64,000 nucleotides of DNA from positions 32,001 to 96,000 of the forward strand of contig JAVJQW010000070.1 in the NCBI GenBank assembly GCA_040218735.1, given 5' to 3'. Every line of letters begins with the position of its first letter. The first letter of the stretch is position 1. Source of the DNA: Deltaproteobacteria bacterium. Its GTDB lineage: Bacteria; Myxococcota; Kuafuiibacteriia; Kuafuiibacteriales; Kuafuiibacteriaceae. Positions 1-64,000 of this stretch are shown here, piece by piece. Made by a program: the position numbers and the translations under genes. The notes beneath the pieces were generated by a model. That model saw only the letters and a list, made by a program, of their open reading frames with translations. It did no database searches and was not told the origin of the DNA.

Positions 1-453
1 GAGACCCAAGCGCAGGCGGCGCTGGTCGGCGGCTACGAGGCCGACCACATCGTCGACCTGCTCGACTCGCTGCCGGCGTCGGAGCAGGAGTCGGTGGTCT
101 CGGACCTGGAGTCGACCCGCCCCGACTACGTGCGGCGAAACCTCGGGCAGCTCCCGGTCGAGTCGGCGCTGCTGCGGGTCCCGGACGAGGCGCTCGCGGC
201 GGCGTGGGCGAAGGTGCCGTTCGAGGACTGGCTCGCGTATCTGCGCGTGGCGCCCCAGGACATCCGCGCGCGTGCGCTGCACGTGTGCCCGGCGCGCCTG
301 CGGGAGTCGGTGACCGAGGAGCTCACGCTGCGCGTCGCGGGCGACCCGGTCGCGGGGACGCGCGCGCGCCGCAAGATCATCCAGGCGGCGCTCGGCGCCG
401 TCCCGAGCGGCGCGCTCCTCGACGCACCGCTCCAGGTCCCCGCGAAGACCTGA
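1..453 (+). CDS. FliG C-terminal-like domain protein (5' partial)
   Basis: Frame +1 is open from base 1: ...LVGGYEADHIVDLLDSLPASEQESVVSDLESTRPD...ALLRVPDEAL...IRARALHVCPARLRESVTEEL...ARRKIIQAA. This follows the FliG-C pattern (GG linker, helical ARM repeats, R..EE torque helix, terminal KII). Confidence 0.6.
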   Translation, partial: ETQAQAALVGGYEADHIVDLLDSLPASEQESVVSDLESTRPDYVRRNLGQLPVESALLRVPDEALAAAWAKVPFEDWLAYLRVAPQDIRARALHVCPARLRESVTEELTLRVAGDPVAGTRARRKIIQAALGAVPSGALLDAPLQVPAKT

Positions 454-462
454 GCGCCGACC

Positions 463-486
463 GTTCGAACGTTCGAACGTTCGAAG
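463..486. repeat. Tandem palindromic octamer (GTTCGAAC)x2 + GTTCGAAG
   Basis: Read directly in the intergenic region just after the stop at 453. Confidence 0.75.
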
Positions 487-629
487 TCTCATCCCCCGGC
501 CCTGATTTCGGCGCGCCGGCTCTCTTTTTCCCGGTCTGTGACTTTCGTTACGCGCAGGCCCGCCGATTCCAGTGACGAATGGCCCGTGACGTCACCAACC
601 TGCGCGCCCGCGTGGTACAACAAGAGGTG

Positions 630-1649
630 ATGCAGCGGCTCGCACCCCTCCTGCTCCTCGCCGCCGGCTGCACGATCATCATCAAGCCCAACATCGGGGA
701 CACGCCGGTGCCGGTGCCCATCCCGCTGGTGTGCGCGCCGAGTGAGACCGCGCCGAAGGCGCACATCATCTTCACGATGCGCGTCGAGAAGACGACGGTG
801 AACCTCGCCGAGCACTACGGGCAGTTCATGGTGAACACCACGCTCATGCTCGCGGGGGCCGGGCTGCAGCCGACGTCCGCGGTGCTGCTGCGCGCCGACG
901 AGCGCCCCATCCCGAACGAGGTGATGGGCGCGTGGGGCTGCGACGTCGAGGAGACGCCCGAGTCGCTCCCGCCGACGCAGGTGATTCGGCACTACGCGAT
1001 CAACGCGCCGCTCGAGCCCTCGCCGCTCGGGTGCGCGACCGACAGCGTGCTGAAGGCCGGCGCGTCGATGACCGACGTCCTCACCCAGTACCCGCCGGAG
1101 CTCGGCGGTGAAGACGGCCTGCGTGTGTTCCCGCGCGGCACGCCCGACGTCCTGTTGGTCGTCCACCTCGACGGCCTCCCGCGCCGCACCGGCCTGAACG
1201 ACACCGAGTGCGCCGAAGCCCCGAAGCTCGCGTCCGCGAGCCCCGACGGCGCCGCCGGCTGGGTGGTCTACAACGACGGCGGCATCGCGATGGACCGCGT
1301 CGTCCACTGGTTCATCGCGACCGACGAAGCGATGGACCGCGCGACGTTCGTCGAGCAGTGCCGGCGCTTCGAAGCGTTCCCGACGGACGTCCTCGACGTC
1401 CTCGAGCCCTCGCCTCGCCTTCTGTACGCGCCGATCGCGGAGCAAATCGCAGGCAACGGCGGCCACGCGACCTTCCTCCCCCTGTGCGAGATGCTCGGCG
1501 CGGACGCCGGCTTCTTCAAGGAGCAGGGCGCGCTCATCGGCGGCATCGTCGGCCTCGAGGTCGACCCGGACAAGGTCATCGAAGTCATCGAAAACGGCGG
1601 CGTCGTCCCCGAAGGTGAGATCCCCGACGGCCTCCGTCCGCCGGGCTGA
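630..1649 (+). CDS. Putative lipoprotein, unknown function
   Basis: ATG at 630 gives MQRLAPLLLLAAGC, a lipobox signal. Codon usage is GC3-rich and there are several Cys residues. Confidence 0.7.
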   Translation: MQRLAPLLLLAAGCTIIIKPNIGDTPVPVPIPLVCAPSETAPKAHIIFTMRVEKTTVNLAEHYGQFMVNTTLMLAGAGLQPTSAVLLRADERPIPNEVMGAWGCDVEETPESLPPTQVIRHYAINAPLEPSPLGCATDSVLKAGASMTDVLTQYPPELGGEDGLRVFPRGTPDVLLVVHLDGLPRRTGLNDTECAEAPKLASASPDGAAGWVVYNDGGIAMDRVVHWFIATDEAMDRATFVEQCRRFEAFPTDVLDVLEPSPRLLYAPIAEQIAGNGGHATFLPLCEMLGADAGFFKEQGALIGGIVGLEVDPDKVIEVIENGGVVPEGEIPDGLRPPG

Positions 1650-1652
1650 TTC

Positions 1653-2243
1653 GTGCCCGCCCCGAAGCGACCGCGGCGTCCGCCTCGGCGCCTCGCCCGC
1701 CGCCCCCGACGTCCGCCGCGTGAGCCCACGCGGTGGCCGCTCTTCGCGCTGCTGCTCCTCGTGCCGCTCGCGTTCTACGCCGGCCGAACGACCGCCCCCT
1801 CGCCCGAGATCCCGCCGCCGCCCGAGCCCTCGCCCGAGCCCCCCGCGCTCGCGGTCTCGACGTCGACGGCGGGCCTCTGCCCCTGCCCGAAACCGCCGCC
1901 GCCGCGGAAGCCGGCGAAGCCGAAGAAGCTCACGAAGAAGGCGCCGCCGCCCGTCGTCACGCCGGACTTCGAGCGCGCCGACCCCACGAAGGAGACGGCC
2001 GCGTACCTCAAACGCGCGAGCCGTCGCCTGGCGAAGTGCGCCCCCGCGCACGGCGCGCAGACCCGGGTGCACCTGGAGGTCACGGTCGAACCGAGCGGGA
2101 CGATCACCGTCGTTCACATCACCAACGTCGACCCGGTGCCGGGCGCGATCGCGACGTGCGTCGACCGTGAGATGAAAGCGCTCACGCCCCCCGCGTTCGA
2201 CGCGACCGAGCCCGCGACGTTCGGCCTCACCGTCGTGCTCTGA
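1653..2243 (+). CDS. Single-TM Pro-rich protein with TonB-C/AgmX-PglI-like C-terminal domain
   Basis: Basic N-terminus, TM segment (WPLFALLLLVPLAFYAG), Pro/Lys-rich linker, then LAKC...VHLEVTVEPSGTI...IATCV...ALTPPAF. Confidence 0.65.
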   Translation: MPAPKRPRRPPRRLARRPRRPPREPTRWPLFALLLLVPLAFYAGRTTAPSPEIPPPPEPSPEPPALAVSTSTAGLCPCPKPPPPRKPAKPKKLTKKAPPPVVTPDFERADPTKETAAYLKRASRRLAKCAPAHGAQTRVHLEVTVEPSGTITVVHITNVDPVPGAIATCVDREMKALTPPAFDATEPATFGLTVVL

Positions 2244-2254
2244 GTGACGCGTCG

Positions 2255-3892
2255 GTGTTAGAGTCCATCGCCGTGCGAGCTGTCGTCGCCGCGTTGCTGC
2301 TGTCGATCACGACCGGCTGCGCCCAGGTCGCGTTCGTCGACCCCGACGCCGACCTCAAGGCGCAGCTCGTGATCGAAGAGGCCCAGCGTCTGACCGTGAC
2401 CGACGACCCGCGCGTCTACTTCTTCGTGCGCATCCGCGGGCGCGCCGGCGAGGATCTGATTCGCCTCTCCGCGTCGGGGCCGGACGGCGCGTTCGCCCTG
2501 CCCCTCGACGACGCGCTGCGCCAGGACTGCGGCGTCGGGCAGCGCTGCCTGTCGATCACGCTGCCGCCGGGCATCCCGTCGGGCCTCACCGCGCTGACGC
2601 TGGAGGCCCCCGCGATCGGGCACCGCGACACCACGCAGATCGAAGAGCGCAACCTCAACGCCTATCAGCTCGTCGCGGAGCCCCTCGCCGGCAACGAACA
2701 GGTGCGCCTGCAGATCAACGACCCGATCCGCGCGGCGTTCCCCAACACGGAGCTCGTCGACGGCGAGCGTCAGGTCGAGCTGTTCCCGCGGAAGTTCGAG
2801 ACGATCTGGCGCCCGGGCCCCTGCGGCGATCCGTTCGACGCCACCGCGGACACGTGGAAGGAGGCCGCCGCCCTCCCCGTCACGCTCTCGGCCACCTTCA
2901 GCGAGGACGAAGACCCGTCGGTCTGCCTCGGCGTCCGTCCGAACGCGCCCGACGGCGGGGACACCGTCGCGACGCGCACCGTGGGCGCCCGCGCGGTCAT
3001 CACGACGTTCGACCACACCTACGTGCCACCGACCGAATCGAGCCCGCTGGTCTACCTCACGGTGTTCAACCTGGAGCTGCCGAGCGAAGCGCGCTGCACC
3101 GAGGCGCAGGCGCAGGTGTCCGCGGCGATCCGCGACGCCGCGATCGACATCGCCGCGTCCCTGGAGGGGGCGCCGGTGCTCGAGCTGTCACCGCTCGACC
3201 TCGCGGACCTCGACGGGGAGCCGTGCCGCCAGTACGACGAGCCGTCCTTGGCCGCCGACATCCTGTTCGATCGCATCCGCGCCGACGTCGAGACGGAGTA
3301 CGGCCCGACCCGTCAGGTGCGCGCCGTGATCGTCTACGTGACGAACCTCCGTATCGAGATGCCGGAGGGGCTCTCGCAGGACTTCGCCCAGCTGAGGAAC
3401 CAGTTCGATCTGTCCGACACGATGCGCGACTTCGTCGTCGCGATCGCACCGATGGAGGCCCACGAGGGCCTCGACACCGACGAGACGCTCCCCTGGCTCG
3501 CCACCGAGGAGCCGACGTTCCGCACGTCGATCCGGAGCCTCCTCGCGACGTCGTGGCCGTTCAAGACGATGATCCACTCGCAGAACACCATCGTCCCGCT
3601 CACCGGCGAAGACGACGCGACGCGCTTTCAGTACTACCGCGTCTGCCAAGCGAGCGTCGGTGCGCTGTTCCCGCTCGGCGAGCCGCTCCCCGACGCCAAC
3701 GCGCTGATCCCGCCCCCGAGCGGGCCGGCCTACCGCGTCGACCTCCCCGGGCAGACGCTCGAGCCCGCCATCGACTATACGTCGCCGATCATCGCGTTGA
3801 GGTGGCAGGGCTGCGAGGCGCTCTGCGACCGTCCGCCCCCCTCCGCGCTCCCCGGCAACGACACGGCGTGGCTACTCCAGGAGGGGTGTTGA
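2255..3892 (+). CDS. Putative lipoprotein (545 aa)
   Basis: Signal ALLLSITTGC, acidic and Cys-containing. The stop overlaps the next ATG. The start may be at 2273. Confidence 0.7.
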   Translation: MLESIAVRAVVAALLLSITTGCAQVAFVDPDADLKAQLVIEEAQRLTVTDDPRVYFFVRIRGRAGEDLIRLSASGPDGAFALPLDDALRQDCGVGQRCLSITLPPGIPSGLTALTLEAPAIGHRDTTQIEERNLNAYQLVAEPLAGNEQVRLQINDPIRAAFPNTELVDGERQVELFPRKFETIWRPGPCGDPFDATADTWKEAAALPVTLSATFSEDEDPSVCLGVRPNAPDGGDTVATRTVGARAVITTFDHTYVPPTESSPLVYLTVFNLELPSEARCTEAQAQVSAAIRDAAIDIAASLEGAPVLELSPLDLADLDGEPCRQYDEPSLAADILFDRIRADVETEYGPTRQVRAVIVYVTNLRIEMPEGLSQDFAQLRNQFDLSDTMRDFVVAIAPMEAHEGLDTDETLPWLATEEPTFRTSIRSLLATSWPFKTMIHSQNTIVPLTGEDDATRFQYYRVCQASVGALFPLGEPLPDANALIPPPSGPAYRVDLPGQTLEPAIDYTSPIIALRWQGCEALCDRPPPSALPGNDTAWLLQEGC

Positions 3893-4557
3893 TGCGGGGG
3901 GTGATCGTCGCGGGTGTCACGCTCCTCGCGTCGACGGCGTCGGCCGCACCGCCGCCCGTGCCCTGGGAGGTGACCGGCACGTCGTCGACCGCGGCGGTCT
4001 CGGTGGAGCCGGACACCGCGCACCGTGTCGAGCGTCGTTTCTTCGAGAAGCAGGATCACTTCCTGGTGAAGACCGGCTTTTCGTACCTGTCGCGGGGGGA
4101 CTTCTATTCGAACCCCGGCGTCTCGATCGATCTGTCCTGGTACCCGCTGGAGTTCTTCGCGATCGACTTCGTGTCCTCGACGATCTTCTTCTCGCAGCTC
4201 AACAACACCGCCACCGAGCTCCGCGAGACGTTCGGTCTGCTTCCCGACAGCCAGAAGCCATACGCACGCGTGACGGCAGGCGGGCGGTTTGCGTTTGCCT
4301 ACGGCAAGGTCCTCATCGAGGAGCTCGGCGAAGTCGTCCACCTCGACGCGAGCGTCGGACTCCACCTCGGCGTCCTCGCGACCGACCGCGCGGTGAACCT
4401 CGGCGGCGACACCGGCCTCACGTTCCAGGCCGCTGTGTTCGAGCGGTTCGTGGTGTGGTTCGACTTCTCGTGGTTCCTCAGCTTCGAGGAGCGCTCCGAC
4501 GAAGGGACCGTCGCGTCCGGCCCGATGGGCACGGTGGGGTTGGGTCTGAAGCTTTGA
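3892..4557 (+). CDS. Outer-membrane beta-barrel protein (myxobacterial GltA/B/H-like type)
   Basis: Signal peptide (ASTASA), VERRFFEK motif, amphipathic beta strands, FAYGK motif and C-terminal VGLGLKL beta-signal. ATG at 3892. Confidence 0.7.
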   Translation: MRGVIVAGVTLLASTASAAPPPVPWEVTGTSSTAAVSVEPDTAHRVERRFFEKQDHFLVKTGFSYLSRGDFYSNPGVSIDLSWYPLEFFAIDFVSSTIFFSQLNNTATELRETFGLLPDSQKPYARVTAGGRFAFAYGKVLIEELGEVVHLDASVGLHLGVLATDRAVNLGGDTGLTFQAAVFERFVVWFDFSWFLSFEERSDEGTVASGPMGTVGLGLKL

Positions 4558-6422
4558 TCGCGTTGTGGGTCACGCTCGTAGCCGCGAGCCCGGTCGGCGG
4601 CGTGAGCACACCGACCGACGACGTCACGGTCGTGGAGCGCTTCCTCGCCGGGGATCTCGTCACGCTCCGCCGGGCCACCGTGTTGCGCGCGGCGGCCGGA
4701 GAGCGCGTGGACGTGGGGCTCCTCGCGCTCCTCAACGACTACGCGCGGCTCGTGCGCTGTCGCCCGATCGATCCCCTGCCCGCGGACGAACGTGAGCCGT
4801 ACCGGACCGTGCGCAAGCTCGTGCGGTTGGAGCGCGTGCGGCTCGAACGCCTCGTCCGCGACCGCGCGCACCGCGGCTCGACGCTCGTGCACCTGCTGGG
4901 GCCCGAGCGGCTCTATCAGCTCGCCGAGGCCGAGGACCGGCGCGTGATTCGGTGGCCGATCGAAGCCGAGACCTGGCCCGGAGAGATCCTCGCGCCGACC
5001 TCCGCGGAGCCCGACTGCCCCTCGATCGCCGGTGGGAAGAAGGAGCGCCCGGAGGCGGTGCACCGGGAGCACCGCCGGCTCCGCATCAACGCGGAGCGGA
5101 GCGGCGTGGCCGACCTGCTCGACCACTTCGACCAGCTCCCCGATCGCACCGCGTCGCGCGTCGCGCTGACGTACCTCGCCGACGCCGAGGGGGTGGCGGG
5201 GTTCGCGATCAACGCGCGCTGGCGGCGCGTGCTGGAGGCGACCGTGGCGCGGAGCCCGGACGACGTGCGTCCCGCCGCGCGGTTGTTACTCGCGAAGATC
5301 GCAGAGCGCAGTAACGACGGCGCGGAGGTGGAGCGCCTCTATCGCGCGTTGCTCGCGGACCCCGCCCGGAGCGCCGCGCAGGACAGCCGCGCGCGGGTGC
5401 GTCTGGTTAAACGACTCGAGCCGCAGTGGACGGCGATCCTCGACGTCATCCGCGGCGCCGAGAAGATCCGGCCGGCGGACGAACCGGTGCTGATCAACGC
5501 GGAGGCGCGTGCGCTCTACAGTCTGGGGGAGACGGAGCAGCTCATGACGCTCGGCCGACGCCTCGTGCAGCGTGAGGATCTATGGCGGGGAGCGAACGAC
5601 GGACAGCTCGGGCCGTTCATCCTGCAGACCAACGAGCTGCTCACGCTCCTCGCGCTGGACCTGTCGCCGTCGCGCGCGATCGCGTGGCTGGACGAGATCG
5701 CGATCGCCGGAGACGAAGCGCGGTCGGAGCGGCTGGAGCAGCTCGCGGAGCGCGCGCGCGAGCGTCGGGACTTCGAGCTCGCCGTGGCGCTGTACGATCG
5801 GCGCCGAGCCGAGGTCCTCGAAGGCCTCACGCGGCGCGGCCCCCGCGCGGCGGCGAAGGACGCGGAGCTGATCGGGCGGCGTGCGTATATCGAGTACGAC
5901 CGCGAGGACGTCGAGGCGTTCGCGGGGTTCGTCGACGCGCTGGTCGGGCTCGCGACCACCGAGCAGGGACGACCGATCGCGAGGTACGCGCCGCACAAGG
6001 CGATCGCGCGGCTGACACAGGACCTCCTCGGGCGCCTCACCGACGACGTGAAGGATGATCCAGAACGTGAGAAGTTCGCTGCGGTTCTGCTCGACGCGGG
6101 CACGAAGCTCACGGTGCAGCCGTCGCGCTATCGGCGCGTGCTGGAGCGCTTCCAACCGGACCTGATTCGCCTCGCAGGGAAGTGGGCCCAGGGCCGCGTC
6201 GCGAAGCCGGACGCGAAGAAGACCAAACGCAAGAAGGCCAAGCCGGTGAAGCAGCTCGGGCAGGTCGTGGTGCAGCGCCTCCCGCCGAGCCTCGAAGCCC
6301 CGGACCACGCGACGCCCGTGCCTGCGGTCGCGACGTTCCTCATGTACCCGACCCCCGAGGGCGCGTGGCGTGAAGGTGCGCCGTGGATGTCGCTCGTGCC
6401 CAAGAAGAAGAAGTCGAGGTGA
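4554..6422 (+). CDS. Exported helical/TPR-like protein
   Basis: Probable TTG start overlapping the upstream stop. Hydrophobic N-terminus and TPR-like helices (ARLLLAKIAE, DFELAVALYD). Confidence 0.55.
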   Translation: MIALWVTLVAASPVGGVSTPTDDVTVVERFLAGDLVTLRRATVLRAAAGERVDVGLLALLNDYARLVRCRPIDPLPADEREPYRTVRKLVRLERVRLERLVRDRAHRGSTLVHLLGPERLYQLAEAEDRRVIRWPIEAETWPGEILAPTSAEPDCPSIAGGKKERPEAVHREHRRLRINAERSGVADLLDHFDQLPDRTASRVALTYLADAEGVAGFAINARWRRVLEATVARSPDDVRPAARLLLAKIAERSNDGAEVERLYRALLADPARSAAQDSRARVRLVKRLEPQWTAILDVIRGAEKIRPADEPVLINAEARALYSLGETEQLMTLGRRLVQREDLWRGANDGQLGPFILQTNELLTLLALDLSPSRAIAWLDEIAIAGDEARSERLEQLAERARERRDFELAVALYDRRRAEVLEGLTRRGPRAAAKDAELIGRRAYIEYDREDVEAFAGFVDALVGLATTEQGRPIARYAPHKAIARLTQDLLGRLTDDVKDDPEREKFAAVLLDAGTKLTVQPSRYRRVLERFQPDLIRLAGKWAQGRVAKPDAKKTKRKKAKPVKQLGQVVVQRLPPSLEAPDHATPVPAVATFLMYPTPEGAWREGAPWMSLVPKKKKSR

Positions 6423-7021
6423 GCCGCGCGCACCCGACCTCCCCGCGCTGCGTGGGGTGCCGGATGGTCGTGGGGTACTGCATCTGCGACGCCATCGTCC
6501 CGATCGAGACCGAGACGCGCGTCGTGCTGATCGTCCACTGGATGGAGTGGAACAAGACGACGACCACCTCCGCGCTGCTGAACCGCGTGCTCGTCGACGC
6601 CGAGGTGAAGAAACGTGGCCACCGCGAAGCGCCGCTCGACCTCTCGGAGGTCCTCGACGATCCGACGCGGCGCGCCGTGTTGCTCTACCCCAGCGAGGAC
6701 GCCGTCCCCCTCGACGCCTTCGAACACGACGGCCCCCTGACCCTGATCGTCCCGGACGGCACGTGGCGCCAGGCCCGCAAGGTGCGGTCGCGGGTGCCAC
6801 GCCTCGACACGGTCCCGGCCGTCACGCTCCCGATCGGGGCGGCCTCGGGTTATCGGGTCCGCAAGAACGTCCGGGGGGACTTCGCGCTGTCCACGGCGGA
6901 GGCCGTGGCGCGGGCGCTCGGGATCTTGGAGGGGGCGGCGGTGGAGGCGGCCGTGATGCAGCCGTTCTCGCAGATGGTCGAGCAGACGATGCGGATGCGC
7001 GGCCGTGAACTTCGCGAGTGA
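6419..7021 (+). CDS. DTW-domain tRNA-uridine aminocarboxypropyltransferase (TapT/YfiP family)
   Basis: CxxC...CIC N-terminus, LLYP, LIVPDGTWRQA (DTW motif) and LSTAEA. GTGA overlap at the start. Confidence 0.88.
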   Translation: MSRAHPTSPRCVGCRMVVGYCICDAIVPIETETRVVLIVHWMEWNKTTTTSALLNRVLVDAEVKKRGHREAPLDLSEVLDDPTRRAVLLYPSEDAVPLDAFEHDGPLTLIVPDGTWRQARKVRSRVPRLDTVPAVTLPIGAASGYRVRKNVRGDFALSTAEAVARALGILEGAAVEAAVMQPFSQMVEQTMRMRGRELRE

Positions 7022-7749
7022 CACCCGAACGTTTCGAAGGTAGGATATTTACACACGTGGCCGTCACCGGGTTGTCGAAGTACCTGTTCCGTCCGGTCGA
7101 AGACGTCGTCCGCGACCTCTCCGCGCTCCCCGTCGCCGAGCAGGAAGCGACGATCGCCCAGCTCCTGGAGGCCAGCGAGCACACCGCGGAGATCGGCGAA
7201 GTCGCGATGAGCGCCCTCGGGCTCGACGACGGCAAGCTCCTGGAGCTCGCGCTGGAGGAGCCGTGGCGGTCGGGGGTGATCGGGGAGCGCTCCCTGGTCG
7301 GCGTTCGGACCGCGCAGAACGCCGCCGCGACCCTCACGAAGGCGCAGGAGGCGCAGCTTCTCTCCCTCGGCGTCGGCAAACACGACTTCGGGCTGTTCCT
7401 CATGGGGCGCCCGGTCCTCTTCGAGATGCCGGCGGTGACCGATACCCAGGAGGCGCTCGGCGGGTTCGTGAAGCTCACGGACGACGCCATCGCGAGCGGC
7501 ATCATCCTGGTGAAGGACCAGGGTGGCGGCGCCACGTCGTTGTTTGCGTTCCGGAAGCGGACGTTCGAGGTCGCCCGCGCCTTCGACCGCCCCCACGTCG
7601 ACTTCCTCGGCTGTGAGATCAAGAATCATCGCCTAGGAAGGCTTCTGGCTCGCCAGGGGTTCGAACCGGCGACGGTCGACGTCCCCGAAGATCTCGGCGG
7701 GGGCACGATGGCCGTCATGCACAAGCGCTACGATACGAGGGACTCATGA
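7018..7749 (+). CDS. Hypothetical protein, possible polymorphic-toxin-like/GNAT-like C-terminal domain
   Basis: 243-aa ORF coupled on both sides. C-terminus EIKNHRLGRLLARQGF...VPEDLGGG resembles a GNAT motif-B pattern. Confidence 0.45.
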   Translation: MTPERFEGRIFTHVAVTGLSKYLFRPVEDVVRDLSALPVAEQEATIAQLLEASEHTAEIGEVAMSALGLDDGKLLELALEEPWRSGVIGERSLVGVRTAQNAAATLTKAQEAQLLSLGVGKHDFGLFLMGRPVLFEMPAVTDTQEALGGFVKLTDDAIASGIILVKDQGGGATSLFAFRKRTFEVARAFDRPHVDFLGCEIKNHRLGRLLARQGFEPATVDVPEDLGGGTMAVMHKRYDTRDS

Positions 7750-7988
7750 GCTACGACCGCAGACGCTACGAAAAGCTCATAGCCGGCGGCGCCGACGCCG
7801 CGGCGGTCTACCGCGTGGCGCGCGCCGACGGTCTCGCGACCGGCCCCTGCATGCGGCTCCTGCGCGAGCTGTTCGATCTCGGCGTGGGCGACGCGAAGGA
7901 AGTCATGCTGGTCGCCGACGGCGTCGCCGCCTCGCGTGACGCCCACGAAGGCCGCATCGCCGACGCCCTCGAGAAGGCGTTCGACTGA
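7746..7988 (+). CDS. Small helical protein, possible immunity protein
   Basis: ATGA overlap. 80 aa with VYRVARADGL...RLLRELFDLGVGDAKEV, an L7/L12-CTD-like helix pair. Confidence 0.5.
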   Translation: MSYDRRRYEKLIAGGADAAAVYRVARADGLATGPCMRLLRELFDLGVGDAKEVMLVADGVAASRDAHEGRIADALEKAFD

Positions 7989-7994
7989 CGCCGC

Positions 7995-10232
<2,238 letters not shown>

Positions 10233-10234
10233 GG

Positions 10235-10870
10235 TCAGGTCAGGTCCGACACGTCACCGGCACCCTCGCGGATGACGACAGGTGCGTCGTCTGACCAGTC
10301 GATGACGCTCGACGACGTCACGGGCACCAGCCCCGCGTCCACCACGACCCCGATCCCCGCGGCTGAAAAGGCCTGAGCGAGCTCGGCGGGATCCGAGATC
10401 GCCCCTTCGTCCTCCCCCGGCGGGATCGCGCTGGTCGACAGCATCGGCCGCCCGAGCGCCTCCACGAGCGCGAGCGCGACCGGGTGGTTCGGCATCCGGA
10501 CGCCGACGGTGCGCCGCTTCGACTGGCCCAGGCGCGGCGCCTCCCGCGTCGCCCGCAGGATGAACGTGTAGGGTCCCGGCAGCACCCGGCGCATGAAGCG
10601 GTGACACTCGTCGTCGACGATCGCGTACTGGCTCACCTGCGACAGGCTCGAACAGATCAGCGACAGCGGCTTCTTCTTGTCGAGTCGACGCATCGAGTAC
10701 ATCCGCTCGACCGCCGCGCGTTCGTCGAGGGCGGCGCCCAACCCGTAGACCGTGTCCGTCGGGTAGATGATGACCTGCCCCGAATCGAGGAGCGCCACCG
10801 CCGACTTCAAGCGGTTCGGCTCCGGCCGTTCGGGGTGCACCTCGACGCGTGTGACTCGTGACTTCGCCAA
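10235..10870 (-). CDS. Sua5/YciO/YrdC family protein
   Basis: IIYPTDTVYGLG, KPLSLIC, LPGPYTFIL, VGVRMP, STSA, IREGAG. Probable TTG start at 10870. Confidence 0.9.
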   Translation of the reverse strand: MAKSRVTRVEVHPERPEPNRLKSAVALLDSGQVIIYPTDTVYGLGAALDERAAVERMYSMRRLDKKKPLSLICSSLSQVSQYAIVDDECHRFMRRVLPGPYTFILRATREAPRLGQSKRRTVGVRMPNHPVALALVEALGRPMLSTSAIPPGEDEGAISDPAELAQAFSAAGIGVVVDAGLVPVTSSSVIDWSDDAPVVIREGAGDVSDLT

Positions 10871-10923
10871 GAACGGCGCGGCGTTAGCACACCGTAGGGC
10901 CCGTGGCGAGCCTGCACGACGTC

Positions 10924-10953
10924 TTGACACAAGGGCCGCCGAATCCCTACAAA
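10924..10953 (+). promoter_or_regulatory. Possible sigma70 promoter
   Basis: TTGACA (10924-10929), 18-nt spacer, TACAAA, upstream of the small ORF at 11003. Confidence 0.35.
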
Positions 10954-11002
10954 GCCTACCTTAGCGGGGACGATGGACGGGCTGGGAGCAATGCTGGAGG
11001 TC

Positions 11003-11191
11003 ATGACGTCGAAGACGACGGCCTCGGAGCGCTACGTCGACCCGACGGTGCGTGTCAGCACCGACCTCCTCCGCGAGGCGAGCCGCCTCTGCCCGGACGC
11101 CGACGCCGACACGGTCGTGCGGCGCGCGCTCGAGGAGTTCATCGAGCGGCAGCGCTTCCTCAGCTGGGTCGCCGCACACGAAGACAGCTGA
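11003..11191 (+). CDS. Small ribbon-helix-helix / VapB-like protein
   Basis: GGAGG then ATG at 11003. TVRVSTDLLREA...DTVVRRALEEFIERQR fits the RHH antitoxin pattern. Confidence 0.55.
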   Translation: MTSKTTASERYVDPTVRVSTDLLREASRLCPDADADTVVRRALEEFIERQRFLSWVAAHEDS

Positions 11192-11258
11192 CCCGTCGGC
11201 GAACTTGCCTTCGCCACCCCTTGACCCCGACCCCGATCGAGAGTGTTTACGTCGACCC

Positions 11259-12311
11259 ATGCCGGGCGGCCTCACTTACAAAGACGCAGGCGTCGACATC
11301 GAACGCGGTGACGCGCTCGTCGAGCGGATCAAGACCGCCGCGGCGCGAACGCGTGGACCGGAGGTGCTCGAGGGCATCGGCGGGTTCGCGGCGCTCGTTC
11401 AGCTCAAGCCGATCCTCGAGGCGGCCGGCGGCATGGACGACCCGCTGCTGGTCTCCGGCACCGACGGCGTGGGCACCAAGCTCGCCGTCGCGTTCGCGAT
11501 GAACCGGCACGACTTCATCGGGCAGGACCTCGTCGCGATGTGCGTGAACGACGTCCTCACCACGGGCGCCCGCCCGCTGTTCTTCCTCGACTACTTCGCG
11601 ACCGGCGGCCTCGACCTCGACGTCGCGGCTGAGGTCGTCGAAGGCATCGCGCGCGCCTGCACGAACGCTGGGTGCTCCCTGGTCGGCGGCGAGACCGCGG
11701 AGATGCCGGGCCTGTACCAGCCGGGCGAGTACGACCTCGCGGGCTTCGCGGTGGGCATCGTGGATCGGAAGAACCTGATCGCCGGGCAGGACGTGAAGGC
11801 CGGCGACGCGATCGTGGGCGTGGCCTCCACCGGCATTCACAGCAACGGCCTGTCGCTCGCCCGCAAGGTCTTCGTCGACCACGCGGGGCTCGACTACAAG
11901 GACACCGTCGACGAGATCGGCACGACGATCGGCGACGCCCTCCTCGTCCCGACCGCGCTCTACACGGACACCGTCCACCGCATGATCGCGAAGGCGGCCC
12001 CCAAGGCGCTCGCCCACATCACGGGCGGCGGCATCCCCGGCAACCTCCCGCGCGTGCTCCCGGACGCGCTCGGCGCGCGCATCGACAAGTCGACGTTCGC
12101 GGTGCCCGGCATCCTCCGCGCGCTGCAGCGGCTCGGCGGCGTGGACGAAGCCGAGATGTTCTCGACCTTCAACATGGGCCTGGGCCTGATGGCCGTCGTG
12201 GACCCGGCCAACGCAGACGCCGCGGTCGAAGCGGCCCGCGCCGCAGGTCACGAGGCGTCGGTGGTCGGCGAGATCACGGACGTCCCCGGTGTGACGATCG
12301 AAGGAGCCTGA
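11259..12311 (+). CDS. purM: Phosphoribosylformylglycinamidine cyclo-ligase
   Basis: LTYKDAGVDI, GTDGVGTKL, GGETAEMPG, AHITGGG, TFNMG. Confidence 0.97.
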   Translation: MPGGLTYKDAGVDIERGDALVERIKTAAARTRGPEVLEGIGGFAALVQLKPILEAAGGMDDPLLVSGTDGVGTKLAVAFAMNRHDFIGQDLVAMCVNDVLTTGARPLFFLDYFATGGLDLDVAAEVVEGIARACTNAGCSLVGGETAEMPGLYQPGEYDLAGFAVGIVDRKNLIAGQDVKAGDAIVGVASTGIHSNGLSLARKVFVDHAGLDYKDTVDEIGTTIGDALLVPTALYTDTVHRMIAKAAPKALAHITGGGIPGNLPRVLPDALGARIDKSTFAVPGILRALQRLGGVDEAEMFSTFNMGLGLMAVVDPANADAAVEAARAAGHEASVVGEITDVPGVTIEGA

Positions 12312-12314
12312 GCC

Positions 12315-12959
12315 GTGGTGCGAATCGGCGTGCTCGCCTCCGGTTCGGGGACCAACTTCCAGGCGCTCCTCGACGCCGACCTCGGCCCCGGGACGATCGC
12401 CGTCCTAGTCGTGAACAAACCCGGCGCCCAAGCGATCCAACGCGCCGAAGCCGCCGGCGTGCCGCACGTGGTAGTGCCGCACCGCGCGTTCGCGGACCGC
12501 GCCGCGTTCGACGCCCGGCTCGTCGAAGTGCTGCGTGAGCACGACGTCGAGTGGGTCGTCCTCGCGGGGTTCATGCGTGTCCTGACGCCGGTGTTCCTCG
12601 ACGCCTTCGCGCCGCGGGTCGTGAACGTGCACCCCGCGCTGCTGCCGTCGTTCCCCGGCGTGGACGGTCAGCGCCAAGCGCTGGAGGCGGGGGTCGCGAT
12701 CGCGGGGTGTACGGTGCACCTCGTGGACCACGGCGTCGACACCGGCCCCATCCTCGCGCAGGCCGCCGTCGGTGTGCACCCCACGGACGATCTGGACGGG
12801 CTTCGGCGCCGCATCCTCCGCGAAGAGCACCGGCTCCTCCCCGGTGTCGTGCGCGCGATCTGCGAGGGGCGCCTGGTGATGTCACCACGTCCGCACCTCA
12901 CCGGGTTCGACGGGGCGATGTCGTCGCTCGTGAACCCGCCGGTGGGAGATCCGCGGTGA
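12315..12959 (+). CDS. purN: Phosphoribosylglycinamide formyltransferase
   Basis: SGSGTNFQAL, LAGFMRVL, NVHPALLPSFPG, GCTVHLV, DTGPI; directly follows purM. Confidence 0.96.
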   Translation: MVRIGVLASGSGTNFQALLDADLGPGTIAVLVVNKPGAQAIQRAEAAGVPHVVVPHRAFADRAAFDARLVEVLREHDVEWVVLAGFMRVLTPVFLDAFAPRVVNVHPALLPSFPGVDGQRQALEAGVAIAGCTVHLVDHGVDTGPILAQAAVGVHPTDDLDGLRRRILREEHRLLPGVVRAICEGRLVMSPRPHLTGFDGAMSSLVNPPVGDPR

Positions 12960-14449
12960 GTCGGCACTACGACGTCGTGGTGGTGGGCGGGAACACGGCG
13001 GCGGTCGTGGCCGCGGCGCTCCTCGCGAAGCGCGGGATGCGCGGGTTGCTGATCGACCAGGGCGAGCTCGCGTCGACAGACGCCAACCTCCTGCCGGACC
13101 TCGTCCTCTCCGACGAGGCGTCACCGGTGATGCGACACGTCCACTCGGAGCTGGGCGTCGCGGACCAGGTGTCGAAGCGGACGCGTGTAGATCGGCCGCT
13201 GCTCCAGGCGATCTATCCCGACCAGCGCTTCGATCTGTTCGTGGATCCGATCGAGCGTCAGCGCGAGGTCGAGCGGGTCTTCGGCTCCAAGTGCAACGCG
13301 GCGTTGGCGATCACGACCACGCAGATCACGAACGGCGAAGCCGAGGCCGGTCTGTTCCTCGAAGAGGCGGGCGAGCTCCCCGCGACGGGGTTCTTCGGGC
13401 GGCGCGCGTCGGCGAGCGCGCAGCGGAAACACGAGTCGTTGGGGCGGACGATGAGCGTCGGCGCGGCGACGGACGACCTCCCCGTCGAGCTCACGGAGAT
13501 CTTCGTCGCGATGCTGCCGTTCCTCGGTTACTTCGACGCGCGGAGCCCGACCGACGTCACGATGGCGCGTTTCTCGCGCCTCACGGCGCGTTTCATGCGG
13601 GGGCTGTTCGGGCTCCCGGACCGCAGGCCGCTGCGCGAGCTCTTCTTGTCGGTGGCGGAGCAGCGGGCGTTCGAGGTGATGCGTACGGCGGTGGAGTCGA
13701 TCGATCCCAGCGGCAAGGTGGTGAACCTGACGGCGGCGGGTCAGCGCGATCCGATCACGGCGGACGCAGTGATCGACGCGTCGTGGGATCTGTCCGGCCT
13801 CGACACCATCCCCCACAAACGCCAGAAGAAGGACCTCGCGCTCACGCTGCAGAACGCCAAGCCGCGCGGGTTCCTGCACGCGCTCGGCATCGAGGTGGAC
13901 GCCGCCGTCCTCCCGCCCGGGATGGCGGAGCACCTGCTGCTGTTGAACGGCCGCCGCGACCCGGATCGCGTCGACGCCGAGGACCCGGACAGCGCGGACC
14001 GGGCGATCTGGATCTCGCAGCGCCCCGGTCACGCCTCGGAGCGCGTCCAGCTCGTCGCGGCGCAGGCGGTGTCCTCGGTGCGGGCGCACGCGCAAGGTAC
14101 GGACGAGCTCGAAGAGGTCATGCGCGCGCGCATCGAGCGCCTCGCGCCCTTCCTGATGGACGGCGCGCCGGAGTTCTCGTCGCTGTCCGGCCGCGGCGCG
14201 ACGAAGAGTGAGCGCTCGCTCCTGACGCACCCCCTCTACGACCCCGAGCTCGACCCGGTGCTCGGGCTCACCGGCATCAGCATGCGCACGCCCTACAAGC
14301 AGCTGTTCTGTGCGGGGCCCGCGGTCCTCCCGGGGCTCGGCGCGGAGGGCGCCTACCTGTCCGCGCTGCAGGCCGCGGACGCGGCCGAGACGTTGCTCAA
14401 GAAGACGAAGCGCCCGAAGACGCTCGGCGCTCGCCTCAAGGCCGGTTAG
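12956..14449 (+). CDS. Phytoene-desaturase-like FAD-dependent oxidoreductase
   Basis: YDVVVVGG...AAALLAKRG Rossmann start and C-terminal RTPYKQLFCAGPAVLPGLGAEGA. GTGA overlap with purN. Confidence 0.65.
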   Translation: MSRHYDVVVVGGNTAAVVAAALLAKRGMRGLLIDQGELASTDANLLPDLVLSDEASPVMRHVHSELGVADQVSKRTRVDRPLLQAIYPDQRFDLFVDPIERQREVERVFGSKCNAALAITTTQITNGEAEAGLFLEEAGELPATGFFGRRASASAQRKHESLGRTMSVGAATDDLPVELTEIFVAMLPFLGYFDARSPTDVTMARFSRLTARFMRGLFGLPDRRPLRELFLSVAEQRAFEVMRTAVESIDPSGKVVNLTAAGQRDPITADAVIDASWDLSGLDTIPHKRQKKDLALTLQNAKPRGFLHALGIEVDAAVLPPGMAEHLLLLNGRRDPDRVDAEDPDSADRAIWISQRPGHASERVQLVAAQAVSSVRAHAQGTDELEEVMRARIERLAPFLMDGAPEFSSLSGRGATKSERSLLTHPLYDPELDPVLGLTGISMRTPYKQLFCAGPAVLPGLGAEGAYLSALQAADAAETLLKKTKRPKTLGARLKAG

Positions 14450-14456
14450 GCCTCGC

Positions 14457-14843
14457 CTACTTCACGGCGATTGCGTCGATCTCGACCTGCGCGCCCGCGG
14501 GCAGCGCCGCCACCGCCACCGCCACGCGCGCCGGCGGCTTCCCGGCGAAGTGCTCGGCGTAGATCGCGTTGACCTTCGGGTAGTCGGCCATGTCCACGAG
14601 GTAGATCGTCGCCTTGACGATGTCCGTCATCTGCATCCCGGCGGCACCGAGGACCGCGGTGAGGTTCTTCATCACGCAGCGCGCCTCGGCCTCGACGCCC
14701 CCCTCCACGATCTTCATCGTGGCCGGGTCGAGCCCGACCTGCCCCGAGCAGTAGAGGGTCTGGGTCGGCTGCTCCACGAGGACGGCCTGGCTGTAGGGGC
14801 CGATGGCGGCGGGGGCGGACGGGGTCGCGATGGTGCGGTTCAT
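14457..14843 (-). CDS. ridA: RidA family reactive imine deaminase
   Basis: APAAIGPYSQA, SGQV, PPARVAV, LPAGAQVEIDAIA. Confidence 0.92.
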   Translation of the reverse strand: MNRTIATPSAPAAIGPYSQAVLVEQPTQTLYCSGQVGLDPATMKIVEGGVEAEARCVMKNLTAVLGAAGMQMTDIVKATIYLVDMADYPKVNAIYAEHFAGKPPARVAVAVAALPAGAQVEIDAIAVK

Positions 14844-14935
14844 GGGCGGGTCATGCCAGCCGCCCGCCGCGACCGGCAAGCCCGAAAAATCGACGTCGCT
14901 TCGCGAATAAACCGACGCCTCACCAGTAAGGAGGG

Positions 14936-15184
14936 GTGAAGGGAGTGATGACGATGATGATTCGCCAGTACGACGTGCAGGGCCGCTTCTTGGGGATCCC
15001 GTACGACTGGAGGCTGCCGCGGCTGCAGAAGGTGAAGGACCGCGTCTGGAACGAGCGCGGCGCCCTCTTCCCGCCGAAGGTCTTCGGCTGGGGGTGGACC
15101 ATCAACCTGAAGCACCCGGGCGCGAAGTGGCTCTTCGCGGGGCTGTTCGGCCTGATGGCCGTGCTGGCGCTGTTCGTCGGGTGA
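14936..15184 (+). CDS. Small membrane protein (DUF5808-like)
   Basis: LFPPKVFGWGWTINLKHP followed by a TM helix. First gene of the ECF operon. Start codon uncertain (14936-14957). Confidence 0.65.
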   Translation: MKGVMTMMIRQYDVQGRFLGIPYDWRLPRLQKVKDRVWNERGALFPPKVFGWGWTINLKHPGAKWLFAGLFGLMAVLALFVG

Positions 15185-15696
15185 CGAGCGTGCCAGCGTT
15201 GGCGACGGCGATGGCCGAAGGGCTCGACCGAGACGTCCTCACGGCCGCCACGCGGCGAGGCTTCGTGGCGGCGCTGAGGATCCTGAAGAACCGCGACGAG
15301 GCGGAGGAGGCCTGTCAGGAGGCCGCGGCGAGGGCGTGGGCGGCGCGCGATCGGTACGATCCGTCGCGGCCGTTCTACGCCTGGTACCACCGCATCCTGA
15401 AGAACCTGTGCCTCGACCGCCTCGCTTCGCGGAACAACAAACCCGCGGACCCGGAGGCGGCGGAGCAGCTGCCGAGCGAGGCGACGCAGGAGTCGTCGAT
15501 GCTCGCGGCCGAGGACGAGCGCCGCGTACACGCTGCGATCGAAGCGCTGCCGGAAGACCTGCGCGCGGTGATCGAGCTGCGGCACTTCGAGGACGCGAGC
15601 TACGCGGAGATGGCGGACATCTTGGAGATCCCGATCGGGACCGTGATGAGTCGCCTCTACCGCGCACGCAAGACGCTGAAGGAGGCGCTGTCATGA
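15181..15696 (+). CDS. ECF RNA polymerase sigma factor
   Basis: AEEACQEA, YDPSRPFYAW, LPEDLRAVIELRHFE, SYAEMADILEIPIGTVMSRLYRARKTL. Confidence 0.93.
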   Translation: MTSVPALATAMAEGLDRDVLTAATRRGFVAALRILKNRDEAEEACQEAAARAWAARDRYDPSRPFYAWYHRILKNLCLDRLASRNNKPADPEAAEQLPSEATQESSMLAAEDERRVHAAIEALPEDLRAVIELRHFEDASYAEMADILEIPIGTVMSRLYRARKTLKEALS

Positions 15697-16136
15697 CGGT
15701 CAAAGACGAAGCCTACTTCGAGGCGCTGATGATGAAGGCGGTCGACGGGTTCCTCGATCGCGCGGAGGCGGAGGAGCTGGATCGATGGCTCGCCGCGAAC
15801 CCGGACCGCGCCGCGGAGCTGGAAGAGATGACGTCGATCAAGGAGGTGACGGATCAGATGCGACAACGATTGATGGCCGACGCACGTATCGAGCCCTTCC
15901 GAGAGGACGGCGGCGCCCGCGCGATGTCGTGGCTGCTGTTCACGCTGATCTTCGCGGGGCTCGCGCTGTTGTGCGGGTTCGGCGTGGTGCAGATGTTGTC
16001 GAACCCCGAGGTCCCCGGCGCGGTGCGTTGGGGCGCGGGGCTGGCGACGGCGGGGACCCTCGGGCTGTTCGCTCGGGTGTTGTGGACGCGGATTCGGTCG
16101 TTGGGATCGGATCCGTACGAGGAGATCGATCGATGA
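15693..16136 (+). CDS. Putative membrane anti-sigma factor
   Basis: ATGA overlap with the sigma gene. N-terminal VDGFL..AEAEELDRWLA helix followed by two TM segments. Confidence 0.75.
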   Translation: MTVKDEAYFEALMMKAVDGFLDRAEAEELDRWLAANPDRAAELEEMTSIKEVTDQMRQRLMADARIEPFREDGGARAMSWLLFTLIFAGLALLCGFGVVQMLSNPEVPGAVRWGAGLATAGTLGLFARVLWTRIRSLGSDPYEEIDR

Positions 16137-16507
16137 GTGCACTGATTCACGCCAAGACCGGCGAAGTGACGGGCATGCGACGCCAGGTCCTGATCGTCAC
16201 GACCGACGAGGCCCCCGGCCGCGAGATCGTCGAAGTCTTCGGTCTCGTCCGCGGCAACACGATCCGCGCGCGCCACCTCGGGCGCGACATCGGCGCGCTG
16301 CTCAAGAACCTCGTCGGCGGCGAGATCCGCGAGTACACCAAGCTCATGGGCGAGAGCCGCGAGCAGGCCCTCGACCGCATGGCCGAGCAGGCGGTCGACC
16401 TCGGCGCCAACGCCGTGGTCGGCGTGCGCTTCACGACGAGCATGCTCATGGGCGGCGCCGCGGAGCTGCTGGCGTACGGGACCGCGGTGAAGCTCGCCGA
16501 GGTTTGA
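16133..16507 (+). CDS. YbjQ/UPF0145 family protein
   Basis: GLVRGNTIRARHLGRDIGA, GGEIREYTKLM, GANAVVGVRF, LLAYGTAV. Confidence 0.92.
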   Translation: MSALIHAKTGEVTGMRRQVLIVTTDEAPGREIVEVFGLVRGNTIRARHLGRDIGALLKNLVGGEIREYTKLMGESREQALDRMAEQAVDLGANAVVGVRFTTSMLMGGAAELLAYGTAVKLAEV

Positions 16508-16516
16508 GAGCAGCCG

Positions 16517-17275
16517 CTACGCGACGCGACGCGCGCGCGGGTCGCGTTCGCGCGCACGCTTCACGAAAGCGGTCGGCGTGAGGCCGACGAGATCTCGGAA
16601 GTCGGCGATCAGGTGGGCCTGGTCGTAGTAACCAGCCTCCACCGCGACGCGCGCCCAGTCGGCGCAGGTCTCGGCGATTCGTACCGCGCGCTGGAGGCGC
16701 ATCGCGCGCGCGAACGACTTGGGCGACACACCCACGTGCTCGGCGAACACGCGGCGAAGGTGACGCGTCGACACGCCCAGTCGATCCGCAACGTGCTGGA
16801 CGCGGGCGCCGTCCGTCCGGATCGACGTCAAGGCGCGCCGTGCGAGGCGCGCCGACGCGGGCTCGTTCAGTGTGACGCCGCGCCGACGCACGGCCTTGTC
16901 GAACCGCTCGAGCACCTCGGCAGCATCTTCGGCGTGGAGGACGTCGCCCACGAGGTCCTCGCTCTCGGGCCCCCAGAGCGACTCGAGATCCACGAACGTG
17001 TTGGTCAGCGCGCTCGCGGGAACGCCGAGCACCGGGCCCGACCACCCGGGTGCCAGCTCGATCTCGACCGCATGAGAGAAGTGCGTCGCGTCCTTGAGCA
17101 GCGCGCGGGTACGCGGCCCCACGACGGTGATGTCAGCGCGTCGCCCCTGCTCCACCACGCGGAAGATCAGCGCCGTCCTCCCGTCGGGAAGACGGTCGAC
17201 CCGGCTCGCTCGCCCTCGGGTACGGGACACACTTCGCACGGTCCCCACGTATCCGGCGCGCTCGAGCCTCGGCAT
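16517..17275 (-). CDS. AraC-family transcriptional regulator
   Basis: RLPDGR N-domain, VADRLGVSTRHLRRVF, GVSPK, AGYYDQAHLIADFR. ATG at 17275. Confidence 0.88.
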   Translation of the reverse strand: MPRLERAGYVGTVRSVSRTRGRASRVDRLPDGRTALIFRVVEQGRRADITVVGPRTRALLKDATHFSHAVEIELAPGWSGPVLGVPASALTNTFVDLESLWGPESEDLVGDVLHAEDAAEVLERFDKAVRRRGVTLNEPASARLARRALTSIRTDGARVQHVADRLGVSTRHLRRVFAEHVGVSPKSFARAMRLQRAVRIAETCADWARVAVEAGYYDQAHLIADFRDLVGLTPTAFVKRARERDPRARRVA

Positions 17276-17363
17276 CCCCCAGCATTGTCCTCGCCGCGCC
17301 GCCGAGATTCCAACGTCCGGTTCTTCCAATCGCCGAGACCCCGCGGCGCGGTACCACCCGCCC

Positions 17364-18350
17364 ATGGCACACCACCAACACCCCATCCCCTCCGGCTTCT
17401 CCCCGGCCACGACCGCGGACGAGGTCCTGGCCGGGCTCGACCTGTCCGGCCGAAACATCGTCGTCACCGGGGGACACTCCGGGCTCGGCCTCGAGACGAC
17501 CCGCGCCCTCGCTCGCGCAGGGGCCTCCGTCTTCGTGGCATCGCGCAGTGTCGAACGCGCCGAAGCCGCCGTCGCCCAGCTCGAAGGTCGCGTCGTCGTC
17601 GAACAGCTCGATCTCGTCGACCCCGGCTCCATCGACGCATTCGTGAATCGCTGGCGGGCATCGGAACGCCCCCTCCATGTCCTCGTGAACAACGCGGCCG
17701 CGACGTCGTCGAAGACGGTGGTCCGCGACGAGCGCGGCTACGAGCGTCAGTTCTCGACGAGTCACCTCGGCCACTTCCAGCTCACCCTCGGACTGCGACC
17801 CGCGCTTGTCGCCGCCGACGGGGCACGCGTCGTCATGGTGTCGTCCGGCGCGCAGCGCTTCGGTCGAATCCGCTGGGACGACCCCAACTTCGAGAAGGAG
17901 TACGACGGGTCTGCCGCCTACGGTCAGGCCAAGAAGGCCAACGTGCTCTTCGCGGTGGAGCTGGATCGTCGCTGGGCCGCGGACGGAATTCGAGGCTTCG
18001 CTCTCCATCCTGGGGTTGTCGTCGGCACGACCTTGAACAGCGCCGTCGGCGACGCCGCGTTGCGCTCGATGGGTTTGATCGACGAAGCCGGTCGCCCGAT
18101 CATCGATCCCGAGCGGGGGAAGAAGACCCCTCGCCAAGGCGCCAGCACGATCGTCTTCGCGGCCGCGAGCCCACGCCTCGACGGCTACGGTGGCGTCTAC
18201 CTGCTGAACAGCGACATCTCTCCTCTCGACGACACCTCGAGATCCCTCAGCTCGGATTCGATCCCCGCCGAGGCGACATCCTCGTCTATCGACCCGGACG
18301 CCGCGCGGCGCCTCTGGGTGATGAGCGAGCGGCTCGTCGCCCCGGCCTAG
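17364..18350 (+). CDS. Short-chain dehydrogenase/reductase (retinol-DH/WWOX-like)
   Basis: VTGGHSGLG, LVNNA, HLGHF, YGQAK (YxxxK), LHPG. Divergent from the AraC regulator. Confidence 0.92.
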   Translation: MAHHQHPIPSGFSPATTADEVLAGLDLSGRNIVVTGGHSGLGLETTRALARAGASVFVASRSVERAEAAVAQLEGRVVVEQLDLVDPGSIDAFVNRWRASERPLHVLVNNAAATSSKTVVRDERGYERQFSTSHLGHFQLTLGLRPALVAADGARVVMVSSGAQRFGRIRWDDPNFEKEYDGSAAYGQAKKANVLFAVELDRRWAADGIRGFALHPGVVVGTTLNSAVGDAALRSMGLIDEAGRPIIDPERGKKTPRQGASTIVFAAASPRLDGYGGVYLLNSDISPLDDTSRSLSSDSIPAEATSSSIDPDAARRLWVMSERLVAPA

Positions 18351-18378
18351 GGCACCCGCGTCGGGATCGCCACCAGCG

Positions 18379-20541
18379 TCAGGCGCCGACGCGTTCGACG
18401 GAGTGGACGCCCGCGAGGTTGCGGATCTCCTTCATCACCTCGCGCAGCTGGCCCGCGTCCTTCACCGTCACCATGAACATGTTGATCGCGCGGCTGTCCT
18501 TCCGCGCGCGGCAGTTGGCGTTGAGGATGTTGACGCCGGCGCCGGAGAAGGCCTGCGACATCGTCGCGAGGATGCCGGGTTTGTCGTCCGTGATGACCTT
18601 GAGCTGAACGGAGCGCGGTGCGCTGCCCTTCTTGTCCCAGCTGACTTCGACCTTGCGCTCGGGATCCAGCTGCAGGGCCTTCGGGCACGCCATCGCGTGG
18701 ACCGTGATGCCTCGCCCGCGCGTGACGAACCCCATGATCGGGTCGCCCGGCACGGGCGAGCAACACTTCGCGAAGCGCACGAGCATCTCGTCGATGCCCT
18801 GCACCGTCACGCCGGACTGGCTCTTGGTCTTCTTCGCGACCGCCTCGATGAACTGGCCGAAGCGGGTCTTCGGCTCCTTGTTGTCCTTCGGGCCCTTCTC
18901 GAGGACCTCCTCCGGGAGGATCTTCTCGAGGATGTCGATCGCCTTGATCTTGCCGTAGCCGAGCGCGGCCACGAGGTCCTCGCCCTTTTGGTAGCGGGTG
19001 TTCTGCGCCGCCTTGTCGAGCGCCCCGCCCTTGATGAGCTTCGCGAGCGAGCGGCCGTAGCGCTTCGCCTCCTTGTCGAGGATCTCGCGGCCCATCGCGA
19101 CCGCGCGCCGACGCTGCTCCTTACGCAGGTACGCGTTGATGCGTGTCTTCGCGCGCGCCGTCTTGACGAAGTTGAGCCAGTCCTTGTTCGGGCGCTGGGT
19201 CGGCGACGTCATGATCTCGATCGTGTCGCCGTTCTTGAGTCGGTAGCGCAGCGGGACGATGCGTCCGTTCACACGCGCGCCCACGCAGTGGTGACCGACT
19301 TCGGTGTGGATGAGATACGCGAAGTCGATCGGTGTGGAGCCGCGCTTGAGCTCCTTCACCTCCCCCTTTGGGGTGAAGACGTAGACCTCGTCGGAGAACA
19401 GGTCGACCTTGACGGTGGAGATGAAGTCGGTCGGGTCCTTCAGCTCCCGTTGCCACTCCATGAGCTGACGCAGCCACGCGAATTGTTCGTCGTGCGCCGA
19501 CAGCCCCGGCTTGCCCTCCTTGTAGGCCCAGTGCGCCGCGATGCCCTGCTCCGCGATCTCGTTCATCTGCTCCGTGCGCATCTGAATCTCGATGCGTTGC
19601 ACGTCGGGTCCGATCACCGTGGTGTGCAGCGACTGGTAGCCGTTCGGCTTCGGCATCGCGATGAAGTCCTTGAAGCGCCCCGGCACCGGGCGCCACGTCG
19701 CGTGGCAGATCCCGAGCGCCTGGTAGGTGTGCGCGACGTCCTTCGTGATGATGCGGAACGCGATGATGTCGTTGACCTCTTCGAACTCGATGTCCTGGGC
19801 CTTCAACTTCCGCCAGATGCTGTACGTGTGTTTGACGCGCCCCTTCACGCGGCACTCGACGCCGCCCTCCTTCATCTTGTCGAGGAGGATGGACTGCACC
19901 TGCTCGATGTAACCCTCGCGCATCTTCGCGCTCTTCTCGAGCTTGCTCGTGAGGTCCGCGTAGTCCTTCGGATAGAGGTAGCGCAGGCAGAGGTTCTCGA
20001 GCGCCGCCTTCATCCAGTAGATGCCGAGGCGGTTCGCGAGCGGCGCGTAGATCTCGAGCGTCTCCTTCGCGATCTTCTCCTGCTTCTCGGACTTCATGTG
20101 CTCGAGCGTCCGCATGTTGTGCAGGCGGTCCGCGAGCTTCACGAGGATGACGCGTATGTCCTTGGCCATCGCGACGAGCATCCGGCGGAAGTTCTCCGCC
20201 TGTTTCTCGAACGCGGTATTGAATGGAATGTTGAGCTTGGTGACGCCGTCGACGATGTCGGCGACCTCCTGCCCGAACAGCGACGCGATCTCCTCCGACG
20301 TCGCCGCCGTGTCCTCGACCGTGTCGTGCAAGATGCCCGCGCTGATCGCGTACTCGTCGAGCTTCATGTCGGCGAGCAAGCCGGCGACCTCGAGCGGGTG
20401 CATGAGGTACGGCTCACCGGATTTGCGCACCTGTCCCTGATGCGCGCGTGCGGAGTAGACGTACGCCTTCTTGATGAGGTCGACGTCGGCCCCCGGGTGG
20501 TACTGCTGGACCCGATCGATGATGTCGTTGAGGCGAAGCAT
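18379..20541 (-). CDS. relA: Bifunctional (p)ppGpp synthetase/hydrolase, RelA/SpoT family
   Basis: RKSGEPY, HDTVED (intact HD), KLADRLHNMRTL, PKPNGYQSLHT, TGS domain (FTPKG), AKCC and C-terminal ACT domain. Confidence 0.95.
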   Translation of the reverse strand: MLRLNDIIDRVQQYHPGADVDLIKKAYVYSARAHQGQVRKSGEPYLMHPLEVAGLLADMKLDEYAISAGILHDTVEDTAATSEEIASLFGQEVADIVDGVTKLNIPFNTAFEKQAENFRRMLVAMAKDIRVILVKLADRLHNMRTLEHMKSEKQEKIAKETLEIYAPLANRLGIYWMKAALENLCLRYLYPKDYADLTSKLEKSAKMREGYIEQVQSILLDKMKEGGVECRVKGRVKHTYSIWRKLKAQDIEFEEVNDIIAFRIITKDVAHTYQALGICHATWRPVPGRFKDFIAMPKPNGYQSLHTTVIGPDVQRIEIQMRTEQMNEIAEQGIAAHWAYKEGKPGLSAHDEQFAWLRQLMEWQRELKDPTDFISTVKVDLFSDEVYVFTPKGEVKELKRGSTPIDFAYLIHTEVGHHCVGARVNGRIVPLRYRLKNGDTIEIMTSPTQRPNKDWLNFVKTARAKTRINAYLRKEQRRRAVAMGREILDKEAKRYGRSLAKLIKGGALDKAAQNTRYQKGEDLVAALGYGKIKAIDILEKILPEEVLEKGPKDNKEPKTRFGQFIEAVAKKTKSQSGVTVQGIDEMLVRFAKCCSPVPGDPIMGFVTRGRGITVHAMACPKALQLDPERKVEVSWDKKGSAPRSVQLKVITDDKPGILATMSQAFSGAGVNILNANCRARKDSRAINMFMVTVKDAGQLREVMKEIRNLAGVHSVERVGA

Positions 20542-20687
20542 CTGTTCGCTCGTCGTGGGGCCCTCAGAAGCTAACACCGTGCGTCAAAGGCGCCAATCCC
20601 GGCGAACGTACGGTGCGTCCTTTCGAACCGAGGGCGATCGAGCGATTGTCCCGGCCGTCGGGGATCGCTAGGGTGCCAACGCAGACG

Positions 20688-22574
20688 ATGTCCTCGGGAC
20701 CGCCACCATCGTCCGAACCGTCGGGCGCCGCGGAAGACGACGCGACCTCGCAGTCCGAGACGGTCCGCCCCTCGGCCTTCACGCCCGAGGAGGACGCGCT
20801 CACGGATCCTCCGCACGCGCGCATCGAGGCGCTCGGCGGCACGATACGCACGATCCCCGCCGGCGCCGCGCCGAGCGACGCGATGGACGCCGAGGGGGAT
20901 ACCCGCGCGGACGACTCCCCGTTCGCCGGGCTCCTCGCGGAGGCCAAGTCCGAGACGGACATGACGCCGCAGCCGGAGGACGAGGAGGAGGAGAAGACGG
21001 ACGGACCGCACACCAAGCGGATCCGCCCCGAGCTGGAACCCGACGAGCCGCTCCCGCGCGCCGTGGCCGACACCGTCGCGGAGCAGCCGGCGATGACCGA
21101 GCGCCGCGTCGGCCCCTACCGGGTGCTCGAGGAGCTCGGCTCCGGCGGCATGGCGGTCGTCTACAAGGCGGTGCAGCCCGCGTTGGATCGCCTCGTCGCG
21201 ATCAAGGAGCTGCGCGCCGAGTACGTGCACGACAAACAGATCGCGACGCGCTTCGAACGCGAAGCGACGAGCCTCGCGACGCTGCAACACGGCAACATCG
21301 TCCACGTCTACGACTACCTCAAGGACCTCGAGAGCGCGTACATCGTGATGGAGTACGTCGACGGGATCGACCTGTTCGACGTGCTCGCCGAGTCGGACAA
21401 GGTCCCGCCGGACATCGCGGCGATCGTCGCGGCCGAGGTCGCCGAGGGGCTCGAGTACGCGCACTACCGCGGCATCGTTCACCGCGACATCAAGCCGTCG
21501 AACATCCTCCTGTCGAAGCGCGGCGAGGTGAAGATCATGGACTTCGGGATCGCGCGTGATCCCGGAAAGAGCGAGCTGACGCAGGTCGGCCTCGCCGTCG
21601 GGACGCCGGCGTACATGGCGCCCGAACAGATCCGCGGCGACACCATCGACTTCCGCACCGACGTCTTCGCGCTCGGCATCTGCCTGTACGAGATGCTCTC
21701 CGGCCACAAACCGTGGCCAGAGGAGGAAGGCCGCAGCGTCACCGTCAAGGTGCTCGACGAACCCTACGTCCCGCTGGAGAAGACCGCGCCGGGGGTGCCG
21801 CCGGAGCTGTCGCAGATCGTGTCGCGCTGCCTCGCGAAGGATCCGGGTCGGCGCTTCGCCACGACCTACGAGCTGCGCTCCGCGCTCGAGAGCTACGCGA
21901 CGCGCGAGGTCCGCTCGGACCCCCGCACGCGTATCGCGCTGTACCTCAGGAACCGCGGCTTCATCTCCGACGCCGAGGCCGCCAACTTCGTCGACACCAC
22001 GCTGCTCAACGATGCTTCGATGCGCCGGCGCGACGAAGGCATCCCGCTGCCCCCGGCCGACGTGCTCCTGAAGCCGGTCGGTCTCGCGCACGCGTTGGCG
22101 CTCGCGGTCATCGTGATCGCGGGGCTGCTGGCGGTGTTCTTCCCGATCGGACAGTCGCTGGAGGGCACCGCGCGCGCCGCGCCCGACACCGGCGCGGCCG
22201 CACCGCCGGTGGACGTGGAGGCGGTCGTCGCCCAGCGTGTCGCGGAGGAGCTCGCGAAGCGGCCCACCCCCAAGGCGGCGCCGTCCCGGGGGGCGCTGGG
22301 TAAGAACGCGGCCCCGCGCGCCCCGCTGAACGGGGACGAAGGCTTCGTGCGCGTCGTCGTCAAACCGTGGGCGCGGGTGTTCGTCGACGGTGACTTCTAC
22401 GACTACACGCCGTTCGCCAACGCGATCCCGCTCGGGCCCGGGCGTCACCGCATCGGCCTGCGCAACCCGTACTACGAGGGCGTCGATCGGTACGTCGAGG
22501 TCGAGACCGGCAAGACCCAGACCGTGAAGATCAGCCTGATCGCGAAGGACCAGGCGGAGACCGCGGACCGATGA
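20688..22574 (+). CDS. Ser/Thr protein kinase with acidic N-terminal extension, TM and PEGA-like domain
   Basis: GSGGMAVVY, HRDIKPSN, DFGIAR, YMAPEQ; TM ALALAVIVIAGLLAVFF; PWARVFVDG. Start uncertain (ORF open from 20613). Confidence 0.9.
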   Translation: MSSGPPPSSEPSGAAEDDATSQSETVRPSAFTPEEDALTDPPHARIEALGGTIRTIPAGAAPSDAMDAEGDTRADDSPFAGLLAEAKSETDMTPQPEDEEEEKTDGPHTKRIRPELEPDEPLPRAVADTVAEQPAMTERRVGPYRVLEELGSGGMAVVYKAVQPALDRLVAIKELRAEYVHDKQIATRFEREATSLATLQHGNIVHVYDYLKDLESAYIVMEYVDGIDLFDVLAESDKVPPDIAAIVAAEVAEGLEYAHYRGIVHRDIKPSNILLSKRGEVKIMDFGIARDPGKSELTQVGLAVGTPAYMAPEQIRGDTIDFRTDVFALGICLYEMLSGHKPWPEEEGRSVTVKVLDEPYVPLEKTAPGVPPELSQIVSRCLAKDPGRRFATTYELRSALESYATREVRSDPRTRIALYLRNRGFISDAEAANFVDTTLLNDASMRRRDEGIPLPPADVLLKPVGLAHALALAVIVIAGLLAVFFPIGQSLEGTARAAPDTGAAAPPVDVEAVVAQRVAEELAKRPTPKAAPSRGALGKNAAPRAPLNGDEGFVRVVVKPWARVFVDGDFYDYTPFANAIPLGPGRHRIGLRNPYYEGVDRYVEVETGKTQTVKISLIAKDQAETADR

Positions 22575-23557
22575 GAGCGCTCGTCGTCCTGCTCGCGCTG
22601 ACCCCCGCGCTGGTACCGGCGACCGCGATCGCGAAGGGACCGATCCTCCACAAGGTGCGCTCGACGCAGGAGACGTACGCCGCCCTCGCGGATCACTACT
22701 ACGGCAAGCGGTACCTCGAACGGCACCTCCGGCTGTTCAACCGCAAGTCCGAGCCGCTCGCGAAGGGCACCACGATCCTGATCCCCACCTACCGCTTCAT
22801 CGCCGCGAAGCCGGGGCAGAGCCTCGCCGACTTCGCGCGCACGTACCTCAATGACGAAGGCCGCGCGCCCTACCTCGCAGCGATCCACGGCCTCAAACGC
22901 GGGCGCATCCCGCGCGGGAAGCGCCTCAAGGTCGTGCAGTCGCTGGGGCACGTCGTACGGCCCGGGGAGTCGCTGAAGGCGATCGCGCGGACGTATTACC
23001 GGGAGACGAACCCGAACCGGCTGCGATTGTTGATGCTCTACAACAAACTCGAGACCGCGCGCGTACGGGTCGGCATGACGCTCCGGATCCCGCTGGACAG
23101 CAAGGAGTTCTCGCACCGCCGCGTCGCGGAGCGCGCCGAGGAGCAGTTCGATCTGCGCGGCGAGGTCGAGGCGAAGGTCGTCAGCGGCCCCGTCGGGCCG
23201 CCCGTCATCAAGGGCAAGCGCCGGATCGTCCGCAAGGAGCGCCGCGAGCGCGCCGCGGCGGACCTCGAACGCATCGAAGCCAACCTCGAGACCGCCGAGC
23301 GCCTCTACGACGACGGCGAGTACACCGACTGCGCGAAGCTCACCGCCGAGGCGTTGGCGACCGTCGGTACCGCACCGAAGGCCACACGCGCCGAGCTCAT
23401 GCGGGTGTCCGCGTTCGCGCTGGTCGCGCTCGGCGAGTACGGCGAGGCGCGCGCGCGCTTCGTGGAGCTGTTGTCGGTGGAGCCGAAATACGAGCTCGAC
23501 CTGTACCAGACGTCGCCGAAGATCCTCGACGTCTTCCAGTCCGTCGCCGAACGCTGA
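22571..23557 (+). CDS. Exported LysM-repeat protein with C-terminal TPR
   Basis: Signal peptide, three LysM-like repeats (e.g. HVVRPGESLKAIARTYY) and TPR-like LGEYGEARARF. Confidence 0.8.
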   Translation: MRALVVLLALTPALVPATAIAKGPILHKVRSTQETYAALADHYYGKRYLERHLRLFNRKSEPLAKGTTILIPTYRFIAAKPGQSLADFARTYLNDEGRAPYLAAIHGLKRGRIPRGKRLKVVQSLGHVVRPGESLKAIARTYYRETNPNRLRLLMLYNKLETARVRVGMTLRIPLDSKEFSHRRVAERAEEQFDLRGEVEAKVVSGPVGPPVIKGKRRIVRKERRERAAADLERIEANLETAERLYDDGEYTDCAKLTAEALATVGTAPKATRAELMRVSAFALVALGEYGEARARFVELLSVEPKYELDLYQTSPKILDVFQSVAER

Positions 23558-23593
23558 CCTCGAGGGCGGGACCGGCGCCGGGGCGCGCGATCC

Positions 23594-26428
23594 TCAGGAC
23601 GACGGGGCGTCCGGCTCGAAGGGATCGACGTCCGCCTTCTTGGCGGCGGTCTTCTTCGCCGCCGTCTTCTTGGCGGCGGTCTTCTTCTTGGTCGTCGTCT
23701 TCTTCGCGGTCGTCTTCTTGGCGGCGGTCTTCTTCTTGGTCGTCGTCTTCTTCTTCGAAGCCGTCTTCTTGGTGGTCTTCTTCTTCGTGGCCTTCTTCTT
23801 CGTCGCCTTCTTCTTGCCGCCGCCCTCGCCGCGCGGGGGGAACTCGAAGCCGTGGCGGCCGTTTTCCTTGAGGTGCAGCGTCGCCACGAACGGGCGCCCG
23901 CGGCGCGAAGTGAACTCCTGGAGCAACGGGGTCTGCCCGTCCTTCACGAACGACGTCGCCTCGTCCCGCGTGATCTCGCGCTTGCACACCGTGCGCGGCA
24001 GCAGGAACGGGCAGTACGTCATCTCCTCCGGGATCTCCTTCTTCTTCACCGGGAAGAGCGTGGTGTCGTCGCGCTCGAGCGCGCGGAGCACCTTCAGGCC
24101 GCTCTCGCAGATGAACGTCGACCGCGTCTCGACGACGTTCGCCTCCTTGCACTGCGGGCACTGGCCCAGCGGAGAATCGTCGACCTCGTACTCCGGCATC
24201 CCGAGGTCGTCGGCGCTCTCGCCGCCAGCGACGCGCTTGAGCTGCACCTCGCCGTCCGCGATCTCCAGCTCGCCGCGGTAGGTGCGGCCCTGGCGCGTCA
24301 TGAACCCGTCGAGGATGCGCGACTTCCCGTCCGCGAGCAGCTCACGCACCGTGCGCCGATCCACGTAGCGCCCCGACTTGTCCTTCCAGATGCGGAACGG
24401 GCAATCGACGATCTCGGGGACCTCGTTCGGATCCTCGCCGGCCTTCTTCTTGGCCTTCTTCAGCTTGCGCGCCGCCTCCAGGCCCTCCGGCTCCTTGCAC
24501 CGGTAGAACCAGGAGCGCTCGTAGACGTCCTTGCTGCACAGCGGGCACTTCCCGAGCGACTCGTCGTCCGGGAACAGATCCACGAACTCGAAGCCCTTCG
24601 TGAGCTCCACGATCTCCTTCGTGTAGTCGTAGACCTCCTTCATGAAGTGGTCCGACTTCAACGACCGGTGCTCGACCTCCGACAGCTGCTTTTCGAGCTG
24701 CCCGGTCAGCGCCGGCGACGCGAGCCGATCCGCGTTCATGCGCCGCAGGATGTCGATGAGCCGCAGCCCCTTCACGCTCGGCCGCAGCACGCGGCCCGCG
24801 CGCAGGACGTACGCCTTGGAGATCAGGTTCTCGATCGTGTCGGCGCGCGTGGCCGGCGTCCCGATCCCGGAGTCCTTCATCGCCTCCGCGTAGTCCTCGT
24901 CGTCGACGGCCTTCCCCGCGTTCTCCATCAGCGAGAGGAGCCGCGCTTCCGTGATCCGCGGCGGCGGCTTGGTCTCGTCGGCTTCGACCTCCGTCTCGCC
25001 CGGCCCCACCGGCACGTCGTTCGCCTCGTCGCCGTCAGCGAGCGGCGGGAGCTTCATCGACGATCCCGCGTCGGGATCGGGGAGCACCTCGCGCCAGCCG
25101 GGGATCTGCAGCACCTTCTCACGCGACCGGAAGTGCTCCTCCTCGACCACCGTGGTCCGCTCGACGCGGGACCAGATGGCCGGCGGGTGGAACGCGCCCA
25201 TGAAGCGCCGCGCGACGAGGTCGAAGAGGCGCCCGTCGTCACCACCGAGGTCGGCGACGATCGTCCCCGTGGGCACGATCGCGAAGTGGTCGGTGACCTT
25301 CGCGTCGTCGAAGATCTTCTCCGTGTTGAGGAGGCCGTCCTTGGCGAGGCGCGCGCTGGCGGCGGCGAAGCGCTCGTCCGCGCCGAGCTGGACGATGACC
25401 TCCTCGACCACCGCGCGGTAGTCGTTCGGGAGCGCCCGCGTATCGGTACGCGGGTAGGTGAGGACCTTGTGCGCTTCGTAGCAGCGCTGCGCCGCGTTCA
25501 GCGTGCGGCGCGCCGACCAGCCGAAGCGACGGTTCGCCTCCCGCTGCAGGGACGTGAGGTCGAACAGCGGCGGGGCCGCCTCGCGGGACGGCTTGCGGGT
25601 CTCGGAGGCCAGCGCCGGCTTGCCTTTGACCTTCTCGAGGATCGCGTTGGCGCGAGCCTCCTCGAAGATCCGATCCTCCTTGTCGTCGTCGTTCTCCGCC
25701 TTGAAGTTGGGATCGAACCAGACCGCGTCGTAGGGCGTGCCGGCCTGGTCGAAGGTCGCCTTGATGCGCCAGTAAGGTATGGGAGAGTGCTCGAGGACCT
25801 CGAGCTCTCGATCCACCAGCATCCCGAGCGTCGGCGTCTGGACGCGGCCGGCGCTCCAGGCCTGGTTCTCGCTGCGGCTCTTGAGGCGACGGGTCAACGC
25901 GCGCGTCGCGTTCATGCCGATCAGCCAGTCCGAGTAGTTGCGGCAGTGCGCGGCCTCGGACAGCCCGTCGAACTTGGTGCCGTCCGTCAGCTTGGAGAAG
26001 CCGTCGGTGATGGCCTTCTTGGTCATCGACTGGAGCCACAGGCGCTCGATCGGCTTGGCCGACTCGAGGTACTCGACCACCTCGCGGAAGATCAGCTCCC
26101 CCTCGCGCCCGGCATCGCAGGCGTTCACGACGTTTTCGACGTCGTCGCGGTGCAGGAGCTTCTTGATGGTACGGAGGCGGTCCCGGGTGCCCTCTTTGGG
26201 CTTTAGGGGGAACCGCTCAGGCAGGATCGGGAGCGTGTCCAGCGTCCACCGCTTGTACTTCTCGTCGATGTCCTCGGGGGCGACCAGCTCGAGGAGGTGA
26301 CCGACGGCGAACGTGACGATGTAGTCGTCACTCTCCCAGAAGCCCTCTTCCTCGGTGAAACCCCCCAGCGCGCCCACGATGTCGCGTGCGACGCTGGGTT
26401 TCTCAGTGATGACCAGCCGCTTGCCCAC
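23594..26428 (-). CDS. topB: DNA topoisomerase III (type IA) with Lys/Ala/Thr-rich tail
   Basis: ITEKPSVARDI, NACDAGREGE, SAGRVQTPTL, LTYPRTD (catalytic Tyr), GIGTPATRA, Cys motifs and KKTAAKK tail. Confidence 0.93.
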   Translation of the reverse strand: MGKRLVITEKPSVARDIVGALGGFTEEEGFWESDDYIVTFAVGHLLELVAPEDIDEKYKRWTLDTLPILPERFPLKPKEGTRDRLRTIKKLLHRDDVENVVNACDAGREGELIFREVVEYLESAKPIERLWLQSMTKKAITDGFSKLTDGTKFDGLSEAAHCRNYSDWLIGMNATRALTRRLKSRSENQAWSAGRVQTPTLGMLVDRELEVLEHSPIPYWRIKATFDQAGTPYDAVWFDPNFKAENDDDKEDRIFEEARANAILEKVKGKPALASETRKPSREAAPPLFDLTSLQREANRRFGWSARRTLNAAQRCYEAHKVLTYPRTDTRALPNDYRAVVEEVIVQLGADERFAAASARLAKDGLLNTEKIFDDAKVTDHFAIVPTGTIVADLGGDDGRLFDLVARRFMGAFHPPAIWSRVERTTVVEEEHFRSREKVLQIPGWREVLPDPDAGSSMKLPPLADGDEANDVPVGPGETEVEADETKPPPRITEARLLSLMENAGKAVDDEDYAEAMKDSGIGTPATRADTIENLISKAYVLRAGRVLRPSVKGLRLIDILRRMNADRLASPALTGQLEKQLSEVEHRSLKSDHFMKEVYDYTKEIVELTKGFEFVDLFPDDESLGKCPLCSKDVYERSWFYRCKEPEGLEAARKLKKAKKKAGEDPNEVPEIVDCPFRIWKDKSGRYVDRRTVRELLADGKSRILDGFMTRQGRTYRGELEIADGEVQLKRVAGGESADDLGMPEYEVDDSPLGQCPQCKEANVVETRSTFICESGLKVLRALERDDTTLFPVKKKEIPEEMTYCPFLLPRTVCKREITRDEATSFVKDGQTPLLQEFTSRRGRPFVATLHLKENGRHGFEFPPRGEGGGKKKATKKKATKKKTTKKTASKKKTTTKKKTAAKKTTAKKTTTKKKTAAKKTAAKKTAAKKADVDPFEPDAPSS

Positions 26429-26474
26429 GGCGGGAGAAAAGACACACCGGCCGGGGTCTTGGCAAGGGTGCGGT

Positions 26475-28073
26475 TCAGTCAGCGCGCTTCTTCGACACGT
26501 GGATGATCTGCGTGTCGGCGTCGACCGAGACGATCACGACGGTCATGAAGTGGCCCGCCTTGACCGCCGTGGTGAGATCCACGGGGCCCGCCTGGTACTC
26601 GTCCGCGGCGAGCGTCCCCTCGATGCCCGGCTCGAGCTCGAGGTACGCCTCGTCGCGCTGGACCTTCAGCACGCGGGCATCGACCTGCGAGCCCGGCGCG
26701 AAGCGGTCCGGCATCGCGCGCCACGGATCGTCCGTGAGCTGCTTGATGCCGAGCGAGAAGCGCTCGTTTTCGACGTCGATGTTCAGGACCACCGCCTCCA
26801 CATCGAGCTCCTCTTCGTACAGCTCGGCGGGGTGCTTGAAGCGGCCCGACCACGACAGGTCGCTGATGTGGACGAGGCCGTCGATGCCCTCTTCCACGCC
26901 GACGAAGATGCCGAAGTCCGTGATGTTGCGGATCGGCCCCCGGATGACGGTGCCGACCGGGTACTTCTTCGACAGGAGCGTCCACGGGTTCGGCTCGGTC
27001 TGCTTGATGCCGAGCGAGATCCGCTTCTGCGAGATGTCGATGTCCAGGACCATCGCCTGCACTTCGTCCCCGATGGCGTACAGCTTCGAGGGGTGCTTGA
27101 CGCGCTTCGTCCAGGACATCTCGGTGATGTGGACGAGGCCCTCGATGCCGGGCTCGAGCTCCACGAACGCGCCGTAGTCGGTCAGGCTGACCACGGTGCC
27201 CGTGACGCGGGTGCCGGTCGGGTACTTCTTGTCCGCCTCGATCCACGGGTCGTCCTGGATCTGCTTGAGGCCCAGCGACACACGCTCCGTACCGGGATCG
27301 AACTTGAGGACCTTCACGCGGACCTCGTCGCCGACCTTGAACATGTCGGAGGGGTGGTTCAGGCGCCCCCAACTCATGTCCGTGATGTGGAGCAGGCCGT
27401 CGATGCCGCCGAGGTCGATGAACGCGCCGTACTCGGTGATGTTCTTGACCACGCCGTCGAGGATCGCGCCCTCGGTGAGCTTTTCGAGCGTCTCGGCCTT
27501 CTGCTTCTCGCGCTCCTGCTCGAGGACGAGGCGCCGCGACAGGACGATGTTGTTCCGCCGCTTGTTGAACTTGATGACCTTGAACCGGAACTTCTCGTTG
27601 ATGAGCTTGTCGAGGTTCCGGATCGGCCGCAGATCCACCTGCGAGCCGGGGAGGAACGCCTTCACGCCGATATCGACCTGAAGGCCACCCTTCACGCGGG
27701 CGATGATCGTGCCCTCGATGGTCGACTCTTCCTCGTAGGCCTTCGCGATGTCGTCCCAGATTCGCATCCGGTCGGCCTTTTCCTTGGACAGGACACAGAG
27801 GCCGTCTGCGTTTTCGCGTTTGCTCTCGATGAAGACGTTGATCACGTCGCCGACCTTGACGGTGGTGTCGCCGTCTTCGGTCTTGGGGAATTCCTTGAGG
27901 TCGACCACGCCTTCGGACTTGAATCCGAAGTCGATGATCGCCTGGTCCTTGCGGAGCGCGACGACCGTCCCTTTGACGATATCGCCCTCACGGGTCTCGT
28001 CTTCGCGGAGCGACTGCTCCAGAAGATCGCCGAAGGACATCTCCTCGTTCGTGTGTGTGTTGGTTTCGGACAT
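26475..28073 (-). CDS. rpsA: 30S ribosomal protein S1
   Basis: Repeated S1 domains: FKSEG, AFLPGSQVD, YGAFIDLGGIDGLLHITDMSW, RISLGIKQ. Confidence 0.97.
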   Translation of the reverse strand: MSETNTHTNEEMSFGDLLEQSLREDETREGDIVKGTVVALRKDQAIIDFGFKSEGVVDLKEFPKTEDGDTTVKVGDVINVFIESKRENADGLCVLSKEKADRMRIWDDIAKAYEEESTIEGTIIARVKGGLQVDIGVKAFLPGSQVDLRPIRNLDKLINEKFRFKVIKFNKRRNNIVLSRRLVLEQEREKQKAETLEKLTEGAILDGVVKNITEYGAFIDLGGIDGLLHITDMSWGRLNHPSDMFKVGDEVRVKVLKFDPGTERVSLGLKQIQDDPWIEADKKYPTGTRVTGTVVSLTDYGAFVELEPGIEGLVHITEMSWTKRVKHPSKLYAIGDEVQAMVLDIDISQKRISLGIKQTEPNPWTLLSKKYPVGTVIRGPIRNITDFGIFVGVEEGIDGLVHISDLSWSGRFKHPAELYEEELDVEAVVLNIDVENERFSLGIKQLTDDPWRAMPDRFAPGSQVDARVLKVQRDEAYLELEPGIEGTLAADEYQAGPVDLTTAVKAGHFMTVVIVSVDADTQIIHVSKKRAD

Positions 28074-28223
28074 CAGTTCTTGGTTGGTCGGACCTGTCGG
28101 TCCGAGTTCCTTTCGCCGCGCATCACCACGCGCGCCTCGGGCTAGCGGTTTCGTCGTTTCCCAGCTTTTGGGTTGGATGAAGCGGCCCCCGGACGGCGTC
28201 GCCTGGCTCGTCGGCAGGGCGGG

Positions 28224-28252
28224 AACCTAAGGGTGCGATCCAATGATGTCAA
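28224..28252 (-). promoter_or_regulatory. Sigma70-type promoter for rpsA
   Basis: Minus strand reads TTGACA (28252-28247), 17-nt spacer, TAGGTT (28229-28224). Confidence 0.65.
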
Positions 28253-28542
28253 AGGGGATTTTGCGGGCTGTCGACGTTCAACCTCGGCCCATCCCGACCG
28301 ATGTGTTGGGGGGATGGAAGCGACCTTTCGGAGGACTCGGCGGTTCGCCGGGGACTCGACGGATCTCCCCCTCCACACCGGCACGATCGGCTGCGTCCGA
28401 TCCGCGATCCGATCCGCGTCGGAGGATGTGTGGATCCGGCGCGCACCGCGCGTCGAGCGACGAAAGTTTCGGCGGGGATCGGTTCGCCGCGTGCCGCCGA
28501 TGCGGCCTTCGAAATGCGCACTGCGAGGCAGATCTGCGCGGT

Positions 28543-28571
28543 TTGACAGGCGAGCGACGGGCGGCTAGATT
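28543..28571 (+). promoter_or_regulatory. Sigma70-type promoter for the aglRQS-like operon
   Basis: TTGACA (28543-28548), 17-nt spacer, TAGATT (28566-28571). Confidence 0.65.
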
Positions 28572-28697
28572 CGCGGCGCTTTTGACGCCAGGGGCGTATC
28601 CTCGGGTGCGCGTCCGGCCAGAACGACAAGCGATAGCCGACACAACGAACGACAGTAATTCGGACAGTAGTACGGGCTAGGGGAAGCGAAAGCGGCA

Positions 28698-29336
28698 ATG
28701 GCAGAACTCGGGCACATCATCGAGACCGGCGGTCTCCCGATGATCTTCAACATCTTCTTCTTGATGGTCTCCATCGCCATCATCATCGACCGAACGATCG
28801 CGGTCTTCTTCCAGCTCAACCTCAACGGTGAGCGGTTCATGGCGCAGATCGAGAAGCTGGTGGTCAGCGACAACATCGACAAGGCCGTCAAGCTGTGCAA
28901 CGCGGCGCCGAAGGCCGCTCTGGCCCGTGTGCTCCGCGCCGGGCTGACGCGCGCCAACCGCGGCGTCCTCGAGATCGGCAACGCCATCGAGGAAGAGACG
29001 CTGGCGGTCACGCCGCAGGTGACCAAGCGGGTCTCCGCGCTGTGGTCGCTCGCGAACATCGCGGTCCTCGTCGGCCTGTTCGGCACGGTCCTCGGGCTGA
29101 TTCGCGCGTTCAAGGCGATCGGCTTCGCGGCGCCGGAGCAGAAGCAGGCGCTCCTGACGGCCGGTATCTCCGAGGCGCTGAACAACACGGCGTTCGGGCT
29201 GATGATCGCCGTCGTCTGCATCGTCGGGCACCTCGTGGTGAGCACCCAGGCGAAGCGCATCGTCGAGGACATCGAGCTGCACAGCCTCAAGCTGGAGAAC
29301 ATGCTCGCTCGGCGCGCCGTCGCCGAAGACCGCTGA
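28698..29336 (+). CDS. MotA/TolQ/ExbB proton channel, AglR-like
   Basis: Three TM segments; LWSLANIAVLVGLFGTVLGLI and AGISEALNNTAFGL. Confidence 0.9.
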   Translation: MAELGHIIETGGLPMIFNIFFLMVSIAIIIDRTIAVFFQLNLNGERFMAQIEKLVVSDNIDKAVKLCNAAPKAALARVLRAGLTRANRGVLEIGNAIEEETLAVTPQVTKRVSALWSLANIAVLVGLFGTVLGLIRAFKAIGFAAPEQKQALLTAGISEALNNTAFGLMIAVVCIVGHLVVSTQAKRIVEDIELHSLKLENMLARRAVAEDR

Positions 29337-29346
29337 GTCCTGATCC

Positions 29347-29979
29347 GTGGCGAGCTCGGACAACAAAAAGGGGTATCAGCGCGCTGATGCCACCGGGACG
29401 GGGACCTACTCCCACCAGGACTTCACGTTCGTCCGGAAGAAGCGCGGCAAGATCCACCATGACATGGGCGAGGAAGAGGGTGGTGAGCTCAACATCATCC
29501 CGTACCTCGACATCATCATCAATCTCATCATGTTCCTCCTGGTCGCGCAGGCGACCCTGGTCTCGCTCGGCATGATCGACGTGACCGCACCGAGCTACTC
29601 GATCGCGGGTCCCGCCGGTGGAGCCGGGGAGAAGACGGAGAAGCCGCTGCGGCTGACCGTCGGGATCGGTGGAGATGGGTTCTACGTCGCGGCTTCGGGC
29701 GGTGTCTTGGGGAACGAGGAAGGCACGGGTGAGCTGACGCCGGACGGCGTGGAGCGCACCAAGCCGACGATCCCGATGAAGGCGGACGGATCGTTCGACT
29801 ACCCGGCGCTCGCGCGGAAGCTGCGGGCGATCAAGAACAGCTTCCCGAAGACGACGTCGGTGTATGTGGCGGCGGACGAGAACATCCCGTACGAGGTGAT
29901 CGTGAAGACGCTGGACGCGTCCCGTGAGGACGCCAGCGGGCAGCTCTTCCCGAACGTCGCCTTCACCCAGATCAACTGA
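29347..29979 (+). CDS. ExbD/TolR family protein, AglQ-like
   Basis: ELNIIPYLDIIINLIMFLL with the conserved TM Asp; AADENIPYEVIVKTLDA. Confidence 0.88.
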   Translation: MASSDNKKGYQRADATGTGTYSHQDFTFVRKKRGKIHHDMGEEEGGELNIIPYLDIIINLIMFLLVAQATLVSLGMIDVTAPSYSIAGPAGGAGEKTEKPLRLTVGIGGDGFYVAASGGVLGNEEGTGELTPDGVERTKPTIPMKADGSFDYPALARKLRAIKNSFPKTTSVYVAADENIPYEVIVKTLDASREDASGQLFPNVAFTQIN

Positions 29980-29987
29980 GCGAGCGC

Positions 29988-30554
29988 ATGACGAAGCAGG
30001 AATCCCAGCCGACCCAGCAGGCCATGTACGACGCTTCGCGGAAGCGTCGCGTCGGCAAGCGTCGCAACCGCGACCACGGCGAGGACATCACGTACCTCAA
30101 CATCACCCCGATGTTGGACATGATGACGATCCTCCTGGTCTTCCTGATCAAGAGCTTCGCGTCGTCCTCCGCGGACGTGAACGTCGCGAACCTCACCCTG
30201 CCCCACTCGACGACCAAGCTGGAGATCAGCGAGGCGTTGCAGCTGATGATCACGCCGAACGAGATCCTGCTCGACCAGAAGGTCGTCACGCAGCTCACGA
30301 ACGGCACCATCAACGCCGAGGACCTCCCCGAGGGGGCCAACGGGTACCTGATCAAGCCGCTGTACGACGTGCTCTCGTCGCGCGCCGACTACTTCAAGAA
30401 GATCGAAGAGTTCGGCGGCTCGCAGTTCGTCGGGAAGGTCGCGGTCATCGCGGACAAGACGATCAGCTACAAGACCCTCTTCAAGGTCTTGTACACCGCG
30501 GGCCGCGCCGAGTTCGGGTACTTCAAGCTCTTCGTCCAAAAGCCGAAGGCGTAG
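29988..30554 (+). CDS. ExbD/TolR family protein, AglS-like
   Basis: LNITPMLDMMTILLVFLIKSF; IADKTISYKTLFKVLYTA. Confidence 0.88.
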   Translation: MTKQESQPTQQAMYDASRKRRVGKRRNRDHGEDITYLNITPMLDMMTILLVFLIKSFASSSADVNVANLTLPHSTTKLEISEALQLMITPNEILLDQKVVTQLTNGTINAEDLPEGANGYLIKPLYDVLSSRADYFKKIEEFGGSQFVGKVAVIADKTISYKTLFKVLYTAGRAEFGYFKLFVQKPKA

Positions 30555-30642
30555 CCCTTCTCAGAAAAGCCGAAGGCCTAGCCTTCTCAGAGAAACCGAA
30601 GGCGTAGCCTTCTCAGAGAAGCCGAAGGCGTTAGCCTTCTCC
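30538..30642. repeat. Four tandem 26-27 bp hairpin repeats
   Basis: Units approximate A(A/G)AAGCCGAAGGCGTAGCCTTCTCAG, each with a GAAGGC/GCCTTC inverted repeat. They lie between convergent genes. Confidence 0.9.
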
Positions 30643-30646
30643 CCGC

Positions 30647-31303
30647 TCACGCCGTCTTGCGGCGCACGATCCCCACGATCTCCTCGACCACCTGGCGCTT
30701 CGTCTTCCCCGTGGAGTCGACGATCGCAGCGTCCTCGGCCGGGCGCAGCGGCGCGACCTCGCGGCTCTCGTCGTAGGCGTCCCGACGTCGGATGTCGGCG
30801 AGGACCTCTTCGAAGTCGGCGTCCGAGGATTCGTCGTCCTCGAGGCGGCGGCGTGCGCGCTCCTCCGCGGAGGCGGTGAGGAAGACCTTCACATCGGCGT
30901 CCGGGAACACGACGGTGCCGATGTCGCGCCCTTCGAGCACGGCGCCTTCGGGGTGTGCGCGGGCGAGCGTCCGCTGCATCTGGAGCAGGCCCTCCCGCAC
31001 GGCGCCGATCGCCGAGATGCGGCTGACGGCCTTCGTGACGGCGGCGGTGCGGATGTCGGAGGAGATGTCGCGGTCCCCCAGGTAGACGGTCCGACCCTCG
31101 AAGCGGAGCGCCTCGAGCTCAGGGAGCAGCGCCACCACCTGCCCGTCGTCGTCCCCGACGCCGCGCTCGAGCGCCAGGAGCGTGAGGGCGCGATAGATGG
31201 CCCCGGTGTTCACGCGCGTCAGGCCCAGCGACTGCGCGCACAGCTCGGCGATGGTGCTCTTTCCCGCGCCCGCAGGGCCGTCGATCGCAACGATGATCGG
31301 CAT
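30647..31303 (-). CDS. cmk: Cytidylate kinase
   Basis: IDGPAGAGKST, TGAIYRA, EGRDIGTVVFPDA, RRDAYD. ATG at 31303. Confidence 0.96.
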   Translation of the reverse strand: MPIIVAIDGPAGAGKSTIAELCAQSLGLTRVNTGAIYRALTLLALERGVGDDDGQVVALLPELEALRFEGRTVYLGDRDISSDIRTAAVTKAVSRISAIGAVREGLLQMQRTLARAHPEGAVLEGRDIGTVVFPDADVKVFLTASAEERARRRLEDDESSDADFEEVLADIRRRDAYDESREVAPLRPAEDAAIVDSTGKTKRQVVEEIVGIVRRKTA

Positions 31304-31479
31304 CGCCCGCTCGTTGTCGAACGCGGTGCGCGGGGGATCAAGCGCTTTCGGCCGCGATGCGTCGGGGGTGGCGCCAGGCCTCTGCGCTTCGTTCGTGAGG
31401 CCGTGGGGGATCAACAAGGAGGCGAAGAGACGGGGAGATGCTCCGCGCCCAACCGCCCGTCGATACGCCCACGACGGCG

Positions 31480-33804
<2,325 letters not shown>

Positions 33805-33860
33805 CGGGCGCCTCAGAGCATCGCCAACAGACGGGGCGGACGTCCAGAGCTTGGAACGTC

Positions 33861-35177
33861 CTAAGTGGCCGTTTCGACGTCGGCGCCAAGGGTCCTCAGC
33901 GCGTCGACGAACCCCGGATAGGAGACATCGGCGACCTCGAACCCTTCGATCTCGGTCGTACCGTCGGCTGTGAGCGCGAGGACGGCGGCCGTCATGGCGA
34001 TTCGGTGATCCTGCGAGGCGGGGATCTTCGCGCCCGAGAGGCGCGCAGGGCCGCGGACGACGAAGCCGTCCTCGGTCTCGTCGGCGTCCGCACCGAACGC
34101 GCGCAGGAGCGCCACGGTCTCGGTGAGGCGGTCCGACTCCTTGTGGCGCAGCTCCGCGGCGTCGGCGACCGTCGTCTCCCCCTGGGCCTGCGTGGCGAGC
34201 GCGCCGATGAGCGGGACTTCGTCGATCGCGCGCAGGAGTGTGTCGCCGTCCACGCGTGTCGCGGTGAGGCGGCCCCCGAAGAGGTCGGAGACGCCGACGC
34301 GGGCCGTGGGCTCGAAGCCAACGTCAGCGCTCGGGTCCAGCGCGAGGACCGCGCCCATCTGCACCAGCACGTCGAGGAGCCCGGTGCGGGACGGGTTCAC
34401 GCCGGTGTCGACGAGGAGCTCGGGGCGGTTCGTGAGCACGGCCGCGGTGATGAGGAACGCGGCCGCGGAGAAGTCGGGCGGCACGTCGTAGCGCTCGGCC
34501 GTCCAGGGCTCGCGGACCGGCTCGATGATCGTGGTGTACAGGTCCGGGCGCTCGAGCGTGACGCCGAGCCCTTCGAGGAGGCGTTCGGTGTGGTCGCGCG
34601 ACGGGCGAGGCTCGACGACGGTCGTGGGGCCGTCGGCGAAGGCACCCGCGAGGAGGAGCGCCGACTTGACCTGGGCGCTCGCGATCTCGAGGAGGTGGGT
34701 GTGGCCCGTCAGTCGGGCGCCCTCGATGGTCAGCGGTGCGCGGAGCGGGCCCTCGTTCGAGTGCAGGCGCGCGCCCATCGTTTCGAGGGGGCGGAGGCGT
34801 TCCATCGGGCGGCGTCGCAGGGAGGCGTCGCCGTCGAGGGTGAAACGGCCGTCGGCGCCGGCGAGGACACCGGCGAGGATGCGGAGCGTGGTGCCGCTGT
34901 TGGCGCAGTCGATCGCTGCGTTGGGTGGCTTCAGGCCGCGTGGGTGTGCGACGCCGTGGACACGAACGCCGTCCGGCGCCTCGTGCAGCTCGACACCGAG
35001 CGCCGCGAGCGCCCGGAGCGTCGCGAGGTTGTCGGCGCCGAGGATGGGGGCGGCGACGAAGGACTCCCCGCCGCCGAGGGCGGCGAAGATCAGGGCGCGG
35101 TGCAGGATCGATTTATCGGGCGGGAGCTGTGCAGTGCCCGAGAGGCGGGCGGGCCCGCGGACGATGAGGGTGGTCAC
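33861..35177 (-). CDS. aroA: 3-phosphoshikimate 1-carboxyvinyltransferase (EPSP synthase)
   Basis: DKSILHRA, NSGTT, RRPM, SAQVKSA, RDHTE, ELRHKESDR, DHRIAM. Confidence 0.95.
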   Translation of the reverse strand: MTTLIVRGPARLSGTAQLPPDKSILHRALIFAALGGGESFVAAPILGADNLATLRALAALGVELHEAPDGVRVHGVAHPRGLKPPNAAIDCANSGTTLRILAGVLAGADGRFTLDGDASLRRRPMERLRPLETMGARLHSNEGPLRAPLTIEGARLTGHTHLLEIASAQVKSALLLAGAFADGPTTVVEPRPSRDHTERLLEGLGVTLERPDLYTTIIEPVREPWTAERYDVPPDFSAAAFLITAAVLTNRPELLVDTGVNPSRTGLLDVLVQMGAVLALDPSADVGFEPTARVGVSDLFGGRLTATRVDGDTLLRAIDEVPLIGALATQAQGETTVADAAELRHKESDRLTETVALLRAFGADADETEDGFVVRGPARLSGAKIPASQDHRIAMTAAVLALTADGTTEIEGFEVADVSYPGFVDALRTLGADVETAT

Positions 35178-35668
35178 TGGAGCATGTGGTCGAAGTCGCC
35201 ACCGAACTCTTTTTTGTCCGGGATGGTGAACTTGAAGTCGCGGCGTTCACCGGCGTCGAGCAGGCCGCCGAGTCGGGCGACGTTCTCGATGTGGGAGCCG
35301 ATGACCTTGCCGTCGGCGTCCTTCGGGTAGACGTGGACGAAGACGCGATCGAGGGCTTGGTCGCCGTCGTTGACGATGCTGCCTCGGACCTCGAGGAGGC
35401 CGGGGACGGGCTCGTCGCGATCCGGCTTCATGTTGGGGCCGATCTCGAGGCTCTCCACGCGGACGTTCGCCTTGATATAGGCGCGGCGCTCTTCCTCGGT
35501 CATCTTGACGACGGCGGTGCCGGCGTCGACCTGCACGAACTGCTGCGGGACCTTCTTCTTGGCGTCGGTGACGTCGCGCCCGCGGAAGTAGGCGTACGCG
35601 AGGAGCATGCCGGCGACGACGAAGACGAGCACGATGACGGTCCCGGACCGTCCGCCCTTCTCTGCCAT
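35174..35668 (-). CDS. Single-TM protein with periplasmic beta-sandwich (FxLYD-like)
   Basis: N-terminal TM, then VRGSIVNDGD...V.VY.KDADGKVIG...L.AGERRDFKF. Stop overlaps the aroA start. Confidence 0.6.
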   Translation of the reverse strand: MAEKGGRSGTVIVLVFVVAGMLLAYAYFRGRDVTDAKKKVPQQFVQVDAGTAVVKMTEEERRAYIKANVRVESLEIGPNMKPDRDEPVPGLLEVRGSIVNDGDQALDRVFVHVYPKDADGKVIGSHIENVARLGGLLDAGERRDFKFTIPDKKEFGGDFDHMLQ

Positions 35669-35699
35669 GCGGGGAGCGTCTGGTGCGTGTCGACCCGAG

Positions 35700-36899
35700 T
35701 CAAGCGAGCAGCTCTTCGAGCAGCTCCGCGGCGACGAGGTTCTGCGCGCGCGAGCCGACCGTCATGCGGATCGTCTCGGGGAGGTCATAGCCGCGCATGT
35801 CGCGCACGAGGACCCCGCGCTTCTTCATCGCCTCCACGAGGGGAGCGGCGGCGCGACCGAGCTTCACGAGGAGGAAGTTGGCCTGGCTCGGGACGACCTC
35901 CAGGCCGAGCGCCGTGAAGCGCTCGGTGAGGAGGGTCATGCCCTCCCGAACGAGGCGTTGGCTGGTTCGCAGGTGCGCGTCGTCCTTCAGCGCCGCGAGC
36001 GCGGCTGCTTGCGCGACGGTGCTCGTGTTGTAGGGCTGGCGGACGCAGTCCATGAACCGAACGAGCGAGGGGTCCATCACGCCGTAGCCGATGCGGAGGC
36101 CAGCGAGACCGAACGCCTTCGAGAAGGTGCGGAGCACGACGAGGCGGGGGTGCGCGCGGAAGTCACGGACGCCGTCGGGGTAGTCTTCGGCGACGGCGTA
36201 CTCGTGGTAGGCCTCGTCGAGCACGACGATCACGGAGCGCGGGATGCGATCGAGGAACGCCGCGAGTTGGCGACGCGGGACGTAGGTCCCCGTGGGGTTG
36301 TTCGGGTTGGCAATGAAGACGATCTTCGTGCGCTGATCGACGAGGGCGGCGAGCGCGGAGAGGTCGTAGCGATCGTCGCGTAGCGGAGCGATGAGGATCT
36401 CGCGGCCCGCCGCCTGCGTCACGAGTCGATAAACGACGAAGGACGGCCACGCGGTGACGACCGTCTCTCCCCGGCCGACGAAGGTGCGTACGAGCAGCTC
36501 GATGATCTCGTTGCTGCCATTGCCGACGGCGATGTGGTCGGGGCTGACGCCGTGCCGCTCCGCGAGCGCTTCGCGCAGCGCGATGCTCCCGCCGTCCGGA
36601 TAGAGGTTCACCTCTTCGAGGGCCGCCTTCGCGCCCTCGATCCCGAGCTTGCTGGGGCCGATGACGTTTTCGTTGGCCGCGAGGAGGCAGAGGTCCTGCT
36701 CCGGCACCTGCAGCTCCTTCGCGAGGAGCCGCCACGGGCGACCGGGGGTGTACGGCGTCATCGACGCGATCTGCGGCGGCACGAGCGTCGACGCGGAGAG
36801 CCCGGCCAGCGAACGCGCCGCTTCGGCGATCGCGCGCGCGGCCTCGGCCTCCGTCACGGCGGGCGCGGAGCGCTCCGAGGGGCTCTTGGGATCCGTCAC
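35700..36899 (-). CDS. hisC: Histidinol-phosphate aminotransferase
   Basis: [46 protein letters not shown]. Confidence 0.93.
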
Positions 36900-38725
36900 G
36901 CGCGCTTCCCTCGCGCGCTGGTCGTGGAGCGCCGGGCGCGCGTGGATTTCTTTGCGGCCGCCTTCTTGGGCGCGGATTTCTTTGCGGCCGCCTTCTTGGG
37001 CGCGGATTTCTTTGCGGCCGCCTTCTTGGGCGCGGATTTCTTTGCGGCCGCCTTCTTGGGCGCGGAGTTCTTTGCGGCCGCCTTCTTCGTTGCGGATTTC
37101 TTTGCGCCCGCCTTCTTGGCTGCGGATTTCCTTGCGGTCGACTTCGTCACTGCGGATTTCTTTGCGCCCGCCTTCTTGGCTGCGGATTTCCTTGCGGTCG
37201 ACTTCGTCGCTGCGGATTTCTTTGCGCCCGGCTTCTTCACTGCGGATTCCCTCGCCGCCGGCTTCTTCGCTGCGGACTTCGTCGCTGCGACCTTCGTCGC
37301 TGCGACCTTCGTCGCTACGGACTTCTTTGCGGCTGCCTTCTTCGCTTCGGATTTCCTTGCGCCCGCCCTCTTCACTGCGGACTTCCTTGCGCCCGCCCTC
37401 TTCACTGCGGACTTCTTTGCGCCCGCCGCGCTCTCCGAGCTCACCGCGTCGCGCTCCCCCGCTGGCGCCGACGAAGAAGCGTCGGCCGGCGCGTTGCGGT
37501 CACTTTCGACGAGGTCCTCGACGCCGGTCGGGTGGGGCTCGGCCGGGGCGACCGGGAGCGTGCCCTCGGCGGCGAGGGCGCCCTCCTCCATGGCCTCCGG
37601 GGCGGGGCTGTCGGGATGCACCGGCTCCGCAGCCACACGCTCCGCACGTCGGGATCGCTCGGGGGCGGTCGACTTGCCCAAGGTGCTCGGCGGTGCGACC
37701 GGCACGCCCAGCGCGCCGAGGCGTCGGAACTTCTCGTAGCGGTCCTCGATCAACGCCGCGGGCTTCATGCGGCCGAGCTGTACGAGCTGCTTCGAGACCG
37801 CGGCGCCGAGGCGCTGCGCCGCCAGCGGCACGTCGCGATGGCCGCCGCCGACGGGCTCCGTGATCACGTCATCCACGACGCCCAACTCGACGAGATCCGG
37901 CGCCGTGAGTCGAAGCGCATCCGCGGCGCGCTCCGCGTAGGCCGCGTCCTTGAAGAGAATCGACGCGCACCCCTCGGGCGAGATCACCGAGTAGATGCCG
38001 TACTCCATCATCAGCACCCGATTTGCGACGCCGATGGCCAGCGCACCGCCGCTGCCGCCCTCGCCGATCACGACGGTGACCACCGGCACCGAGAGCGCCG
38101 CCATCCCCTCGAGCGCCTCGGCGATGGCTTGGGCCTGTCCGCGCTCTTCGGCGCCAATCCCAGGGTACGCGCCGGGGGTGTCGATCAACGTCACGATCGG
38201 CAGCCCGAACCGCTCCGCCACCCGCATCAGACGCAGCGCCTTGCGGTAGCCCTCCGGTCGCGGCATCCCGAAGTTACGCGTCAGGTTCTCCTTGGTGCTG
38301 CGCCCCTTTTGGTGGCCGATCACCATCACCGAACGCCCGTCGAGGCGCGCGAGGCCACCGACAATCGACCGGTCGTCCGCGAACCCGCGGTCGCCGTGCA
38401 GCTCGACGAAGTTCGAGAACGCGTGGCTCAGGTAGTCGAGCGTGTAAGGTCGCGACGGGTGCCGCGCGAGCTGTACGATCTGCCAGCGCGACAGCTTCGA
38501 GAAGATCTCCTGCCGCAGGGATCGCGCGCGATCTTCGAGCGCCGACAGCTGGCGTTCGAAATCCGGGCCCTTCTTCTTTCGCTTCGTCTTCTTCCGCGGC
38601 TTCTTGTCCAGCCCGGTGTCGACGATGTTGGCCAGGCTGTCCCGACCGGCCGCCTGCCGGCGAAGCTCGTCGATCTGTCGCTCGAGCTCGAGGACGGGTC
38701 GCTCGAAGTCCAGTTCCCGCGTCAC
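36896..38725 (-). CDS. accA: Acetyl-CoA carboxylase carboxyltransferase alpha with long C-terminal Lys/Ala-rich extension
   Basis: [63 protein letters not shown]. The core ends near YEKFRRLG and is followed by roughly 270 extra residues. Confidence 0.93.
36944..37425 (-). repeat. Coding tandem repeats (30-bp and 60-bp units) encoding [10 protein letters not shown]/KKSAxxK
   Basis: About 5 copies of GGATTTCTTTGCGGCCGCCTTCTTGGGCGC (36944-37087), then a near-identical 60-bp duplication (37091-37210). Confidence 0.9.
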
Positions 38726-38781
38726 GGCCGGGGACTACACCACGCGTACCGGTGCCGGAGAAGAACGAAATTCGAAGCGCC

Positions 38782-39702
38782 TCAGCTCCGCCAGCGCTCC
38801 ACGAGCTGCGCCACCAACGCATCCGGGCCGGCTTCTGCGTCGACCCACCACACGTCCGGCTCCTTGTTGAACCAGTTCTTCTGACGCTTCGCGTACTGCC
38901 GGGTCTCGATCGTGGTCCGTTCGACCGCCTCCGCGTGCGTCATTCGGCCCGCCAGGACCGCGACGGCGTCCCGATACCCGATGATCGACAGCCCCGGCGC
39001 GTCCGGCGCGATCCCCGCATCCAGAGCCGTCTTTGTCTCCTCCAGGATCCCCTCCGCGAACATCCGCTCCGTGCGCTCGGCGATCCGGGACCACAACGTC
39101 TCTTTCGGCCACGCCGGCGCAACCCCGACCAGCCGGTGTCGCTCCTCCGCGAACCGGTGAGCCTCCTGAAACTGAGAGATGGGTCGCCCGGTCTGCCGAA
39201 ACACCTCGAGCGCCCGTCCGATCCGCTGCGGGTCCTTCGATTCGATCCGCGACGCCGCCAGCGGATCCACACGCCGCAGCTCCTCGTGCATGACCTCACT
39301 CCCGCGTTCGGCGAGCTCTTCGCGCACCTTCTCGCGAACCTCCGGATCGATCGCGGGCGCTTCGAAGATGCCTCGCGCCAACGCACGCATCCACAACCCC
39401 GTCCCGCCGCAGAGGATCGGCACCCGCCCCCGTCCGCGAATGTCTGCGATCGCCTCGTCCGCCGCCCGCGCGAAGTCGGCGGCCGTCCACTGCTGGTCGG
39501 GGGGCAGCACGTCGATCAGGTGATGCGGCGCGGCCGCCTGCTCCGCCGGCGTGGGCTTGGCGGTTCCGACGTCCAGCCCGATGAAGATCGCCGCCGAGTC
39601 GCAGCTCACGATCTCCCCGTCGAGCTGGGCGGCGACGCGGATCGCGAGCGCGGTCTTCCCGGAGCACGTCTGCCCCATCACGGCGATGAGCGGTTCGGTC
39701 AC
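38782..39702 (-). CDS. miaA: tRNA dimethylallyltransferase
   Basis: GQTCSGKT, SCDS, GLDVGTAKP, PHHLID, GGTGLW, RALEV, TRQYAKRQ. GTG start overlaps the mutL stop. Confidence 0.95.
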   Translation of the reverse strand: MTEPLIAVMGQTCSGKTALAIRVAAQLDGEIVSCDSAAIFIGLDVGTAKPTPAEQAAAPHHLIDVLPPDQQWTAADFARAADEAIADIRGRGRVPILCGGTGLWMRALARGIFEAPAIDPEVREKVREELAERGSEVMHEELRRVDPLAASRIESKDPQRIGRALEVFRQTGRPISQFQEAHRFAEERHRLVGVAPAWPKETLWSRIAERTERMFAEGILEETKTALDAGIAPDAPGLSIIGYRDAVAVLAGRMTHAEAVERTTIETRQYAKRQKNWFNKEPDVWWVDAEAGPDALVAQLVERWRS

Positions 39703-41933
39703 GAGCGGTGGAACATCTTCGCGAGGGTCGAAGCCTCGAAGTCCACGAACACCGGACGTCCGTGCGGGCAGTGCGCCCCGAAGTCGATCGTATCCATCTG
39801 AACGAGCAACGCCTTGATCTCCGGGTTCGTGAGGCGGTCCCCTGCGCGCACCACGGTGTGACACGCGGCGCACGACAGCAGCGCCTCGACGCGCTCCTCG
39901 TAGGGCGTCGTCTGATCGACCTCCTTCAGCTCGTCGAGGAGGTCCAACACGAGCGACTCCAACTTCACCGTCCCGAGCGCCACCGGACACGACTTCACCA
40001 CCCAGGTCGCGCCCCCGAAGGGTTCGAGTTGGACGCCCAGCTCCGCGAGCCGCTCCCCCTCCGTCTCCGCGATCGCCGCGCGCGCGGGATCGAGCTCGAT
40101 CGACAGCGGCACGAGCAGCGGCTGCACCTGCAGCGCCTTCGCCTTGCGCTGCGTTCGCATCCGCTCGAACGCGATGCGCTCGTGCGCCGCGTGTTGATCG
40201 ATGATGACCATACGGTCGGGCCCCTGGCACACGAGGTACGTCGACAACACCTGCCCCACCGGCTCCAACGCCCCGAAGTGCACGCGCCGATCGGGCGTAC
40301 CGTCGAACGCAAACGCGTCGCTCATCGACGGGGGACGCAGCTCCGGCCGCGGTCCGCTCCGCTGCCCGAACGCTCGCGCGAGCCGCGCGCCGTGCGCGCC
40401 GCCGTAACCGGAGGCGCCGTCGCGGCCGAACGATGCCCCCCCGGCCGGCCCGCCCGTCGACCGTCCGTCCGCGCCGCCGCGCGACGGATCGTGGAAGCCG
40501 CGTGCGCCGGCACCGCGACCCGAGGGCGGCGCGCCGCGCCCCCACGCTCCGGCCGCGGCCGGATCCGCGTACGCCGAATCCGTCGGGCGCGCGCCGACAT
40601 CCGAACCGTAGGCTTGGTCTGCGCTGGCCCCGGCGGCGCCTCCGGCGCTCGACCCGTGCGCGAAATCTGAGGGGCTTCGCGAGCCCGAACCCGAACCCGA
40701 ACCCGAACCCGAGACCGAGACCGAACCCGAGACCGAGACCGAGGCCGAATCCGATCCCGAATCCGATCCCGAATCCGGTCCCGAATCCGATCCCGAATCC
40801 GATCCCGAGACCGAACCCGAGACCGAGGCCGAATCCGAACCCGAGACCGAACCCGAACCCGAGACCGACGCCGCATCCGATCCCACGCCCACCCGCGCAC
40901 CGCCACCGTAGCGCCCCGCCTCCAACCACGGCTGCGCCGTCAGCGTCCGCCTCAGCGTCCCGCTCACTGCGCGGTGGACGTCGCTCGTCCGCGCGAAGCG
41001 GACCTCGGTCTTCTGCGGGTGTACGTTCACGTCGAGGGCCTCGGGATCGAGGTCGATGTACAGCACCACCACCGGGTGGCGCCCGCGCTCCATGATCGTT
41101 CGGTAGGCGTCGGTGATTGCGTGCTGGATCGTCCGGTCGCGGACGAAGCGTCCGTTCACGAACGTGTAGATCCCGCGCGCCGTGCGCTCGGAGTGCTCCG
41201 GCGACGACACGAATCCCGTCACGCGGATCGCCCAGTCCATGCCGTCGTCGGGGATGGCGTAGAGGTGGTCACCCGCGCGCTTGCCGAGGATGCGTCGCAC
41301 GCGGCCGATCGGATCGCTCGGCGCCTCCGGGGGGATGTCGAGCACCACGCGTCCGCCGTGGGTCAGCGTGAACGCTCGGTCTCGGCGGGCCAGCGACAGG
41401 CGGACCAACGCGTCGGTGATGTGACTCATCTCCGTCGCCGGCCGCTTCAGGAACTTCCGCCGCGCGGGGACGTTGTAGAAGAGGTCACACACGTCGATCG
41501 ACGTGCCCTCCGCCGCCCCCGCCTCGACCACCGTCTGCAGGTGCCCGCCCTCGACGAACAGCTCCGTCCCCACGTCTTCGCCGCGTGCTCGCGTCACCAT
41601 CGTGAAGCGACTCACCGACGCGATCGACGGGATCGCCTCCCCCCGAAACCCGAGCGTCCGCACCGTGGTCAGGTCGTCGGCCGTCCGTATCTTCGAGGTC
41701 GCGTGCCGCTCCAGGCACAGCCGCGCGTCGGCCTCGTTCATCCCGTGACCGTCATCGACGACGCGGATCCGCTCCACCCCGCCCGCCTCGACCTCCACGC
41801 GCACCCGCTGTGCGTCGGCATCGAGCGCGTTCTCGACGAGCTCCTTCACCACCGACGCCGGCCGCTCCACGACCTCGCCGGCCGCGATCTGGTTCGCCAC
41901 CGCCTCCGGCAACCTGACGACACGACCGCTCAT
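39699..41933 (-). CDS. mutL: DNA mismatch repair endonuclease MutL
   Basis: [65 protein letters not shown]. Confidence 0.97.
40683..40868 (-). repeat. Hexamer microsatellite in the mutL linker (Ser-Gly/Ser-Val/Ser-Asp)
   Basis: Runs of CCCGAA/ACCGAG/TCCGAT on the + strand encode [11 protein letters not shown]... Confidence 0.88.
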
Positions 41934-41990
41934 TCGGGCGCGGAGCATAACAGACGACCCCACCGGCGCCTCGTGCTACGCCCCTTCGTC

Positions 41991-42755
41991 ATGGGACCGA
42001 CCTGGGTGCTCGGCGATCCCCACGCCGGCCACGACGCCGAAGCCGACGCCGCGCTCCTCGAGCTTCTCCATCGCGCCGCCGAACACGCCGTGGACCTCGT
42101 CGTCATGGGCGATCTCTTCGTCGCCTGGATCGCGCGCCCGCGCTTCTTCACGCCCCTCCAGGCGAACGTCGTCGCCGCCCTCGAATCGGTCCGGAACCGC
42201 GGCGGCCGCGTGCGCTTCGTCGTCGGCAACCGCGACTACCTCGTCGACGGGCTCCTCGGCTCTGCCTTCGACGCCGTCTACGCCGACGAAGTGCTCGTCG
42301 ACGTCGGCGGCGCCAAGACGCTCCTGCTGCACGGTGACGGCCTCGACCCCGAAGACCGCCCGTACCGAGCCTGGCGCGCCTTCTCGCGCAGCGCCCCCGC
42401 CCGCGCGCTCCTCGAAGCCCTCCCCGGCGCCGTCGGCCGCCAGCTCGCGGAGCGCACCGAGCGCGGCCTCCGCGACGTCAATACGCAGTACAAGACCGGT
42501 CCGCTCCCCGTCCGCGCGCTCCAGGCCGTCAGCCGCCGCGCCGCCCGCGCCGGCGCCGCCCGCGCGATCGTCGGGCACTTCCACGACGACGCGACGATCA
42601 CGGCCGACGACGGCGTCCCCGTCCACGTCGCCCCGGGCTGGTTCGAGCGCCGCGTCGTCCTCGAAGCGACCCCCGACGCGCTCCGCGCGGTCGCTGGCGG
42701 TCCGAGCGCGTCGAGGTCCGAAGATGTACCGACCGGCACTCAGGGTTCCGATTGA
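41991..42755 (+). CDS. lpxH: UDP-2,3-diacylglucosamine diphosphatase (LpxH-like metallophosphoesterase)
   Basis: GDPH, MGDLF, GNRDY, LHGD, GHFH motifs. The GNRD motif is typical of LpxH. Confidence 0.75.
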   Translation: MGPTWVLGDPHAGHDAEADAALLELLHRAAEHAVDLVVMGDLFVAWIARPRFFTPLQANVVAALESVRNRGGRVRFVVGNRDYLVDGLLGSAFDAVYADEVLVDVGGAKTLLLHGDGLDPEDRPYRAWRAFSRSAPARALLEALPGAVGRQLAERTERGLRDVNTQYKTGPLPVRALQAVSRRAARAGAARAIVGHFHDDATITADDGVPVHVAPGWFERRVVLEATPDALRAVAGGPSASRSEDVPTGTQGSD

Positions 42756-42791
42756 CCGGACCGAAGGCGTTCGACTAACGCTCCAGGTCGC

Positions 42792-44018
42792 ATGAATCGG
42801 CACGTTCTCTCCCTCGCCTTCGGGAGCGCCCTCCTCACCGTCGCCTGCAGCGGCGGCAGCTCGGACGACGACGACACCACCAAACCTGGCCTCTGCCTCG
42901 ACGTCAGCGGATCCACCGACGTCGGCGGCCTCGCGATCCGCAACCCGGAGTCCGAGGTCGCGGGGTGCCGCGGCGTGGACGGCAGCAGCGCCGAGGTCCG
43001 CATCTGCGAGGAGAAGGCACCCGACCTCTCCTGCGTCGACATGAGCGAGCCCCTCGGCACGTCCGTCGACGTGACGTTCACGGGCTGCGTCAGCTCGTTC
43101 GGCCTCGACGCCCAGTCCGACGGCCTCGTGGTGACGATCCTCGAGGAGAGCGTCGCCGGCATCGCGACCGATCCCGGGTACAACTACGCCGGTACCCCGG
43201 CGATGGGACAAAACGCCGAGAAGACCTCCAGCGCGTTCCTCGGGCAGGTCATCTCCCAGAGCGTGCCCGCCTCGACGTGCATCGACGGCGGCAGCTTCTC
43301 CGTCGCGGACATCCCCACGGAGCGCCCGCTGATCGTCCGCGTGACGGATCAAAACCAAGACATCGCGGATCGGCAGTACGTCGACACGTATCAGTACAAC
43401 GTGATCCTCAGGAACTCCGCCGTGCGCGACGCGACGACGATGGAGCTGCTGACGGACACGTCGAGCTGCTCACCGACCACCTGCATCGTGCAGGACGACG
43501 TGAACACCGTCTTCGAGACGACGTTCACCACCATCGCCCTCACCGCGGGTGTGTCGAACATCGACGGCGACGACGACCTCTACGACGGCGTCGGCCAGGG
43601 GCACGTCGCCGGAGAGATCCAGGACTGCACGTCCGAAGACACCATGAAGAACGCGGTGGTGGCGCTCTCCTCGAACGTGAAGAAGCTCGCCTACTTCAAC
43701 GTCGACTTCCCGCCCGCCGTCGCGAACCTCGAGGACCCCAAGGTCGACCAGACCCGCAACCGCACCAACGCCGACGGTCTGTACGCAGCCATCGCGGTCG
43801 ACACGCAGGACGGCGGCGAAGCGATCACCATCGGCGCGGCGATCACCACGGACGTCTGCGGCGCCGACGGTGAGTGCCGGTGCAACGACGACGGGACGCT
43901 CAACGAAGCGAACACTATCGAGCCGACGATTCAACAGCTCGGCACCCGGGAGATCTACGTCTACCCGGACTCGATCACGATCCTGACGTTCGACCGGGCG
44001 CTCTACACCGCACCCTGA
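42792..44018 (+). CDS. Acidic Cys-containing lipoprotein
   Basis: Lipobox LLTVAC; Asp/Thr-rich with beta-rich composition. Confidence 0.7.
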   Translation: MNRHVLSLAFGSALLTVACSGGSSDDDDTTKPGLCLDVSGSTDVGGLAIRNPESEVAGCRGVDGSSAEVRICEEKAPDLSCVDMSEPLGTSVDVTFTGCVSSFGLDAQSDGLVVTILEESVAGIATDPGYNYAGTPAMGQNAEKTSSAFLGQVISQSVPASTCIDGGSFSVADIPTERPLIVRVTDQNQDIADRQYVDTYQYNVILRNSAVRDATTMELLTDTSSCSPTTCIVQDDVNTVFETTFTTIALTAGVSNIDGDDDLYDGVGQGHVAGEIQDCTSEDTMKNAVVALSSNVKKLAYFNVDFPPAVANLEDPKVDQTRNRTNADGLYAAIAVDTQDGGEAITIGAAITTDVCGADGECRCNDDGTLNEANTIEPTIQQLGTREIYVYPDSITILTFDRALYTAP

Positions 44019-44025
44019 GCGCGAA

Positions 44026-44655
44026 TCACGCCGAGCGCTTCTGCGCTTCGGGCGCCGTTCCGAAAACATAGTCCCAGATCGGCGAGGACACGCCGTAGCG
44101 CGTCGGCTCGTGTTTGAAGTGGTGCGCGAGGTGGTAGGCGCGAATCCACTTCAGCACGCGGTTCTTCGGCGCGAAGTGGTGCGTGTAGTAGTGAATCATG
44201 TCGTACGCGAGGTACCCGGTCACCAGGCCGGCGAACGCCGCGTAGCGGTTCACGTCGCCGAGGCCCTCGGTGTACAGCCACCAAAAGAGCGCCGCGAGCG
44301 GCAGCGAGATCGCCGGCGGGAAGACCAGGCGCATCTTGTCGTTCGGCCAGTCGTGGTGCACGCCGTGCGCAAGCCAGATGAAGCGCTTCCCGAGCTTCGA
44401 CTTCGCCTCGTAGTGAAAGAGGAGTCGGTGGAGCCAGTACTCCATCAGCGTCCAGTTCACGAGGCCCGCGAGGAACAGCGCGGCGAACAGCAGCACCGAG
44501 TTGCCGAGCGCGAACGCGCGGAAGCTCGTCCACGCGATCATCGGCAGGAAGATGACGGGGGGCTGCCAGGGCGGGATCCGCGAGAAGAACTCGAACAGAT
44601 CGCTCTCGAACATCCGCTTGGACTCGCTGTCCTTGGCCACCTTCACCGCTCGCAT
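44026..44655 (-). CDS. Fatty-acid 2-hydroxylase (FA2H/Scs7-like, sterol desaturase family)
   Basis: His boxes EYWLHRLLFH, HGVHH..P.D..RLVFPP, YDMIHYYTHH and HLAHHF. Confidence 0.88.
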   Translation of the reverse strand: MRAVKVAKDSESKRMFESDLFEFFSRIPPWQPPVIFLPMIAWTSFRAFALGNSVLLFAALFLAGLVNWTLMEYWLHRLLFHYEAKSKLGKRFIWLAHGVHHDWPNDKMRLVFPPAISLPLAALFWWLYTEGLGDVNRYAAFAGLVTGYLAYDMIHYYTHHFAPKNRVLKWIRAYHLAHHFKHEPTRYGVSSPIWDYVFGTAPEAQKRSA

Positions 44656-44720
44656 GACGCGGGGCGCAAGCTAGGGGACGGGACGCCGAGAACGCAAGGG
44701 ATCTCAGCAGGTTATTGCGA

Positions 44721-45464
44721 TCACTTCCAACCGGAAAGTCGGATGGTGCGGGCCTTCGACAGCTTGGATTCGACGTCCGACTCGACCGCGTCCGCGGCTT
44801 CGAGCAGACGCAACGCCGCGGGCTCCGCACGCACGCACATCGACTCGAGCAGCTCGGCGCCGGCGCGGAGCGCACGCGAAGCCGCGTCGAGCACGTCCTC
44901 GTCGCTTCGAAGCCCGATCGCGCGACGCCCGCGGTGCAGGCCCTCTTCGATCTGCTCCGCCACGAAGGCCGCGTGGGTCCCGGCGACGAACTCCGCCACG
45001 ACCACCGCGCTGGTGATCTGACCGCAGCCGCTCTTGAGCTTGTCCTTGGGCCGCAGCGTCGCCAGCATCCGGTGCGCCACGCGCCCCGCGTCGATGTGGC
45101 CCTTCACGATGCCCTCGGAGACCCCGTCGTCGCCGAGCGCCATCAGCGCCCAGACCCAACGATTCACCGCCATCGACGCGATCAGGGACAGCCGCCCCGA
45201 CTGCTTCAGCACCTCACCGAGCGTCGCCCGCCGCGCGAGGTTCGCGGTGGCCTGCGCCTGCGCGTAACGAATCTGGACGAGGCCATCCCCCGCGAGCTCG
45301 ATCGCCGGCGCGTCCGTCGCCTCGGAGGACAACGTCTGCGCGCGCGCTTCGAGCTGCTTGCGGAGGGTGGTGAGCTGCTGCTCGACGGCGTCCAGTCGGT
45401 CCGCCGCGGTCCTCAGGCGTTCGACGTCGAACGCGAGGCGCCTTCGAATCTGAGTCGCATCCAT
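44721..45464 (-). CDS. Hypothetical helical protein
   Basis: 247-aa ORF with GAAG-rich upstream sequence and a coiled-coil-like N-terminus. No family recognised. Confidence 0.5.
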   Translation of the reverse strand: MDATQIRRRLAFDVERLRTAADRLDAVEQQLTTLRKQLEARAQTLSSEATDAPAIELAGDGLVQIRYAQAQATANLARRATLGEVLKQSGRLSLIASMAVNRWVWALMALGDDGVSEGIVKGHIDAGRVAHRMLATLRPKDKLKSGCGQITSAVVVAEFVAGTHAAFVAEQIEEGLHRGRRAIGLRSDEDVLDAASRALRAGAELLESMCVRAEPAALRLLEAADAVESDVESKLSKARTIRLSGWK

Positions 45465-45528
45465 CGCTTCTTCCTTCGAAGGGAAAACCTCGCGCCCGCG
45501 CCGTCGATGCCCTTGGCTTCGACGGACG

Positions 45529-47520
45529 TCAGTTGCAGTCGGCGGAGACGTTGATCATCTCCGTCGCCTGGCTCTGACTCATCGCGCCGCAGCTGTTGAT
45601 GGCGTCCAGCCCCAAGAAGTACACGCCGTCGCGCTCCGGGATGAACGTCGTCGTCGACATCTGCTGCGAGAACTGCGGCTCCGGCGGCGGCGCGAACAGC
45701 CACGACCACGTGTAACCCACGATCGTCGTCGTCATCCCGTCGCCGCCCGGCATCGACATGTCCGCGTTGATCGTCACGGGCTCACCGACACACGGCCGCA
45801 TCGTCTCGACCTCGATGATCGGGATCGGGAAGAAACACGGATCGTCCATCGCCTCGAGGATCACGATCTGATCCGGGTTGCCCGGGTCGTTCGTGTAGAC
45901 GTGCAGGTTCACCGTGTCCGTCGTCGAGATGTCGTTGTTGTCGTAGGTGATCGGGATGTCGAAGCGCCCCGACATCGGCGGGAGCGTCTCGTTGATCGTG
46001 CACGGCACCTGACCGCCGCAGACCGGAAGATCGATCGTGAAGTCGTCCTTCGAGGAGTTGTCCTCCAGGATGTCGATGCGCTCGATGACGCAGTCGCCGA
46101 ACCCGGTGCTGAGAATCGTGAGGTTCTCGGTGCGCGGCGGGTACGGCGGCTCCTCGTTCGCCGGGAGCGCAAACACCAGTCGCGCCGGGACCTCGCATCG
46201 CGGCACGGCGCCGGCGCGGAAGTCGAGCTCGAGGCGCCCGTTGTTCCGGATGTCGTTGCTCGCGATGACGATCGTCTCGACGTCGATGCCGCCGTCCTGA
46301 GGCGTGTACGAGACGTTGATCGTGAAGCGGCCCTGCGGCTGGATCATGAACGGCGCCGCGCCGACGTCCGTGGTGATCGTGAGCTCGGGGTTGCCGCTCT
46401 CCACGCCGATTGAGCTCACGTCGAGGATCGCGTTACCGGAGTTCTGGCAGCTGAACGACGTGGTCGCGGTCGTCGCCTGCTCCACCGGCCCGAGGTCGCG
46501 CTGCGGCGGCGAGCACTGCAGGTTCGCGGCCGCGCCGTTACCGTTGATCAGCATCGACACCACGCGGTTGTCCGGCGCCGAGGTGAAGAACCGAAGGCCG
46601 TTGCCCTCGCTGGGGAGGCCGCCCCACGCGCCGGCGGCGCCGCCGTCGAAGCGCAGCTTGAACCGGCGCGTGCCGGAGGTGCCGCCCGCGTCGATCGGGA
46701 CCTCAAGGGGGTTGGCCGCCGAGATGTCCAGCGGGTTGCCGTCCAGGTCGCGGATGGAGAAGCCGACCTCCTCGCCCTCGATCGTCGGCGCGTTGGCCGG
46801 GTCCTCGTCGAGGTCTCGGACCTCGATCGTCACGCCGTCCACGGACAACGTTCCGACGGGTTTGTCGTTTCGCCACTCGTTCTCGATCTCGATGATCAGG
46901 TCACACGGGTCGCCGCCCGCGGTGACCGCGCCGAACAGGATGCCGTTGCAGACCTGCATGTTCGGCTCGTCGACGTTGCACTGCACCCCGCCCATCGTGA
47001 CCGGGCAGCGGATCGTGACGGTCGGCGCCTGCACCGGCTGCGCCGCGACCGTGATCTCTCGGTTCCCCTCAGTGGAGTTGTCCGTGATGCTGAGGACGCC
47101 GGAGTCCGGGTCGCCCGGGCAGTCCGGGAGCAGATCCGGGTTCACGTCGTTGCCCTGCCACGCGTCGGGGCACGGGCGATACGTGACGGTGATCGTCGCG
47201 GTCTGGCTCGGCGACAGGCCGGTCGTGAACGCGTCGTCGACGACGATCGTCCACTTTCCGGTGTCGTCCGCGTCGAATTGCTCGACGAGCTCGACGATGT
47301 TGTAGGCGGCGCTACCGTCGTTGCGCACCGTGATGCCCACGGTCTTCTCCGAGTCCACGGAGACGTCGCCGAGGTCGAGCACCGTCGCGGGGGTGTAGTT
47401 GGGGCTGGGGAGGAACACCGGGTCCTCACCGCAGTCGCAGTTGACGGTGGTCGCCGCCGCGAGGGTCGCGTACAGAAACGTCTGAGTGAGGCCAAGGGAG
47501 CGTCGTCGAGCAATGGTCAT
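45529..47520 (-). CDS. Secreted/lipoprotein with tandem Ig-like (ASH/choice-of-anchor D) and PKD-like domains
   Basis: AAGGA then ATG at 47520; signal ending TVNCDC; repeated L(D)LG.V / ITVRNDG / NSGNAILDV / V.YTP; terminal YTWSW PKD-like segment. Confidence 0.7.
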   Translation of the reverse strand: MTIARRRSLGLTQTFLYATLAAATTVNCDCGEDPVFLPSPNYTPATVLDLGDVSVDSEKTVGITVRNDGSAAYNIVELVEQFDADDTGKWTIVVDDAFTTGLSPSQTATITVTYRPCPDAWQGNDVNPDLLPDCPGDPDSGVLSITDNSTEGNREITVAAQPVQAPTVTIRCPVTMGGVQCNVDEPNMQVCNGILFGAVTAGGDPCDLIIEIENEWRNDKPVGTLSVDGVTIEVRDLDEDPANAPTIEGEEVGFSIRDLDGNPLDISAANPLEVPIDAGGTSGTRRFKLRFDGGAAGAWGGLPSEGNGLRFFTSAPDNRVVSMLINGNGAAANLQCSPPQRDLGPVEQATTATTSFSCQNSGNAILDVSSIGVESGNPELTITTDVGAAPFMIQPQGRFTINVSYTPQDGGIDVETIVIASNDIRNNGRLELDFRAGAVPRCEVPARLVFALPANEEPPYPPRTENLTILSTGFGDCVIERIDILEDNSSKDDFTIDLPVCGGQVPCTINETLPPMSGRFDIPITYDNNDISTTDTVNLHVYTNDPGNPDQIVILEAMDDPCFFPIPIIEVETMRPCVGEPVTINADMSMPGGDGMTTTIVGYTWSWLFAPPPEPQFSQQMSTTTFIPERDGVYFLGLDAINSCGAMSQSQATEMINVSADCN

Positions 47521-47672
47521 GGCGTGGTCCTTCACTGTCGGGCGCTACCAAGGCGCCGCCGCGTGGTCAATCCGAACGGTCGCAGCGCGGTCTGCGCCGA
47601 CGCGAATTTGGATGGTACGATGACCGCCAGGCGTCAAAATGTCACGCGGCTCGCCCCCGCGGCCCAGCATTC

Positions 47673-48440
47673 GTGAAGTCCCGTCGCGTCATCGCCGCCA
47701 CCCTCGTCGCGCTCGCCGTGCCCCTCGCCGTCCACGCGGCCGGTCGCTCTGCGCGCATCCGCAGCTTCGCCAACCGGTGGCTGGGGACGCGGTACCAGTG
47801 GGGGGGCACCGGACGGAGCGGCATCGACTGCTCGGCGTACCTGCGTCAGATGTACCGGGACCTCTTCAACATCGAGCTGCCCCGGACGACGCGCCAGCAG
47901 ATTCGACTCGGGCTCGACCTCCCGATCGATCCCACGAACCTCGGGCGGACCCTCCTCCCCGGCGATCTGATCTTCTACGTGGATCGCGCGGGCGTCCCGA
48001 ACCACGTCGTCGTCTACCTCGGCGGCAACCTGATCACGCACAGCGTGAGCGGGCGCGGCGTCGTCGTGGATCCGATCCGCAAAGTGTACGGCCGACGCAT
48101 CGTCGCGCGCCGCTTCCTCGTCCCGCGCGGAGGCGGCAGCGGCGGTGACGACGGCGGAGGTTTCGCGCCGATCCCCGCGGCCGGTCCGATCGTCGCGAAG
48201 GACATCCCGTGCCCGCCTTCGTTCAAGCCGAAACGCAGTGAGGTCCGACGTTACGCGAACCGCCCGCTGCCCGCCGTCGGCAAACTCGGCGAACGAGCGA
48301 TCTGCGACTTCCGCGCGCTCGCGGACGCGCTCGAAAAACGCGGCGGCAAACACGCGAAGCGCAACGCCGTCACGCTCGACGAATATGCGAAGTGGCTCGA
48401 GAGCATCGAGGCGCTCAAGGGCGTGATCGACGGAGACTGA
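47673..48440 (+). CDS. NlpC/P60 (C40) peptidase with C-terminal extension
   Basis: Signal peptide, WLGTRYQWGG, GIDCSA, LPRTT, PGDLIF, HVVVYLG, H. Confidence 0.9.
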   Translation: MKSRRVIAATLVALAVPLAVHAAGRSARIRSFANRWLGTRYQWGGTGRSGIDCSAYLRQMYRDLFNIELPRTTRQQIRLGLDLPIDPTNLGRTLLPGDLIFYVDRAGVPNHVVVYLGGNLITHSVSGRGVVVDPIRKVYGRRIVARRFLVPRGGGSGGDDGGGFAPIPAAGPIVAKDIPCPPSFKPKRSEVRRYANRPLPAVGKLGERAICDFRALADALEKRGGKHAKRNAVTLDEYAKWLESIEALKGVIDGD

Positions 48441-48446
48441 CCGACG

Positions 48447-48587
48447 ATGGCGACGAAACGTTTCGCGATCCTCGGTGAACGCGAGAGCACCGCGGTCAAG
48501 ATCGCACGCGTCCTGTTGCTCGGCGCCGCGACCACGTTTGTGTTCGTGACCGGCCTCGCGATCATCGTCGTCGCGGTCACCGAATGA
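48447..48587 (+). CDS. 46-aa single-TM small protein (not in ORF track)
   Basis: GGAG upstream; MATKRFAILGERESTAVKIARVLLLGAATTFVFVTGLAIIVVAVTE; ATGA overlap with the MFS gene. Confidence 0.6.
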   Translation: MATKRFAILGERESTAVKIARVLLLGAATTFVFVTGLAIIVVAVTE

Positions 48588-49822
48588 GCACCTCGGAAGA
48601 CGACGCCCCCACGCTGCGCTGGGCGGTGCTCGCGCTGCTCGGGCTGCTGATGTTCGGCAGCTACTACGGCTACGACGCGATCGCGCCGCTCGCCGAGATC
48701 CTCGGACGTGAGCTCGGGTTCACGGACACCCAAATCGGCGGGCTCAACGCGATCTACTCCGCGCCCAACGTGGTCATGGTGCTCGTCGGCGGCGTCCTCG
48801 TGGATCGCATTGGCCTGCGCCGCGTGATCCTCGGAACGTCGATCGTCCTGTGCGCCGGTGCGTTCCTCACCGCCGCGCGCCCCGACTACGCGATGATGGC
48901 CGCGGGGCGTCTGCTGTTCGGCCTCGGCGCGGAGACGATGATCATCGCGGCGACGACCGCCATCGGGCTGTGGTTCGCGAAGAAACACCTCGCGCTCGCG
49001 ATGGCGATCGCCGTGAGCCTCGCGCGCGCCGGTTCGTACGCCGCGGACGTCTCACCGGCGTGGGCACCCGAGCTCTACGCGGCGGGTTGGCGTCCGCCGC
49101 TCCTCGTCGCCGCCGGGTTCGCGACGCTCGGTCTGGTGGGGGCGGTCGGCTACCTGTTCGTCGCGCGACGCGCGGAGCTCGGCGCCAAGGAGCGCGCCGA
49201 GCGCTTCGAGTGGAGGACGCTCCTGAAGCTCGGTCCGCGTTACTACATCCTCGTCGCGACCTGCGTCCTGTTCTACGCGACCATCTTCCCGTTCCGCAGC
49301 ACGTTCGCCGTGAAGTACTATCAGCACGCGCACGGGCTCTCGCTCGAGGACGCGAGCACGACGAACGGCATCGTGTTTTTGACCGCCGTCGTCGCGACGC
49401 CAATCTTCGGGGCGCTGGTGGATCGGTTGGGGCGCCACCGCGCGTGGCTCGTCGGCGGTGCGCTCGTCCTGCTGCTCGCGTTCGTCCTGCTGCTCACCCG
49501 CGCCGACCCGCGGATCGCGACCGCCCTGCTCGGGATCAGCTTCGCGCTGGTCCCGGCCGTGTTGTGGCCCGCCGTCGCGCTGACGGTGGAGCCCCACCGC
49601 CTCGGCACCGCCTACGGCTTGATGGCAATGCTCCAGAACCTCGGCCTCACCGCGGCCAACGTCATCGCGGGCCGAATCAACGACGCGTCGGGCGCGGGCG
49701 CCGCCGACCCCGGCGCCTACCGTCCGATGCTGTTGTTCTTCACCGCGCTCGCGCTCGGGGCCGCAGTCACGGCGGGCGCCGGTTTGATTCGCGGACGTCG
49801 AGAGACGATCAGAGGTACTTAG
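48584..49822 (+). CDS. MFS transporter (MFSD1-like)
   Basis: About 12 TM segments; GGVLVDRIG and GALVDRLG motif A; GRLLFGLGAE. Confidence 0.9.
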   Translation: MSTSEDDAPTLRWAVLALLGLLMFGSYYGYDAIAPLAEILGRELGFTDTQIGGLNAIYSAPNVVMVLVGGVLVDRIGLRRVILGTSIVLCAGAFLTAARPDYAMMAAGRLLFGLGAETMIIAATTAIGLWFAKKHLALAMAIAVSLARAGSYAADVSPAWAPELYAAGWRPPLLVAAGFATLGLVGAVGYLFVARRAELGAKERAERFEWRTLLKLGPRYYILVATCVLFYATIFPFRSTFAVKYYQHAHGLSLEDASTTNGIVFLTAVVATPIFGALVDRLGRHRAWLVGGALVLLLAFVLLLTRADPRIATALLGISFALVPAVLWPAVALTVEPHRLGTAYGLMAMLQNLGLTAANVIAGRINDASGAGAADPGAYRPMLLFFTALALGAAVTAGAGLIRGRRETIRGT

Positions 49823-51072
49823 AAGTACTTGATCGTGTTCGTGACGAGGTCGCGAGCGACCTCCTCCGGGGCGACGCCCTTCTTCTGCGCCACGACCCGG
49901 ATCTTCTCGAACTCCGCGGGCGACAGGTTGAGCTCGAGGGTGTGCCGCGCGCCGTTCTCCTGACGGATCGACGAGTCCACGACGATGAGCGCGGCGGACT
50001 TGTCGCTGCCTTCCTTCGCCTTGCCCACGGCCTCGCCGACCATGACGTCGTGTTTGCCGGTCGCCGGCACCGGCGGCGGCGTCTTTCCGCGACGCGCCTT
50101 CGCAGCCTCCGCGGATCGTTCGCGCTCGCGTTCGATCTCGTCCGCGAAGATCTGCTTCATGAAGTTCGCGAGGTGCGTGTTCGTCGGCGTGAACGCAGCG
50201 ACGGTGTGCAGCCACTGCTGGATGTCGAACTGCATGTCGCGCGCGGTCTGGTAGCGCTCCTCGCGATCCTTCGCGAGCGCCTTCATGAGAATCGCCTCGA
50301 TGCCCTCCGGGATGTCCTCGCGGAAGTACGACGGCGGATAGATCCGGCCGTCGATGATCGACTTGAGGATCGCCATCTCGTTCTCGCCGGTGAAGAGCTT
50401 GTAGCCGGTGATCCACTCGTAGAGGACGACGCCGAGCGTGAAGATGTCGGACCGCTCGTCGAGCTTCTTCCCCATCCCCTGCTCCGGGGACATGTACGAG
50501 AGCTTGCCCTTGATCTCGCCGGCCTTGGTCTGGTCGGTCTGCGAGTTCGCCTTCGCGATCCCGAAGTCGAGGATCTTCACGTTCCCGTTCCAACCGACCA
50601 TCACGTTCTCGGGCGTGATGTCGCGGTGGACGATGTTGAGCGGCTCGCCGAAGTCGTCGGCCTTGGTGTGCGCGTACGCGAGGCCGTCCAGGACGCGCTC
50701 GCCGATCGCGAAGGCGTACTCGATCGGGAACGTGATCCCGAGCTTCTCGGCCTTCGGGATCACACGCGACATGTCCCGACCCGAGATGTACTCCATCGCG
50801 ATGTAGAAGCTGTCGTTGATCTTGCCGAGGTCGAAGATCTGGACGACATGCGGATGTTGCAAACCTGCGGCGAGTTTCGCCTCGAACAGGAACATCTTGA
50901 GAAAGGCGTCCTCGTTCGACAGGTGCGGACGAATGCGCTTGATCGCAAACGTCTTCTCGAAGCCCTCGAGCCCCGGGCGCACGGCGAGGAAGACCTCCGC
51001 CATACCGCCGACCGCGATCCGCTCGAGGAGCTTGTATTTCCCAAACCAGACGGGTGCGTTTCGGGAGACCAA
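49819..51072 (-). CDS. Cytoplasmic Ser/Thr kinase with C-terminal ribbon-helix-helix-like domain
   Basis: FGKYKL, GGMAEVF, HRDITPEN, DFGIAK, YMSPEQ. No TM. C-terminus TLELNLSPAEFEKIRVVAQKKGVAPEEVARDLV. Confidence 0.88.
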   Translation of the reverse strand: MVSRNAPVWFGKYKLLERIAVGGMAEVFLAVRPGLEGFEKTFAIKRIRPHLSNEDAFLKMFLFEAKLAAGLQHPHVVQIFDLGKINDSFYIAMEYISGRDMSRVIPKAEKLGITFPIEYAFAIGERVLDGLAYAHTKADDFGEPLNIVHRDITPENVMVGWNGNVKILDFGIAKANSQTDQTKAGEIKGKLSYMSPEQGMGKKLDERSDIFTLGVVLYEWITGYKLFTGENEMAILKSIIDGRIYPPSYFREDIPEGIEAILMKALAKDREERYQTARDMQFDIQQWLHTVAAFTPTNTHLANFMKQIFADEIERERERSAEAAKARRGKTPPPVPATGKHDVMVGEAVGKAKEGSDKSAALIVVDSSIRQENGARHTLELNLSPAEFEKIRVVAQKKGVAPEEVARDLVTNTIKYF

Positions 51073-51494
51073 GTCCGGCGGGACGCTAGACGGGTGACCG
51101 CTCGGCTACAAGCCGACCGTTGCCCGACCGGCGGCCGGGTCTCGGGGCTTTCCACGCGGGGTCCGGAATTCGGCTGAAGGATTCTCCCCGCTCCTCACCC
51201 GATCGATCGGACTTCGGTTCAAGGATCGAATACCCTCGTTTTCACGCCAATTTCACCCGATTGCCCCGTGATCTTCCCCACTTGACGGAAAAGCCTGACA
51301 GGCGGACCCTACCGGCGGCCTGGGATGAGGACGCGTCGCGTGAGCGGTATCAACATGGGCGGTCTCGATTGCGAGACGCCGCTCCCGTGCGCACTGAATT
51401 CCCTGAGGCCATCGGCTGCTGAGCTCCTGTTCGCCGCGTCTTCGAGGCGCGGTCCGATGTTTGGTTCCACGACAGAGCCGAGGGAAGCAAAACC

Positions 51495-54400
51495 ATGTAC
51501 TCCACGCACGCAAGCACAACTGAAACAAAGGGGGTCGGCCTCGCCCGGCTCCTGACGACATCCGCCGCATTTGCGGCCGCGCTCACCTGGGCTCCCCAGG
51601 CGAACGCAGAGATCGCGGTGATCTCCACCGCACCGGTGGTCTATACACCGCTGGCCAACCCGACCGTCCTGACCACGTCGGACGACGACTCGGTCTTCCA
51701 GGTCACCTCGCCGTTCCCCATCCGGTTCTACGAGCAGCAGACGACGACGTTGGGCGTGAGCACCAACGGCACGATGACGATGGACGGCTCCGCGATTTCC
51801 TACACGAACATCGCGATGGGCACGACGAGCACGCCGAACAACGTGCTCGCCCCGTGGTGGGACGACCTCCGTCTCAACGCGGCCAACAACGGCCGCATCG
51901 CGCACGCGACGCTCGGCACGGCACCCAACCGGACGTTCGTCGTCGAGTGGCACCTCGTGAGCGAGTGGGGCAACGACCCGTCGACGTTCTCGATGCAGGT
52001 CCACTTCCACGAGGGTGACGCGATGAACTTCGACATCCACTACGGCCCGACCGGGAACAGCCCCGCGTTCTCGGCGACCGCGGGGATGGAGAACAGCCAG
52101 GGGATGATCCCGTTCATCTTCCCGGCCTCGCAGTGCACCACCCTCTGCAGCGCGACCGACTTCGCGGCCCTGTCGGGCAACATGGTCACCGTGCAGAGCG
52201 GACCGGCGCCGTCGCTGCTCGTCTCGCTCGGCAACGCACCCGCGAACCTCCCGACCGGCGGCACCGCGATGGGCGACCTCACGCTCACGAACCTGGGTAC
52301 GAACGACGCCGTGGGCACGCTGACGTCGGTCTACCTGTCGTCGGACACGACGCTGGACGCCATGGACACCCTCGTCGGCACCGCGACGACCACCATCCCG
52401 TATGGCAACACGACCACGCCGGTCACGCTGACGATCCCGGCCAACGCCACGCTCGGGAACAACTACCTCATCGCCGTGGTCGACTCGAACGACCAGTTCT
52501 CGGAGGACTTCGAGAACGACAACACCGCGACCACCGTCGTCTCCGTCGGTTCGGACGTCGCGGCCGCCGCGCTGCGCGTGACGAACGGCGCCGCGGGCAT
52601 CAACGGCGGCGCGCCGATCGACTTCGAGGTCGACATCGCGCAGGCCGGCTTCCCGTACGCGGGCGGCGTCGACATCACGTTCTACGCGTCGGTCGACACG
52701 CTGTTCGACGCGATGGACACGCCGATCGACACGGCGTCGTTCAACCTCACGGGTGACCCCACCGAGACGCTGAACCACACGGCGACCTTCCCGGTGCTGC
52801 CCCCGGGCCAGTACTACGCGATCGCGCACATCGACCCGATGGACGTGCTCCCGGAGACGAACAACAACAACAACTTCGGAACGACGACGTTCTCGTTCAA
52901 CAGCGGCCCGGACTTCACGGTCGACACCGTGACGATCCCGCGCGGCCTGTTGCCCGGTGACACCGGTACGATCGCGACCAAGGTCGACAACGTCGCCGTC
53001 CCGTTCACGGGGCCCGTGCCGTACACGCTCTACCTCTCCGAGGACGGCGTCATCGACATGATGGACACGGTGATCGGCAACTACGTCATCAACTTCGCCG
53101 GTCAATCGAACATCGTCGACAACCAGTCGTTCATGGTGCCGGCGTCGCCGCTCGGCTATTACAACGTCATCGCCGAGGTCGACCCGGCGGCCGCGATCGT
53201 CGAGGCCTCCGAGATGAACAACGTGCAGGTGTCGTCGAACCCGGTCGCGAACGCGGTCGACTTCGCCGCGGCCCTCGCGACCTCGAGCCCGAGCACGGTC
53301 GAGGTCGGTGATCCGGTCAACGTCACCGCGGAGATCTCCAGCGACGGCGTCTCCTTCGTCGGCAACGTGCCCTTCCAGGTGCACCTGTCGCCCGACCCGA
53401 TCTTCGACCCCGGTGATCCGGCCGTCTACCGCGGCTTCGTGTTCTTCCCCGGCGGCAACGGCTCCGGTCAGATCGACGTCACGTTCCCGCTGCAAGCCCT
53501 CCCCGGTCAGCCCGCGCTCATCGCCGGTGGCTTCACGGTGTTCGTGGTCGTCGACCCGGACAACACCACGATGGAAGCGGACGAGATGAACAACGCCGGC
53601 CCGGCCAACTCGATCACCATCGAGGGCGCCGACCTGGTCGTGAACTCGATCAGCGGCGCGGCCACCGCGTTCATCGGCCTCCCCTACGAGGTCACGATGA
53701 ACGTCTCGAACGTCGGCGTCGCCGACGCGCGTGCCTTCCGTTACGCGTTCTACATGTCCGACAACGACATCATCCGCGTCACCGACCGCCGGGTGTTCGT
53801 GTCGAGCACGGCGACCATCGCCTCGGGGGACAGCGAGCAGTTCACGGACTCGTTCACCATCCCGACCTTCACGTCCACGCGCACGCAGTACCTCGGCGTC
53901 ATCGTCGACATCTTCTCGGTCGTCCCGGAGACCTCCGAGACGAACAACGCGCGCCGCATCGTGAACCCGATTACCGTCGTGTTCCCGATTCCGGATCTGC
54001 GCGCGGAGATCGTCGGCACAGCGACCGCGGCCGCCGCGGGTGAGGATCTGTCGATCACGCGCATCCTCGAGAACGTCGGCGTCGCACCTTCGGGTGCGTT
54101 CGAGTACAGCTATTACCTGTCCACGAACGCGCAGATCGCGACGGACGACATCCTCCTCGGGACGTTCAACAGCGCATCCCTCGCCGAGGGGAACGACGAC
54201 TACGGCGTCGACACCGTGACCATCCCGCCGTCGGTGATGGAGTCGAACTACTACGTCGGCATGATCGTCGACCCGAACGATCAGGTCGACGAGGTCGACG
54301 ACACGATCGAAGGCAACACGGCGCTCGGCCCGCAGATCCCGGTCTACCGGTCCACGCTGCAGTTCCAGACGGACGCGCTCCCGGCCGGCACCATCGGCGT

Positions 54401-57400
54401 GCCGTACGAGACGGCGGTGTACGCCACCGGCGGTCCGCTGCCGATCACCTGGGCCATCCAGACCGGCAACCTCCCGCCGGGCCTCGAGCTCGACGCGGCG
54501 TCGGGGATCATCTCCGGCACGCCGACCGACGAGGGCAACTACGAGTTCGCGGTCCGGGCGCTCTCCGGCACGGCCTACGCGGAGCGGACCTTCCAGGTGC
54601 GCATCACGTCGCCGACGGTGCAGCTCGCCATCGCGACGCCGACGCTGCCCTCGGGCATCGCCGGTCGCCCCTATCGCGCGGACCTGATCGCGGTCGGCGG
54701 CACGGTGCCGTACACCTGGTCGGTCATCTCGCAGCTCCCGACGGGCCTCGAGCTCGCGCCGAACGGCACGCTCAGCGGCGAGCCGCGGACGCCGGGCAAC
54801 TTCGGCCTCACGGTCAGCGTGCGCGACGCGGTCGGCAACACCGCCACCCGCATGGTCGCGCTGAACATCACCAACGCGAACCAGACGATCCAGATCTCGC
54901 AGCTCCCGCTGCCGACCGCCGAGGTCGGTGAGGAGTACTGCGATCCGGAGCCCGTCCTGTTCGGGGCGGAGAACGGCGTGGGGCCGTACTCGTGGTCGAT
55001 CGTCGGCGACGCACCTCCCGGGATGCGCGTCGAATCGAACGGCGAGCTTTGTGGCGTGCCGACGCAGGTCGGTGAATTTGGTTTCGTGGTTCGCGCGCAG
55101 GATTCGACGGGTCTGTTCGACACGTCCCTGTTCGTGCTCGAGGTGACGGACGGCGACGACCTCGCCATCTCCACCTTCAACCTCGATCCAGGAGAGGTGG
55201 GTAAGATGTACACGCAAGACTTGACCGCCATCCGCGGGACGCAGCCCTACGCTTGGTCGGTGGTGACCGAGTGGGGCCCGATCGCGCCCGGCCTCGCGCT
55301 CAGCGAGGATGGCTTCCTCAGCGGCACGCCGACGTCGGACGGCACGTTTGCTTTCGTGGTCCGCGTCGTCGACGCCGCGGGTCGCCAGGACATCCAGACG
55401 CTCACGATCGTCATCGACCCCGCGCCGGTTCCGCCGGAGGACGACTCGGGTTGCTCGTGCGCGGCCACCGAGACGGAAGACACGTCGCCGTGGACGAACG
55501 CGATGATGCTGCTCGGCCTGGGCGGTCTCGTGGCGCTCCGTCGGAAGAAGAAGTCGATCGCGGCGCTGTTCGCGGCGGCGGTGACGATGGCGGCTCCGAG
55601 CTTCGCCGAGGCCCAGTGCCCCGCGCCGGAGTTCGCAGTGACCTCCGAGCCGCTGACCAACTACACGATGCTGCCGAGCCCGACGACGATCACCACGAAC
55701 TCCGACGACGGGGTCTTCGCGGTGACGTTGCCGTTCCCGTTCAGCTACTTCGGGACGAACCACACGTCGGTGCGCATCAGCGCCAACGGCGCCGTGCTGT
55801 TCCCGCCGCAGACGAGCATGACGTTCGTGAACGCCGCCCTCGGCGACGACTCGTACGACACCTCGATCTTCGCCTTCTGGGACGACCTCGACCTGAACTC
55901 CGGCACGGGTAACCTGATCGGCTACCAGGTGCAGGGGACGGCGCCGAACCGGACGATCACGTTCGAGTGGCGGAACATCAACCACCACTCGTACTCGGCG
56001 TGGACGGTGAACTTCCAGGTGCGCCTCTTCGAGGGGCCGCTCGGGAAGATCGAAGTCGACTACTCGACGCAGACCGGTAGCGGCTCGCCGACGGCGACGA
56101 TGGGGATCGAAAACGACAACGCGACGATCATCATCCCCTTCACCAACCCCGACTGCAGCCCGTCCTGCGGCAACGCGGACTGGCCGACGAACACGCGGCT
56201 GACCATTCAGCGTGGGCCCGAGGTCTACGCGGTCGGCGTCGATGCGCCCGGCGTGGCGTTCCTCGGCGCGCAGGCGCAGGTCCCGGTCACGGTGTGCACG
56301 CCGTACACCCAGCCGATCGGGTTGTTCACGGTCGACGTCATCGCGTCGATGACCCAGAACATGATGAACCCGGTGCTGATCGGTCAGGGCCAGACGTCCC
56401 TCGGCGCGAACGGTCAGGCGACGTTCAACGTGACCACGACCATCCCCACCATGTTCGGCGAGAACCCGATCTACATGGGGATGATCGCGGACTCGGGCAA
56501 CGTGATCGCGGAGATCGACGAGACGAACAACACGGCGGTCGCTCCGGCGCCGACGCGGTTGATCGTCGGCCTGCCGGACCTCGCGGTGCAGCGGGTTCGC
56601 ATCTCGAACCGCAACATCAACGCGGGCGACACGTTCGACGTCTACACCACGGTGCAGAACGTCGGCGGTGAGCCGGCCGCGAACGCCGACGTCGCGATCC
56701 TGCTGTCGACCAACCCGGTCATCAGCCGGCAGGACGTGCTGCTCGACCAGTACACGGTGTCGCTGGAGGCGGGTGAGTCCGTGACCACGACGACGAGCGT
56801 GACGATCGACGCGATGACGAACTCCGGCACGTACTACATCGGTGCGTACGCGGACTACAACTCGTCCGTCGAGGAGCTCGCGGAGTCGAACAACGGCCGC
56901 TCCGACATCGGCACGCTCACCGTCACGGGCGGCGCGCTCGCCGTCGCGACGACGCGGTTGCCCGGCGGGTACGTCGGCATCTCCTACAGCGCGTCGTTCG
57001 TCGCGGCGGGCGGGGACGATTCGGATCGCACCTGGGAGATCACGCAGGGCTCGCTCCCGGACGGCCTCGACATCGTCCCGAGCACCGGGGAGATCTATGG
57101 TCGCCCGACCACGCCCGAGACGCAGACGTTCACCGTGCAGGTGACGTCCGGCGGCGAGACCGCGACGCGGCAGCTGATGATGACGGTGGCGGATCCCAGC
57201 GAGCCGCTCACGATCGTGACACGCTCCCTCGCGGCGGGTGTCGTCGGACAGGAGTACAGCTTCCCGATCGTCGCGACCGGCGGCGGGACGGAGACGAGCT
57301 CGCTGACGTGGAGCAGCTCCGGCCTCCCGGACGGCTTCGAGGTCACGCCGATGGGCGTCCTCATCGGCACGCCGATGACGGCCGGCAGCAGCACCGTGAC

Positions 57401-58157
57401 GATCACGGTGAGCGACGGCACGGACACGACGTCGCGCGACATGACGCTGAGCATTCGCGACAACGCGAACCTGCTCATCGTTCCGCGGGTCCTCTCGACC
57501 GCGCGCTTCGGCGAGGCGTACTCGGAGCAGCTCGAGACGACGGGCGGCAACGCGCCGATCACGTTCCTCATGGGCGAGATCGGGCAGATTCCGCCGGGCC
57601 TCACGCTCGCGCCGGACGGCTCGATCACCGGTGAGCCGACGCTGGTCGGTCGCTATCGCTTCGAAGTCGTGGCGCGCGACTCGGGCATCGGCCCGGCCGC
57701 GGCGACGGACACGAACACGTTCGTCATCGACGTCGTGAACACCGACGGCTTCTCGATCATCACGAGCGAGCTGCCGGAGGGCATCGTCGGCCAGGGTTAC
57801 GAGGGAACCATCGAGGCCAGCGGCGGCCTGCCGCCGTACACGTGGACGATCCGCGAGGGTCGCCTCCCGGACGGCCTGCTCGCCGACACGAACAGCGAGG
57901 GCAAGTACCAAATCGCCGGTCAGCCGATGGAGTCGGGCCTGACGAGCCTCCTGGTCGAGGTTCGGGACAGCCAGGCGCGCACCGCGGTCCGTGCGTTGGC
58001 GCTCTCGGTCCTGGAGACGGCGCCCGTGGTCGTGGACCCGAAGATGGGCACCGACGATGGGTGCGGATGCACGGCGTCCGAGTCGCGCACCGGCTACGGC
58101 TGGGCGGTCCTCGGCCTGCTGGGCGTCGCGCTCCTCGCTCGGCGTCGCCGGTCCTGA
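51495..58157 (+). CDS. Giant surface protein (NIDO-like, CARDB, putative-Ig repeats) with internal and terminal MYXO-CTERM; probable two-module polyprotein
   Basis: Signal PQANA/E; LAPWWDDL NIDO-like domain; CARDB motifs (E.NE.NN); LP.G..G..Y...A.GG..PY.W Ig repeats; GCSC+TM+RRKKK at 55449-55553; GCGC+TM+RRRR at the end. Confidence 0.9.
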   Translation: MYSTHASTTETKGVGLARLLTTSAAFAAALTWAPQANAEIAVISTAPVVYTPLANPTVLTTSDDDSVFQVTSPFPIRFYEQQTTTLGVSTNGTMTMDGSAISYTNIAMGTTSTPNNVLAPWWDDLRLNAANNGRIAHATLGTAPNRTFVVEWHLVSEWGNDPSTFSMQVHFHEGDAMNFDIHYGPTGNSPAFSATAGMENSQGMIPFIFPASQCTTLCSATDFAALSGNMVTVQSGPAPSLLVSLGNAPANLPTGGTAMGDLTLTNLGTNDAVGTLTSVYLSSDTTLDAMDTLVGTATTTIPYGNTTTPVTLTIPANATLGNNYLIAVVDSNDQFSEDFENDNTATTVVSVGSDVAAAALRVTNGAAGINGGAPIDFEVDIAQAGFPYAGGVDITFYASVDTLFDAMDTPIDTASFNLTGDPTETLNHTATFPVLPPGQYYAIAHIDPMDVLPETNNNNNFGTTTFSFNSGPDFTVDTVTIPRGLLPGDTGTIATKVDNVAVPFTGPVPYTLYLSEDGVIDMMDTVIGNYVINFAGQSNIVDNQSFMVPASPLGYYNVIAEVDPAAAIVEASEMNNVQVSSNPVANAVDFAAALATSSPSTVEVGDPVNVTAEISSDGVSFVGNVPFQVHLSPDPIFDPGDPAVYRGFVFFPGGNGSGQIDVTFPLQALPGQPALIAGGFTVFVVVDPDNTTMEADEMNNAGPANSITIEGADLVVNSISGAATAFIGLPYEVTMNVSNVGVADARAFRYAFYMSDNDIIRVTDRRVFVSSTATIASGDSEQFTDSFTIPTFTSTRTQYLGVIVDIFSVVPETSETNNARRIVNPITVVFPIPDLRAEIVGTATAAAAGEDLSITRILENVGVAPSGAFEYSYYLSTNAQIATDDILLGTFNSASLAEGNDDYGVDTVTIPPSVMESNYYVGMIVDPNDQVDEVDDTIEGNTALGPQIPVYRSTLQFQTDALPAGTIGVPYETAVYATGGPLPITWAIQTGNLPPGLELDAASGIISGTPTDEGNYEFAVRALSGTAYAERTFQVRITSPTVQLAIATPTLPSGIAGRPYRADLIAVGGTVPYTWSVISQLPTGLELAPNGTLSGEPRTPGNFGLTVSVRDAVGNTATRMVALNITNANQTIQISQLPLPTAEVGEEYCDPEPVLFGAENGVGPYSWSIVGDAPPGMRVESNGELCGVPTQVGEFGFVVRAQDSTGLFDTSLFVLEVTDGDDLAISTFNLDPGEVGKMYTQDLTAIRGTQPYAWSVVTEWGPIAPGLALSEDGFLSGTPTSDGTFAFVVRVVDAAGRQDIQTLTIVIDPAPVPPEDDSGCSCAATETEDTSPWTNAMMLLGLGGLVALRRKKKSIAALFAAAVTMAAPSFAEAQCPAPEFAVTSEPLTNYTMLPSPTTITTNSDDGVFAVTLPFPFSYFGTNHTSVRISANGAVLFPPQTSMTFVNAALGDDSYDTSIFAFWDDLDLNSGTGNLIGYQVQGTAPNRTITFEWRNINHHSYSAWTVNFQVRLFEGPLGKIEVDYSTQTGSGSPTATMGIENDNATIIIPFTNPDCSPSCGNADWPTNTRLTIQRGPEVYAVGVDAPGVAFLGAQAQVPVTVCTPYTQPIGLFTVDVIASMTQNMMNPVLIGQGQTSLGANGQATFNVTTTIPTMFGENPIYMGMIADSGNVIAEIDETNNTAVAPAPTRLIVGLPDLAVQRVRISNRNINAGDTFDVYTTVQNVGGEPAANADVAILLSTNPVISRQDVLLDQYTVSLEAGESVTTTTSVTIDAMTNSGTYYIGAYADYNSSVEELAESNNGRSDIGTLTVTGGALAVATTRLPGGYVGISYSASFVAAGGDDSDRTWEITQGSLPDGLDIVPSTGEIYGRPTTPETQTFTVQVTSGGETATRQLMMTVADPSEPLTIVTRSLAAGVVGQEYSFPIVATGGGTETSSLTWSSSGLPDGFEVTPMGVLIGTPMTAGSSTVTITVSDGTDTTSRDMTLSIRDNANLLIVPRVLSTARFGEAYSEQLETTGGNAPITFLMGEIGQIPPGLTLAPDGSITGEPTLVGRYRFEVVARDSGIGPAAATDTNTFVIDVVNTDGFSIITSELPEGIVGQGYEGTIEASGGLPPYTWTIREGRLPDGLLADTNSEGKYQIAGQPMESGLTSLLVEVRDSQARTAVRALALSVLETAPVVVDPKMGTDDGCGCTASESRTGYGWAVLGLLGVALLARRRRS

Positions 58158-58174
58158 CGTCCCCGCGGGCTCGG

Positions 58175-58198
58175 GTGGTCCGGCTTCGGCCGGGCCAC
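58175..58198 (+). terminator. Stem-loop with cUUCGg tetraloop
   Basis: GTGGTCCGGC-TTCG-GCCGGGCCAC just downstream of the stop at 58157. The U-run lies about 18 nt further on, so it may be a stability hairpin rather than a terminator. Confidence 0.5.
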
Positions 58199-58283
58199 AC
58201 GCCGCCCCACCCCGCCTTTTAGGCGCGCTCCGCGCGAATTCTCGTTCCCGACCCCGATCCTTCCTGCTAGCCTGCCGCGGTCC

Positions 58284-60896
58284 ATGACACGCCGCGCACT
58301 ACGCACGCTCGCACTCTCGGTCTCGGTTCTTGGCGGTCTCACGCTCGCGCGCCCCGCGTTCGCGCAGCTCGTCCCCGGGACGCCCTACCAACTATCCCGC
58401 ACGCCGATCACGTATCAGCCGCTGTCGAGCCCGACGGTGATCTGGACCGACGTCGACGACAGCGGCGCCACGGTCACGCTGCCGTTCCCGGTGACGTACT
58501 ACAACACGACGCTCACGAGCCTGGCCGTCGACTCGAACGGCGCGATCGGCTTCCCGGGCGGGACCTCCGTCACGCGCTTCAACCGCGCGCCCGGAACGCC
58601 CGGGACCCCCGCCGGGGTGATCGGCGTCTTCTGGACGGACCTCGAGCTGAACCCCGCGACGGGGAACTACGTCGGCTGGCAGGTCGAGGGGACCGCGCCG
58701 AACCGCACGATCACGATCGAGTATCGCAACATCAGCTTCTACTTCGATGCGGCGAGCAACATGAGCATGCAGGTGCGCTTCTACGAGGGCGCGTCGGGCC
58801 GCATCGACATCGACTACGGCACGCTCGTCGGCACGCGCTCGAACGTCGTGATGGGCATGGACAACCCGATGAACATGCAGCCGATCCTGTTCCCGGTCAG
58901 CCAGTGCACCAACAACTGCACGAACACGGACTGGCCGACGAACACGCGCATCAGCGTCACGCAGGACCCGGGCGTGGAGCTCGTCGCCGCCTCGGTCGAG
59001 GCGCCGGAGTTCGGCTTCCTCGGCGCGCAGACGCAGGTGCCGGTGACGGTGCAGAGCCTCCACGGGAACGCGATTGGCCCGTTCACGGTCGAGGTCGTCG
59101 CCTCGCAGACGCAGAACCTCGCCAACCCGATCTCGATTGGGACCGCGACGATGAACCTCGGTCCGTTCGAGCGCGAGACGCTCAACGTCACGACGGTCCC
59201 TCCGCAGTCGCTCGGCGTGGGCGCGGTGTACCTGGGCCTCAACGTGGACTCGAACGACGACATCACGGAGGTCGACGAGACGAACAACACGATCGCTTCG
59301 CTGACGCCCATCCGCCTCATTCAGGGTGCGGCGGACCTCGCGGTGCAGCGCGTGCGGACGTCGCAGTCGATGATCGCCTCCGGCGACACGATCGACGTGA
59401 CGACGACGGTCCAGAACGTCGGCGGTGAGCCGGCGCCGGCGACGGACGTCGCGATCATGCTGTCGACCAACCCGGTCATCAGCGCGCAAGACGTCTTGCT
59501 CGACACCTACTCGGTGACGCTCTCGGACGGCGAGATCGACATGACGACGCGCCCGGTGACGATCCCGGCGCAGACGAACTCCGGCACGTACTACATCGGC
59601 GCGCTCGCGGATCCGATGCGCACGCTGACGGAGCTGTCGGAGTCGAACAACGGCCTCGCGGACGACAACGTGCTCGTCGTCGCGGGTGGCGCGCTCGCGA
59701 TCACCACGTCGCGCCTCCCGGCCGCGGCGATCCAGATCCCGTACAACGTGCTGATGCAGGCCGTGGGCGGCGACGCCAACGACCGCACCTGGTCGATCTC
59801 GGCGGGGAGCCTTCCGAACGGCCTCGATATCAGCATGAACACCGGGGAGATCTTCGGCCGGCCCACGATGGCGCAGATGAGCCAGTTCACCGTCCAGCTC
59901 GTTTCGGGCGGCGAGACGGCGACGCGCCAGCTGACGCTCACGGTGAACGACCCGACCGAGCCGCTCACGATCGTTACGCGCACCATCGCGGACGCCGTCG
60001 TCGGGCAGGAGTACACGTTCCCGCTCGTCGCTACGGGCGGCGCAGGGACCAGCTCCGTCGCATGGACCGCGACCGGCCTCCCGGACGGGTTCGCGATCGC
60101 GAGCAACGGAGTCATCGCGGGGACGCCGATGATGGCAGGTTCGAGCACGATCACCGTGATGGCGTCGAAGGGTGCCGAGACCGCGTCGCGCAACCTGAAC
60201 CTCCGTGTCCGGAACAACGCCGGCCTCCTCATCGTGCCGGAGGTGCTCCCGACGGCGCAGTTCGAGGTCGCCTACTCCGCGCAGCTGTCCTCGACGGGCG
60301 GGGTGCAGCCCATCCTCTGGACGGTCGACCAGGGCCAGCTCCCGGCGGGGCTCGCGCTGACGACGGACGGCGAGATCTCCGGCACCCCGCTGCAGGCGGG
60401 CCGCTTCTCCTTCGTGGTGGCGGCGCGTGACTCCACGCCGGGCAACCCGGCGACGGACGCGAACACGTTCGAGATCACCGTCGATGACGATGGCGGCCTC
60501 ACGATCCCGACGGCGATGCTCCCCGAGGGCGTCATCAACACCGGCTACGACGCTTCGATCGAAGCGATGGGCGGCACGCCGCCGTACAGCTGGCGCGTCG
60601 TCGAGGGCCGCATCCCGACGGACTTCGTCGCGACGCCCAACGCGGAGGCGACGGCGTTCCAGATCCGCGGTCAGACGACCGAGGCGGGCACGAGCAACTT
60701 CATCGTCGAGGTGATGGACAGCGCGAACCGCACCGCCGTGAAGGCGTTCTCGATTCGCATCCTGGAGACCGCGCCGGTCGTCGAGATGCCTCCGGTGGAC
60801 GAGGGCTGCAGCTGCACCGAGACCGAGGGTCGCGGCAGCGCGAGCGCCCTGCTCCTCCTCGTCGGCCTCTTCGTGGTCGCCCGTCGGCGTCGCTGA
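58284..60896 (+). CDS. Surface protein (NIDO-like, CARDB, putative-Ig, MYXO-CTERM), paralog of module 2 of the upstream ORF
   Basis: Signal RPAFA/Q; colinear similarity (TTVQNVGGEPA...LSTNPVIS.QDVLLD); terminal GCSC+TM+RRRR. Confidence 0.9.
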   Translation: MTRRALRTLALSVSVLGGLTLARPAFAQLVPGTPYQLSRTPITYQPLSSPTVIWTDVDDSGATVTLPFPVTYYNTTLTSLAVDSNGAIGFPGGTSVTRFNRAPGTPGTPAGVIGVFWTDLELNPATGNYVGWQVEGTAPNRTITIEYRNISFYFDAASNMSMQVRFYEGASGRIDIDYGTLVGTRSNVVMGMDNPMNMQPILFPVSQCTNNCTNTDWPTNTRISVTQDPGVELVAASVEAPEFGFLGAQTQVPVTVQSLHGNAIGPFTVEVVASQTQNLANPISIGTATMNLGPFERETLNVTTVPPQSLGVGAVYLGLNVDSNDDITEVDETNNTIASLTPIRLIQGAADLAVQRVRTSQSMIASGDTIDVTTTVQNVGGEPAPATDVAIMLSTNPVISAQDVLLDTYSVTLSDGEIDMTTRPVTIPAQTNSGTYYIGALADPMRTLTELSESNNGLADDNVLVVAGGALAITTSRLPAAAIQIPYNVLMQAVGGDANDRTWSISAGSLPNGLDISMNTGEIFGRPTMAQMSQFTVQLVSGGETATRQLTLTVNDPTEPLTIVTRTIADAVVGQEYTFPLVATGGAGTSSVAWTATGLPDGFAIASNGVIAGTPMMAGSSTITVMASKGAETASRNLNLRVRNNAGLLIVPEVLPTAQFEVAYSAQLSSTGGVQPILWTVDQGQLPAGLALTTDGEISGTPLQAGRFSFVVAARDSTPGNPATDANTFEITVDDDGGLTIPTAMLPEGVINTGYDASIEAMGGTPPYSWRVVEGRIPTDFVATPNAEATAFQIRGQTTEAGTSNFIVEVMDSANRTAVKAFSIRILETAPVVEMPPVDEGCSCTETEGRGSASALLLLVGLFVVARRRR

Positions 60897-60905
60897 CCCC
60901 GAGCC

Positions 60906-60927
60906 GCCGGCGGCGCCCGCCGCCGGC
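60906..60927. terminator. GC-rich hairpin between convergent genes
   Basis: GCCGGCGGC-GCCC-GCCGCCGGC, a perfect 9-bp stem with no U-tract. Confidence 0.45.
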
Positions 60928-60932
60928 CCCCC

Positions 60933-63900
60933 TCACCGCGTCGAGAAGACGTCGCTCGCTTCGAGCTCGTGACGAACGAGCTTTTTCAAACGCACGTTCT
61001 GTGAGGCCTGCACCAGGTCCTCGGCGCGCTCCAGCGAGATCTTCGCGCGGTTTTCGTCGCCCTGCGCGCGGTAGACCCGGCCCGACTGGACGAGGCCCTC
61101 GATCTGGAGCGTCTCGTTCTCCAGCGCTTCCGCGATCTCCAGGCCCGCCTCGATGTGTTCGATCGCTTCGGTGAAGCTGTCGTAGTTCTTCTCGATGGCG
61201 ACGGCGCCCAAGTAGATCTGCGCCCAGCCCTCGTAGAGCGAGAAGCCGATCTCGCGAGAGATCGCGAGGCAGCGCATGAGCTCCGCCGCGGCGCGCTCCG
61301 GTCGATCCGAGCGGGCGTGGTGAATCCCGAGCTCACCGTGCCAGGTGGCCTGACCCTGACGGCTCCCGGTCTCCTTCGCAATCGACAGGGCCTGCTGCAG
61401 CTTCTCCGTCGCGCCCTCGTCGTCGCCGAGGTTCGACATGAGGCTCCCGAGGGCACCCGACCAGCGCTCGAGATCTCGGCGGACCCCCCGAGCCTCCGCA
61501 AGCTCGATCGCCTCGGAGAAACACGCGAGCGCCTCGGACTCGTTGCCGCGCGCGGCGTGCACCTCGCCGATGTGGCCGAGCAGATCCGACAACGCGCGGG
61601 TGTCGCCGCGTCGCCGCGCGGTGGACAGACCGCCCTCGAGCTTCTCGAGCGCGCCCACGAAGTCCCCCTGGAAGAGCAAGACGACCCCGACGCGCCCGTC
61701 GAGCTCGTCCGCGAGCTCGTCGAGGCCGGCGTCCTGGGCGATCTGGTGCGCGGACTCCAGCACCGCCCTCGCCTGCCCGTACTCCGCCCGCGACATCCGC
61801 GTGGCGCCCTCCAGCGCGAGGAAGCGCGCGCCGAGGGAACGCGTCGGCGCGGGGCGCGGGACGGAGAGGAGCGTTGCGAGGGTCTCGTCGAGGCGCCCCA
61901 AGGCAAACTGGCTCGCGGCGCGGCGCAGGACGAGCTCGGCGCTCATGACCTCGGGCGCGCGGGCGTTGAGCGCCGCCTGCGGGTCGGCGCGTTCGAGCGC
62001 TTCCTTCGGACGGCCGAAGTCCAAGAGCAGATCGATCTGGAGCAGGAGCAGCCGGAGGCGTCGGGTCCCGCTCGCCGGCGTGCGCGGCGCGTCGTCGATC
62101 ACCGCGGTGGCGTCCTGGATGCGTCGCATCGCGGCGTCGATGTCCCCGCGCGTCGACGCCGCACGCGCCATCATCTCGAGGTACCGCACCGCGCGTAGCG
62201 GGCTCCCGCCGGCTCGGAAGTGCCGCGCAAGGACGTGCGCGAGCTCCGCCCGGCGCGTCGAGAAGCGGCGCTCCAACCGGTGCGCGATGCGCAGGTGCAG
62301 GTGCGCGCGCGGCTCGGCCGGCAACGCGCGGGTGACGGCCTCCCTGAACCCCTCGTGATAGAACCGGTAGCGCACACCGTCGTGGGAGACGTCCTCCATC
62401 AGGAGGTTCGCCCGCACCAGCTCGTCCATCGCGTCGAGGAACGCGTCCTCCTCGAGCTCGGCCACCGCGGACACGAGGTCCGCCGGCAACAGGCGCCCCA
62501 GAAGCGCGAGGCGTTCGAGGAGCTCCCGCGACCGCGGCTGTAGGCGCTCGAGCTTCGCCAACGCGGCGTCGTCCCCGCGGGTCGGTCGCGGCCGCCGCGC
62601 GCGGGTCGGCGGTCGTTCGGACACGGCGACCGGCACCGCGTCACGCGGCGTGACGTCGTCGACCGCCGGTGTGCCGTGCGCGGGTGTGACGTCCTCGACC
62701 TCCTCGGACTCGAGCGCTTCGTCCTTGTAGAACCACGTGCCTCGACGACGCTCGAGGACGCGCTCGCTGACCCAGGACTCCATGACCTCCTGCACCATCA
62801 ACGGGCGGCCGTGAGTCACGCGCACGAGCTCGTCCACGAACTTGCGCAGCGGGCGGTGCACGCCGGTCATCGTGCGCACCATGTCGAGGACGCCGGTCGC
62901 GGGGATCGGGCGCATCGTGAGGCGGTGCAGCCCGCTCCGTTCGTCGAGGCGACGTACGAGCTGCTCCGACTGGTCGGGCCCCTCCGCCAGCGAGCGGCGC
63001 GTCAGGATGATCGCGACCGGGCACACCGTCTCGTCCGACTTCCCGCGCGGCCGAGGCGCGAGCAGCGTCCGTGCGGCGTCCCACAGCAGCTCGAGCGTCG
63101 ATGAGTCGGCCCAGTGCAGATCTTCGATCGCGAGGATCGTCGGCCGCGTGAGCGCGAGCCGGCCCATCACCCCGACGATCGCCTTGTGCAGGCGGACCTT
63201 TCGCTCGGAGGCGTCGAGGTGCTCCGTCGTCGCGGGCCCGCCGAGGCGCGCGAGGCGCGGCGACACCGCATGCACCAACGCCGCGTCGCGCCCCACGATC
63301 TTGCGCACCACGTCGTTGGGCGCCTTCGACGCGATCGACTCGATCTCGTCGAGCACCGTCTCGATCGGCGCGTAGGCCTGCGACGGCTCGGGCTGGCACG
63401 GCCCGATGACCATGTTCATCTTGCGCCGAACGCGGCCCTTCAGCTCCTGCAGCAGGCGGCTCTTGCCGATCCCGCTGGGGCCCTCGATCAACATCAGCTG
63501 GCCGCGGCCCGCGGCGGTGGACTCTGCGAGCTCGATGAGCGCGTCCAGCTCGTCACCGCGCGCGACGAAGCGCGGCGCGAACAGCTGCCCCGGGAGCGAC
63601 GACTCGACCTGCGAGCTCGTTTGTTCGTCGTCGGTCAGATACGAGAACGCCTCCTCGGCGGTCTGCAGGCGATCGAGCGGGTCCTTTTCGAGGAGCTTCT
63701 GCGTCAGCGCCGCGAGCGTCGGGTCGGCCTTGTCGTTGACCTCGAGGACGTGGGTCGGCTTCGTGTTGACGTGGTGGTGCAGCGCCGCCGCCGGAGGCTC
63801 GACGGGGAACGGGTAGTCGCCCGCGAGCACCTCGTACATCAGCACGCCGACGGCGTAGAGATCCGAACGACCGTCGATCTCCCCGCTCGTGACCTGCTCG

Positions 63901-64000
63901 GGCGCCATGTACGCGAAGGTCCCGAGGAGCCCGCTGCTGCTCGTCGGCGCGCGAAGCAGCCGCGCGACGCCGAAGTCCATCAGCTTCACGCGCCCGTCGC
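60933..64000 (-). CDS. Ser/Thr kinase-AAA ATPase-TPR protein (5' part outside window)
   Basis: DFGVAR, YMAPEQ, DLYAVG; FVAR..EL, GPSGIGKS (Walker A), IEDLHWAD (Walker B), YRFYH; C-terminal TPRs. Confidence 0.9.
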   Translation of the reverse strand, partial: DGRVKLMDFGVARLLRAPTSSSGLLGTFAYMAPEQVTSGEIDGRSDLYAVGVLMYEVLAGDYPFPVEPPAAALHHHVNTKPTHVLEVNDKADPTLAALTQKLLEKDPLDRLQTAEEAFSYLTDDEQTSSQVESSLPGQLFAPRFVARGDELDALIELAESTAAGRGQLMLIEGPSGIGKSRLLQELKGRVRRKMNMVIGPCQPEPSQAYAPIETVLDEIESIASKAPNDVVRKIVGRDAALVHAVSPRLARLGGPATTEHLDASERKVRLHKAIVGVMGRLALTRPTILAIEDLHWADSSTLELLWDAARTLLAPRPRGKSDETVCPVAIILTRRSLAEGPDQSEQLVRRLDERSGLHRLTMRPIPATGVLDMVRTMTGVHRPLRKFVDELVRVTHGRPLMVQEVMESWVSERVLERRRGTWFYKDEALESEEVEDVTPAHGTPAVDDVTPRDAVPVAVSERPPTRARRPRPTRGDDAALAKLERLQPRSRELLERLALLGRLLPADLVSAVAELEEDAFLDAMDELVRANLLMEDVSHDGVRYRFYHEGFREAVTRALPAEPRAHLHLRIAHRLERRFSTRRAELAHVLARHFRAGGSPLRAVRYLEMMARAASTRGDIDAAMRRIQDATAVIDDAPRTPASGTRRLRLLLLQIDLLLDFGRPKEALERADPQAALNARAPEVMSAELVLRRAASQFALGRLDETLATLLSVPRPAPTRSLGARFLALEGATRMSRAEYGQARAVLESAHQIAQDAGLDELADELDGRVGVVLLFQGDFVGALEKLEGGLSTARRRGDTRALSDLLGHIGEVHAARGNESEALACFSEAIELAEARGVRRDLERWSGALGSLMSNLGDDEGATEKLQQALSIAKETGSRQGQATWHGELGIHHARSDRPERAAAELMRCLAISREIGFSLYEGWAQIYLGAVAIEKNYDSFTEAIEHIEAGLEIAEALENETLQIEGLVQSGRVYRAQGDENRAKISLERAEDLVQASQNVRLKKLVRHELEASDVFSTR

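What the first reader, a model, noticed from the sequence alone, without database searches (positions are those of the whole stretch)
51495..58157. Bacterial surface polyprotein: internal MYXO-CTERM fused to a second signal peptide
Seen: at 55440-55616 the single frame reads DDSGCSCAATETEDTSPWTNAMMLLGLGGLVAL-RRKKKS-IAALFAAAVTMAAPSFAEA/QC. That is a complete Cys motif + TM + basic sorting signal (aa ~1319-1353), immediately followed by an h-region and an AxA signal peptidase I site (before aa 1374). A second full NIDO-like/CARDB/Ig module then ends in its own GCGC-TM-RRRR. The RRKKK serves both as anchor tail and as signal n-region, and there is no spacer, SD or separate n-region, which argues against a simple lost stop codon. 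Known: MYXO-CTERM signals are normally C-terminal. Inference: one translation product threads the membrane as a hairpin and is cut into two separately anchored surface proteins at 1:1 stoichiometry, like a viral polyprotein.
Basis: partly seen in the sequence, partly recalled or inferred. Interest (0 to 1): 0.9.

Follow-up and report, generated by a model that had tools for sequence, protein, structure and literature searches.

The report
Two surface proteins fused by hairpin
One long myxobacterial gene encodes two complete surface proteins joined by a small membrane hairpin (an end-of-protein sorting tag running straight into a start-of-protein export signal), a layout kept across many relatives that probably lets the cell cut one precursor into two anchored proteins.

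Summary
Window 51495-58157 (+) is one stop-free 2220-codon ORF. In it a Cys motif, a TM helix and RRKKK (aa 1320-1353) run directly into a hydrophobic segment ending AEA|Q (aa 1354-1374).

It is not an assembly error. Contigs from three independent DNA studies bridge the junction without gaps.

The stop-free junction recurs in orthologues from 9 genera of the same family. Some of those ORFs hold 3-4 modules.

In 19 aligned junctions the only invariant columns are the two Cys of CxC, the -1 Ala and the +1 Gln.

No start codon or Shine-Dalgarno is conserved at the junction. The proposed GTG at 55530 is GTT in two strains.

The genome encodes a myxosortase-family protease, two signal peptidases I and GspD.

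Best reading: a precursor that inserts as a hairpin and is cut by signal peptidase I and myxosortase into two lipid-anchored surface proteins. The cutting is inferred, not shown.

One internal MYXO-CTERM (MXAN_5598) was noted in print in 2025, without the following signal peptide. This scan has flagged the same junction type on other DNA.

I rate it a new variant of a known kind.

The parts
51495..58157 (+). Whole fused ORF, 2220 codons plus stop (P0001)
   Evidence: A public homologue 86% identical over the searched region (aa 1230-1600), P0004 (2214 aa), has a matching N-terminus.
51495..51608 (+). N-terminal signal peptide, aa 1-38, predicted cleavage ANA|E
   Evidence: Read from the translation. 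This is inference; no SignalP-type tool was available.
51609..55451 (+). Module 1 (long type, about 1280 aa): N-domain, CARDB repeats, He_PIG Ig repeats
   Evidence: Pfam CARDB 192 bits and He_PIG 164 bits. NIDO scores only 17.2 bits, below the cut-off of 25.
55452..55553 (+). Internal MYXO-CTERM-type tag: CSC (55452-55460), TM W1333-L1348 (55491-55538), RRKKK (55539-55553)
   Evidence: The two Cys are invariant in 19 junctions.
55530..55532 (+).
   Evidence: G>T at 55532 (GTT, silent) in contigs of runs X2 and X4. No Shine-Dalgarno-like motif lies upstream.
55554..55613 (+). Internal signal-peptide h- and c-region, ending AEA (55605-55613). The predicted signal peptidase I cut lies before Q1374 (55614).
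   Evidence: The -1 Ala and +1 Gln are invariant, and the -3 Ala is in at least 90% of 19 junctions. 41 of 42 junctions carry the motif.
55614..58055 (+). Module 2 (short type, about 815 aa): N-domain, CARDB, He_PIG repeats
   Evidence: The AF2 model of the N-domain has pLDDT 89.2.
58056..58154 (+). Terminal MYXO-CTERM tag of module 2 (GCGC, TM, RRRRS)
   Evidence: TIGR03901 42.8 bits against a cut-off of 20.
58284..60896 (+). Stand-alone paralogue of module 2 (P0002, 870 aa). It has its own ATG, signal peptide (AFA|Q) and MYXO-CTERM, and follows a 126-bp spacer.
   Evidence: It is 53% identical to module 2 and is its sister in the tree (SH-aLRT 97).

Best explanation
This is a genuine, evolutionarily maintained gene fusion of two tandem surface-protein genes of a Myxococcota bacterium.

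Shown by sequence: one ORF, a complete sorting tag, a shared basic loop, a signal-peptide-like segment, and conservation of all of these.

The proposed pathway below is inferred.
1. The ribosome makes one 2220-aa precursor.
2. The N-terminal signal peptide starts Sec export of module 1.
3. The TM helix of the internal MYXO-CTERM tag stops transfer.
4. RRKKK stays in the cytoplasm. It serves as the tail of the tag and also as the n-region of the next signal.
5. The following hydrophobic segment re-initiates export of module 2. The junction therefore sits in the inner membrane as a two-helix hairpin.
6. Signal peptidase I cuts after AEA and frees module 2, which is held by its own C-terminal tag.
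7. The Cys of each tag is lipidated, and a myxosortase-family protease removes each TM helix.
8. [quoted passage not shown]
9. A hairpin peptide of about 50 aa is left behind.
For: 1. The ORF is real. Contigs from three independent DNA studies bridge 55440-55620 with 0 gaps: X2 record 1, X4 record 9 and X5 record 17. A 331-nt contig from an RNA library also bridges it (X20 record 7). That library may contain DNA.

2. The junction is conserved.
- Stop-free matches across it lie in open frames of about 1800-4050 aa in G004, G006, G007, G008, G009, G010 and G011, and in variant form in G012.
- ORFs with three internal junctions exist: G006:C1 (3905 aa) and G011:C1 (4051 aa).
- At least 24 public protein clusters of 1980-3060 aa carry the junction.

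3. Selection acts on both cleavage motifs. In 19 aligned junctions with a mean column identity of 31%, the only invariant columns are C13, C15, A66 and Q67. G12 and A64 are at 90% or more.

4. The mature N-terminus after the internal signal aligns with the N-terminus after true N-terminal signal peptides of stand-alone paralogues, of the form ...A-x-A|Q-x-VPGTPY.

5. No conserved internal start was found. Only 1 of 19 junctions has an ATG preceded by GGAGG. The GTG at 55530 is GTT in two strains.

6. The machinery is present in G000.
- A myxosortase-family core scores 119.5 bits against a cut-off of 100.
- Two signal peptidases I score 144.7 and 134.9 bits against a cut-off of 47.
- GspD scores 488 bits against a cut-off of 351.

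7. The layout is general within the genome. All 8 internal Cys-bearing tags are followed at once by a signal-peptide-like segment. Five are of the SPase I type and three have a lipobox. The genome has 99 terminal tags.

8. From the literature: myxosortase MrtX cleaves MYXO-CTERM in a Cys-dependent way, and the authors propose that an internal tag (MXAN_5598) is still processed (PMC11980579, abstract and passages).
Against: No protein-level evidence of any kind is available, so neither cleavage, the topology nor the surface location is shown.

The window's own internal tag is a weak HMM match. TIGR03382 gives 16.3 bits against 15.85. Scanned alone, the piece gives no TIGR03901 hit at E<=0.01.

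Fused and split forms both exist. Stand-alone module-1 genes are G016:C60, P0113 and P0121, and the stand-alone P0002 lies next door. Fusion is therefore not required for function.

Some fused loci are themselves broken elsewhere: G006:C9 in module 1, G004:C1 in module 2, and G000:C46. Some copies may be decaying.

No signal-peptide predictor was available, so the cleavage site rests on the -3/-1 rule and on alignment.

The RNA contig may derive from DNA in the library.
Confidence: 0.65

Rival explanations
1. The fused ORF is translated as one chain but is not fully cut. The internal signal acts as an uncleaved signal-anchor, or the internal tag is ignored by myxosortase. The product would then be an inner-membrane hairpin protein with two periplasmic arms, or only module 1 would be released.
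For: Nothing here shows cleavage. The window's internal tag scores weakly against the curated models. The literature calls internal tags atypical (PMC11980579).
Against: The -1 Ala, the +1 Gln and both Cys are the only invariant columns in 19 junctions. That pattern is hard to explain if the sites are unused. 41 of 42 junctions keep small-x-A|Q/E at signal-peptide distance. An uncleaved anchor would hold module 2 in the inner membrane even though it keeps a full surface-sorting tag.
Confidence: 0.17
2. Module 2 is made mainly from an internal translation start in or near the TM helix, such as the GTG at 55530. That start would give MALRRKKKS..., a textbook signal peptide. The read-through product would be a by-product.
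For: A GTG lies 3 codons before RRKKK in the window. GTG, TTG or ATG codons occur by chance in many junction TM helices.
Against: 55532 G>T turns the codon into GTT in contigs of two independent studies. No start position is conserved, and only 1 of 19 junctions has a start codon with a strong Shine-Dalgarno. With no stop codon, ribosomes translating module 1 must run on into module 2 in any case. The frame is kept across the junction despite indels in 9 genera.
Confidence: 0.1
3. The junction is an assembly or sequencing artefact, or a recent pseudogene-like loss of a stop codon with no function.
For: G000 is a 70-contig draft with 4.65% contamination. A few related loci carry frameshifts.
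Against: Three independent studies' contigs agree at the junction with 0 gaps. The junction is kept at 25-40% identity across 9 genera with invariant processing motifs. Public gene calls from several sources give the same fused proteins.
Confidence: 0.02

Closest known systems
MXAN_5598 of Myxococcus xanthus (internal MYXO-CTERM; Guo, Haft & Wall, mBio 2025, PMC11980579; passages read)
   Same: An ORF with a MYXO-CTERM motif in its middle. The authors suggest it arose by fusion of two genes and propose that the N-terminal part is still processed and surface-anchored.
   Different: - There the downstream part is an OM beta-barrel/OmpA protein. Here it is a second copy of the same kind of tagged surface protein, and relatives have up to four in a row.
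- The passages I read do not mention a signal peptide after the tag, signal peptidase, a hairpin, or conservation of the junction.
- Table S1 of that paper could not be seen, because supplements are closed. It may list more cases.
MYXO-CTERM / myxosortase (MrtX) sorting of TraA (TIGR03901; PMC11980579; Haft preprint 10.1101/2023.06.07.544157)
   Same: The tripartite tag is present: Cys motif, TM helix, Arg-rich tail. A myxosortase-family protease and a T2SS secretin are in the genome.
   Different: One of the two tags is not C-terminal: 867 residues follow it. The preprint has 0 occurrences of 'internal', 'fusion' or 'polyprotein'.
Haloferax volcanii ArtA substrate with a tripartite structure not at the C terminus (Abdul Halim et al. 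2017, J Bacteriol 199:e00802-16)
   Same: A sorting-tag-like tripartite structure lies in the middle of a protein and is nevertheless processed, judging by the title.
   Different: It is archaeal, uses a different sortase family (ArtA) and is a Tat substrate. I saw only its entry in a reference list; the paper is not held. I cannot say whether a second signal follows the tag.
Viral envelope polyproteins cut by host signal peptidase (flavivirus, alphavirus type)
   Same: One chain in which stop-transfer helices alternate with internal signal sequences, cut on the far side of the membrane into separate anchored proteins.
   Different: Those are eukaryotic ER systems, and no sorting-tag protease or lipid anchor is involved. 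This comparison is recalled knowledge and comes from no call.
Bradyrhizobium japonicum FbcH cytochrome b/c1 precursor
   Same: A bacterial precursor split at an internal signal peptide, as I recall it.
   Different: It is a respiratory complex with no sorting tag. It is recalled only; searches found no held paper on it.

Membership tests
MYXO-CTERM sorting domain (TIGR03901 / TIGR03382) | Short signature motif with an invariant Cys | tested here: met
   GCSC at aa 1319-1322. Both Cys are invariant in 19 junctions.
MYXO-CTERM sorting domain (TIGR03901 / TIGR03382) | TM helix followed by a short Arg/Lys-rich tail | tested here: met
   WTNAMMLLGLGGLVAL followed by RRKKK.
MYXO-CTERM sorting domain (TIGR03901 / TIGR03382) | Score over the curated HMM cut-off | tested here: inconclusive
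   Terminal tag: TIGR03901 42.8 bits against 20. Internal tag: TIGR03382 16.3 bits against 15.85. The 74-aa piece scanned alone gives no TIGR03901 hit at E<=0.01, while 16 of 19 aligned junctions do. The own-genome tail HMM gives 24.8 bits.
MYXO-CTERM sorting domain (TIGR03901 / TIGR03382) | Located at the C-terminus of the protein | tested here: not met
   867 residues follow the internal tag. The second tag is terminal.
MYXO-CTERM sorting domain (TIGR03901 / TIGR03382) | A myxosortase is encoded in the same genome | tested here: met
   G000:C18:18155-18868(-) scores 119.5 bits against NF040914 Mrt_core (cut-off 100). Its best equivalog is MrtP at 195 bits, below the cut-off of 250.
MYXO-CTERM sorting domain (TIGR03901 / TIGR03382) | Cys-dependent cleavage by myxosortase and surface display | not testable with these tools
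   Needs protein work.
Sec / signal peptidase I signal peptide | Basic n-region, hydrophobic h-region, small residues at -3 and -1 | tested here: met
   RRKKK, then SIAALFAAAVTMAAP, then SFAEA|Q. 41 of 42 junctions meet this, against 349 of 2000 control windows.
Sec / signal peptidase I signal peptide | Located at the N-terminus after a start codon | tested here: not met
   No start codon was found at any consistent position before the basic run in the 19 junctions examined.
Sec / signal peptidase I signal peptide | Actual cleavage | not testable with these tools
   Two signal peptidase I genes are present. Cleavage was not observed.
Membrane-processed polyprotein | A single ORF holding two or more complete units separated by a stop-transfer helix plus an internal signal | tested here: met
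Membrane-processed polyprotein | Separate mature products | not testable with these tools
   No proteomic data could be reached.
NIDO domain (PF06119) | Score over Pfam's gathering cut-off | tested here: not met
   The module 1 N-domain scores 17.2 bits against a cut-off of 25. The module 2 N-domain gives no hit. An AF2 model with pLDDT 89 has 0 PDB matches at E<=0.001.
CARDB (PF07705) and He_PIG (PF05345) repeats | Score over Pfam's gathering cut-off | tested here: met
   192.4 and 163.7 bits.

The most novel reading that the evidence does not exclude
The tag-to-signal hairpin is a general, reusable 'cut here' cassette of the phylum Myxococcota. The cassette is a Cys motif, a TM helix, a shared basic loop, a signal peptide h-region, and then AxA|Q or a lipobox. 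It would let cells encode sets of two to four surface or envelope proteins as one precursor. Two inner-membrane proteases then resolve the precursor, which fixes co-expression and stoichiometry. This would be a bacterial counterpart of viral envelope polyproteins that has not been described as such.
Probability: 0.5. Interest if true: 0.8.

Novelty: new variant of a known kind. Interest (0 to 1): 0.66.

Why it matters
Bacterial genes are normally read as one gene, one exported protein. C-terminal sorting tags are defined, and searched for, at C-termini.

If these hairpin junctions are cut as predicted, three things follow:
- Many giant 'Ig domain-containing proteins' in myxobacterial genomes are really several surface proteins.
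- Counts of sorting-tag substrates are too low. Here 8 of about 107 tags are internal.
- Signal peptidase I and myxosortase act together on one substrate.

The idea is directly testable with the TraA/MrtX assays already published (PMC11980579). It also offers a natural design for stoichiometric co-display of proteins on a Gram-negative surface.

Tried and rejected
Assembly error or lost stop: rejected (conservation).

Internal start at GTG 55530: not supported.

NIDO membership: tested and not met.
- A fold search of a confident model of the module 2 N-domain against the PDB gave 0 matches at E<=0.001.

The ORF 48850-51177 (+) upstream is an Arg-rich shadow frame of the kinase gene on the other strand. 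It is not part of the system.

In G016 the module-1 gene ends at a stop and is followed by an unrelated gene. That is a stand-alone form rather than a split pair.

My first regex census missed degenerate junctions in G010:C158, G007:C2 and G008:C72. They were recovered by alignment.

Reading all frames again showed the junction in all 4.

Literature:
- Searches found no paper describing a sorting tag followed by a signal peptide as a bacterial polyprotein.
- They also found no held paper on FbcH.
- Supplementary Table S1 of PMC11980579 could not be read and may list further internal tags.

Reads: all four runs laid were Logan contigs, not raw reads. They therefore show neither transcript ends nor expression level. 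The RNA-library contig is only a weak hint.

Not used: complex prediction, the search of protein representatives, the protein-atlas search.

Full report
1. OBSERVATION

The window holds one stop-free ORF at 51495-58157 (+) of 2220 codons. At 55440-55616 the frame reads DDSGCSCAATETEDTSPWTNAMMLLGLGGLVAL RRKKK SIAALFAAAVTMAAPSFAEA|QC.

The first half has all three parts of a MYXO-CTERM tag:
- Cys motif: C1320 and C1322
- TM helix: W1333-L1348
- basic tail: R1349-K1353

The second half has the h- and c-regions of a Sec signal peptide, with Ala at -3 and -1.

The ORF begins with an ordinary signal peptide (aa 1-38, ANA|E). It ends with a second, strong MYXO-CTERM tag (TIGR03901, 42.8 bits against a cut-off of 20).

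Both halves carry CARDB and He_PIG Ig repeats.

The internal tag is a marginal match to the curated models. TIGR03382 gives 16.3 bits against 15.85. Scanned alone, it gives no TIGR03901 hit at E<=0.01. It scores 24.8 bits against an HMM that I built from 83 C-terminal tags of the same genome.

2. IS THE JUNCTION REAL DNA?

The window is G000:C61:32001-96000, in an 11.6-Mb, 70-contig genome. 21 public runs hold part of the stretch. I laid four of them.

Contigs from three different DNA studies cross 55440-55620 with no gap:
- X2 record 1: 54800-55956, 14 substitutions
- X4 record 9: 54800-55636, 7 substitutions
- X5 record 17: the whole 1501 bases, 56 substitutions; its four single-base indels lie at 55833-55844 and cancel out

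The substitutions inside the junction are:
- 55526 and 55595, both in third codon positions
- 55509, Leu to Met
- 55532, G>T

The last change turns the GTG at 55530 into GTT, still Val, in X2 and X4.

A 331-nt contig from a metatranscriptome library (X20 record 7, 55387-55717) also crosses the junction. This is only a weak hint of a continuous transcript, because such libraries can hold DNA.

3. CONSERVATION

A 300-aa query across the junction was searched in 41 related genomes (G000 included). It found stop-free matches covering the whole query inside open frames of about 1800-2440 aa in G006, G011, G004, G010, G007 and G008, all of the same family. Translations show the same layout in each.

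Multi-module ORFs also occur:
- G006:C9 has two internal junctions plus a terminal tag in one 2440-aa frame.
- G006:C1 (3905 aa) has three internal junctions.
- G011:C1 (4051 aa) has three internal junctions plus a terminal tag.

A search of the 5.8-billion-protein collection with aa 1230-1600 returned 539 proteins at E<=1e-10, of which 120 were listed. Many of these match only the Ig repeats. I picked 28 of the listed proteins with high coverage of the junction region and inspected them.
- 23 showed a regex-detectable internal tag followed by a hydrophobic segment.
- P0073 matches the G010:C158 ORF (same N- and C-terminal residues), whose junction the regex misses. That makes 24.
- P0041 and P0111 were not resolved by the regex.
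- P0113 and P0121 (1228 and 1230 aa) are stand-alone module-1 proteins.

Gene callers of NCBI, JGI, ENA and Logan all report these as single proteins.

4. WHAT IS CONSERVED IN THE JUNCTION?

I aligned 19 junctions: the window plus 18 from 8 other genomes. This was 19 of the 20 junctions that I had located in loci. I left out G012, which has a long loop and no clear Cys motif.

Mean column identity is 31%. The only invariant columns are the two Cys, the -1 Ala and the +1 Gln. The Gly before the first Cys and the -3 Ala are at 90% or more.

16 of the 19 pieces match TIGR03901 at E<=0.01.

Over 42 unique internal junctions (loci plus public proteins):
- 41 have small-x-A before Q/E, 14-31 residues (median 18) after the basic run.
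- The one exception has a lipobox.
- The same motif occurs in 349 of 2000 random windows of the same proteins.

The residue after the predicted cut aligns with the first mature residue of stand-alone paralogues that have real start codons. One example is P0002: MTRRALRTLALSVSVLGGLTLARPAFA|QLVPGTPY.

5. INTERNAL START?

I examined 19 junctions for in-frame ATG, GTG and TTG codons and for Shine-Dalgarno-like words 4-18 nt upstream.
- No start position is conserved.
- Several junctions have no candidate start between the TM helix and the h-region.
- Only one, G004:C1, has an ATG preceded by GGAGG.

Together with the GTG to GTT change among strains, this makes an internal start an unlikely main route. 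It cannot be excluded as a minor one. With no stop codon, ribosomes on module 1 must run on into module 2 in any case.

6. HISTORY

I built a tree of the 11 short modules that are 750-900 aa long, out of 22 modules cut from the syntenic loci. The long modules and the fragments were left out.
- The window's internal module 2 is sister to the neighbouring stand-alone gene P0002 (53% identity, SH-aLRT 97).
- G006's internal module 3 is sister to its stand-alone module 4 (SH-aLRT 100).

Tandem duplication therefore keeps producing both fused and separate copies, while the junction between modules 1 and 2 is shared across genera.

Loop length is usually 4-8 basic residues. G012 and P0097 have loops of about 25 residues. 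These may be less trimmed fusions.

7. MACHINERY AND GENERALITY

G000 encodes the components that the model needs:
- a myxosortase-family protease (NF040914, 119.5 bits against 100)
- two signal peptidases I
- a GspD secretin over the cut-off

With the own-tail HMM, G000 has 99 terminal tags and 10 internal hits.
- 8 of the 10 carry the Cys motif. All 8 run directly into a signal-peptide-like segment.
- Five of those are of the SPase I type: C61, C46, C39 (twice) and C42.
- Three have a lipobox: C56, C59 and C67.
- The other two lack Cys and look like ordinary membrane proteins.
- A ninth case, C41, was seen only with the regex.

I then searched a profile of the 19 junctions in 201 genomes of the phylum. 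It matched in 117 of them, mostly at terminal tags. Among the listed rows I counted by eye 58 stop-free matches that span both halves of the model (start at position 15 or earlier, end at 62 or later). I left out one row in the unpublished G195. A further 332 matches were not listed.

I fetched 19 of these places from 17 genomes of nine other families (f9, f11, f14, f17, f18, f19, f20, f22, f31). All 19 show the tag, the basic run, the hydrophobic segment and small-x-A in one frame. The downstream partner varies. It includes the same N-domain as here, for example in G141, G161, G114 and G127, and proteins beginning like outer-membrane barrels.

8. COMPARISON WITH WHAT IS KNOWN

Guo, Haft and Wall (mBio 2025, PMC11980579; abstract, outline and passages read) show that MrtX cleaves MYXO-CTERM in a Cys-dependent way. 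[quoted passage not shown] Their example is MXAN_5598, an adhesin followed by an OM barrel/OmpA part. [quoted passage not shown]

For tags working in mid-protein they cite Navarre and Schneewind 1994 and Abdul Halim et al. 2017. I saw only the reference entries.

The passages I read do not mention a following signal peptide, signal peptidase, a hairpin, or conservation.

Haft's preprint has no occurrence of 'internal', 'fusion' or 'polyprotein'. Four further full-text searches found nothing closer.

Notes from this scan list 47 earlier findings of the same junction type in at least 43 genomes. These are AI notes, not evidence. My own census in section 7 agrees with their claim that the junction is widespread.

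9. VERDICT

What is shown:
- a real fused ORF
- conservation of that ORF under selection
- invariant processing motifs on both sides of a shared basic loop
- no conserved internal start
- the needed enzymes in the genome

What is inferred:
- the hairpin topology
- the two cleavages
- lipid anchoring
- equal stoichiometry

The case is a new variant of a kind that has so far been noted once in print. The variant is a homotypic, multi-module form with a demonstrably conserved signal peptidase site. Interest: 0.66.

Noticed in passing
window 55614 and 58365; loci L013-L029: The residue after the predicted signal-peptidase cut is Gln in all 19 aligned internal junctions. It is also Gln in many true N-terminal signal peptides of this family, for example AFA|Q in P0002. 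This suggests an N-terminal pyroglutamate habit like the 'Q-rule' reported for Bacteroidetes. I saw that paper (PMC5837995) only in a search listing and abstract start.
   Followed up: no
G000:C56:22051-25246(+), C59:274506-279261(-), C67:288939-291537(-), C41:141398-143726(+): In the same genome, four further internal tags run straight into lipoprotein-type signals, with a lipobox Cys after RRR plus a hydrophobic run. These would need Lgt and LspA rather than signal peptidase I.
   Followed up: partly
G000:C46:58400-58900 (L059): Another tag-to-signal junction in G000 is followed by a stop about 40 codons later. The N-domain continues in another frame. This is either a frameshifted (decaying) copy or a local assembly error.
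   Followed up: partly
L013 (G006:C9) about 7392-7424; L015 (G004:C1) 9932-10656 on the minus-strand numbering: Orthologous fused loci in two relatives are interrupted elsewhere. Module 1 is split over two frames in G006, and module 2 changes frame in G004.
   Followed up: no
L020 (G012:C5) junction; P0097: Two fused forms have a long basic loop of about 25 residues between the two hydrophobic segments. G012 has no clear Cys motif. They may be intermediates, or read-through of a former intergenic spacer.
   Followed up: no
window 55614-56348: The N-terminal domain of module 2 folds with high confidence (pLDDT 89.2, mostly beta) but has no PDB match at E<=0.001. Conserved columns include two Cys and a W-D-D motif.
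   Followed up: partly
window 49819-51072 (-) and 60933-63989 (-): The locus is flanked by a Ser/Thr protein kinase gene and by a kinase/AAA_16/TPR gene that runs off the window's end.
   Followed up: no
window 45529-47535 (-): A 668-aa ORF has ASH/HYDIN-like Ig and DUF1573 domains and a weak CARDB match. It may be another surface protein.
   Followed up: no
window 55833-55844: The contig of run X5 differs from the window by four single-base indels within 12 bases that cancel out. This gives a short local frame difference between strains, inside the module 2 N-domain.
   Followed up: no
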